A stretch of DNA of 36,271 nucleotides from Kofleriaceae bacterium. Lineage in GTDB: Bacteria; Myxococcota_A; Polyangia; Haliangiales; Haliangiaceae. The stretch covers positions 1-36,271 of the forward strand of contig DASVMS010000944.1 of NCBI GenBank assembly GCA_036384235.1, written 5' to 3'. Positions 1 to 36,271 of the stretch are shown piece after piece (positions within the stretch are counted from its first letter, which is position 1; each line of letters begins with the position of its first letter). A model generated the notes under the pieces. It did not search any database. It was not told the DNA's origin and saw only the letters and a program-made list of their open reading frames with translations. A program made the position numbers and the translations under genes.

Positions 1-555
1 GTGACCCGGCGCTGCCCGACCGACGCCGCGCGCCGCGCGCTGCGGATCTCGCTGGTCCTGACCGACAACGACGGCGTGCTCACCGACGGCACGGTCTACG
101 TCGGCCCGGGCGGCGAGCAGCTGAAGGTCTACTCGGTGCGCGACGGCATGGGCGTCGAGCGGCTGCGCGAGCGCGGCATCGCGACCGGCGTCGTCACCCG
201 CGAGCCGCCCGACCTGATCGCACCGCGCGCCCAAAAGCTCGCGCTGCGCCATCTGTGGACGTCCGTCCGCGACAAGCAAGCCCAGCTCGACCGGATCCTC
301 GACGAGACCGGCCTCGGTCTCGACCAGCTCGCCTACATCGGCGACGACGTCAACGACCTCGGCATCCTCGGCGCCATCGGCGAGGTCGGCCTGACCGCCG
401 CGCCGGCCGACGCGATGCCACAGGTCCTGGGCGCGGTCCACTACATCTGTGATGCACCCGGCGGGCGCGGCGCATTCCGCGAGGTCGCGGAGTGGCTGCT
501 GCGCCTGCGCACCCAACCGGAGGTCCTTCATGAGGAGCGACGTCAAGATCGGTAA
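1..555 (+). CDS. HAD-superfamily KdsC-type sugar-phosphate phosphatase (KDO-8-P / nonulosonate-9-P phosphatase family). It starts at the window edge and may be 5'-partial.
   Basis: ORF 1..555. HAD motif I appears as LTDNDGVLTDG and the acidic motif as IGDDVNDL. The overall layout is typical of KdsC. The 3' end overlaps the next gene (530..555). Confidence 0.8.
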   Translation: MTRRCPTDAARRALRISLVLTDNDGVLTDGTVYVGPGGEQLKVYSVRDGMGVERLRERGIATGVVTREPPDLIAPRAQKLALRHLWTSVRDKQAQLDRILDETGLGLDQLAYIGDDVNDLGILGAIGEVGLTAAPADAMPQVLGAVHYICDAPGGRGAFREVAEWLLRLRTQPEVLHEERRQDR

Positions 556-1426
556 CAAGCGGGTGGGCGACGGCCGCCCGGTCTACGTGATCGCCGAGAT
601 CGGCATCAACCACAACGGCTCGGTCGACATCGCCAAGCGCATGATCGACGGCGCGGTCCTCGCCGGCTGCGACGCGGTCAAGTTCCAGAAGCGCACCCCC
701 GAGCTGTGCGTGCCGCGCGATCAGTGGCTGATCGAGCGCGACACGCCGTGGGGCCGGATGACGTACATCGACTATCGCCACAAGATCGAGTTCGGCGCCG
801 CCGAGTACGCCGCGATCGACGCCTACTGCCGCGATCGCGGCATCCAGTGGTTCGCCTCGGCGTGGGACGAGGCCGCGGTCGACTTCCTCGAGCAGTTCGA
901 TCCGCCCTGCTACAAGGCCGCCTCGGCCTCGCTCACCGACCACACCCTGCTGCGCGCGATGAAGGCCACCGGCCGGCCGCTGATCATCTCGACCGGCATG
1001 TCGACCATGGACGAGATCGAGGCCGCCGTCGCTGGGGTCGGGACCGTGGGTCGCGACCAGCTCCTGATCGCCCACTCGACCTCGTCGTACCCCTGCCCGG
1101 TCGAGGCGATCAACCTCAACATGATCGCCACCCTCCGCCGGCGCTACGAAGATCGTCCGATCGGCTACTCCGGCCACGAGGTCGGCCTGTCCCCGACCTG
1201 GGCCGCGGTCGCGATGGGCGCGTGCTTCATCGAGCGCCACCTCACCCTCGACCGCGCGATGTGGGGCACCGATCAGGCCGCCTCGGTCGAGGTCAGCGGC
1301 TTCATGCGCCTGGTCCAGAACATCCGCGACATCGAGCGCGCGTTCGGCGACGGCGTCAAGCGCGTCCACGCCAGCGAGCTGGCGAGCCGCACCAAGCTGC
1401 GCCGCGTGATGACCGCCGCGTCGTGA
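530..1426 (+). CDS. NeuB-family sialic/nonulosonic acid synthase (N-acetylneuraminate synthase-like), short form without an obvious C-terminal SAF domain
   Basis: The motifs VIAEIGINHNGS...AVKFQKR, LIISTGMST, GYSGHE and ERHLTLDR match the NeuB TIM-barrel family. The ATG at 530 is preceded by a GGAGG-like sequence (520-524) and was chosen over the longer ORF start at 449. Confidence 0.85.
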   Translation: MRSDVKIGNKRVGDGRPVYVIAEIGINHNGSVDIAKRMIDGAVLAGCDAVKFQKRTPELCVPRDQWLIERDTPWGRMTYIDYRHKIEFGAAEYAAIDAYCRDRGIQWFASAWDEAAVDFLEQFDPPCYKAASASLTDHTLLRAMKATGRPLIISTGMSTMDEIEAAVAGVGTVGRDQLLIAHSTSSYPCPVEAINLNMIATLRRRYEDRPIGYSGHEVGLSPTWAAVAMGACFIERHLTLDRAMWGTDQAASVEVSGFMRLVQNIRDIERAFGDGVKRVHASELASRTKLRRVMTAAS

Positions 1427-2181
1427 CCGGCTCCGCTGCCCTCTGGGCGCCCGTGATCGTCGTCGCCGGCGCCCTCGCGATCATCGCGCTCGAGCGGCTC
1501 CGGCCCTACGACCGCCAGCGCCTCCTGCGCGCCGGCCTCGGCGTCGACCTCGTCGGCTACGCCCTCGTCCAGAGCGCCGTGCTCTCCATCGTGATCCGCG
1601 GCCTGGTCGGCGCGCTCGACGCCGCCACGGGCGCGTCGCGACACGGCCTCGTCGCCGGCTGGCCCCTGGCCGCGCAGCTCGCCCTGTTCATCGTCACGCA
1701 CGACTTCTACATCTACTGGTTTCACCGCGCCCAGCACCGCGTCCCGCTGCTCTGGCGGCTGCACGAGGCCCACCACTCGGCGCGCGAGGTCGACTGGATC
1801 GCCGGCTCGCGGTCGCACGCCCTCGAGATCGTCATCAACCAGACCATCGAGGTCGCCGCCATGGTCCTCCTCGGCGCCTCCGCCGAGGTCATGCTCTACA
1901 AGGGCGCGATCAGCATCGCCTCGGGCATGTGGATCCACGCCAACGTCGACCTCCGCCTCGGCTGGCTGTCCCGCATCCTCAACGGCCCCGAGCTCCACCG
2001 CTGGCACCACGCCATCGACTACGCCCCGCCCGGCAAGAACTACGCGACCAAGTTCGCGCTCTGGGACTACCTGTTCGGCACCGCCGACCGCCGCCCCGGC
2101 AAGCCCGCCGGCTACGGCCTGGCCGATCCGTTCCCCACCGGCTTCCTCGCCCAGCAAGCCCACGCGTTCCGCCGGCGGTAG
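1423..2181 (+). CDS. Fatty acid hydroxylase / sterol desaturase superfamily membrane di-iron enzyme
   Basis: His boxes are present: HDFYIYWFHRAQH, HEAHHS and HRWHH. The N-terminus is hydrophobic. The GTG at 1423 overlaps the neuB-like TGA (GTGA), which indicates translational coupling. Confidence 0.8.
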   Translation: MTGSAALWAPVIVVAGALAIIALERLRPYDRQRLLRAGLGVDLVGYALVQSAVLSIVIRGLVGALDAATGASRHGLVAGWPLAAQLALFIVTHDFYIYWFHRAQHRVPLLWRLHEAHHSAREVDWIAGSRSHALEIVINQTIEVAAMVLLGASAEVMLYKGAISIASGMWIHANVDLRLGWLSRILNGPELHRWHHAIDYAPPGKNYATKFALWDYLFGTADRRPGKPAGYGLADPFPTGFLAQQAHAFRRR

Positions 2182-2300
2182 CGAACCCGATTCCTGCCGT
2201 ACGCATGAGGTGCGTGTTGGTCACCCACGCACTCCTCCGCCATATCGCCTGTTTGACCACGGGCAAGAACTACTGTTTATCTGCGATACCAAAAAATGTA

Positions 2301-2328
2301 TTGATATGAAAACACGGCTTCGTATAAA
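2301..2328 (+). promoter_or_regulatory. Putative sigma70-type promoter for the 2370 gene
   Basis: TTGATA (2301-2306), a 16-nt spacer, then TATAAA (2323-2328), located in the only AT-rich stretch upstream of the ORF. Pattern match only. Confidence 0.3.
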
Positions 2329-2369
2329 GCTTCTTCAACCAGTAGGGAGCTTCACCCAAAAAAGGGGCC

Positions 2370-3410
2370 GTGATGTATCGCAGTAAGAAGGCTCAATCCA
2401 TACATGGAACCAAGCAACGCAGGCGCAGGTGCTGCCTCACGGTGGTGGTCGGTCTCGGAGTGCTGCTGCTCGCCTCGGTGGGGCTCGCCGATTCGCCAGT
2501 CAGGCCCAGATCATCGGGCACCTTCCACCGCGGCTCGCTGACCCTGTCGCTCCACCGGGGTGGAAGTACGCCGTTCGAGGCCTTCCTGCCCGCACTCCCC
2601 TCCAACTGCGAGGGCGAGATGACACTCACGCTGTCGTGGGACGAACAAGAGAACTGGGTGCACGGCAAGCTCGAGGGCGAGCACGTGCTCGTCCCCTACC
2701 CGAGCATCCATCGGACCGACGGGGTCAACTTCTTTCCGAACCCGATCTGGCCCGAGCAGAAGGACTTCATCAACGGGCGCTATCTGCTCTGGACCCTCTC
2801 GCCCGCACGCATGATTACCTTCTACTACGACCGCACCACGTTGGACATCCTGGGCAGCGAGTTCGAGTTCCCCACGCCGCCGCCCGGGGCCATCCCGCTC
2901 ACCATTCCCGGCCTCAAGCTCTTCCCCACACCGTTCTTCCAGCCCGACCACGACGGCAACGTCGATCTCGAGTGGAGCTTGCCCTACGACAACGTGGTAC
3001 GCGGCGATCTCCCCCAGTTCACCCACTCGTACTTCTCCGAGCCCCCGGCGAACCTCTGCCTGTCGAACCCGGTCCGCTACGACCTGTCCACGACCCTCGG
3101 GTACACCAGCCCGGCGCGCCCCGCCGGGGAGGCGCTGTCGTTCTCGGAGTACCTCCGCAACGGGCTCATCTTCGACATCACCGCGGAGCCCCCGGCGTAC
3201 TTCACCTTCCCGCCGGTCGCGGGTCAGACCTCGTTCTACAGCGGCACGACGGTCGTCGGCGGAGGCATCCCCAGAGGCTGGTCGCTCGATCTCGACGCCG
3301 TGTTCATGAACAACGCACCTCCGATCAAGCCGTTTGCGGCGGCGGGTACATGCCAGGACTACTTCGTGCCCCGGCATGCCCCGAACATCGACTTCTGCAA
3401 GCGGCGCTGA
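2370..3410 (+). CDS. Secreted hypothetical protein with no recognisable domain
   Basis: The N-terminus is basic and followed by the hydrophobic signal-like segment CCLTVVVGLGVLLLASVGLADSP. The start is GTG 2370 or ATG 2373, preceded by AAAAGGGG. The codon pattern looks like genuine coding sequence, and the gene sits 15 nt upstream of the peroxidase-like gene. Confidence 0.65.
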   Translation: MMYRSKKAQSIHGTKQRRRRCCLTVVVGLGVLLLASVGLADSPVRPRSSGTFHRGSLTLSLHRGGSTPFEAFLPALPSNCEGEMTLTLSWDEQENWVHGKLEGEHVLVPYPSIHRTDGVNFFPNPIWPEQKDFINGRYLLWTLSPARMITFYYDRTTLDILGSEFEFPTPPPGAIPLTIPGLKLFPTPFFQPDHDGNVDLEWSLPYDNVVRGDLPQFTHSYFSEPPANLCLSNPVRYDLSTTLGYTSPARPAGEALSFSEYLRNGLIFDITAEPPAYFTFPPVAGQTSFYSGTTVVGGGIPRGWSLDLDAVFMNNAPPIKPFAAAGTCQDYFVPRHAPNIDFCKRR

Positions 3411-3425
3411 AAGGAGGCAAGGAAC

Positions 3426-4787
3426 ATGAACCGGACCACGACGCTCATCCTCTCCCCCGGTCTCCTGCTCTCGGCGGCGCTCGCGGCCTGCCAGGATTCC
3501 CCGCTCGGCGAGCCGATCGGCATCGCGCGCGACGACCTGCGATCCGCGAACGACGGCACCTACAACCTCCACCTCGAGGACACCGTCCGCTTCAACCCGA
3601 TCCAGCCGGGCTCCGATCCCGATCGCGGCCGGAGGCTGTTCGGCCTCGCCGGGGACCTCGAGGCCCCGGACGCGAGCCAGGCGCTGTTCCAGGGCCCCTC
3701 GCAGGCGTTCGGCGGCGCCGTCGTCTCGAACGGCCGGACCTGCTTCTCGTGCCACCGCGGCGTGCAGGCGACCTCGCTCGGCCTGCCCCGGCCGCCGCTC
3801 TCGGCGACCATCCCGCTCACCGATCCGGTCTTCACGGGCCTCGACGGCGACGCCCAGGGCGACCCGGACGGGATGCGCAACCTCGATCAGCTCGGCCTCC
3901 TCAAGTACCGGCCGCACCGGTTCAACCTCGCCCGGGCCCAGAGCGATCCGTTCCGGAAGGTCTTCGCGTGGCGCAAGGCCATCCGGCTGGTCAACGTGGC
4001 GTTCTCCGCCGGCTTCCTCAACGACGCCCGAGGCCGGCACATGTTCGAGGTCGAGCGGGGCGCGGTGTTCAGCCACACCCAGGACTCCGACAACCGCTTC
4101 GACGACCTGTTCACGGTGCGGGACGGCAACGACCTGCAGGCGTTCCTGTTCGGCATCCTCTCCGATCCGCGGCTCGCCGCGCTCCGCGACCCGAGCGACC
4201 CGATGTACGCCGTGCTCGTGACCGATCCGTTCTACACCGTGCCGATCGCGACCCAGGCCCAGAAGCGCGGCAGCGAGGTGTTCCGCAGGAATTGCATGAC
4301 CTGCCACAACACGCCCAACGTGTTCAACAACGTCTCCAACGTCGAGCCGCTCGGCAGCGACACCAGGCCGCCCAACTTCCCCTCGTTCGCGCCGGCCGTC
4401 GGACGGACCTTCGACGTCGGGGTCGCCGAGCGCAACCGGCACGGCCTGCGGTTCACCCACGACGACGGCGGTGGACAGTTCTCGCCGATCGTGATCCCGC
4501 TCGCCAACGAGGACGGCTCCACGAACCTGCTCACCGTGACCATCGACCTCGGGCTCGGCGCGATCACCGGGCGGACGGAGGACGTCGGGCGCTTCAAGGT
4601 GCCGCAGCTCCGCGGCGTCAGGAACAACGCGCCCTACTTCCACGACGACTCCGCGTTCTCGCTGGAGGAGGTCGTGGACTACTTCAACAGCGACCACTAC
4701 AACCGCTCGAAGGACGGGAGCAAGTTCCCGATTCACCTCGACGCGAGCCAGCGCGCCGATCTGCTCGCCTTCCTCCAGATCCTCTGA
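3426..4787 (+). CDS. Di-haem cytochrome c peroxidase (CCP/MauG)-like lipoprotein, divergent
   Basis: Lipobox LSAALAAC. Two CxxCH haem motifs (CFSCH, CMTCH). The motif FKVPQLRGVRNNAPYFHDDS resembles the conserved CCP motif. A strong RBS AAGGAGG lies at 3410-3416. Confidence 0.8.
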   Translation: MNRTTTLILSPGLLLSAALAACQDSPLGEPIGIARDDLRSANDGTYNLHLEDTVRFNPIQPGSDPDRGRRLFGLAGDLEAPDASQALFQGPSQAFGGAVVSNGRTCFSCHRGVQATSLGLPRPPLSATIPLTDPVFTGLDGDAQGDPDGMRNLDQLGLLKYRPHRFNLARAQSDPFRKVFAWRKAIRLVNVAFSAGFLNDARGRHMFEVERGAVFSHTQDSDNRFDDLFTVRDGNDLQAFLFGILSDPRLAALRDPSDPMYAVLVTDPFYTVPIATQAQKRGSEVFRRNCMTCHNTPNVFNNVSNVEPLGSDTRPPNFPSFAPAVGRTFDVGVAERNRHGLRFTHDDGGGQFSPIVIPLANEDGSTNLLTVTIDLGLGAITGRTEDVGRFKVPQLRGVRNNAPYFHDDSAFSLEEVVDYFNSDHYNRSKDGSKFPIHLDASQRADLLAFLQIL

Positions 4788-4805
4788 TCGGCCCATCCCT
4801 CGTCG

Positions 4806-5311
4806 CGCGCAGCTCGCCCTGTTCATCGCCACGCACGACCTCCACATCTACTGGTTCCCGCGCCCAGCACCGCGTCCCCCTGCCCTGGCGGCTGCGGAGG
4901 CCACCACTCGGCGCGCGAGGTCGACTGGATCACCGGCTCGCGGTCGCACGCCCTCGAGATCGTCATCAACCAGACCATCGAGGTCGCCGCCATGGTCCTC
5001 CTCGGCGCCTCCGCTGAGTCATGCTCTACAAGGGCGCGACCAGCATCGTCTCGGGCATGTGGATCCACGCCAACGTCGACCTCCGCCTCGGCTGGCTGCC
5101 CCGCGTCCTCAACGGCCCCGAGCTCCACCGCTGGCACCACGCCATCGACTACGCCCCGCCCGGCAAGAACTACGCGACCAAGTTCGCGTTCTGGGACTAC
5201 CTGTTCGGCACCACCGACCGCCGCCCCGGCAAGCCCGCCGGCTACGGCCCGGCCGATCCGTTCCCCACCGGCTTCCTCGCCCAGCAGGCTCACGCGTTCC
5301 GCCGCCGATAG
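4806..5311 (+). pseudogene. Decayed duplicate of the 3' roughly 510 bp of the hydroxylase gene (copy 2)
   Basis: Aligns by eye to 1672..2181 at roughly 95% identity. It carries small indels (for example ctggtttcaccgcg versus ctggttcccgcg, and gaggtcatg versus gagtcatg) that break the frame. The last 96 codons remain in frame (ORF 5021..5311). Confidence 0.85.
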
Positions 5312-5326
5312 CCCAACACAGCTGCT

Positions 5327-5346
5327 CGTAGGCACGCGTGCCTACG
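5327..5346. repeat. 20-bp perfect palindrome CGTAGGCACGCGTGCCTACG
   Basis: Read directly from the sequence. It lies 16 nt after the stop codon of hydroxylase copy 2, at the left edge of cargo segment 2. Confidence 0.7.
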
Positions 5347-5682
5347 CAAGACTCGGAGATCGGCGCCAACGCGCGTCATCGTGGCCACCCTCCCCCCCTG
5401 CGCGTGCTCGATCTCGGAGGCACCTTCGACCACGACCGAAAGAGCTCGTCGAGCTGCGCTGGGCTTTCGATCCTGGCGAGCGTACAAATCGCCTCGCACC
5501 TGGCAGATTCGGGAGACCGCCAACCGGCCTGTGACCGGCGCGACCAAGCTGATCCGGCTGACTCGAGCGCCCCGCTCACAGCCCACCGCCCCGCGCCGAC
5601 GCTCCTTCCTCCGGATTGAATTTGGGTTCTCAGAGAAGAAGACGAATGGTAGGTGCCGGCCGGGGTCACGACCGGGCGCGGC

Positions 5683-5994
5683 TCAGCGCTCCGCCGCCTT
5701 CCGGCGTGCCTCCAACTGCGCAGTGAGCGCGCTGACCTGCGCGTTCGCGAAACGAAGCGATGCGCTCGCCTGCTCCGAGGCCTTCGTGGCGAGCGACAGG
5801 ATCCGGCCGAACACCACGCGCTGGCGATCGTTCGCCGGCAGGGGGAGCGCCTCGGCGGCCGCCTCCGCCGCACGGGCGAGCGCCTCGATGTCGATCACCT
5901 CGGCGCGAAGGTTCTCGAGCGCGGTGCCTGCGTCGAAGTTGATGATCTCGGCGTCTTTGGATACCTTGGACTGGGTGCTGCGATGTGTCTGCAT
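5683..5994 (-). CDS. Small helical hypothetical protein (103 aa), divergent from the HNH gene
   Basis: GC-rich third codon positions. An AGGAG sequence lies 5 nt upstream of the ATG (minus strand). The sequence is Ala/Glu-rich and looks helical. The overlapping plus-strand ORF 5381..6067 is Ser/Arg/Ala-rich and was rejected. Confidence 0.55.
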   Translation of the reverse strand: MQTHRSTQSKVSKDAEIINFDAGTALENLRAEVIDIEALARAAEAAAEALPLPANDRQRVVFGRILSLATKASEQASASLRFANAQVSALTAQLEARRKAAER

Positions 5995-6143
5995 CGTGGC
6001 TCCTGGGCTCGTCGGTGGTGGAACACCGGCGGGCCGCTATGCTCAGACTGCTTGCGCCCCAGATTAAACATTGCCGCTCTGATCGCTTTTCAATGCTTGC
6101 AACTCGGCGGCGGTCGACTGGTCGTGGAGCGCGTGGCGCGACC

Positions 6144-8075
6144 ATGGTCTCGATGTCAGAGCGGTGTGATATGCACTCACGCATGAACGAGCTCGAACAG
6201 CTGGGCGAGCGGATTGCCGAGCAGGCAGCGCACCTCGATGCCGCCATGCATCGGTTCCTCACCGACCTGCGTGAGTTCGACCAGCGCGGCGGCTGGCATC
6301 AGCAGGGCGCGCGGACATGTGCCCACTGGCTCGCCTGGCGGGTCGGCTGGGACCTGGTCACCTCTCGCGAGCGCGTACGGGTCGCGGGCAAGCTCGCCGA
6401 GTTTCCGACGATCGACGATGCGCTGCGCCGCGGCGAGATGTCGTATTCGAAGGTGCGGGCCATGCTGCGCGTGGCGACGCCGGCGAACGAGGTATTGCTG
6501 CTCGAGCATGCGCGGCTCATGACGGCCTCTCAGCTCGAGACACTGTGTCGCAAGTACGCGGTCGTACAGCGCCACGGCCGGGATCCGCATCCCGTGGGCG
6601 ACGAGCAGCGCCGCTATGTCCGCCGCCGCGATACCGACAACGGCATGGTCAAGATCGAGGCCGTGCTTCACCCCGAGGAAGCCGAGCTGGTCTGGACCAT
6701 GCTCAACCACGCCGCGACCCAGCTCGCTCGTGAGCCCGATCGGTCTGCAAGGGACGATTCCGCGGAGTCGTGGGCCACGGCGCCGGCGACCGCGACTGCG
6801 ACCGCGTCGCCACCAGCCGCCGTGGTGGTCACCTCGCCCCTGTCAGATCTCGCCGACCTGAACAGCGATTCCGCGGAATCGCGACCGCAGCCTGAAGCAC
6901 CCACCTCCACTGCGACCACCTCGTCCATCTCCGGCAGGTATTTCGATACCTGCCCGATTGACGATTCCGCGGAATCGCGCCTGCACGCCTCGCCATCTGA
7001 TGCCACCGCGCCCGGGTCGCTGGTCGTACTCGCCGCTTCTGGCGACTTCGGCACCTGCCCGACCAACGATTCCTCGAAATCGCTGCCACACGACGCGGTG
7101 ACCGATGCCGTTGCACCCGTCATCCCCAAGCAGCTCGGTACCTGCCCGACCGACGGTTCCGCGGAATCGCCCAGCCCGGAGTTCCCGCGCCGGTCTCTGC
7201 TCGATCGCCTGCTGGATCAAGCGGATGCACTCCGGATCGCGGAGGGTGGGATGCGTGGCGAGACCGAGGCTCCGTCGAGCACCGGTGAGGCACCATCGAA
7301 CGGCCAGGCCGCAGCGCGCACGCCGGGTCGGTTGCAGCAGCGAGCGGACGCGGCCATGCGTGCGTTCAACCGCGCCGACGCCCTGCTCGCGGTCGCACAG
7401 CAATACCTGCGCGGCGATCGGCCGAACCGCTCGCCGATCGAGATCGTGCTCACGATCCCCGAGAGCAGCCTCCGCGCCGGGGCCGCCGATCCGCTCGAGA
7501 CAGGCGAGATGGGAGAGTCGTTCGTGTCCAGCGAGACCGCGCGCCGGCTCAGCTGTGATGCGGGCGTGGTCGAGATCATCGAGGACGAGTGCGGTACGCC
7601 GCTATCGGTCGGACGCAAGCGCCGCACGGTGGCAGGAGCGCTCAAGCGCGCGCTGCGCAAGCGCGATACGATCTGCTGTTACCCTGGCTGCACGAATCGC
7701 ATGTTCCTGGAAGGGCATCATATCAAGCACTGGGTGGATGGCGGAGAAACCAGCTTGCGGAACAGCGCTTTGCTGTGCAGCGCCCATCACCGGTATGCTC
7801 ACGAGTACGGATATGCGATCGAGCTCGGTCCGGATCAGCGACCCCGATTCCGCGATCCGCATGGCCGTCTGGTTGCGCAGGTTCCCGAGCGGCCTGTGAT
7901 CGCGGACCTCGGCTGGCCTCGACTCCGTGCGGAGAACGTGCCGCTTTCGATCACGGCGGATACGATCGCTTGCGGGTGGGATGGCACGGCGGCCAACTAC
8001 GGCGAGATCGTCGGCCATCTCTTGGTCGCCGATGGCATTCCGGGCTCGCGGGCATCGACGGCGCGTTGTACCTGA
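6144..8075 (+). CDS. DUF222-domain HNH endonuclease (REP13E12-like family)
   Basis: The N-terminus matches the DUF222 pattern (FDQRGGWHQQGARTCAHWLAWRVGWDLVTSRERVRVAGKL...GEMSYSKVRAM). The C-terminal HNH motif is CCYPGCTN...EGHHIKHWVDGGETSLRNSALLCSAHH. The start is uncertain: in-frame ATGs occur at 6144, 6153, 6171 and 6183, and the ORF is open from 5985. Confidence 0.85.
   Translation: MVSMSERCDMHSRMNELEQLGERIAEQAAHLDAAMHRFLTDLREFDQRGGWHQQGARTCAHWLAWRVGWDLVTSRERVRVAGKLAEFPTIDDALRRGEMSYSKVRAMLRVATPANEVLLLEHARLMTASQLETLCRKYAVVQRHGRDPHPVGDEQRRYVRRRDTDNGMVKIEAVLHPEEAELVWTMLNHAATQLAREPDRSARDDSAESWATAPATATATASPPAAVVVTSPLSDLADLNSDSAESRPQPEAPTSTATTSSISGRYFDTCPIDDSAESRLHASPSDATAPGSLVVLAASGDFGTCPTNDSSKSLPHDAVTDAVAPVIPKQLGTCPTDGSAESPSPEFPRRSLLDRLLDQADALRIAEGGMRGETEAPSSTGEAPSNGQAAARTPGRLQQRADAAMRAFNRADALLAVAQQYLRGDRPNRSPIEIVLTIPESSLRAGAADPLETGEMGESFVSSETARRLSCDAGVVEIIEDECGTPLSVGRKRRTVAGALKRALRKRDTICCYPGCTNRMFLEGHHIKHWVDGGETSLRNSALLCSAHHRYAHEYGYAIELGPDQRPRFRDPHGRLVAQVPERPVIADLGWPRLRAENVPLSITADTIACGWDGTAANYGEIVGHLLVADGIPGSRASTARCT
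6755..7169 (+). repeat. Five in-frame copies of a 16-18 bp palindromic motif (consensus CGATTCCGCGGAATCG) inside the HNH gene
   Basis: Copies lie at 6755-6770, 6866-6881, 6962-6977, 7067-7082 (degenerate) and 7154-7169. The spacings are 111, 96, 105 and 87 nt, all multiples of 3. Each copy encodes D-S-A-E-S (DSSKS in the degenerate copy 4). The last three are preceded by GTCP(T/I)(D/N). Confidence 0.75.
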
Positions 8076-8256
8076 CCGGCGGACTGGCCGAAGCGCGCGC
8101 AATACCTCGAGCTCGCGCTCGGGGCGTCCTGGTCACCCGCTCCCCCGGTGACTCCGCGACTGCCGGGCGGTGTTCCCAATGATCCATCATCGCCCGATGG
8201 CCATCCGAACGCGAAGGGGCGCCAGGGTCATTCTGGACAAGGCCGGCCAGGACGAG

Positions 8257-8384
8257 TCACCGCGCCCAGCACCGCACCCCCGGCTGTGGCGGCTGCACGC
8301 AAGCCCGCCGGTTACGGCCTGGCCGATCCCTTCCCCACTGGCTTCCTCGCCCAGCAAGCCCACGCCTTCCGCCGGGCACATTGA
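8257..8384 (+). pseudogene. Internally deleted remnant of the hydroxylase gene (copy 3)
   Basis: Positions 8257-8300 resemble 1722-1765 (tcaccgcgcccagcaccgc...ctggcggctgcacg). Positions 8301-8384 resemble 2100-2181 (aagcccgccggctacggcctggccgatccgttcccc...cagcaagcccacgc). ORF 8148..8384 ends in KPAGYGLADPFPTGFLAQQAHAFRR. Confidence 0.75.
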
Positions 8385-8612
8385 CACCTATTCCGCGCGG
8401 AGAGCAATGGCCATCACGACCTCCGCCGTCGGAGGATGGACGGCCCCTTTGGCGGAGATATCCCCGCGCCATTGCGCTCCTCGGTGGATCTCAGAACGTG
8501 CGGGCGGTCAGCTTTTTGCAGCCTCCGATGACGATCCTGGTAGCGCTTGGTTAAGAGCTAGCCGGGCGCAGGCGCGCGACGGCAGTTCGGCATCGACGAA
8601 TCGACGACTGGA

Positions 8613-8903
8613 TCATCGCGACTCGGCCCAGGCACCCGCCTGGACGAGCGCGAGCCCGCGGTGGCGGACCGGGGCCGAAAGTCGGCCGGCGACCGCGGCC
8701 TCGAGCGCCTCGACGAGCTCGCCCGCGGTGGAGAACCGGTCGGCCGACTGCTTGGCGAGGCCGATCGCGAGCACAAGATCGACCTGGGGCGGGAGCTCGG
8801 GCGCGAGATCGCTCGGGCGGCGCGGCGGCGTGTGTCGGAGGCAGTACAGCAGATCGGCGAGATCGGTGGCGGTGAACGGCGGGTGGCCGATATCGAGCGA
8901 GGG
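8613..8903 (-). pseudogene. C-terminal remnant of a Ser/Thr protein kinase catalytic domain, with no start codon and no N-lobe
   Basis: My own translation of the minus-strand frame between stops gives LDIGHPPFTATDLADLLYCLRHTPPRRPSDLAPELPPQVDLVLAIGLAKQSADRFSTAGELVEALEAAV... This matches the subdomain X-XI pattern of Hanks-type kinases (PPF ... P ... LAK.P..RF.sa.El...L). This frame is not in the supplied ORF track because it has no start codon. Confidence 0.55.
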
Positions 8904-8929
8904 TCATGGCCGCCGCCGTGGATCGGCCG

Positions 8930-10288
8930 CTACTCGCAGCTGCCGGAGGCCGGCACCAAGCTCGCCTGATCGTCGTCGGTGAGGGTCCGCAGGAAGCAGA
9001 GCAGATCGCTCATCTCCTGCTCGGTCATGAGTGGCTCGCCACCCGCCGAGCGGCCGTCGAGCGGCAGCTGCTTGTCGATGTTCTTGCGATGCGCCGCGGG
9101 CAGATCGTCGAACTTCTGCACGGTGCCGCCGGCGTACTGGGTGGTGATGAGGCCGTAGCGCGGAAACTCGGGGTCGGGCCTGGGCCTGGCTCGACCGCCG
9201 ACGGTCGGGTACCAGAGCTCGGGCCGGGTGTCGCGGGTGTTGTAGAACCGGACCGCCTGCTCGAGCGAGTGGATGACGCCATTGTGGAAGAACACGCGCC
9301 GGGTAGCGGCGTTGCGCAAGGTCGGTGTCTTGAACAGGCCGCAGAACTCGGGGAAGCGCACGTGATCGTCGCGCTCGGGGCCACAGACGCCGAGATCGGT
9401 GTAGCGGCGATCGCGATTGGCGGGGATCTGCGGGTTGCGCGGGACGCCGATCGCCTCGAACGAGAAGTCGGTGAACTGCGGCGGCGCGCCGTCGTCCTGG
9501 CTCGCGTCGGAGAAGTGGCAGCCGGAGCAGTTGCCGGTCTTCGGATCCTTGAACACGCGCAGGCCGCGCGCCTCGGCAGGCGTGAGCTCGCCGCCGGGCT
9601 TGTGGTAGAGGTGTCGATCGTACTTGCTGCTGTAAGGATGAAAGCTCGGATCTTCGAGCTGGAAGGACTGCAGGGCGAGCTGGATCTTGCCGAACGCGAC
9701 CTCGACGTTGGCGAGCGCCGGATCACCGAACGCCTGGACGAACGCCGCGGCCGAGGCCGATGCCCGCAGCCGGGCCACCACCGCCGCCGGGGTGGCGTTG
9801 GCCATCTCGAACGGCGACAGGAGTGGGATCCGGGCCTGCTCGGCGAGCGAATCGGCGCGGCCGTCCCAGGCGAACCCACCGCCGGGACCGGGTGGGCTGA
9901 ACCCGTCGGCGTTGTCGAGCAGATCGGCATACCCGGGCGTGAACTCCTTGTAGCGGAGCGACGGGACCGCGCGCACGCCGGGCGACGTGCCAAGGGGACC
10001 GCCGAGCTGCACCGCCAGGTCGTTGGCTGGTCCGTAGCCATGCTCGGGGTCATGGCAGGTCGCGCACGCCATGCGGCCGGACGCCGACAGCGCCTGGTCG
10101 AAGAACAACTGCTTGCCCGCCTGGGCCGCCGCGCTCAGCGGACGCGGGTGGGGTGCCGCCGAGACGAGCCGCGGCGGCGGCGCGGAGGCTGGATGAGAGT
10201 CGACGGGATCATCGGTCCTCGAGCACGCTGCCAGGGCGAGCGTGGCGAGCAACCACCCCGCGCGGTCCCAGGTTCCTGGATACGTCAT
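8930..10288 (-). CDS. Di-haem cytochrome c peroxidase / MauG-family lipoprotein
   Basis: Lipobox LALAAC. Haem motifs CATCH and CSGCH. FKTPTLRNAATRRVFFHNGV matches the CCP signature. Confidence 0.85.
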   Translation of the reverse strand: MTYPGTWDRAGWLLATLALAACSRTDDPVDSHPASAPPPRLVSAAPHPRPLSAAAQAGKQLFFDQALSASGRMACATCHDPEHGYGPANDLAVQLGGPLGTSPGVRAVPSLRYKEFTPGYADLLDNADGFSPPGPGGGFAWDGRADSLAEQARIPLLSPFEMANATPAAVVARLRASASAAAFVQAFGDPALANVEVAFGKIQLALQSFQLEDPSFHPYSSKYDRHLYHKPGGELTPAEARGLRVFKDPKTGNCSGCHFSDASQDDGAPPQFTDFSFEAIGVPRNPQIPANRDRRYTDLGVCGPERDDHVRFPEFCGLFKTPTLRNAATRRVFFHNGVIHSLEQAVRFYNTRDTRPELWYPTVGGRARPRPDPEFPRYGLITTQYAGGTVQKFDDLPAAHRKNIDKQLPLDGRSAGGEPLMTEQEMSDLLCFLRTLTDDDQASLVPASGSCE

Positions 10289-10324
10289 GCGTCCTCCGCA
10301 CCGGTCATCACGACACGGCGGCGA

Positions 10325-12547
10325 CTACTGGTTGGTCAGGCTGAAGTCGAACATGTCGAACAGATCGGTGAGCGCCGGCATGTTCGTCGGGACGTACGGA
10401 TTGTCCGCGGTGGTGATCGGATCGGGCAAGTTGTCGCGGCTGCGGCCGGTGATCGGCGCGAGCGACCAGTTGCGCTCGATGAACTTCAAGATCGACACGT
10501 GGTCCGCGTAGCCGTGGTTGATGGTGCCGCCCCGGGTATAGGGCGAGACGATGATCAGCGGGATCCGCGTGCCGTCGCCGAAGAAGTCGAGCGGCTGGAT
10601 GAACCCCGAGTCGTAATAGCCGCCGCCCTCGTCGAACGTGACGATCACGGCGGTGCTCGCCTCGAGCGCGGGGTTGGCATGCAGCTTGGCCAGGATGTTC
10701 CTGGCGTAGGCCTCGAACAGGCCGAGCTTGGACGACGACGGGTGGCCGTCGAGGGCGCCGTCGGGGTGAGCGAACGAGACCGCCGGCAGCGTGCCGTTGG
10801 CGATGTCGGTGAACATGTCGACGGTGTCCTTGATGTGCTCGGCGCGAGCCGCCGGATCCGCCATGACCTGGGTCTGGTACTCGAACGGATTACAGATCTG
10901 GCAATACCCCGTGCCGCGGTTGAACCCGCCGCCGTAGAACCGCCAGGAGATCCCCTTCTCGCTGAGCGAGTCACCGATCGAGCGCTGGGTGGTCGCCGGC
11001 ACGAACGTCCCCGAGGTCTTCAGCGTGCCATCGGGATTGTACGCGGGGTTGGTGTTATTCAGGTAGTAGTACGTGTTGGCCGCGCAGTTCGGGCTCGGGT
11101 GGTACGGCAGCGATCCGAGGTAGCTCACGATCGGGCCCACGCCCGGCGCAGCGGCGTCCGAGCAGTTGCTGAAGTTGCCGTCGAGCGTGTAGCGGTTGTT
11201 GGTGCCGGGCCGCGGGTTCGGGTTGGCGACGAGGCTCGCGGGCGGCGGGACCGGGTTGCCCATGCCGTCGGTCCAGGCCACGGCGTCGCCGAAGCCCAGC
11301 ATCGAGTGGTTGGCGCCGGTGCCGCCCTGCACCGACTGGTGCATGTTGTCGCTCATCGCGAAGTTGTCGGCGAGCATCTTGAAGAACGGGACGTCACCGT
11401 TGTTCACGTTGAAGAACGCCATCGAGCTGCCGACGCCGTTGTCCGCGGAGGAGAACGAGATCGCCACGAACGGGAACAGGTCGCTCACGCAGCCGCTCGG
11501 GTTATCCGCGGTGGCCTGGGCGACCGAGCAATCGGTCTGCTGCCACATCTGATAGAAGCGATGGATGGTGTCGCCGGTGTACGCGTCGTACGGCATGGTC
11601 GGCCCGGTCATCTGGAACGGACCGTCGGGCAACGCCCCGGCGTTGGTCACGCGCGTGTCGAGCACGCGGGCCGGCAGCCCGGTCGCGCCGGTGGTCAAGA
11701 GGCCGAGATCCGCGGGATCGATGTCGGTCTCGGAGCGCGCCTGATCGATGGTCTGAAACGGCGACGCGGTGGTCCGCTGCGCGCTCGGCGCGCCGGATGT
11801 GCTCGGCCCCGGCAGGACGGCGTACCGCGTCTTGCTTGCCGGGGAGAGGTAGAACGCGGCCTGGGACGCGGCCTCGGTCTGGGCGGCGAGCGCGAAGCTC
11901 GGACCCGGCGTGCCGTCGGGGTTCACGATCCCCTTCGACACCAGGTTCGCCACCGTCTGGCCGGCGCGCGGGACGTAGGTGCCGAACGTGTGATCGAACG
12001 TGCGGTTCTCGCCGATGAGGACGATCACGTGCTTGATCGGCGTCTGTGGCGCCGGCTCGGAGCACACGACGTCGACCGACCGCGACGACGCGCAGGCGGG
12101 ATCGCCGTCGGACGCCGCCAGGGTGACCGTCACCAGGCCGGTCTTCGTGCAGGTCAGGGCCGCGCTCGGCGTCGACGCGCCGGCGAGGCGCCCCGAGGTC
12201 GACGTCCAGCTGAACGCGAGCGGCGACGGGACGTGGTCGACATCGACGGCGGTGGCGGCAAGGCCGATCGTGCTGCCGACCGCGACCTCGGCCGGGCTGG
12301 CGGCGATGCCATCGATCCGCGGGCAGGCGTTCAGCGTGCCATTGACCACGATGCTGCCGGTGCCGGGTTGCAGATCGCAGGTCATGTGGACCGCCACCGA
12401 CCTGATCGCTACCCGGTCGATGTCGAAGGTCGCCGAGCCCACGCAAGCGCCGGTTCCACCGAGGGTGATGCCGCGGAGCGTGATCTGGTAACCGACGCCG
12501 AACGGGATCCCGCTGATGACGGCGCTGACCGTCGAGCTGTGGGTCAC
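10325..12547 (-). CDS. Phosphoesterase-family protein (phospholipase C / AcpA acid phosphatase type) with an N-terminal Ig-like region
   Basis: IKHVIVLIGENRTFDHTFGTY and IPLIIVSPYTRGGTINHGYADHVSILKFIERNW are hallmarks of the PF04185-type phosphoesterase family. GTG at 12547 is the only available start. No signal peptide is present. Confidence 0.8.
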   Translation of the reverse strand: MTHSSTVSAVISGIPFGVGYQITLRGITLGGTGACVGSATFDIDRVAIRSVAVHMTCDLQPGTGSIVVNGTLNACPRIDGIAASPAEVAVGSTIGLAATAVDVDHVPSPLAFSWTSTSGRLAGASTPSAALTCTKTGLVTVTLAASDGDPACASSRSVDVVCSEPAPQTPIKHVIVLIGENRTFDHTFGTYVPRAGQTVANLVSKGIVNPDGTPGPSFALAAQTEAASQAAFYLSPASKTRYAVLPGPSTSGAPSAQRTTASPFQTIDQARSETDIDPADLGLLTTGATGLPARVLDTRVTNAGALPDGPFQMTGPTMPYDAYTGDTIHRFYQMWQQTDCSVAQATADNPSGCVSDLFPFVAISFSSADNGVGSSMAFFNVNNGDVPFFKMLADNFAMSDNMHQSVQGGTGANHSMLGFGDAVAWTDGMGNPVPPPASLVANPNPRPGTNNRYTLDGNFSNCSDAAAPGVGPIVSYLGSLPYHPSPNCAANTYYYLNNTNPAYNPDGTLKTSGTFVPATTQRSIGDSLSEKGISWRFYGGGFNRGTGYCQICNPFEYQTQVMADPAARAEHIKDTVDMFTDIANGTLPAVSFAHPDGALDGHPSSSKLGLFEAYARNILAKLHANPALEASTAVIVTFDEGGGYYDSGFIQPLDFFGDGTRIPLIIVSPYTRGGTINHGYADHVSILKFIERNWSLAPITGRSRDNLPDPITTADNPYVPTNMPALTDLFDMFDFSLTNQ

Positions 12548-12573
12548 GTCGACGGCAGATCCAGGCGGGATCG

Positions 12574-13215
12574 CTACGCCGCGACGTACTTGACGGCGCG
12601 CGCGATCAGGTAGACGGCATAGACCATGAGCGCGATGCCGATGACGCGCGGGATCCAGGCGGCCTTGTCGCCGAGCACGTTCTTGCCGCGCTGGGTGAGG
12701 TGGGCGACCAGGGAGAACCAGCCGAAGCTGCCGGCCATCACGCCGAGCGCGCAGAGAACGCCGCCGAGAAGCGTCGGGGGGGTGAGGTGGTCGGCGATCT
12801 GCTCGGTGATCACGACCCAGGTCACGATCGCGGCGGGGTTGAGCAGGATCAGCAAGAGGCCGGTCTTGAACCCCAGGGCCAGCTCGTTCTCCGGCGCGTC
12901 GGGCGGCCGCGCCTCGTGGTGGGCCGGCGCCACGGGCTGGCTGCGCGCGGTCAGAAAGCCATAGACCAGGAGGACCACGCCGCTGACCGCATAGAGGATC
13001 GGCGATACGACCGCGTAGGACCGCAGCACCGGCGTCACGCCGAGGATGCCGAGGGCCGAGTACAGGAAGTCGGCGCAGGCGCCGCCGGCCCCGACCGCGA
13101 TCGCACGCCGCAGGGTATGGCGGTACGCGGCGTCGATCACCGCGACGTTGACCGGCCCGATCGGCACGCCCGTGAGTGCGCCTGCAAGAACTCCGAACAC
13201 GATGAACATCAGCAC
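12574..13215 (-). CDS. LysE/RhtB-family amino-acid exporter
   Basis: About 210 aa and multi-helix hydrophobic. The N-terminal pattern GxLxGxPxGPxNxxxI is typical of the LysE family. The start is GTG 13215 or ATG 13209. Confidence 0.8.
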   Translation of the reverse strand: MLMFIVFGVLAGALTGVPIGPVNVAVIDAAYRHTLRRAIAVGAGGACADFLYSALGILGVTPVLRSYAVVSPILYAVSGVVLLVYGFLTARSQPVAPAHHEARPPDAPENELALGFKTGLLLILLNPAAIVTWVVITEQIADHLTPPTLLGGVLCALGVMAGSFGWFSLVAHLTQRGKNVLGDKAAWIPRVIGIALMVYAVYLIARAVKYVAA

Positions 13216-13241
13216 GGAAGCCCCCGTGCTATAGCAGCACC

Positions 13242-14045
13242 GTGGCCCCAGCTGCCAGAAAGCCGCACGGGTCGGACCGGCCCGTTGGGGGTGGAGCCGT
13301 CACCTGGCTCGGCCACGCCACGGCCGTCGCCGAGCTCGGCAGCGCCCGCGTGGTGTTCGATCCGCTGCTGCCGTGGCGCGCCCGCGCCGCCGGCAGGGTC
13401 GACGCCGTGCTGGTCACGCACTCGCACGTCGATCACCTGAACCGATGGAGCCTCAAGGCGATCGATCGCGACACGCACCTGGTGGTCCCGATGGGCGCCC
13501 GGCACATCGTCGCCGACCTGGGGTTTCGCGAGGTCACCGAGCTCACCGCCGGCGCCGAGGTCGAGATCTCCGGGCTCGCGATCACCGCGGTGCCCACGCG
13601 CCACGACTTCGGGCGCTGGCGCAAGGGCGGCACCCCCGAGGCGCTGGGCTACGTGGTGGCCGGCGGCGGCGTCGCGCTGCACCACGCCGGTGACGTCGAC
13701 TTCTCCGATCACGCCGTGTTCGACGACATCGGCAAGCGCCACGCGATCGACGCCGCGCTCCTGCCGATCGGCGGCATGCTGCCGACCTGGTACTACCGCT
13801 GGCGCCGCCGCGATTTCGATCGCGGCATCCACATCGATCCGGACTGCGCGCTCGACATCTTCGAGCGGCTCGGCGCCCGGACGCTCGTCCCGGTGCACTG
13901 GGGTACCGTCCACCTGCCGCTCGGCTTGCCCGGCACACCGCGCCGCCGGCTCGTCCAGGTCGCAGAGCAGCGCGGCAAGACCTCTGCGGTGCGCGTGCTC
14001 ACCCACGGGGAATGCCTGGGGCTTTTGCGCGCGTCTCATCCCTAG
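13242..14045 (+). CDS. MBL-fold metallo-hydrolase
   Basis: TWLGHATAV at the N-terminus and the HSHVDH (HxHxDH) zinc motif. The only in-frame start is GTG 13242. Confidence 0.75.
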   Translation: MAPAARKPHGSDRPVGGGAVTWLGHATAVAELGSARVVFDPLLPWRARAAGRVDAVLVTHSHVDHLNRWSLKAIDRDTHLVVPMGARHIVADLGFREVTELTAGAEVEISGLAITAVPTRHDFGRWRKGGTPEALGYVVAGGGVALHHAGDVDFSDHAVFDDIGKRHAIDAALLPIGGMLPTWYYRWRRRDFDRGIHIDPDCALDIFERLGARTLVPVHWGTVHLPLGLPGTPRRRLVQVAEQRGKTSAVRVLTHGECLGLLRASHP

Positions 14046-14263
14046 AGCACGCCGTTGAACCGCAGGGTCCCCACGATGCCGATGATCCCGATCACGATCC
14101 CCATGGCGTAGCCGAACCGCTGGTCGGCGACGAGCGGATCGCGGCGATCTTTGCCTCGCAGCCGCGCGATGAGCACGAGATCGTGAACCGTCCAGGCCGC
14201 GGCGACGATCCCGGTGATCAGGCTGAGCAGCAGCCGGAAGACGCCGTCGGGCAGCTCGGTCAT
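14042..14263 (-). CDS. Small two-TM membrane protein (73 aa), last gene of the operon
   Basis: The ATG at 14263 overlaps the upstream TGA (ATGA). Two hydrophobic helices are present (LLLSLITGIVAAAW and YAMGIVIGIIGIVGTL). Confidence 0.5.
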   Translation of the reverse strand: MTELPDGVFRLLLSLITGIVAAAWTVHDLVLIARLRGKDRRDPLVADQRFGYAMGIVIGIIGIVGTLRFNGVL

Positions 14264-14871
14264 GAGTAGGCTCCCGCGGTGCTCCCGGGGACGGGCGCGG
14301 CCCCGGCGTCGGACCTCTGCACGGGCGCCGGCACCGGATCGATCAGCATGCGCTTGGCGTCGTGCAGCACGATCACGAGCATGACCGGCACGAACGCCCA
14401 GTAGAAGTATCGCTTTTCCATGTCGCCGGTGGCGAAGCCGATCAGGTAGCCGGTGTAGGCCACGATCCGCTCCATCGCGTACGACTTGTAATTGATGGAT
14501 CGGCCGGCGCGCCGGATGTAGACCCAGCGCAGCGCCGTGTTGACGAGGCCCAGGCCGATGACGCAGCCGACCGGCACCGCCGGCGCCCAGTCGTAGGCCG
14601 CGACCAGGATCAGGCCGAAGCCGTAGCAGATCCCGTCGGTGATCGCGTCGAACAGCTCGCCGAACGCGCTGCGGCAATCGAAGATCCGGGCGACCAGGCC
14701 GTCGACCTTGTCGAGCACCCCGCAGACGATGATGAACAGCGTCGCGTGCTGGTGGTAGCCGTGGGCGACCGCCCACCACAGGAGCGGCAGGGTCAGAAAC
14801 CGCGACGCGGTGACCGCGTTGGCCGGGTTCAGCCGCGATACCACCCGCGGCGAAGCCGTCGTCCCCGCCAT
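14260..14871 (-). CDS. CDP-alcohol phosphatidyltransferase family protein (second copy)
   Basis: Signature DKVDGLVARIFDCRSAFGELFDAITD, which fits D(x2)DG(x2)AR...G(x3)D(x3)D. The ATG at 14871 overlaps the upstream stop (TGATG). Confidence 0.85.
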   Translation of the reverse strand: MAGTTASPRVVSRLNPANAVTASRFLTLPLLWWAVAHGYHQHATLFIIVCGVLDKVDGLVARIFDCRSAFGELFDAITDGICYGFGLILVAAYDWAPAVPVGCVIGLGLVNTALRWVYIRRAGRSINYKSYAMERIVAYTGYLIGFATGDMEKRYFYWAFVPVMLVIVLHDAKRMLIDPVPAPVQRSDAGAAPVPGSTAGAYS

Positions 14872-15599
14872 CAGGACGCCTCGGCGTCGGTCATCATCCC
14901 GGCCTGGCCTGCCGGAGCCGCCGCCGGGGCAGGCTCGTCCTCGTCGGTGAAGAGCCCCGGATCGACGTGCCGGTAGCGCTTCCATGCGAACCGCACCCGC
15001 TGCAGCAGCGACACGTGGCTCATGATCGCCACCGCCCAGCAGCCGGCGAGCAGCGGCCGCGGATCGTGGAGCAGCGCGGTGAAGAACACGCCAAAGCCGT
15101 AATAGATCAGGAACTCGGCCGAGCCGAACAGCCCGACCACGTCGACCGGGTGGCCGATCTTGCCCTTCTCGCGCCAGATGTCCTGCTGGCTCTCGGCGTA
15201 GATCGACAGCTTGATGATGACGTTGGTCAAAGAGCCCGTGATGCCAAACCCCAGGACGATCAGGACGTGGGGGTAGTCGTAGCTGAGGTTCAGGCACCCT
15301 CCGGCATACATGATGCCGAGCACCCAGCGGTCGCAGACGTCGTCCATCACCGCGCCAAACGTGGAGCGCTGGTTGAAGTTACGCGCCTTGTAGCCGTCGA
15401 TGTGGTCGATCAGGCCGCGCACCAGGAGCAGCACGAACCCGAGCCACCAGTCGCCGTAGTAGAGCACGACGCCGCCGACCAGGCCGACCAGCGCGCCGAA
15501 CAGCGTCCAGGCGTTGGCGTGGACCGGGAGCTTCGCCAGCGAGGCTACGATCGGGTGGAGGAGCCGATCGACGTGCTTGCGAATCGCGAACAGGTTCAT
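14871..15599 (-). CDS. CDP-alcohol phosphatidyltransferase family protein (first copy)
   Basis: Signature DHIDGYKARNFNQRSTFGAVMDDVCD. The ATG at 15599 (MNLFAIRK...) was chosen over the longer ORF start at 15662. Confidence 0.85.
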   Translation of the reverse strand: MNLFAIRKHVDRLLHPIVASLAKLPVHANAWTLFGALVGLVGGVVLYYGDWWLGFVLLLVRGLIDHIDGYKARNFNQRSTFGAVMDDVCDRWVLGIMYAGGCLNLSYDYPHVLIVLGFGITGSLTNVIIKLSIYAESQQDIWREKGKIGHPVDVVGLFGSAEFLIYYGFGVFFTALLHDPRPLLAGCWAVAIMSHVSLLQRVRFAWKRYRHVDPGLFTDEDEPAPAAAPAGQAGMMTDAEAS

Positions 15600-15689
15600 C
15601 TGACGAGGGGACTCTAGTCGAAGTTGCGGGCGGCGCACAGTACGCCGATACCCCCCGACCATACGCCGGAACAGCTACCGTACGAGCGA

Positions 15690-16988
15690 TCAGCCACCCC
15701 GGACGGTGCGCAATGTGTTTCGCAGTGCGGTGATGAACTGGTCCAGCTGTGCTGAAGTGATCGACAGCGGCGGCTGCAGCCGCAGCACGTTGCCGTGCAA
15801 GCCCGAGACCGTGATCAGCATCCCCTGGGCATGGAGATGGTCCTTCACCTTGCCCACCTCGGTCTTTCCGAGGACTTCGCGGGTGTCGCGGTTCTTCACC
15901 AGCTCGATGCCACCCAGGAGCCCGGTGAACCGGACATCGCCGATCCAGGGATCTCGCAGCGCCCAGGCGGCCTCGGCGAAGTACCGCCCCATCTTCGCCG
16001 CGTTCTCGATCAGCCCCTCGGCGAAGATCGTCTCGATCATCGCGAGCCCGCCCGCGGCCGACACCGCGTTGCCACCCGAGGTCGGCGTGGTGCCGCCGAA
16101 GAAGTTCTTGGCGACTTCATTGGACGCCGCGGTCAGGCCGAGCGAGCCGACGCCGCCGGACAGGCCCTTGCCGCCGGTCATGATCTCGGGCTCGAGGCCG
16201 TAGTGGTCGATCGCGAACATCTTGCCGGTACGGCCCATGCCGGTCTGGATCTCGTCGGCGATGAGCACGATGCCGCGCTTCTTCCGCGCCGCGTCGAGCC
16301 GGTCCCACCACTTCTGCGGCGGCGCCAGCCCGCCGACCGCCTGGATCGGCTCGGCGATGAGGCCCGCCGTGCCCGGGTGCGCGTCGAACAGCGCGTCGAC
16401 GCCGTCGAGGCACTCGACCTTGCACTTCGAGCTCGGGCCGAACTTGCAGCGGTAGCAGTACGCCGTCGGGACCGCGTAGTTGTCGGTGCCGAGCGGCTTG
16501 CCCGCCGACTCGCGGTACTTCTCGCTCGCGGTGACCTCGAGCGAGCCCAGGGTCAGGCCGTGGTAGCCATTCTCGAGGTACGCGATCTCCGGCTTTCTGC
16601 GGAACTGCCGCGCGAGCTTGAGCGCGAACTCGTTGGACTCCGACCCACCGGTCGAGAAGAACGCCTTGTGGATGGTCTTTGGCGCCAGGCTGACCAGCTT
16701 CTCGGCCAGCCGCACCGCCGGCACCGTGCCGTGCTTGCCGGACACCTGCAGCACCTCGTGGAGCTGCCTGGTGACCGCCTCGATGATCCGGGGGTGGCAG
16801 TGGCCGGCGTTGTTGACGAAGTACCCGGCCGTGAGGTCGAGGTACTCCTTGCCGTGGACATCGGTGACGACGCAGCCGCGCGCCTTCGCGATGATCACCG
16901 GCTCGCCAGCCGGGTGCGCCCAGGGGCGCATCACATACTTCTCGTCGGCTGCTTCGATCGCGCCCGCGTCGGGCATCTGCTCACCCAT
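15690..16988 (-). CDS. Class-III (PLP-dependent) aminotransferase
   Basis: FFSTGGSESNE, ADEIQTGMGRTGKMFA and a candidate PLP-lysine region GGKGLSGG. The length (432 aa) is typical for the class. Confidence 0.9.
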   Translation of the reverse strand: MGEQMPDAGAIEAADEKYVMRPWAHPAGEPVIIAKARGCVVTDVHGKEYLDLTAGYFVNNAGHCHPRIIEAVTRQLHEVLQVSGKHGTVPAVRLAEKLVSLAPKTIHKAFFSTGGSESNEFALKLARQFRRKPEIAYLENGYHGLTLGSLEVTASEKYRESAGKPLGTDNYAVPTAYCYRCKFGPSSKCKVECLDGVDALFDAHPGTAGLIAEPIQAVGGLAPPQKWWDRLDAARKKRGIVLIADEIQTGMGRTGKMFAIDHYGLEPEIMTGGKGLSGGVGSLGLTAASNEVAKNFFGGTTPTSGGNAVSAAGGLAMIETIFAEGLIENAAKMGRYFAEAAWALRDPWIGDVRFTGLLGGIELVKNRDTREVLGKTEVGKVKDHLHAQGMLITVSGLHGNVLRLQPPLSITSAQLDQFITALRNTLRTVRGG

Positions 16989-17049
16989 GGGATCTCCGTT
17001 CGTGGCTTCCTCGGTACCGCACGTCGCAAATCCAAGTCAAGTTCCGATC

Positions 17050-17982
17050 TTAGAGAGCACTGTCCACGAACGCGCGGCCTTGGCGATCCCAGACCCGGAG
17101 CGCTTCGGACACCACCCCCCCGGCGCCCAGCTCGTAGATCCGGTAGCGCGCGACCCGCTCCGGCTTGTTGTGAAAGTACGTCCCCGACGCGATCCCCCGC
17201 ACCGGCACCGGGCCCGACGGGCCGGGCAGCGCCTCGGTCATGTCGCGGTGCTCGTGGCCGTGGACGATCAGATCCGCGCCGGCCTCGGCGATCACGGCGG
17301 CGAACGCCGCGTGGTCGCGCAGCCCCCGGACCCGGCTCTCGGCGCGCTTGCCGGCCGGCGGGTGGTGAATCGCGACCACCCTCGCCTTGCCGGCGAGCCG
17401 CGGATCGCGGAGCACGGCCCCGAGGCGCGCGAGCTGGCCCGAACCCAGCCGGCCGTAGGCAGTGAACCACGGCGTCGCCCGGCTGGTCGAGGTCCCGATC
17501 AGCGCCAGGTGGCCGCGCACCCGGACGATCGGCCAGCGCAGCTCCTCGGGCCCCTCGTCAGGCCCCGCTTCGGCCGCCGTCCACGCCCAGCCCGGATCGC
17601 ACGCCGCGAACTCGGCGAACAGCTCGGCGAACAGCGGCACGCCCTCGGCGACGTACGCGTCGTGGTTGCCGGGGATCACCGTCACGCCGGCGGGCCCGAG
17701 CGCGAACCGATCGAACTTGCCGCGCGCGAACTCGAACTCCTGGCGCAGCGCCAGGTTGGTCACGTCGCCGGTGCACAGCACGTGATCGACCCCGCTGGCG
17801 TTGAGATCGCTCACCATGTCGTCGAACGCGTCGACGTGATAGTGCCGGCTGCGGTTCGACAGCAGGTTCATCGCGCCGATCCAGCGCTTGTTCGCCAGAT
17901 CGAGCCACCGCGCCCCGTCGTGCGACAGGAGGTGGAGATCGGAGAAGTGCGCCAGCCGCATCCCGGTGGCCATTCGTAGCAC
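17050..17982 (-). CDS. Calcineurin-like metallophosphoesterase
   Basis: Motifs HFSDLH, CTGDVTN, GNHD, AIHHPP and VHGHEH. The start may be one of the nearby downstream ATGs (MATGMRLAHF). Confidence 0.85.
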   Translation of the reverse strand: MLRMATGMRLAHFSDLHLLSHDGARWLDLANKRWIGAMNLLSNRSRHYHVDAFDDMVSDLNASGVDHVLCTGDVTNLALRQEFEFARGKFDRFALGPAGVTVIPGNHDAYVAEGVPLFAELFAEFAACDPGWAWTAAEAGPDEGPEELRWPIVRVRGHLALIGTSTSRATPWFTAYGRLGSGQLARLGAVLRDPRLAGKARVVAIHHPPAGKRAESRVRGLRDHAAFAAVIAEAGADLIVHGHEHRDMTEALPGPSGPVPVRGIASGTYFHNKPERVARYRIYELGAGGVVSEALRVWDRQGRAFVDSAL

Positions 17983-18086
17983 AAGCGTAGCGATCGTGAG
18001 CCGCGAGCGCCCGCGCGATCACGTGGATCTCCCTCGCTGCCACGGGTTGCCCGACGGCAGCCTCGATCCCACACCGCAAACCGGGC

Positions 18087-18896
18087 TCAGCGCGCGCCGG
18101 CCGCGCCCGCGCGGAGGAATCTCGCAGCTACCTCGGTGGCCTCGGCGCTCGCCGCCCGCTCGCTGTGCGGCGAATGGCCGGCGCCGGCGATGACGTGGAT
18201 CGTCGCCCCCGGCAGCGCGCGCCTCACGCGGTCGAGCTCGTCGGGCTCGGTCCTCGGATCGTCGCCGCCGTGCAGCACCAGCACCGGCACGGCGATCTCG
18301 CCGAAGCGATGGTCGTAGAAGTCGTCGTCGGGCGTCTCGGCGATGTCGAGCCACGCGCGGCCCCCGGCGTGGAGCACCGTGCGCCAGTAGTCGTCGCCGT
18401 GCTCGGCGGCGAGCCGGACGGTGACCCGCGGCTCGAAGCCGTCGGGGCGATCCAGCATCGTCAGGAAGAACTCGCGCGACCGCGGCTTCCTGCGATCGAC
18501 GTGCAGCGCCTCGAGGAGGATCCCGGTGACCCGCTCCGGCCGTCGCAGCGCCATGATCGCCGCGATCACCGCGCCGTCGCTGTGGCCCCAGATCGCGTAG
18601 CGATCGATGCCGAGCGCATCCAGCGTCGCCTCGTGCTCGACCGCCGCGGCCTGGTGGAACCGCGGCGGCAGCGCGTCGAGCCGGGGCGACTTGCCGTAGC
18701 CCGTGCGATCCGGGATCACGAACCGCCGCTCGGGCAGCGCCGCGATCTGGGCGTCGAACGGATAGAACTCGTAGCCCCAGCCGCCGTGCAGCACCAGCAG
18801 CGGCGCGCCGTCTCGCGGCCCGACGTCGCGCACCCACAGCTCGATCGGGCTGGTCCCCGGCAACATCGGCGATCCGGCGATCTGGACGTACGGCAC
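18087..18896 (-). CDS. Alpha/beta-fold hydrolase
   Basis: LVLHGGWG, the nucleophile elbow GHSDG, and a C-terminal GAGHSP histidine motif. GTG 18896 (VPYVQIAGS...) is preferred. Alternatives are ATG 18866 or the ORF start at 19001. Confidence 0.8.
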   Translation of the reverse strand: MPYVQIAGSPMLPGTSPIELWVRDVGPRDGAPLLVLHGGWGYEFYPFDAQIAALPERRFVIPDRTGYGKSPRLDALPPRFHQAAAVEHEATLDALGIDRYAIWGHSDGAVIAAIMALRRPERVTGILLEALHVDRRKPRSREFFLTMLDRPDGFEPRVTVRLAAEHGDDYWRTVLHAGGRAWLDIAETPDDDFYDHRFGEIAVPVLVLHGGDDPRTEPDELDRVRRALPGATIHVIAGAGHSPHSERAASAEATEVAARFLRAGAAGAR

Positions 18897-19023
18897 GCCC
18901 GATCGGTATCGCGCCCGCGCCGCGCTGTAAACGAGAGCCTCGACTGCAACACACGCCTGATGCTTCGCCGCCGTGCTGCATGACGTGCGCCGGTGGAGCA
19001 CGGCGGCGTGCTACGCTGACGTC

Positions 19024-19623
19024 GTGAAGGTCGCGTTGCATCTGCCTCGTCGGGCCACGTATGCGGACTACCTCGCCACGGAACAAACCAGCGAGAGCCG
19101 GCACGAATTCATCGACGGCGTGATCGTCGCGATGGCCGGCGGGTCCGATGAGCACAATGCGATCGCGTCCCGCTTCAACGGCTTGTTCATGACGCGCCTG
19201 TCTCGCGGATGCCTCAGCTACACGCCCGATCAGCGATTCTGGATCGAGGCGACCGCGCGCGGCCGCTACAGCGATGGCTCGATCATCTGCGGCAAGCCGG
19301 CGCATCCCTCGCACGACCATCAGGCGACCACGAATCCTGCCGTGGTGGTCGAGGTGCTGTCCCGCACCAGCGAGGGTGACGACGAGGGCAACAAGCGCCG
19401 GGACTTCCAGTCGCTCGCGTCGCTCGAGGCCTACGTGATCGCAGCACAGGATGCGCGATGCGTGAAGGTCTACCGCCGCACCGAGCGTGGCGCGTGGACC
19501 GACGAACCAGACGTCTATCGCGCTGGCGACCGCTTCGAGTTGCCGAAGCTTTCGCGCGCGATCGCGGTCGATGACGTTTACGACGACATCCTCGATGCGG
19601 CCGGTCGGTCGCTGTTGCGCTGA
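19024..19623 (+). CDS. Uma2-family (DUF820) PD-(D/E)xK putative endonuclease
   Basis: EFIDGVIVAMAGGSDEHNAI ... PDQRFWI ... NPAVVVEVLSRTSEGDDEGNKRRDFQSL..EAYV fits the Uma2 pattern. GTG 19024 was chosen. Confidence 0.8.
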   Translation: MKVALHLPRRATYADYLATEQTSESRHEFIDGVIVAMAGGSDEHNAIASRFNGLFMTRLSRGCLSYTPDQRFWIEATARGRYSDGSIICGKPAHPSHDHQATTNPAVVVEVLSRTSEGDDEGNKRRDFQSLASLEAYVIAAQDARCVKVYRRTERGAWTDEPDVYRAGDRFELPKLSRAIAVDDVYDDILDAAGRSLLR

Positions 19624-19710
19624 CCCGCCGCTCGCTGTCTGAGCCGCCCGCTGGCGGCGGTGTGCGCCCGTGCACCGTCGGAACGCCTCACGTACGCGGC
19701 GTCTCCCAGA

Positions 19711-21356
19711 GTCTTCGAGACACGGGGCTGAACGCTACGCTTGACCATGAGTCGCACTCCGTTGCTGCGAAGTCTTCGCCAGCTCGCGCGAGACGCGCGG
19801 ATCTCCCGGCAGACCGGCATCCCCGTCGACGAGCTCGACGACATGCGCGCCGCACACCGGATCTCGCGCCGCGACCTGCTCACCGGCGCCGCCGCGGGGA
19901 TGGCCGTCCTCGCGCTGCCCAAGCGGGTGCGCGCCAAGGCACAGCCGAAGGTCGTCATCGTCGGCGGCGGCATCGCCGGCGTGACCTGTGCGCTGACGCT
20001 CCGCGACCACGGCGTTGCATCGACCGTGTACGAGGCGTCCGGCCGGATCGGCGGCCGTATGTTCTCGAACCACAGCGGCTACTGGGCGGGAAGCCAGGTC
20101 AGCGAGTGGTGCGGCGAGCTGATCGACACCGGGCACCAGACGATCCGCCACCTCGCCGCGCGCTACGGCCTGCCGCTCGACGATCTCCACGCCGCGGAGC
20201 CCGGGAAGTCCGAGGAGGTCTACCGGTTCGGCGGCCAGTACTATCCCAGGGCCAAGGCCTCGGTAGACTTCCTTGCGATGTCCGATGTGGTCGCGGCCGA
20301 TGCCAACGCCGCGCCGTTTCCGACGCTGTACAACTCGTTCACCGCCGCCGGCGTCGCGCTCGATCACATGAGCGTGTACGACTGGATCGAGTGGCGCGTG
20401 CCGGGCGGGCACGGCTCGCCGCTCGGCCAGCTGCTCGATGTCGCGTACACCATCGAGTACGGCGCGGACTCGTGCGTCCAGTCGTCGCTCAACCTGGTCT
20501 ACCTGCTCGGCGCCCAGCCGACGATGACGCGGCTCGACCTGTTCGGCGAGTCCGACGAGCGGTTCCACATCCGCGGCGGCAACCAGCGGCTGCCCCAGGC
20601 GATCGCCCACGATCTCGGCGGCGAGGTCGTCAGGACCGGTCATCGCCTCGTGCGGCTCGCCCAGACGCCCCACGGCCGCTACACGTGCACGTTCGAGCGC
20701 GGCAGCGGCTGCATCGAGGTCACCGCGGACCTCGTCGTGCTCGCGATCCCGTTCGCCGTGCTCGCCGACGTCGACACCTCCCAGGCCGGATTCGACGAGC
20801 TCAAGAACACCGCGATCGCCGAGCTCGGCCGCGGCCACAACGGCAAGCTCCACCTCCAGTTCGAGCGCCGCGGCTGGCGCGGCACCGGCCCGTGGCCCGG
20901 CACCTCGAACGGCTCGTCGTACTCCGACACCGGCTACCAGGCGACCTGGGAGGTCACGCGCGCGCAGCCGGGCACGCCCGGCATCCTCGTCGAGTACTCG
21001 GGCGGCGGCGTCACCGACGGCATGCGCACCACGTCACCGTTTGCGACCGCGAGCGATCCCGAGGTGCAAGACGACGTCTCGCGCGGGCTCCGCCAGCTCG
21101 CCCCGGTCTATCCAGGACTCACCTGGAACGGCAAGGCGACGCAGTCGCTGCCGCACAAATCGCCGTTCTTCAACACCTCGTACTCGTACTGGAAGGTCGG
21201 CCAGTACACCTGGTTTGCGGGCTACGAGGGCGTCGCGCTCGGCGGCGTGCACTTCTGCGGCGAGCACACCTCGACCGACTTCCAGGGCTTCATGGAGGGC
21301 GGCGCCTCGACCGGCGAGCAGACCGCGAAGGATCTGGTCAAGCTCCTCAAGTAGCG
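19711..21356 (+). repeat. Direct segmental duplication, copy A (amine oxidase gene plus about 30 nt of leader)
   Basis: Similarity to 22853..24504 starts at gtcttcgag/gtctttgag and ends just after the stop (aagtagcg). The encoded proteins are roughly 88% identical by eye. Confidence 0.8.
19741..21354 (+). CDS. Flavin-containing amine oxidase (FAD) with a twin-arginine signal, paralog A
   Basis: VVIVGGGIAGVTCAL...YEASGRIGGRM (the FAD dinucleotide fold of amine oxidases). Tat motif ISRRDLLTGAAAGMAVLALP. C-terminal FCGEHTS...GFMEGG. An alternative start is ATG 19843. Confidence 0.85.
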   Translation: MTMSRTPLLRSLRQLARDARISRQTGIPVDELDDMRAAHRISRRDLLTGAAAGMAVLALPKRVRAKAQPKVVIVGGGIAGVTCALTLRDHGVASTVYEASGRIGGRMFSNHSGYWAGSQVSEWCGELIDTGHQTIRHLAARYGLPLDDLHAAEPGKSEEVYRFGGQYYPRAKASVDFLAMSDVVAADANAAPFPTLYNSFTAAGVALDHMSVYDWIEWRVPGGHGSPLGQLLDVAYTIEYGADSCVQSSLNLVYLLGAQPTMTRLDLFGESDERFHIRGGNQRLPQAIAHDLGGEVVRTGHRLVRLAQTPHGRYTCTFERGSGCIEVTADLVVLAIPFAVLADVDTSQAGFDELKNTAIAELGRGHNGKLHLQFERRGWRGTGPWPGTSNGSSYSDTGYQATWEVTRAQPGTPGILVEYSGGGVTDGMRTTSPFATASDPEVQDDVSRGLRQLAPVYPGLTWNGKATQSLPHKSPFFNTSYSYWKVGQYTWFAGYEGVALGGVHFCGEHTSTDFQGFMEGGASTGEQTAKDLVKLLK

Positions 21357-21383
21357 CATCTCGAGGACGATGGCCGCTGATAC

Positions 21384-21566
21384 TCAGGTCGCCGCCCGGT
21401 CGTCTCCGACGGGCTTGAAGTCCGCCTTCTCGTTCACCGCGCAGTCGGGGCAGCACCACGCCTGGGGGATCTGCGCCCAGAGCGTTCCGGGCGCGAAGCC
21501 CTGGTGCGCATCGCCGCGGGCCTCGTCGTAGACGTAGCCGCAGCCGGGGCAGCGATAGCGCATCAT
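21384..21566 (-). CDS. rubA: Rubredoxin
   Basis: The CPGCG ... CCPDC iron-binding pairs and a WxxIPxxWxCPxC-type pattern. The protein is 60 aa. Its ATG overlaps the alkB TGA (ATGA). Confidence 0.9.
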   Translation of the reverse strand: MMRYRCPGCGYVYDEARGDAHQGFAPGTLWAQIPQAWCCPDCAVNEKADFKPVGDDRAAT

Positions 21567-22756
21567 GGCAGCGCCGGCCTCGCGGCTGCCATGGCTTCGT
21601 AGTCCGCGCGCCGCTTCGCGCTCAGCGCCGGATCGACGTTGATCTTCGCCAGATCACCGCGGGCCCACGCGATCACCCAGTGATCCATGACGCGGCGCCA
21701 GACCCACGGGACACACGACAGCGCGAACATCGCCGGATAGCCGCCTGGCAAGGTAGGCAGTCCGTCGAAGTTGCGCAGGCTCTGGTAGCGGCGCGTCGGG
21801 TTGGCGTGATGGTCCGAGTGGCGCTGCAGGTGGAACAGGATCACGTTGGTGGCGACGTGGTTCGTGTTCCAGGAATGCTCGGGCCGGACGCGCTCGTAGC
21901 GCCCGTCGGCGGCCCGCTGGCGCAGCAGCCCGTAGTGCTCGATGAAGTTGGCGGACGTCAGCTGCCACCAGCCGAACGCCGCCTGCAGCGGCAGGAAGAC
22001 CAGCATGATCGGTCCGAACACGGCGAGCATCGCCGCGTACAGCGGCACGGTGATGCAGAGCGGCTGCAGCACCTCGTTGTCCAGCGACCAGGCGCGCTTA
22101 CCCCGGCGGGCCAGGCGCTCGGCCTCCGACCGCCACGCACGCCGGCACGCACCCGGCAGCTCGCGCAGCGCGAACGCATAGACGTTCTCACCGAGCCGCG
22201 CGCTCGCCGGGTCTTCCGGAGTCGCGACGTCGCGGTGATGGCCGCGATTGTGCTCGACAAAGAAGTGGCCGTAGCCGACCACCGCGAGCACGATCTTGGC
22301 GAGCCAGCGCTCGAGCGCCGGTTTCTTGTGGCCGAGCTCGTGGCCCGTGTTGATCGCGAGCCCGCTGATCAGCCCGACCGACAGCGTGAGGCCGACGAAG
22401 CTCGCGACGCTCACTGGCTGCGTCGCCACGTACCACGCCGCCACGATGAGGACGGCGTAGTGCACCGGGACCGTGAGGTAGGTCAAGATCCGGTAATAGG
22501 ACTCTTGCTCCAGGCGCGGGACCGCGGACTCCGGAGGATTGTTCGAATCCGAGCCGATCAGGAGATCGGCCACCGTCAAGACGACATACCAGACCACCAG
22601 CGTCAGCCAGTTCCACGCACCGACGCCCGTGGCATAGGCGAGCCCGATGCCCATCACCGGCATGGAGAGCCAGACCGGCGACAGCGCCCACGCCCAGCGC
22701 TTGCGATCGACGTAACGCTCCTGCGCCGCTTCAGCGGTGACGGACTGACCGACCAT
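21563..22756 (-). CDS. alkB: Alkane 1-monooxygenase (integral-membrane di-iron AlkB)
   Basis: His boxes HELGHK, EHNRGHH and LQRHSDHH, plus the NFIEHYGL motif. It is followed by a coupled rubredoxin gene. Confidence 0.9.
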   Translation of the reverse strand: MVGQSVTAEAAQERYVDRKRWAWALSPVWLSMPVMGIGLAYATGVGAWNWLTLVVWYVVLTVADLLIGSDSNNPPESAVPRLEQESYYRILTYLTVPVHYAVLIVAAWYVATQPVSVASFVGLTLSVGLISGLAINTGHELGHKKPALERWLAKIVLAVVGYGHFFVEHNRGHHRDVATPEDPASARLGENVYAFALRELPGACRRAWRSEAERLARRGKRAWSLDNEVLQPLCITVPLYAAMLAVFGPIMLVFLPLQAAFGWWQLTSANFIEHYGLLRQRAADGRYERVRPEHSWNTNHVATNVILFHLQRHSDHHANPTRRYQSLRNFDGLPTLPGGYPAMFALSCVPWVWRRVMDHWVIAWARGDLAKINVDPALSAKRRADYEAMAAARPALP

Positions 22757-22852
22757 CCACGGAATCTAAGTCAACCCGCACGACTTTACCAGGCGATCTG
22801 TGCGGGTGCGTTCTGGCATAGAACGGAACTCTCACGCTGCCGCACCGCCGAA

Positions 22853-24504
22853 AGTCTTTGAGCCCCGCAGCCCGGACGCTACGCTTCGAGCTCCATGGGC
22901 CGTACTCCTCTGTTACGAAGCCTTCGCCAGCTCGCGCGAGATGCGCGGATCTCCAGGCAAACCGGCATCCCCGTCGACGAGCTCGACGACATGCGCGCCG
23001 CGCGCCGGATCTCGCGCCGCGGCCTGCTCGCCGGCGCCGCCGCGGGCGCCGCCTTCCTCGCGCTGCCCAAACGAGTGCGCGCCGCGGAACAGCCGAAGAT
23101 CGTCATCGTCGGCGGCGGCATCGCCGGCGTGACCTGTGCGCTGACCCTCCGCGACCACGGCTTCGCGTCGACGGTGTACGAGGCATCCGGCCGGATCGGC
23201 GGCCGCATGTTCTCGAACAACAGCGGTTACTGGGCGGGAAGCCAGGTCAGCGAGTGGTGCGGCGAGCTGATCGATACCGGGCACCAGACGATCCGGAACC
23301 TCGCCGCGCGATTCGGCCTGCCGCTCGACGATCTCCACGCCGCGGAGCCCAAGCAGTCCGAGGAGGTCTATCAGTTCGGCGGCCAGTACTACCCCAAGGC
23401 GCAAGCCACCGCCGACTTCCTCGCGATGTTCGACGCGCTGCAGGCCGACGTCGACGCCGCGCCATTCCCGACCCTGTTCGACTCGTTCACCGCGGCCGGC
23501 TTCGCGCTCGATCACATGAGCGTCTTCGACTGGATCGAGTCGCGTGTGCCGGGCGGGCACACCTCGCCGCTCGGCCAGCTGCTCGACGTCGCGTACAACA
23601 TCGAGTACGGCGCCGAGTCGCGCGTCCAGTCGTCGCTCAACCTGGTCTACCTGCTCGGCTTCCAGCCGACGGCGAGCCAGCTCGATCTGTTCGGCGAGTC
23701 CGACGAGCGGTTCCACATCCGGGGCGGCAACCAGCAGCTGCCGCTGGCGATCGCCGACGATCTCGGCGCCGACGTCGTCAAGACCGGCCATCGCCTCGTG
23801 CGGCTCGCCCAGACGCCGCACGGCCGCTACACGTGCACGTTCGAGCGCGCCAGCGGCAGCGTCGAGGTCACGGCGGACTTCGTCGTGCTCGCGATCCCGT
23901 TCGCCGTGCTCGCCGATGTCGATACCTCCCAGGCCGGCTTCGACGATCTCAAGAACACCGCGATCGCCGAGCTCGGCCGCGGCCACAACGGCAAGCTCCA
24001 CCTCCAGTTCGAGCAGCGCGGCTGGCGAGGCACCGGCCCGTGGCCCGGCAGCTCGAACGGCTCGTCGTACTCCGACACCGGCTACCAGGCGACCTGGGAG
24101 GTCACGCGCGCCCAGCCGGGCACGCCCGGCATCCTCGTCGAGTACTCGGGCGGCGGCGTCACCGACGGCATGCGCACCGCCTCGCCGTTTGCGACCGCGA
24201 GCGATCCCAAGGTGCAGGAGGACGTGGCGCGCGGGCTCGCCCAGCTGGCGCCGGTATATCCGGGGCTCACCTGGAACGGCAAGGCGACGCAGTCGCTGCC
24301 GCACAAGTCGCCGTTCTTCAACAACTCGTACTCGTACTGGAAGGTCGGCCAGTACACCCAGTTCTCGGGCTACGAGGGCGCCCCGCTCGGCGGCGTGTAC
24401 TTCTGCGGCGAGCACACCTCGACCGACTTCCAGGGCTTCATGGAGGGCGGCGCGAGCACCGGCAAGCAGACCGCGAAGGACCTGATCAAGATCCTCAAGT
24501 AGCG
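22853..24504 (+). repeat. Direct segmental duplication, copy B
   Basis: See copy A (19711..21356). Confidence 0.8.
22895..24502 (+). CDS. Flavin-containing amine oxidase (FAD) with a twin-arginine signal, paralog B
   Basis: Same motifs as paralog A (IVIVGGGIAGVTCAL, ISRRGLLAGAAAGAAFLALP, FCGEHTS). Confidence 0.85.
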   Translation: MGRTPLLRSLRQLARDARISRQTGIPVDELDDMRAARRISRRGLLAGAAAGAAFLALPKRVRAAEQPKIVIVGGGIAGVTCALTLRDHGFASTVYEASGRIGGRMFSNNSGYWAGSQVSEWCGELIDTGHQTIRNLAARFGLPLDDLHAAEPKQSEEVYQFGGQYYPKAQATADFLAMFDALQADVDAAPFPTLFDSFTAAGFALDHMSVFDWIESRVPGGHTSPLGQLLDVAYNIEYGAESRVQSSLNLVYLLGFQPTASQLDLFGESDERFHIRGGNQQLPLAIADDLGADVVKTGHRLVRLAQTPHGRYTCTFERASGSVEVTADFVVLAIPFAVLADVDTSQAGFDDLKNTAIAELGRGHNGKLHLQFEQRGWRGTGPWPGSSNGSSYSDTGYQATWEVTRAQPGTPGILVEYSGGGVTDGMRTASPFATASDPKVQEDVARGLAQLAPVYPGLTWNGKATQSLPHKSPFFNNSYSYWKVGQYTQFSGYEGAPLGGVYFCGEHTSTDFQGFMEGGASTGKQTAKDLIKILK

Positions 24505-24609
24505 GCTTGTCGTCCAGCCCGCGAACGCTCGGCGGACCTCGGGTCCACCCTCCCCAGCTACGGCTCTACGGGTAGCTCGTGTGGGGGGATCAGGATCCGG
24601 AATACTTGA

Positions 24610-25203
24610 CTACCCCGGCCGATCGAGGTCCCGGTCTCCCAGCCACTTCGTCTGCAAAGCCAGCGCCTCGCCAGTCGCGGTGCGGAGGATGAGATCGGGT
24701 TCGCCGTCGCACGCGATCGTCTCGAGTTCGAACGCGCACCAGGCCGGGAACGACGACGTCAGGTGGATCGGCAGGACCCGCAACGCGTGATCCAGGATCT
24801 CGCCGTCGTCGACGAGCACGACGATCGGCGCCTGGCAGGGGCGCGTCGACAGCGCCTCGGCGAGGTAACGACCGACCGCACCGCTGTTGAGGCTCGCGTC
24901 GTTGCGCTCGGTGATCTGCAGCCAACCCGCGACGTCTCGGTACGACGCGCGCAGCGAGCTGAAGAGATCGAACACACGCTTGCGGTTGAGCCGTCCGATG
25001 TCGAAGTACGGGACTGGGCGAAGATCGAACACCCACGACGGCTGCACGCGCGACAGGATCGTCTCGAACCCTACATCAGACACGGAAGACATATCGACGA
25101 ACCCCAACAAGGTCCCCTCGCCGTCTGAACGGGCTGGCTCGGCAAGCTGCTGCGCTGGTCCATCGACCAGGCGAAGGTACGGAACTTGGCTGCTACGCGA
25201 CAT
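24610..25203 (-). CDS. Uncharacterised 197-aa protein, translationally coupled to the deaminase fusion gene
   Basis: The ATG at 25203 lies 8 nt upstream of the deaminase TAG (25195-25193), giving an 11-nt overlap. The longer ORF start at 25281 would overlap by 89 nt and was not preferred. I could not assign a family with confidence. There is only a loose by-eye resemblance to the DUF488-type layout. Confidence 0.6.
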   Translation of the reverse strand: MSRSSQVPYLRLVDGPAQQLAEPARSDGEGTLLGFVDMSSVSDVGFETILSRVQPSWVFDLRPVPYFDIGRLNRKRVFDLFSSLRASYRDVAGWLQITERNDASLNSGAVGRYLAEALSTRPCQAPIVVLVDDGEILDHALRVLPIHLTSSFPAWCAFELETIACDGEPDLILRTATGEALALQTKWLGDRDLDRPG

Positions 25204-26686
25204 CGGTCGGCTTCGGGCCGCCACGTTCGGCGACCGATTGGTCCTCTCGTTCGGTCTGGGCCAACTTCGCCTCGAGTTCAACGTAGCTGACGCGACCGAT
25301 GTACCAAGGAGTGGCCCACGGTGGTTCGGAGATCTTCAGCGTTCCGCTCACGTCGTCCTTGAGATCGCGATCCTTGAGGAAGGCCCGCCGGTACAGTCGC
25401 GGCGCGACGCCGACGAACGGCCGGAACAGAACCTTGTCACCCCCGCGGCTCGGCGGAACCCAGTCGATCGGCTCGGTGGAGATCGCGTCGGGGTGCAGCC
25501 TTGTCGCCCGGCTCTTCGGGTACGGCTCGATGTACTGGACCTCGTCGACACCGGCGGCGACGAGGTGCCGCGCGCAGTAATGGCACGGGTATGTCGTCAC
25601 GAACATCCGGGTCCCAACCGTGGAGGTTCCCTGGCGACCGGCACGCAGCACGGCATCCATCTCGGCGTGCACTGCGCGACTGAACTCGAGGATCTGTCTT
25701 AGGCGGGATCCCTTCAACAGCGTCTGCAGCGCGTCGGGCGCAAGGCTGGTCGCCTTCGCTTCCACCAAGAGCGTGACCAGCTCGTCGATCAACGTATTCT
25801 GCTCCTGCGTGCTGCTGCAGTACCTCTGCTTGTACGCGCACCGGTGATCGCGAGACTCGTCCGCATCAAAGTCCTCTCCGTAGACGCCGCCTCCGGCCTT
25901 CGGGACCTCATTCGTTCCAGTCGAGACGAGATTACCTCGCGGATCGATCAAGGCCGCGCCGACCTGCCGCGACAGGCACGCGCTGCGGATCTGCGCGCCA
26001 TGCGCTGCGTGCATCGCGGTCTCCGCCGGCGTCGGACGCACCACGTCCGAGTGCGTGATGATCTTCACCAGCCGCCGGAGCTGGTCCGGGATCACCCAGT
26101 GCTTGTTCTCCTCGCGGCTGAGCGTGTACCGATCGGTACTATTGTCAAGGAAGATATCGGCTAGGTGGAAAGCATCGGAGACGCGCTGGCCGTACTTTTC
26201 AGCCGCCTTCGCGTCGCGCTCCATGAAGAGCCGGGCGCTCCGCTCCCCGGCGTCGCTGTACTTCTGCTGGATTCGGCGTAGGCGGACGTCCTCGTCGCAA
26301 ACTATCCCGACCAGCACGAACGCCGACTGGTAAACGTTGCGTAGAAGCTCGACCTCCGCCGGGTGGCGGATCGAGTCGAGGATGTACGCGCGGCGCTTGC
26401 CGTCGGGCTCGACCGGCTTGTCGCCGTAGTCAGTGATCCCGCGCTTGCTCGCGCGGAGCTGCCGGACTCGCAGAATCAGCACGCGAGCAACTGCAGCGTG
26501 ATCCCCGCCGTTCCGCATCGAGTCACCGAGGTACTGCAGCTTGGCCACCTCCGAGGTGCCGGAGCCGACGTGGCCGACGACCGCGAACACGAACTCGTTC
26601 GCCGCGCTCTCGCGGATCTCCGTCTGCGAGTTGCGCCCTGCCACAGAATCGGGCTTCCTTCCGAGTTGGACAACGGCCGCCGACAT
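25193..26686 (-). CDS. P-loop-kinase-like N-terminal domain fused to a zinc dCMP/cytidine deaminase domain (anti-phage dCTP deaminase / DcdV-like architecture)
   Basis: The deaminase core is SRQVGAALID..GTNEVP, HAEMDAV and TYPCHYCARH (coordinates about 25574-25669). The N-terminus has a Walker-A-like VVGHVGSGTS and a dNMP-kinase-like YILDSIRHPAEVELLR. ATG 26686 is preceded by AGGA 8 nt upstream. The alternative start at 26839 has no RBS. Confidence 0.8.
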   Translation of the reverse strand: MSAAVVQLGRKPDSVAGRNSQTEIRESAANEFVFAVVGHVGSGTSEVAKLQYLGDSMRNGGDHAAVARVLILRVRQLRASKRGITDYGDKPVEPDGKRRAYILDSIRHPAEVELLRNVYQSAFVLVGIVCDEDVRLRRIQQKYSDAGERSARLFMERDAKAAEKYGQRVSDAFHLADIFLDNSTDRYTLSREENKHWVIPDQLRRLVKIITHSDVVRPTPAETAMHAAHGAQIRSACLSRQVGAALIDPRGNLVSTGTNEVPKAGGGVYGEDFDADESRDHRCAYKQRYCSSTQEQNTLIDELVTLLVEAKATSLAPDALQTLLKGSRLRQILEFSRAVHAEMDAVLRAGRQGTSTVGTRMFVTTYPCHYCARHLVAAGVDEVQYIEPYPKSRATRLHPDAISTEPIDWVPPSRGGDKVLFRPFVGVAPRLYRRAFLKDRDLKDDVSGTLKISEPPWATPWYIGRVSYVELEAKLAQTEREDQSVAERGGPKPTDVA

Positions 26687-26758
26687 CGTGCGAATCCTGG
26701 ACGGTCCAGAGGTTCGCGCACAACCCTGACAAGACGCAAAATCCTCCAAAATCACGCA

Positions 26759-26786
26759 CAGATGCGCGGATCCGCTCTCGCATCTG
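26759..26786. promoter_or_regulatory. Inverted repeat CAGATGCG-(12 nt)-CGCATCTG between patD and the deaminase gene
   Basis: Read directly: an 8-bp perfect stem in the lower-GC 162-bp spacer. It could be a patD terminator or an operator or leader element of the deaminase operon. There is no clear U-tract. Confidence 0.35.
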
Positions 26787-26848
26787 AGCCAAACGAACTC
26801 GCTCTCTTGGCCGCTGAGGCCTTCCGGCACGCGGCTCATACAGTTCAG

Positions 26849-28273
26849 CTACAGCTTGATCATGACGTGACGCACGGCGGTGTAGTCCTCGAGCGCGTAC
26901 ATCGAGAGATCCTTGCCGTAGCCCGACCGCTTGAGGCCACCGTGCGGCATCTCGGAGACCAGCATGAAGTGGGTGTTGATCCAGGTCGCCCCGTATTGCA
27001 GGCGGCTGGCCACGGCCATGGCGCGGCCGACGTCGCGGGTCCAGACGGAGGAGGCGAGGCCGTAGTCGGAGTCGTTGGCCCAGGCCACCGCATCATCGAC
27101 CTCGGTGAACCGGGTGACCGAGACGACCGGGCCGAAGACCTCCTGGCGCACGATCTCGTCGGACTGGAGCGCACCGGCGACGACGGTGGGCTCGTAGAAG
27201 AAGCCCGCGCCGGCGCGGGGGCGGCCGCCGGTGGTGACCTCGACGTGGGCCAGCTGTGCGGCGCGGTCGACGAAGCCCTTGACCCGGTCGCGGTGCGCGG
27301 CGGTGATGAGCGGCCCCATCTCGACGCCCTGCTCATCTTGGGTGCCGAGCTTGAGCGACGCCGCGGCGGCCGACAGGTCGGCGACGAGGCGCTCGTAGAT
27401 CCGGCCGCCGGCGTAGACCCGGCAGGCCGCGGTGCAGTCCTGGCCGGCGTTGTAGAACGAGAACGCGCGCAGGCCGGCGACCACCGCCTCGAGGTCGGCG
27501 TCGTCGAACACGATCACCGGGGCCTTGCCGCCGAGCTCGAGGTGGGTGCGGATCAGGCTCTGGGTCGCGCCCTCGAGGATGTGCTGCCCCGACGCGATCG
27601 AGCCGGTCAGCGACGCCATCCGGACCTCGGGCCGGCGGACGAGCGCGGCACCGACGGTGGGGCCGCGGCCGGTGACGACGTTGAGGACGCCCGGCGGGAA
27701 GATCGCGGCGGCGAGCTCGGCGAGGGCGAGCGTGGTGAGCGGGGTCTGCTCGGAGGGCTTGAGCACGCAGGTGTTGCCGGCGGCGATCGCGGGTGCGAGC
27801 TTCCAGGCCGCCATCATCAGCGGGTAGTTCCACGGCGCGATCGAGGCGACGACGCCGATCGGGTCGCGGCGGATCATGCTGGTCAGGCCGGGCAGGTACT
27901 CGCCGGCGATGGCGCCGGTCATGCAGCGCGCGGCACCGGCGAAGAACCGGAACACGTCGGCGCTCGCCGGCAGCTCGTCGGCGAGCGCGGCGGCGTAGGG
28001 CTTGCCGGTGTTGGTGGCCTCGAGCCGGGCGAGCTCGGCGGCGCGGGACTCGATGGCATCGGCGAGCCTCAGCAGCAGCGCTGCGCGGTCGCGGGGCACG
28101 GTCTGCGACCAGCCGGCGAAGGCACGATGGGCGGCCGCGGTGGCCTGGGCAACCTGGGCCGGCGAGGCCTCGGGGACCTGGGTGATGACCTGGCCGGTGG
28201 CCGGATCGAGGATGTCCTCGGATGCGCCCTCACCTTGGACGAGCGCATCGCCGATCAGGAGGCGTGTGTTCAT
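26849..28273 (-). CDS. patD: Gamma-aminobutyraldehyde (1-pyrroline) dehydrogenase, NAD-dependent aldehyde dehydrogenase
   Basis: 474 aa. From memory, long stretches are near-identical to E. coli PatD/YdcW: [68 protein letters not shown] and [17 protein letters not shown] 28273 was chosen over the ORF start at 28450. Confidence 0.9.
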
Positions 28274-28453
28274 GGGGGCTCCCGCGCCGTCGACGGAGCG
28301 CAAGCATACGCTCGGGCCGCGCGCGGTCGCAACCGGGCGTGAGCGCACGGCCGCACGCGGCGGCAGCGAAAACGCCGGCCGCCGGCCCGCGCGAGTGCGT
28401 GGACCCGAGGTAACGTCGATGTGCCTGGTGTCCCCGCGCAGAAGGAGCACGGT

Positions 28454-29674
28454 ATGACTCGTTCGACGCTACGGGTGGTGATGATGGCCGCGGTGCTGCT
28501 CGCACCCGCGGCATGCAAGAAGACCGAGCCGGCTCAGGGCGGCAGCGCCGGGTCCGGCGGCAGCGCGGCCGCACCCGGGAGCGCGGCGCCGCCGAGTGCC
28601 CCGGGAGGCGACAAGCTCGAGGGCCAGCTCGACATCATCGCGTGGCCCGGCTACATCGAGCGCGGCGAGTCCGACAAGGCCTACGACTGGGTCACGCCGT
28701 TCGAGAAGGACACCGGCTGCAAGGTCAACGTCAAGACCGCGGCGACGTCCGACGAGATGGTCGCGCTGATGAACCAGGGCGGCTACGACCTGGTGACCGC
28801 GTCGGGCGATGCCAGCCTCCGGCTGGTGGCCGCCAAGAAGGTCCAGCCGGTCGACCTCGGCCGGATCAAGTCGTTCGGAACGGTCGACGACCGGCTCAAG
28901 GGCGGGCCCTGGTACAACGTCGACGGCAAGGCGTACGGCGTGCCGTACCAGTGGGGGCCCAACGTGCTGCTCTACAGCACCAAGGCGTTCCCGCAGCCGC
29001 CGACGTCGTGGGCGGTGGTGTTCGAGGAGCAGAAGCTCGCCGACGGCAAGTCCAGCAAGGGCCGGGTCCAGGCCTACGACGGCCCGATCTACATCGCCGA
29101 CGCCGCGCTGTACCTGATGAAGAAGAAGCCCGAGCTCGGCATCACCGATCCGTACGAGCTGACCGAGCCGCAGTACGCCGCGGCGCTGGCGGTGCTGCGC
29201 GATCAGAAGAAGCTCACCCACCGCTACTGGCACGACGCGACGGTGCAGATGAGCGACTTCAAGAACGAGGGCGTGGTGGCGTCAAGCTCGTGGGGCTACA
29301 TGGTCAATGGCCTGGTCGCCGACAAGCAGCCGGTGGCGTCGACGATCCCCCAGGAGGGCTCGACCGGGTGGGCCGACACCACCATGCTCCATGCCGAGGC
29401 CAAGCACCCGGGCTGCGCCTACAAGTGGATGGAGTGGTCGCTCAATCCGCAGCTCCAGATCGCGCTCGCCGAGTGGTTCGGCTCGGTGCCGGTGGTGCCC
29501 GCCGCATGCAAGGCCAAGCCGCCGCACGGCGCGGACGCGTGCGCGGTCAACGGCTTCGATCGGTTCGATCAGGTCCACTTCTGGCGGACGCCGACCGGGA
29601 CCTGCAAGCAGGGCACGTGCGTGCCGTACAGCAAGTGGGTGACCGACTACGTCGCGATCATGGGTGGCGGGTGA
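28454..29674 (+). CDS. Polyamine-type ABC transporter substrate-binding lipoprotein (PotD/PotF/YdcS-like)
   Basis: RBS GAAGGAG at 28441-28447. Lipobox LLAPAAC. The family-1 SBP pattern is present ([19 protein letters not shown]). Confidence 0.85.
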
Positions 29675-29677
29675 CCG

Positions 29678-30691
29678 GTGCCCGCCGCCGTCGAGCTCCG
29701 CGACGTCCGCTGCCACTTCGGCGACGTCCGCGCGGTCGACGGCGTGTCGCTGGCGATCGACGACGGTGAGTTCTTCTCGATGCTCGGGCCGTCGGGCTCG
29801 GGCAAGACCACGTGCCTGCGGCTGATCGGCGGGTTCGAGCTGCCGACGGCCGGGCGGATCTTCCTGCACGGCGAGGACGCGACCGATCGGCCGCCGTACG
29901 AGCGCGAGGTCAACACGGTGTTCCAGGACTACGCGCTGTTCCCGCACCTCTCGGTGCTCGACAACGTGGCCTACGGGCTGCGCGTCAAGGGAGTGGCGCG
30001 GGCGGAGCGACGGCGCGAGGCGAAAGCCGCGCTCGAGCAGGTCGCGCTTGGCGGCCTGGGCGATCGCCACCCGGGCCAGCTGTCGGGCGGGCAGCGCCAG
30101 CGGGTCGCGCTGGCCCGCGCGCTGGTCAACCGGCCGCGCGTGCTCCTGCTCGACGAACCGCTCGGCGCGCTCGATCTCAAGCTGCGCGAGCAGATGCAGG
30201 TCGAGCTCAAGGGGCTGCAGCGCCGGCTCGGCATCACGTTCGTGTCCGTGACCCACGACCAGGGCGAAGCCCTCTCCATGGCCGACCGCGTCGCCGTGTT
30301 CAATGACGGTCGCATCGTCCAGGTCGGCCCGCCCGAGGACGTCTATGAGCGTCCGGCGACCCGCTTCGTCGCCGGCTTCGTCGGTAGCGCGAACATCCTG
30401 ACCGGCGAGGTCGCCCGGCGCATCGCCGGCAGCGAGCATCCGGTGTCGATCCGGCCCGAGCGGATCGCGTTCGGCGCGCCCGCCCCCGGCCAGCTGGGCG
30501 TCGCCGGCCGGGTGGTCGACGTCCAGTTCCACGGCCCCACCAGCCGGTTCGAGATCGATGCCGCCGGGGTGCGGTTCGTGGTGGCGACGGCCAATCGCGA
30601 CGCGGACGCCGGCCGCCCGGGTCCCGGGGACGCGGTCGAGCTGGCCTGGCCGCCCGAGGCCATGGTCGAGCTCTCGGGCGACGCGCCATGA
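29678..30691 (+). CDS. ABC transporter ATP-binding protein (PotA/YdcT-like)
   Basis: Walker A GPSGSGKTT, signature LSGGQRQRVALARAL and Walker B LLLDEP. A C-terminal TOBE-like region is present. GTG 29678 lies 3 nt after the upstream stop. Confidence 0.9.
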   Translation: MPAAVELRDVRCHFGDVRAVDGVSLAIDDGEFFSMLGPSGSGKTTCLRLIGGFELPTAGRIFLHGEDATDRPPYEREVNTVFQDYALFPHLSVLDNVAYGLRVKGVARAERRREAKAALEQVALGGLGDRHPGQLSGGQRQRVALARALVNRPRVLLLDEPLGALDLKLREQMQVELKGLQRRLGITFVSVTHDQGEALSMADRVAVFNDGRIVQVGPPEDVYERPATRFVAGFVGSANILTGEVARRIAGSEHPVSIRPERIAFGAPAPGQLGVAGRVVDVQFHGPTSRFEIDAAGVRFVVATANRDADAGRPGPGDAVELAWPPEAMVELSGDAP

Positions 30692-31638
30692 CCGACGCGG
30701 CCTCGCCCGGACAAAGGCTGCGCGGCCGGCGGCCCGGCGACGCGGTCTCGACGGCGTTCTACCGGCGCCGGCGGCTCACCCTGTGGCTCTTGCTCACGCC
30801 GCCGCTCTTGTGGTTCGGCGTGGTGTTCGTCGGCGCGCTGCTGGCCCTGATCTGGCAGAGCGCTTACACGTTCAACGACTTCGCCATGCAGGTCACGCCG
30901 GACCTGACGCTGGCCAACTACCGCGCGCTGGCAGACGGCGCCAACCGCGACATCGTGCTCCGCACCGTGGCGATGGCGATCGCGGTGACCGCCGCGTGCG
31001 CCGTCCTCGGGTTTCCGATCGCGTACTACATGGCGCGCTACACCCGGGGCGCCCGCCGCGCGCTGTTCTACGTCGGCGTGATGCTGCCGATGTGGGCCAG
31101 CTACATCGTCAAGGCCTACGCGTGGACGATGATCCTGTCCAGGGGCGGCATCATCTACTGGATCGTCGACCGGATCGGCCTTGGCGGCGCGCTCGACGGG
31201 GTGCTCGCCCTGCCCTACGTCGGCGGCAGCTCGCTGTCGACGTCGAACCTCGGCCGGTTCCTGGTGTTCACGTACGCCTGGCTGCCGTTCATGATCCTGC
31301 CGATGAACGCGGCGATCGAGCGAGTGCCGCCCCGGCTGCTCGAGGCGTCGGCCGACCTCGGGGCGCGGCCGTGGCAGACGTTTCGCACCGTGCTGCTCCC
31401 GCTCGCGCTGCCCGGCGTGGCGGCCGGTTCGATCTTCGCGTTCTCGCTGACCCTGGGCGACTACATCATCCCGCAGCTGGTCGGCCCGCCCGGGCTCTAC
31501 ATCGGCACGATGGTGAATCTGCAGCAGGGCTCGGTGGGCAATCTGCCGATGGCGGCGGCGTTCACCGCGGTGCCGATCGCCATCATCGCAATCTACCTCC
31601 TGCTCGCGCGCCGGCTGGGGGCGTTCGATGCGCTCTAG
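30688..31638 (+). CDS. ABC transporter permease (PotB/YdcU-like)
   Basis: The ATG overlaps the upstream TGA (ATGA). The protein is multi-TM and has the EAA-loop-like sequence [22 protein letters not shown]. Confidence 0.85.
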
Positions 31639-32440
31639 GCGAGGCCGACCGCCGTGGCCGCTGCGGATCGCCGCGTGGGCGGTCCTCGGGTTCCTCCACG
31701 CGCCGATCGCGCTCGTGGTGATCTACGCGTTCAACACCGAGGAGGCCGCGTTCAGCTTCCCGCCCCGCGGCTTCACCCTGCGCTGGTTCGCCGAGGCGGC
31801 CGCGCGCGACGACATCCTCGCCGCGATCGCGCTGTCGGCCCAAGTCGCGCTGGTCGCCACCGCCTTCGCGCTGGTCCTGGGCACGCTGGCGGGCTTGGCC
31901 CTGGCGCGCCGGCAGTTCGCGGGCAAGGACCTCATCACGCTCGCGTTCATCCTGCCGATCGCGCTGCCGGGCATCATCACCGGCATCGCGCTGCACTCGG
32001 CGTTTCGCCTCGGCGGCGCGACGCCCGGGTTCTGGACCATCGCGATCGGCCACACCACGTTCTGCGTGGTGGTGGTCTACAACAACGCCGTCGCCCGGCT
32101 GCGCCGGCTGCCGCCCAGCCTGACCGAGGCGGCGATGGACCTCGGCGCCAACGGCCTGACCGCGTTTCGCACCGTGATCCTGCCCCAGCTCGCCACCGCG
32201 CTCGTCGCCGGCGGCATCCTCGCCTTCGGGCTGTCGTTCGACGAGCTGATCGTCACCACGTTCACCGCCGGCCACGAGCAGACCCTGCCGATCTGGCTGC
32301 TCGGCCAGCTCGGCCGGCCGCGCGCGGTGCCGGTGACCAATGTGGTCGCGCTGACGGTCATGGTGATCACCGCGCTGCCGATCGTGGCCGCGTGGTGGCT
32401 GACCCGCGGCACCGAGGACGCGAGCGGCAGCAGCCGGTGA
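31628..32440 (+). CDS. ABC transporter permease (PotC/YdcV-like)
   Basis: Overlaps the upstream gene by 11 nt. The EAA-loop sequence is [22 protein letters not shown]. Confidence 0.85.
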
Positions 32441-32449
32441 GGACGGAAC

Positions 32450-32752
32450 TCAATCCCTGAGTCCGGTGCAGGCGTTTTCGCCCGCAGCGATCCACGTCGA
32501 GCGCGAACCGTTCTCGAACAATGTGGATACCTGCGTCAAAGCCGTGCAACCAGCCAGGCAGTCCGCCAGCACGATATCGCAACCTTCTGCGCCGACCTGC
32601 TGGCATTGGCGCGCCTCCGCGATGCAGCCGCGCTGGCACGGGCCTACAGTGACAGCGAGGTCCTCCCTGGGCGGGCTCATTGACCACCAGAGGGCCAGAA
32701 GCACCAAGGCGGAGAACATTACAAAGATCAGCAAGCGGGTTTTCTTGGTCAT
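32450..32752 (-). CDS. Small Cys-rich secreted or membrane-anchored hypothetical protein (100 aa)
   Basis: The N-terminus MTKKTRLLIFVMFSALVLLALWW looks like a signal or anchor sequence. The mature part contains seven Cys. GC content is locally lower. Confidence 0.45.
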   Translation of the reverse strand: MTKKTRLLIFVMFSALVLLALWWSMSPPREDLAVTVGPCQRGCIAEARQCQQVGAEGCDIVLADCLAGCTALTQVSTLFENGSRSTWIAAGENACTGLRD

Positions 32753-32870
32753 GGGTGGCTATGTTAAGGTACGTAGTCAGCTCCACATTCATTTCAAGCG
32801 CGCTTTGGCGTGCGGGGTCGTCGTTAGCCCTCACTACCTCGCCGCGGGTCAGGCCTTGCGGCCAGCGCCG

Positions 32871-36271
<3,401 letters not shown>

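What the first reader, a model, noticed from the sequence alone, without database searches (positions are those of the whole stretch)
1672..8384. Three nested copies of the hydroxylase 3' end delimit two stacked cargo segments with no recombinase
Seen in sequence: the last roughly 510 bp of the intact hydroxylase gene (1672-2181) recur at 4806-5311, at roughly 95% identity with frameshifting indels. A shorter, internally deleted remnant lies at 8257-8384. The stop codons of copies 1 and 2 are followed immediately by unrelated, partly AT-rich DNA. Established knowledge: integrative elements that target the 3' end of a gene carry a replacement 3' end, displace the old one, and can stack in tandem, with the youngest closest to the intact gene. 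Inference: two successive insertions occurred here, segment 2 first and segment 1 later. The repeats are unusually long and protein-coding rather than tRNA, they include all three His boxes, and neither segment encodes an integrase, transposase or relaxase. The only nuclease is a DUF222/HNH protein. An alternative explanation is break repair or gene conversion triggered by that HNH enzyme.
Basis: partly seen in the sequence, partly recalled or inferred. Interest (0 to 1): 0.7.

Follow-up and report, generated by a model that had tools for sequence, protein, structure and literature searches.

The report
Stacked leftover ends of hydroxylase gene
A soil myxobacterial lipid-hydroxylase gene is followed by two decaying copies of its own tail, with ordinary chromosomal DNA and a selfish nuclease gene wedged between them; the evidence points to scars of repeated sloppy recombination at a variable spot rather than to a new kind of mobile element.

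Summary
Bases 1671-2182 recur at 4806-5312 (95.1%, 4 indels), and a shorter, internally deleted third copy lies at 8257-8384.

The reading as stacked integrative elements is not supported:
- No recombinase, tRNA, terminal repeats or shared segment ends were found anywhere in the 36-kb contig.
- The two displaced copies begin at different gene positions (1671 and 1722).
- Segment 1 is an ordinary Myxococcota two-gene operon, a secreted protein plus a MauG-like di-haem enzyme. It is 87% identical to a copy with different neighbours elsewhere.
- Segment 2 is a DUF222/HNH gene block also found at another locus in relatives. It ends in 88 nt that, in the closest relative, lie in the intergenic DNA downstream of the hydroxylase.

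In relatives, the site just after the hydroxylase stop codon holds inserts of 0 to 3.8 kb, none with hydroxylase remnants.

Best explanation: two successive 3'-end displacements by non-site-specific recombination (homologous on the left, illegitimate on the right, or template switching). This resembles the C-terminal displacement proposed for rhs and T6SS loci, but without toxin logic. A causal role for the HNH enzyme is unproven. No empty site was found.

The parts
1423..2181 (+). Intact fatty-acid/lipid hydroxylase gene (FA_hydroxylase, distantly OlsE-like). It is the last gene of a conserved kdsC-like / neuB / hydroxylase block.
   Evidence: Pfam full-model match; NCBIfam OlsE match at 131 bits, below the cutoff; GC3 frame plot; 1-2181 is syntenic at 84-92% in the closest Kofleriaceae relatives (77% in the more distant L006/L007).
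1671..2182 (+). Copy 1: the part of the intact gene that is repeated downstream. It includes the His boxes and the TAG stop.
2182..2396 (+). AT-rich leader of segment 1 (GC about 0.55), of unknown origin. It is not alignable to the region upstream of the same operon in L162.
2370..3410 (+). Segment 1, gene 1: predicted secreted protein (346 aa) with no known family. Its partnership with the next gene is conserved in relatives.
3426..4787 (+). Segment 1, gene 2: di-haem cytochrome c, a MauG/MbnH-like enzyme (453 aa). It is a widespread Myxococcota chromosomal gene (86% aa to the best hits, 65-68% to Sorangium).
4798..4805 (.). Junction J1: 8 nt (CCTCGTCG) between the end of homology to the operon (10 nt past its stop codon) and the start of copy 2. 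It has no recognisable site.
4806..5312 (+). Copy 2: displaced, frameshifted 3' fragment of the hydroxylase (equivalent to 1671-2182). Its first 131 nt are more diverged from copy 1 than the remaining 380 nt (9.2% against 3.4%, P about 0.015).
5509..5645 (-). One unit of a roughly 110-nt repeat. In L160 it forms a tandem array next to the homologous HNH gene.
5683..5994 (-). Small ORF (103 aa, no family) that travels with the HNH gene in L160/L169. There it is in the opposite orientation relative to HNH.
6144..8075 (+). DUF222 plus HNH endonuclease gene (13E12-repeat family). The database gene call starts at 6183 (630 aa). It has an internal low-complexity repeat at about 6857-7170 and a lower GC3 (about 0.8) than the host genes.
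8167..8254 (+). Stretch colinear with the intergenic DNA downstream of the hydroxylase in relative L110 (L110 3482-3516 and 3635-3687). Part of it resembles the sequence directly after the stop codon in L080/L167.
8255..8256 (.). Junction J2: 2 nt (AG) between the intergenic-type DNA and hydroxylase position 1722.
8257..8384 (+). Copy 3: the oldest displaced 3' fragment. It equals 1722-1774 joined to 2099-end, with about 324 bp deleted between imperfect short repeats. Its tail ...GCACATTGA is of the type seen in L110 and L005, not the RRR-TAG type of copies 1 and 2.

Best explanation
The locus is a scar series left by two successive 3'-end displacements made by non-site-specific recombination, not by mobile elements with their own machinery.

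The stretch just after the hydroxylase stop codon is a strain-variable hot spot in this Kofleriaceae lineage.

Older event: a stretch made of hydroxylase 3' end, a DUF222/HNH block and the first ~90 nt of the normal downstream intergenic DNA was laid in. Recombination on the left was homologous, inside the gene. The right end was joined illegitimately to the resident gene at position 1722. The resident tail was therefore pushed downstream as copy 3.

Younger event: the same thing happened with hydroxylase 3' end plus a complete secreted-protein/di-haem-enzyme operon. The right end, 10-18 nt past that operon's stop, was joined to gene position about 1661-1671. This pushed copy 2 downstream.

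The incoming DNA could have been chromosomal DNA of a relative (homology-facilitated illegitimate recombination). For the younger event it could equally have been an ectopic template in the same genome (replication template switching).

Shown: the repeats, their relative decay, the nature of the cargo and the identity of the junction sequences. Inferred: the recombination pathway and the source of the DNA.
For: 1. Repeats and junctions are as described.
2. Copy 2 is a neutrally decaying copy of almost the same allele as copy 1. Of 27 differences, 20 are unique to copy 2 and absent from 17 relatives. The substitutions split 5/6/5 over codon positions, and there are frameshifts.
3. Copy 3 is older and of another allele type. 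Its tail ACATTGA matches L110. All 4 of its differences from copy 1 in 2099-2175 are third-codon positions (P=0.012 under neutrality), and several fall at sites that are polymorphic among relatives.
4. The right end of segment 2 matches hydroxylase-downstream intergenic DNA of L110. J2 is therefore a head-to-tail junction of downstream DNA onto the gene interior.
5. Segment 1 is an ordinary operon with different neighbours in relatives. It is truncated 10 nt after its stop codon.
6. Hot spot: in relatives a convergent metallophosphoesterase gene lies 30 nt, 0.7, 2.1, 3.0 or 3.8 kb after the hydroxylase stop, and other relatives have other downstream DNA altogether.
7. That right-flank gene is absent from the window, so only left-side homology is available here.
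8. No recombinase, tRNA, Rfam RNA, terminal inverted repeat or common core was found.
9. Precedent: serial displacement leaving strings of orphaned 3' regions has been attributed to homology-facilitated illegitimate recombination in V. cholerae T6SS and rhs loci (PMC5361080).
Against: - No donor haplotype with hydroxylase followed by the operon, or by the HNH block, was found among 159 hydroxylase-centred loci or 3 operon-centred loci.
- No intermediate or empty state of this lineage was found.
- The two left breakpoints lie only 51 nt apart, at the first His box. This has about a 13% chance if breakpoints were uniform within the gene and hints at a non-random cause.
- The parental sequences at the junctions are too diverged to score microhomology.
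- The similarity of 8167-8202 to the L080 post-stop motif is weak on its own (z=1.9).
- Natural uptake or transfer routes in Kofleriaceae were not examined.
Confidence: 0.5

Rival explanations
1. HNH-triggered break repair. The DUF222/HNH protein, or a paralogue elsewhere in the genome, acts as a free-standing homing-type endonuclease that cuts the conserved His-box-1 coding region of the hydroxylase. The left end invades a homologous hydroxylase copy and copies its 3' end plus whatever lies downstream. The extended end is then end-joined to the barely resected right end. This leaves the old 3' part, starting at the cut site, downstream.
For: - An intact HNH motif sits in the older segment.
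- Both displaced copies start within 51 nt of each other at the most conserved motif of the gene.
- A paralogous HNH gene in L166 sits between fragments of a partial copy of the neighbouring FGE-sulfatase gene.
- The family is multi-copy, with at least 4 copies in one sample's long contigs, and only the ORF is conserved between copies, as in free-standing endonuclease genes.
- DUF222/13E12 genes coincide with structural-variant breakpoints and are DNA-damage induced in M. tuberculosis (PMC13157036).
Against: - Five other loci with this HNH family (L160, L161, L164, L165, L169) show no flanking partial gene duplications.
- L166 is equally explained by insertion into one of two old tandem paralogues (fragments 72-83% identical).
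- No relative has an HNH gene next to the hydroxylase.
- The younger event carries no nuclease.
- No cleavage specificity is known for this family. In M. tuberculosis the breakpoints are attributed to homologous recombination between copies, not to cleavage.
Confidence: 0.15
2. Purely intragenomic replication error, with fork stalling and template switching (microhomology-mediated break-induced replication). Replication past the hydroxylase stop jumped to another place in the same genome (the operon; earlier, the HNH region). It copied a few kb and jumped back about 500 bp behind the departure point, duplicating the gene tail around a templated insert.
For: - Before decay, copy 1 and copy 2 were nearly identical alleles.
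- The cargo is host-like in codon usage (GC3 0.87-0.96 for segment 1).
- Both junctions are head-to-tail type with 0-8 nt of unassignable sequence.
- The same contig holds another copy-insert-copy arrangement (19710-21356 and 22853-24504, 90% identical, around an oppositely oriented desaturase gene).
Against: - Copy 3 appears to be a different allele from copies 1 and 2, which an intragenomic copy does not predict for the older event.
- No second copy of the operon or of the HNH block is present in the contig, and the operon's protein cluster has one member on one contig.
- The rest of the genome is unavailable.
Confidence: 0.2
3. One reading: two tandemly integrated site-specific elements that target the hydroxylase 3' end and carry a replacement end. 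They are now without integrase because it was lost, or they are mobilised in trans like cis-mobilisable elements.
For: - The architecture (intact gene, cargo, displaced 3' end, repeated twice, youngest nearest the gene) is the classic picture.
- The site is variable among relatives.
Against: - No recombinase gene lies in the 36 kb.
- The left edges differ (1671 and 1722), and there is no shared core or arm sequence.
- The cargo is an ordinary operon, plus a gene block found at a different conserved locus in L160/L169.
- The right arm of segment 2 is target-downstream DNA.
- Neither cargo recurs next to hydroxylase genes in 159 loci.
- Inserts in relatives lack hydroxylase repeats.
Confidence: 0.08
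4. Assembly artefact: a chimeric metagenome contig that strings together strain variants of the locus.
For: - The window is an entire metagenome-type contig, and no read data are available.
- Several related strains with different downstream DNA exist in soils.
Against: - The copies differ every ~20 nt on average, and the longest exact match is 83 nt.
- Copy 2 and copy 3 carry unique frameshifts and a deletion seen in no relative.
- The junctions operon-end/gene-interior and intergenic/gene-interior cannot arise by walking through a shared k-mer between strain variants of an unduplicated locus.
Confidence: 0.05

Closest known systems
C-terminal (3'-end) displacement arrays in rhs and T6SS effector-immunity loci, attributed to homology-facilitated illegitimate recombination (Jackson et al. 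2009, as cited in Kirchberger et al. 2017, PMC5361080)
   Same: An intact gene is followed by strings of 5'-truncated copies of its own 3' region. The newest addition lies next to the intact gene. No recombinase is present. The proposed mechanism is a homologous anchor on the 5' side with an illegitimate join on the 3' side.
   Different: There the displaced tips are different toxin domains kept with their immunity genes, and the arrays are thought to be selected. Here the gene is a lipid hydroxylase, the displaced tips are the same sequence as the current one, they are decaying, and the cargo is unrelated housekeeping-type DNA plus a selfish nuclease gene. It therefore looks like a neutral by-product.
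Tandem arrays of integrative elements at the 3' end of tRNA or protein genes (attL/attR duplication, cis-mobilisable elements)
   Same: Nested direct repeats of the target's 3' end delimit cargo blocks, and the target gene stays intact.
   Different: There is no integrase, no common core and no element-specific arms. The repeat edges are not in register, the repeats are very long (510 bp), and the cargo is not found elsewhere with these boundaries.
Minimal mobile elements / strain-variable cassettes between conserved flanking genes exchanged by homologous recombination (Neisseria; recalled from my own knowledge, not checked in a paper here)
   Same: In relatives, the interval between the hydroxylase and a conserved convergent gene holds different inserts of 0-3.8 kb with no mobility genes.
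   Different: In the window the right-hand conserved flank is missing. Exchange could therefore not be two-sided, which may be why duplications arose.
Free-standing homing endonuclease genes (intronless homing in T4-type phages; recalled from my own knowledge) and the mycobacterial REP13E12 / DUF222-HNH repeat family
   Same: A stand-alone HNH gene lies beside a conserved gene, and the family is multi-copy with only the ORF conserved. In M. tuberculosis the family coincides with structural variation (PMC13157036).
   Different: No cleavage site, no presence/absence polymorphism at this site and no co-conversion tract could be shown. The 13E12 family has no established mobility mechanism.

Membership tests
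Site-specific integrative element array (genomic islands / IMEs / CIMEs at a gene 3' end) | A tyrosine or serine recombinase encoded in the element, or adjacent to an att site | tested here: not met
   Pfam scans of the large ORFs across the 36-kb contig found no integrase, transposase or relaxase. PHROGs found only HNH.
Site-specific integrative element array (genomic islands / IMEs / CIMEs at a gene 3' end) | The same core (att) sequence at the same target position at every junction | tested here: not met
   Copy 2 starts at gene position about 1661-1671 and copy 3 at 1722. No shared sequence occurs at the left or right ends of the two segments. A later deletion of the copy 3 edge cannot be excluded.
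Site-specific integrative element array (genomic islands / IMEs / CIMEs at a gene 3' end) | The same cargo with the same boundaries recurs at the same target in other genomes | tested here: not met
   Neither the segment-1 nor the segment-2 proteins were found in 159 hydroxylase-centred loci. The operon and the HNH block occur in other contexts.
Site-specific integrative element array (genomic islands / IMEs / CIMEs at a gene 3' end) | An empty site in close relatives (target followed directly by the DNA right of the last repeat) | tested here: inconclusive
   No relative closer than 91-95% was found, and none shares the DNA right of 8385.
Site-specific integrative element array (genomic islands / IMEs / CIMEs at a gene 3' end) | Excision as a circle | not testable with these tools
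   This needs reads or PCR from the source sample.
3'-end (C-terminal) displacement array by one-sided homologous recombination (HFIR-like) | An intact gene followed by 5'-truncated copies of its own 3' end, the older copies further away and more decayed | tested here: met
   Copy 2 has 3.9% unique changes. Copy 3 is about 10% diverged and carries a 324-bp deletion.
3'-end (C-terminal) displacement array by one-sided homologous recombination (HFIR-like) | The inserted DNA is chromosomal DNA that lies downstream of the same gene in a donor | tested here: inconclusive
   Met for the right end of segment 2 (8167-8254 matches the L110 hydroxylase-downstream intergenic DNA). No donor was found with the operon or the HNH block directly after the hydroxylase.
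3'-end (C-terminal) displacement array by one-sided homologous recombination (HFIR-like) | Illegitimate right-hand junctions with little or no homology | tested here: inconclusive
   J1 has 8 nt and J2 has 2 nt of unassignable sequence. The parental sequences are only known from relatives 6-13% diverged, so microhomology cannot be scored.
3'-end (C-terminal) displacement array by one-sided homologous recombination (HFIR-like) | Polymorphic-toxin logic: displaced tips are different toxin domains with cognate immunity genes | tested here: not met
   The tips are the same hydroxylase sequence. The cargo has no toxin, immunity or defence hits.
Free-standing homing endonuclease locus | An intact nuclease domain | tested here: met
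   Pfam DUF222 plus HNH. The HNH motif region is readable in the translation. PHROGs gives HNH hits.
Free-standing homing endonuclease locus | Presence/absence polymorphism of the nuclease gene at this site among relatives, with a cleavable site in the nuclease-free alleles | tested here: not met
   No hydroxylase-centred locus carries a DUF222/HNH gene. Cleavage itself is not testable here.
Transposon / insertion sequence | A transposase, terminal inverted repeats and a short target-site duplication | tested here: not met
   No transposase was found. No terminal inverted repeats score above shuffles for either segment. The flanking repeat is 510 bp of gene, not a short duplication.

The most novel reading that the evidence does not exclude
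DUF222/HNH (13E12-family) genes are free-standing homing-type endonucleases. Their cuts in conserved coding motifs, here the first His box of a lipid hydroxylase, are repaired by copying a homologous gene tail plus its downstream DNA, followed by end joining. The nuclease would then drive recombinase-free stacking of gene cassettes behind an intact target gene. This would give the long-unexplained 13E12 repeat family a mechanism.
Probability: 0.1. Interest if true: 0.7.

Novelty: new member of a known kind. Interest (0 to 1): 0.3.

Why it matters
If the main reading is right, this is a clean example of serial 3'-end displacement outside toxin loci. Such arrays would then arise as a neutral by-product of one-sided recombination at a strain-variable spot, so they are not on their own evidence for an integrative element or for selection on variable tips. 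That is a useful caution for island-calling from direct repeats.

It also documents an insertion hot spot just after a conserved lipid-modification operon in uncultured Kofleriaceae, and a multi-copy DUF222/HNH family in Myxococcota. The more interesting possibility, that the HNH enzyme causes such rearrangements, is only weakly supported.

Tried and rejected
- **Empty site.** I scanned genome contigs and metagenome contigs with the hydroxylase and searched the large protein database, then looked up the context of the best hit. The best relatives are 91-95% identical, and none shares the DNA right of copy 3.
- **Source contig.** An exact look-up of the di-haem protein found nothing on record.
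- **Hydroxylase remnants in relatives.** None were found by tblastn or short-word blastn, either within the inserts or at their far ends. I therefore dropped the idea that a tiny hydroxylase-tail remnant (GCGTTCC) precedes the post-stop motif in L110 and in the window.
- **Simple tandem duplication.** The DNA after copy 3 is not significantly similar to the intergenic-type DNA before copy 3, or to the post-stop DNA of relatives, so this is not supported for the older event. For the younger event it would require a precise loss of a second operon copy.
- **Segment ends.** No terminal inverted repeats or shared ends, no inverted repeats of 40 nt or more, no tRNA or tmRNA, no Rfam match at E up to 0.1 in 1-12000, and no promoter or terminator consensus of note.
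- **Family scans.** PADLOC gave nothing for the cargo, and NCBIfam gave only weak, below-cutoff MauG/MbnH-family matches to the di-haem enzyme and nothing for the other cargo proteins.
- **tblastx of the segment flanks** against all loci gave only compositional noise in this high-GC DNA and was disregarded.
- **Invertible segment.** Inverted repeats that could explain the flipped small-ORF block next to HNH were not found.
- **Literature.** A search on DUF222 found no described mobility mechanism.

Full report
**What is there**

The window is a whole 36,271-bp contig with 69.5% GC. Its closest relatives are uncultured soil Kofleriaceae (Myxococcota). A GC3 frame plot, ORF list and Pfam scan give the left end as:
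- a kdsC-like phosphatase (1-555)
- neuB (449-1426)
- a hydroxylase of the FA_hydroxylase family (about 1423-2181), distantly OlsE-like

- Copy 1 (1671-2182) matches copy 2 (4806-5312) at 95.1%, with 4 gap openings.
- Copy 3 is 8257-8309 (equal to 1722-1774) joined to 8299-8375 (equal to 2099-2175). It lacks about 324 bp internally and ends in its own TGA at 8382-8384.
- Copy 2 needs three frames to be read.

**The two segments**

Segment 1 (2182-4805) holds three parts:
- an AT-rich leader
- a 346-aa predicted secreted protein
- a 453-aa di-haem, MauG/MbnH-like enzyme

This gene pair is an ordinary chromosomal operon of Myxococcota:
- The best hits are 86% identical in protein, and Sorangium homologues are 65-68%.
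- In L162 the pair is 87% identical in DNA over window 2397-4797. Its upstream neighbour there is a divergently oriented peptidase M20 gene, not a hydroxylase; two other contigs have other neighbours again.
- Homology to L162 stops 10 nt after the stop codon, and copy 2 begins 8 nt later.

Segment 2 (5313-8256) contains a repeat unit (5509-5645), a small ORF (5683-5994, minus strand) and a DUF222/HNH gene (6144/6183-8075).
- This block is shared with L160 and its syntenic counterpart L169 (window 5509-8099). There it sits at a different, conserved locus, and the small-ORF/repeat part is in the opposite orientation.
- The HNH family is large in Kofleriaceae-type metagenomes (784 hits). At least four copies sit on the long contigs of one sample, and only the ORF is conserved between paralogous loci.

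**The key junction evidence**

The last 88 nt of segment 2 (8167-8254), directly left of copy 3, are colinear with L110 3482-3516 and 3635-3687. The matches are 36 nt at 86% and 53 nt at 94% (E=5e-17).

In L110 this DNA lies in the intergenic region between the hydroxylase and the conserved convergent gene downstream. L110 is the closest relative of copy 1, at 94.7% identity. The first part also corresponds to the sequence that follows the stop codon directly in L080/L167.

J2 therefore joins hydroxylase-downstream DNA head-to-tail onto the gene interior. That is the signature of a duplication or templated copy, not of an element arm. No terminal inverted repeats, no common sequence at the ends of the two segments, no tRNA and no Rfam RNA were found. 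No recombinase domain was found in the large ORFs scanned across the contig.

**History read from the copies**

I compared the copies with 17 relatives.
- Of 27 differences between copy 1 and copy 2, 20 are unique to copy 2. Substitutions fall 5/6/5 on the three codon positions, and there are frameshifts. Only 5 differences are derived in copy 1.
- Before decay the two copies were thus almost the same allele (at most 7 differences in 510 nt). That is closer than any relative, where the best identity is about 94.7%.
- Divergence is uneven: 9.2% in the first 131 nt against 3.4% in the rest (P about 0.015). Later gene conversion between the copies is one possible cause.
- Copy 3 is older and appears to be a different allele. 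Its tail ...GCACATTGA is the L110/L005 type, whereas copies 1 and 2 end RRR-TAG.
- All four of its differences from copy 1 in 2099-2175 are third-codon changes, several at sites that vary among relatives (P=0.012 under neutral decay).

The older event seems to have swapped in another allele of the gene tail.

**Relatives**

In all close relatives, homology to the window runs from base 1 to the last codons of the hydroxylase and then stops. Downstream, a convergent metallophosphoesterase gene lies at 30 nt (L081, L087, L088/89), 0.7 kb (L003), 2.1 kb (L094), about 3 kb (L001, L004) or 3.8 kb (L110). L080/L167 have other DNA there.

The spot is therefore an insertion and replacement hot spot. 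None of these loci has a second hydroxylase fragment. The convergent gene is absent from the window. No relative shares the DNA right of 8385, so the empty-site test could not be made.

**Mechanism**

The simplest account is two successive 3'-end displacements without a dedicated recombinase. In each, DNA carrying the gene tail plus downstream material recombined homologously inside the gene. Its far end was joined illegitimately back onto the gene interior (about 1661-1671 and 1722). This preserved an intact gene and pushed the old tail downstream.

This is the scheme proposed for strings of orphaned 3' regions in rhs loci and for T6SS immunity arrays, under the name homology-facilitated illegitimate recombination (PMC5361080). 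Here there is no toxin or immunity logic, and the displaced tips are simply decaying.

- For the younger event, an intragenomic template switch is an equally good source of the insert.
- A simple tandem duplication explains neither event. The DNA after copy 3 does not match the DNA before it. A duplication including the operon would also have left a second operon copy.
- An assembly artefact is unlikely, because the copies carry private mutations, the longest identical run is 83 nt, and the junctions are unique.

**The HNH question**

Points in favour of a causal role:
- The two left breakpoints lie 51 nt apart at the first His box. That has about a 13% chance within the gene.
- An HNH gene sits in the older segment.
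- In L166 a paralogous HNH gene lies between fragments of a partial copy of the adjacent FGE-sulfatase gene.
- In M. tuberculosis, DUF222/13E12 genes coincide with inversion breakpoints and are DNA-damage induced (PMC13157036).

Points against:
- Five other HNH loci show no such duplications.
- L166 fits insertion into an old paralogue.
- No hydroxylase locus in relatives carries an HNH gene.
- No cleavage specificity is known for this family.

I give this reading about 0.15, and 0.1 for the stronger claim that it is a general mechanism.

**Verdict**

The integrative-element interpretation is not supported. The structure is best seen as a new instance of recombinase-free 3'-end displacement at a variable locus. 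It is of modest interest, with an untested but more interesting nuclease-driven alternative.

Noticed in passing
L166:6594-10856: A paralogous DUF222/HNH gene (7001-8899) lies between fragments of a decayed partial copy of the FGE-sulfatase gene, which is intact 0.9 kb downstream. The matches are 6600-6759 to 10070-10234 (78%), 8978-9056 to 10506-10587 (83%) and 9088-9238 to 10702-10856 (72%). About 270 nt of the gene copy are missing where the HNH gene sits.
   Followed up: partly
window 5509-6059 compared with L160:6801-7873 and L169:1-500: The small ORF plus repeat-unit block next to the HNH gene is inverted relative to the HNH gene, compared with L160/L169. L160 has 4-5 tandem repeat units of about 110 nt where the window has one. 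No flanking inverted repeats were found.
   Followed up: partly
window 19710-21356 and 22853-24504: Two intact amine-oxidase paralogues (541 and 547 aa, 90% nt identity) flank an oppositely oriented fatty-acid desaturase gene (21563-22765). This is another copy-insert-copy arrangement on the same contig.
   Followed up: no
L081, L087, L088/L089, L003, L094, L001, L004, L110 (DNA downstream of the hydroxylase): The interval between the hydroxylase stop and a conserved convergent metallophosphoesterase gene ranges from 30 nt to 3.8 kb, with unrelated inserts and no mobility genes seen. In L110, for example, the insert is a DUF7948/SBBP beta-propeller gene. The C-terminal 1-4 codons of the hydroxylase differ between lineages from the same point (...GCGTTCCGCCG).
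   Followed up: partly
window 6857-7170: The HNH protein has an internal low-complexity repeat region (units containing DSAES) whose copy number varies between homologues in L160, L161, L165, L166 and L169.
   Followed up: no
window 1423-1426: The neuB stop and the likely GTG start of the hydroxylase overlap (GTGA), which suggests translational coupling. The 491-aa ORF 706-2181 in the ORF list is mostly out of the coding frame, as shown by GC3.
   Followed up: partly
window 18961-19623 and 25193-26848: A Uma2-family putative restriction endonuclease gene and a large cytidine-deaminase-domain protein (with a MafB19-like deaminase hit) lie further downstream. Neither is adjacent to the repeats.
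   Followed up: no
window 5313-5345: Directly after the copy 2 stop lies a perfect 9-bp-stem palindrome (GTAGGCACGCGTGCCTAC). A weaker hairpin follows the copy 1 stop (ACGCA..TGCGT at about 2202-2220). The two regions share TGCC(G)TACGCA(T/A)GA, but this is not significant against shuffles.
   Followed up: partly
window 3426-4787 and 8930-10288: Two distantly related di-haem cytochrome c peroxidase/MauG-type genes (26% identity over the C-terminal part) sit on either side of the repeat array, on opposite strands.
   Followed up: no

Follow-up and report, generated by a model that had tools for sequence, protein, structure and literature searches.

A dCTP deaminase-family gene and its small partner gene in a Kofleriaceae contig: a candidate two-gene anti-phage cassette

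Introduction

Does an anti-phage dCTP deaminase act by itself, or can it come with a dedicated protein partner? The question is raised by two overlapping genes in a Kofleriaceae contig (GenBank assembly GCA_036384235.1, contig DASVMS010000944.1), which was analyzed herein over its whole stretch of 36,271 nucleotides, referred to below as the window. The first gene encodes a protein with a kinase-like and a zinc-deaminase region and the second encodes a small protein, which we call X. Defense by dCTP deaminases is treated as a single-gene system, and how these systems sense infection is partly understood, the ideas put forward being a shut-off of transcription and a small RNA, the latter in Vibrio. 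In Vibrio cholerae the deaminase DcdV is reportedly restrained by the co-encoded DifV. An earlier note on this DNA, made from the letters alone, had taken the gene pair to be undescribed, and indeed no description of it was found in the literature that we searched.

Results

Composition and surroundings of the cassette

The two genes lie on the minus strand (Table 1) and both have a GC1/2/3 pattern of the coding type. They are visibly lower in GC than their neighbors, as first remarked in the earlier note, with values of 0.65 in the deaminase and X compared with 0.69-0.73 in the adjoining genes, and the difference is clearer at third codon positions, where GC3 is 0.82-0.83 (0.82 in X) compared with 0.93-0.94. 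On one side of the cassette is an Amino_oxidase gene and on the other an Aldedh gene, beyond which are genes for a solute-binding protein, an ABC ATPase and two permeases, which bears out the placement between an amine oxidase and a polyamine-type cluster. These neighbors are metabolic genes and the window is not a defense island. Homology to the closest relative extends to the edges of the cassette and no further and, because of this limit and the low GC3, the pair is best read as a foreign, self-contained and probably horizontally acquired cassette, in line with the accessory insertion that had been suspected. Neither repeats (direct or inverted) nor tRNA genes nor an integrase were found to flank the cassette in the window.

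Table 1. Features of the cassette and its flanks, in window coordinates
Feature	Position	Strand	Basis or remark
Amino_oxidase gene	22895-24502	+	cassette neighbor
Gene of partner X in its short form, 197 aa; conserved alpha/beta domain, family unnamed	24610-25203	-	homologs, codon statistics, model
Family-wide conserved core of X, W57-V-F-D60-L-R62-P-V-P65-Y-F67 … R74 … F78 … Y88-R-D90	24934-25035	-	162 sequences
N-terminal linear motif P-Y-L-R-L-V in the X tail	25165-25182	-	present in stand-alone and TIR-APAZ-fused members
11-nt overlap of deaminase TAG (25195-25193) with X ATG (25203-25201)	25193-25203	-	read from sequence
Kinase-like/zinc-deaminase gene, 497 aa, assigned to the X-linked clade of the anti-phage dCTP deaminase family	25193-26686	-	profile matches, homolog alignment
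PCHYC zinc-binding motif, aa 367-371	25574-25588	-	PCxxC in 48/48 clade members
Catalytic HAE in the zinc deaminase domain, aa 340-342	25661-25669	-	invariant in 48/48 clade members
Junction of in-frame ~50-aa (150-nt) deletion, …SEVAK|LQYLGDS…	26531-26548	-	protein and nucleotide alignment
Walker-A-like P-loop GHVGSGTS of the kinase-like domain, aa 38-45	26552-26575	-	alignment
Leader, Aldedh stop to deaminase start	26687-26848	-	sequence and leader comparison
Short block TTGTCAGGGTTGT in leader	26720-26732	-	common to L001 and L002 leaders
Terminator-like hairpin in leader	26755-26768	-	
Aldedh gene	26849-28450	-	cassette neighbor

The deaminase and its deletion

From its first ATG the deaminase open reading frame spans 25193-26839 on the minus strand (548 aa), and an internal ATG at 26686 (MSxAxVxIG...) corresponds to the start position in six deaminase homologs, so the protein of 497 residues is the right call. 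It matches the PADLOC dCTPase profile PDLC02373 (E=2.5e-142, 474 bits) and Pfam dCMP_cyt_deam_1 (PF00383, E=7e-14), and it scores 396.6 bits with NCBIfam NF041025 (anti-phage dCTP deaminase), narrowly below the cut-off of 400, a miss that is consistent with the deletion described below. These matches support its assignment, anticipated from the letters, as a probable member of the anti-phage dCTP deaminase family, and an intact ortholog in Rhizobium already carries the PGAP name 'anti-phage dCTP deaminase'. The C-terminal domain is a zinc-dependent cytidine/dCMP-type deaminase domain with HAE and PCxxC, and the P-loop form GHVGSGTS is the most frequent one within the X-linked clade. An N-terminal P-loop kinase-like domain followed by a C-terminal HAE/PCxxC zinc deaminase is the build of the anti-phage dCTP deaminase of E. 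coli AW1.7 (Tal et al.); of the kinase-like domain, the window copy keeps the P-loop and lacks about 50 residues of the core. The kinase-like and zinc deaminase fusion that had been described for this gene thus stands as regards the length of 497 residues, HAE, PCHYC and the P-loop, but its kinase-like domain is not intact.

In the protein alignment the absent residues lie straight after the P-loop and, in the nucleotide comparison, positions 111-254 of L006, the closest relative, have no counterpart in the window, and the junction shows short microhomology. The gap is seen in 0 of 47 other non-redundant clade members, one of which is 94% identical over the aligned residues, and the segment that has been lost is conserved in both deaminase clades. 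Given this loss from the kinase-like core, the window copy may be inactive and may no longer defend. We regard it as a real possibility, although we lean somewhat against it, that the cassette in the window is a decaying relic in which the deletion has inactivated the deaminase and the pair has ceased to defend. The uniqueness of the deletion among 48 clade members and the conservation of the lost segment in both clades point in this direction, as do the NF041025 score just below the cut-off, the lack in the window X of a C-terminal extension that is present in L006, and the existence of other relics, namely the R. gallicum gene with its frameshift and those in L007 and L010. In addition, defense by the E. 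coli enzyme depends on both domains, kinase and deaminase, and is abolished by P-loop mutations in the kinase domain (10.1101/2021.04.26.441389). Against decay, the reading frame has been kept and all catalytic motifs are intact, the rest of the deaminase appears to be under strong purifying selection relative to L006 (83 synonymous and 26 nonsynonymous changes), and the short form of X is common and normal, while the deletion itself may be an assembly artefact. A relic here would be a matter of the local copy alone and would not conflict with our best explanation for the family.

Partner X

That the ATG of a 197-aa open reading frame overlaps the deaminase TAG was read correctly at the outset (Table 1), and the same M-x-R-S opens the X homologs, which supports this ATG over an upstream TTG. 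Judged from its sequence relatives, X is a real, conserved and fast-evolving protein. Thirty close homologs were found, the family amounts to 407 clusters at 50% identity among 1.84 billion representatives, and the window open reading frame scores E=1.4e-60 with an HMM built from 162 family members. Between the window and L006 there are 35 synonymous and 32 nonsynonymous differences in X, and X is, as far as its codons tell, under purifying selection. Conservation among the 162 representatives reaches 99-100% for R62, R74 and Y88 and 97-98% for D60, P65, F67 and D90, and the window protein has the pattern P..W..D-L-R..P.F…R…F…Y.D…W in an alpha/beta domain of ~170 residues encoded directly downstream of an X-clade kinase-deaminase. 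The AlphaFold model of X is confident (pLDDT 86.9) and the tail with P-Y-L-R-L-V is modeled at low confidence (pLDDT ~60).

The impression that the partner belongs to no recognizable family was upheld, as sequence and profile searches in Pfam, NCBIfam, PADLOC, PHROG and the PDB found no relatives, and two Foldseek runs against the PDB and one against BFVD gave no significant match to its fold. The weak resemblances that did appear were to RecA/KaiC/SRP-GTPase/AAA-like folds (E of at least 2e-3, TM ~0.33), and X lacks a Walker motif. Three candidate relationships were rejected. A motif-level resemblance to DUF488 gave no match to PF04343 at E<=10 with 28 and 9 members and the family consensus, and hhalign gave no relationship between X and the deaminase's own kinase-like domain, of which it might have been a paralog. 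Weak matches to HTH_23, Sigma70_r4 and Xre-like models (E 0.003-0.05) fall at residues ~72-100, where the model has a beta-strand, and because of this and the variable or acidic pI of X the helix-turn-helix reading was dismissed.

Linkage of X to one deaminase clade

Across the loci collected, X is confined to one deaminase clade and the order of deaminase then X is near-obligate. In metagenome loci anchored on X, which were gathered with a hand-made degenerate DNA motif (two viral matches of the motif were discarded as chance matches), the deaminase is directly upstream in 66 of 68 informative cases, 39 with the short X and 27 with X fused to TIR-APAZ. The other two have no deaminase directly upstream, and one of them (L111) has a divergently transcribed kinase and deaminase. 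Seven X homologs recovered by exact-protein look-ups also have the deaminase directly upstream in flanks that are otherwise unrelated. When anchored on the deaminase, loci of the X clade have X downstream in 6/6 cases (4/4 IMG/VR loci and 2/2 plasmids), compared with 0/25 for deaminases of the stand-alone clade (0/19 IMG/VR loci and 0/6 plasmids), the E. coli and Klebsiella plasmid types included. The clades are discrete, with a minimum identity of 0.42 within and a maximum of 0.37 between them, and the stand-alone dCTP deaminase clade is at most 37% identical to that of the window. The assumption that known deaminases act as single genes was sound, since X is missing from the types of E. coli, Klebsiella, Vibrio, Zymomonas and Pararhizobium, whereas the clade of the window has X downstream in essentially every case. 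Nor is X a housekeeping protein, a possibility that had been raised as a check, as its homologs sit almost exclusively beside kinase-deaminase fusions. Apart from pAgo, no third conserved flanking gene was found around deaminase and X loci.

In 80 pairs from other loci X starts between -34 and +15 nt from the deaminase stop, mostly at -11, -8, -4 or -1, so that the tight coupling noticed in the window is conserved across these pairs; the overlap of start and stop would give translational coupling of the two genes. Matrices of pairwise distances, computed for the deaminase and for X, are correlated (r=0.78), and X evolves about twice as fast, with a mean identity of 27% compared with 53% for the deaminase, which is what one would expect if it confers specificity or regulation. 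We therefore consider it very improbable that X and the deaminase are merely neighboring, independent defense genes that travel in islands and have no functional link. Co-localization is frequent among defense genes, and fusions of X to TIR-APAZ could arise by accidental read-through between adjacent systems, but a fixed gene order with start/stop overlap throughout the 80 pairs, an association that persists across unrelated flanks (66/68 and 6/6), correlated evolutionary distances, and X fusions that are diverse and kept in many lineages mean that this explanation is already strongly disfavored.

Among cultured organisms, a two-gene example is found in Rhizobium sp. CIAT894 (deaminase WP_085739277.1 and X WP_164517707.1) and a three-gene example in R. 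gallicum M101, the R. gallicum gene being frameshifted. A scan of GTDB representative genomes, using patterns that fit just the X subfamily of the window, gave one locus only, in a Kofleriaceae MAG. X persists beside destroyed deaminases in L007 and L010, which fits an antidote and equally an independent function. A 117-aa open reading frame in L010 had suggested that the deaminase C-terminal tail is a separate module for docking X, and this was abandoned, the frame being the relic of an internally deleted deaminase.

Fusions of X and the deaminase/SPARTA operon

X forms the N-terminal domain of a TIR-APAZ protein in 29 loci. The deaminase precedes X-TIR-APAZ in 27/27 of these loci with upstream DNA and a short pAgo follows in 23/24 with downstream DNA, an arrangement that is, on gene order, a three-gene deaminase/SPARTA operon. 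X is also fused to GNAT+PIN, to DUF2188 and to an extension of ~130 residues. The window itself contains no homolog of TIR-APAZ or of pAgo, the TIR-APAZ fusions being found in X relatives elsewhere. SPARTA consists of a short pAgo and a TIR-APAZ protein and includes a Mrr-TIR-APAZ subclade (Koopal et al. 2022, PMC9097488). The X homologs take the N-terminus of TIR-APAZ, which is the place of Mrr in Mrr-TIR-APAZ, and the short pAgo comes next; X is, however, no Mrr/REase domain by Pfam or PADLOC, and the operons of the X type have a dCTP deaminase gene upstream, of which the pAgo literature consulted makes no mention. In the literature searched we found neither a description of the three-gene operon nor a link of dCTP deaminases to pAgo or SPARTA.

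The presence of the X domain in deaminase-led short-pAgo operons suggests a dual-effector Argonaute system. We tentatively propose, in a judgement that is nearly evenly balanced and falls just short of even odds, that X is a new modular adaptor domain that wires the dCTP deaminase to immune sensors. In the three-gene form, SPARTA would recognize invading DNA through its guide and thereby set off the depletion of both NAD+ and dCTP, and the two-gene cassette of the window would represent the minimal form of the deaminase/X-TIR-APAZ/short pAgo system. Present annotation tools would split X-TIR-APAZ loci into two adjacent systems and leave X unannotated, and the addition of a model for X would alter how such loci are classified.

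Discussion

A proposed role for X

On balance, we favor the view that the deaminase and X make up a two-gene anti-phage cassette in which X is a dedicated partner that binds and gates the deaminase and connects it to other immune modules. By homology to characterized members, the deaminase would deplete dCTP during infection by converting it to dUTP. X would bind the deaminase and gate its activity, most likely keeping it inactive until infection is sensed, although it may be an activator rather than an inhibitor, and it would also serve as a modular connector that links the deaminase to other immune modules, since elsewhere the X domain is fused to TIR-APAZ, GNAT+PIN, DUF2188 or the ~130-aa extension. 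The suggestion that X is a regulator, antitoxin or sensor of the deaminase is plausible. In this form, a whole deaminase clade with an obligate, fast-evolving protein partner would offer a tractable handle on regulation and sensing in nucleotide-depletion immunity, and X would be a portable connector domain hitherto unrecognized among bacterial immune proteins.

Several observations sit uneasily with this proposal. No clade-specific segment or insertion was found in the X-clade deaminases that would be an obvious docking element, and the invariant polar residues D60, R62, R74, Y88 and D90 resemble a ligand-binding or catalytic site more than a docking surface. For the window in particular, the surroundings are not a defense island and the deaminase is deleted in a region conserved throughout the family.

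The same polar residues would suit another reading, in which X is itself an enzyme or effector alongside the deaminase, a small alpha/beta protein of hydrolase- or transferase-like type acting downstream of the deaminase on nucleotides or nucleic acids, for example by processing or stabilizing dUTP/dUMP or by blocking host rescue pathways, in a metabolic cooperation without a regulatory complex. They are invariant in 162 divergent members (R62, R74 and Y88 at 99-100%, D60 and D90 at 97-98%) and lie in the model at or near the C-terminal ends of parallel strands, a typical place for an active or ligand site, in a fold with weak resemblance to nucleotide-binding RecA/KaiC/SRP-GTPase folds. We nevertheless think this unlikely, as X lacks a Walker motif and matches no enzyme family or structure significantly, it evolves fast (27% mean identity), and it is always an N-terminal add-on to effector-bearing proteins (TIR, PIN), which a connector fits better.

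A further alternative, drawn by analogy with Kongming, is that X is the receptor for a nucleotide made by the deaminase (dUTP or a related one) and switches on the fused TIR-APAZ/pAgo or PIN. This we judge quite improbable. X is Rossmann-like with conserved pocket-type residues and stands N-terminal to effectors, and there is precedent for nucleotide messengers generated by deaminases in bacterial immunity (10.1101/2024.12.20.629578), but most X proteins are stand-alone without an output domain (39 short compared with 27 fused among the sampled loci), SPARTA is already equipped with a nucleic-acid sensor, dUTP belongs to ordinary metabolism, and the characterized family members act through depletion, not signaling (10.1101/2021.04.26.441389). 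The likeness to Kongming (KomABC) is conceptual only, in that each would be a multi-gene defense centered on a nucleotide deaminase and joined to an effector that depletes NAD; the parts of Kongming are an adenosine deaminase, a HAM1-like protein and a SIR2-like effector, with no sequence relation to X.

Comparison with other controlled effectors

The gating partner that we favor has a precedent in DcdV-DifV of Vibrio cholerae VSP-1, where a kinase-like/deaminase effector is likewise accompanied by a co-encoded factor that controls it, the corresponding role of X being the one proposed above. The two differ in that DifV is an upstream small RNA and X is a protein of 170-200 residues encoded downstream and, by its position, translationally coupled. 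The cassette also resembles toxin-first type II toxin-antitoxin systems, with the gene for a potentially toxic enzyme followed by a small, faster-evolving and translationally coupled gene, and with orphan X genes beside destroyed enzyme genes (L007, L010). In contrast to type II antitoxins, X has no DNA-binding antitoxin domain, is well folded and has invariant polar residues, and its frequent fusion to large effector proteins would be unusual in a labile antitoxin.

A divergent, unmodeled small RNA may in addition lie upstream of the deaminase. A search of 24300-27200 gave no Rfam match, in a database that possibly lacks a DifV model. Comparison of the leaders of six orthologous loci revealed no widely conserved leader, only a block of ~13 nt common to the closest three, and in L009 the deaminase is preceded by a gap of just ~20 nt. 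The L009 cassette adjoins a type I R-M gene and an integrase, that of L135 adjoins ThiF/multiubiquitin and ImmA/IrrE genes, and orthologous cassettes also occur on IMG/VR contigs.

The deaminase-X gene pair in the window

In the ORF reading of the window, two overlapping ORFs lie on the minus strand at 24610-26839, the upstream one running to 548 aa when counted from its first ATG. Since an internal ATG at 26686 (MSxAxVxIG…) aligns with the start position in six of six homologs from other loci, we take the deaminase product to be 497 aa, the length proposed in the earlier note. This protein matches the PADLOC dCTPase model (E=2.5e-142) and Pfam dCMP_cyt_deam_1, and it scores 396.6 bits against the NCBIfam model 'anti-phage dCTP deaminase', for which the cut-off is 400. 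By profile we place it in the anti-phage dCTP deaminase family, within a distinct, partner-bearing clade, and its mode of action is probably that of the family. Given the positions of the deaminase TAG and the ATG of X, the 197-aa partner (see the Table), the two genes overlap by 11 nt, and their GC3 is 0.82-0.83 versus 0.93-0.94 in the flanking genes (amine oxidase, aldehyde dehydrogenase, and ABC-transporter genes). The overlap and the lower GC content described in the earlier note therefore both hold, its observation is confirmed as a whole, and its reading of the pair as defence genes is supported. The leader contains a terminator-like hairpin and a 13-nt block, TTGTCAGGGTTGT, located ~35-45 nt before the deaminase ATG and common to the leaders of two close relatives (L001 and L002); it may serve as a promoter or an operator.

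Table. Features of the deaminase-X pair in the window
Feature	Position	Strand	Remark
Terminator-like hairpin	26755-26768	minus	leader, after aldehyde dehydrogenase gene
13-nt leader block	26720-26732	minus	leader
P-loop GHVGSGTS	aa 38-45		deaminase
HAE motif	aa 340-342		deaminase
PCHYC motif	aa 367-371		deaminase
Deletion junction, in-frame, ~50 aa (150 nt)	26531-26548	minus	within deaminase gene
Deaminase stop TAG	25195-25193	minus	inside X ORF
X ORF	ATG at 25203, end at 24610	minus	197 aa

X is a conserved, unnamed protein family

Searches of Pfam, NCBIfam, PADLOC, and PHROGs gave no match to X and no sequence relative was found in the PDB, in agreement with the earlier note, which had recognised no family for the partner. 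All 30 close homologs are unnamed or labelled 'hypothetical'. When 1.84 billion representative proteins were searched with a profile, 407 clusters were returned at E≤1e-3 (185 at E≤1e-10), and in 162 representatives the residues P55, D60, R62, P65, F67, R74, F78, Y88, D90, and W155 (numbered as in the window protein) are 93-100% conserved. The AlphaFold model (pLDDT 86.9, pTM 0.82, 86-sequence alignment) predicts an alpha/beta core, a C-terminal beta-hairpin, and a low-confidence N-terminal tail in which the conserved P-[YH]-L-R-L-V motif sits. Foldseek returned nothing significant, the best PDB match (E=2.2e-3, TM ~0.33) being to KaiC/RecA/SRP-GTPase-like folds. These data establish X as a real and conserved family that lies outside every described family that could be checked. 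The invariant D, R, and Y residues would agree with X being a second enzyme, a reading that we consider unlikely.

X is linked to a single deaminase clade

Look-ups of seven X homologs found a 507-572-aa kinase-deaminase gene directly upstream of X in all seven, in neighbourhoods that are otherwise unrelated (among them hydrogenase maturation genes, and an integrase together with a type I R-M gene), and in two further look-ups (L007 and L010) only a deaminase remnant lies beside X. Metagenome contigs were then scanned at the DNA level, by means of a degenerate motif, for D[LVI]RxxPRFDx5Rx3F, the X signature of subfamilies other than that of the window, and 120 loci were returned. Among the stand-alone X genes in this sample, 39 have a same-strand deaminase directly upstream, five have no upstream DNA, and two lack an adjoining upstream deaminase, so the enrichment beside kinase-deaminase fusions on which the earlier note's proposal turned is indeed seen. 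Across 80 pairs, the distance from deaminase stop to X start ranges from -34 to +15 nt, with -11, -8, -4, and -1 the most common values.

Samples anchored on the deaminase divide sharply by clade. X is downstream of all four IMG/VR deaminases that are ≥48% identical to that of the window and of none of the 19 that are ≤39% identical; among PLSDB plasmids, X is downstream in the best two matches, both from Rhizobium (52% and 49% identity), and in none of six from E. coli, Klebsiella, Pararhizobium, Zymomonas, Rhodococcus, and Vibrio (31-36% identity), where an unfiltered HMM search also found no X beside the deaminase. The two deaminase clades do not overlap, with a minimum identity of 0.42 within the X-linked clade and a maximum of 0.37 between clades. 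The divergence of the deaminase and that of X are correlated (r=0.78), with X evolving ~2x faster (27% versus 53% mean identity). No flanking gene other than pAgo recurs around the cassettes, which are self-contained. Gene order and coupling are thus near-obligate, and X is restricted to one deaminase clade; against these coupling and association data, mere co-location of the two genes is hardly credible. At L111 (608-2551), one of the two exceptions in the metagenome sample, X is transcribed away from a split kinase (P-loop GPFGSGCS) and deaminase (HAE…PCFQC) that belong to a different clade.

X fusions and Argonaute operons

About 20 X matches are proteins of 620-1139 aa in which X is N-terminal and the remainder is TIR-APAZ by Pfam and PADLOC (Aga_TIR-PNTD1-PNTD2, E down to 1e-139), and a few of these also carry a fused short pAgo. 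The metagenome sample contains 29 X-TIR-APAZ fusions, of which 27 have a deaminase directly upstream and two have no upstream DNA, and a ~500-aa short pAgo follows in 23 of the 24 loci with downstream DNA. The resulting operon, kinase-deaminase, X-TIR-APAZ, and short pAgo, occurs at L020, L022, L028, L036, L059, L073, L096, L101, L109, L114, L132, and others. The same three genes are found on plasmid pRGM101a of Rhizobium gallicum M101 (L134, NZ_CP092345.1 263376-268399), where a frameshift interrupts the deaminase and the TIR protein is annotated from a start that truncates X.

Other modules are attached to X as well. An X-GNAT-PIN fusion is likewise preceded by a deaminase, its gene directly following the kinase-deaminase with an 8-nt overlap (L138); this 878-aa protein (P0095, 1519-4155) comprises X, a GNAT acetyltransferase, PIN_3, and a ~400-aa uncharacterised C-terminus. 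Within the window X's own subfamily, X is fused to DUF2188 in P0031 and P0011, the DUF2188 part matching the PADLOC candidate PDC-S16, and carries a ~130-aa C-terminal extension with faint DUF6894 similarity in P0002, P0016, P0017, P0018, P0025, and L006 (1515-2576), the closest relative. The window X has no such extension and ends just where that of L006 would begin. Across these proteins X is the fixed part, and the modules joined to it vary. Published SPARTA work covers TIR-APAZ and Mrr-TIR-APAZ types (PMC9097488), and neither that study nor a pAgo census (PMC6299218) mentions a deaminase or an X domain. A full-text search found no deaminase/X-pAgo link, although most subscription-only papers fell outside its scope and absence is not proof. 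Within the same searchable literature no description of the pair was found, as the earlier note had supposed, and the two-gene architecture, which is widespread in environmental bacteria, appears to be undescribed. The link to short pAgo adds to the interest of the pair.

A hypothetical mechanism for the pair

On balance, we lean toward X being a binding regulatory or adaptor partner dedicated to the deaminase. X most likely binds the deaminase and keeps it inactive up to the point where X, or a module fused to it, senses infection, and SPARTA-type sensors, acting via X, could govern dCTP depletion besides NAD+ depletion. Neither an inhibitory nor an activating role is strongly favored. The proposed logic would parallel that of DcdV-DifV, with a protein in place of the sRNA, although the window differs from that system in that no upstream sRNA signal was found, and from SPARTA in that it contains no TIR-APAZ or pAgo. 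X might instead be a receptor for a nucleotide made by the deaminase, but an output domain is missing from most X proteins and we regard this as very unlikely.

A deletion in the window deaminase

Protein alignment reveals that ~50 residues directly after the P-loop are absent from the window deaminase (junction …SEVAK|LQYLGDS…). The segment is present in every homolog aligned, including that of L006, a Kofleriaceae MAG locus whose deaminase is 94% identical over aligned residues; positions 111-254 of the L006 DNA are missing from the window, with a few bases of microhomology near 26536-26541. The gap is unique to the window (0/47 other non-redundant clade members), and the segment is conserved in X-linked and stand-alone dCTP deaminases. 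Because of this family-wide conservation, and because P-loop mutations in the kinase domain of the E. coli dCTP deaminase abolish defence (10.1101/2021.04.26.441389), the window copy may be inactive; alternatively, the deletion may be a mis-assembly of the contig. The deletion lowers our confidence that this copy functions, and that it is a local relic, which would be independent of how X is read, is quite possible if somewhat doubtful, as the rest of the gene differs from L006 by 83 synonymous versus 26 nonsynonymous changes in 446 codons, indicating strong purifying selection.

Mobility, relics, and cultured carriers

The window and L006 are homologous only within 24614-26638, and hence the cassette is mobile; no tRNA gene or flanking repeats were found at its borders. 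All four X-clade cassettes from IMG/VR (L144-L147) are on contigs classed as viral, yet the phage genomes deposited in INPHARED contain no X. Prophage-like elements may carry the cassette between hosts.

At L010 (722-2839), an intact X lies downstream of a BCS1-like AAA ATPase gene, and between the two is a 117-aa ORF, an internally deleted deaminase relic in which …RSSCLSRQVGAA is joined to YRRAFLKDR…SYVDLEAKL. The L010 contig, which resembles phage DNA, also encodes a dNMP kinase (DNMK). At L007 (7877-8576) all that is left of the deaminase ahead of X is its final ~39 codons, on a long-read, low-coverage contig in which frameshift errors are therefore possible; after X lies a convergent amine oxidase gene, 37% identical to that of the window.

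In PLSDB, X was detected in two Rhizobium plasmids only, in one by a tblastn search using the X consensus and in the other only by an HMM search of the locus. The cultured strain Rhizobium sp. CIAT894 has an intact two-gene cassette on pRheCIAT894b (L135, NZ_CP020949.1 7736-9897), annotated as 'anti-phage dCTP deaminase' (WP_085739277.1) and 'hypothetical' (WP_164517707.1), and is a good experimental model. This cassette adjoins ThiF/multiubiquitin and ImmA/IrrE-HTH genes.
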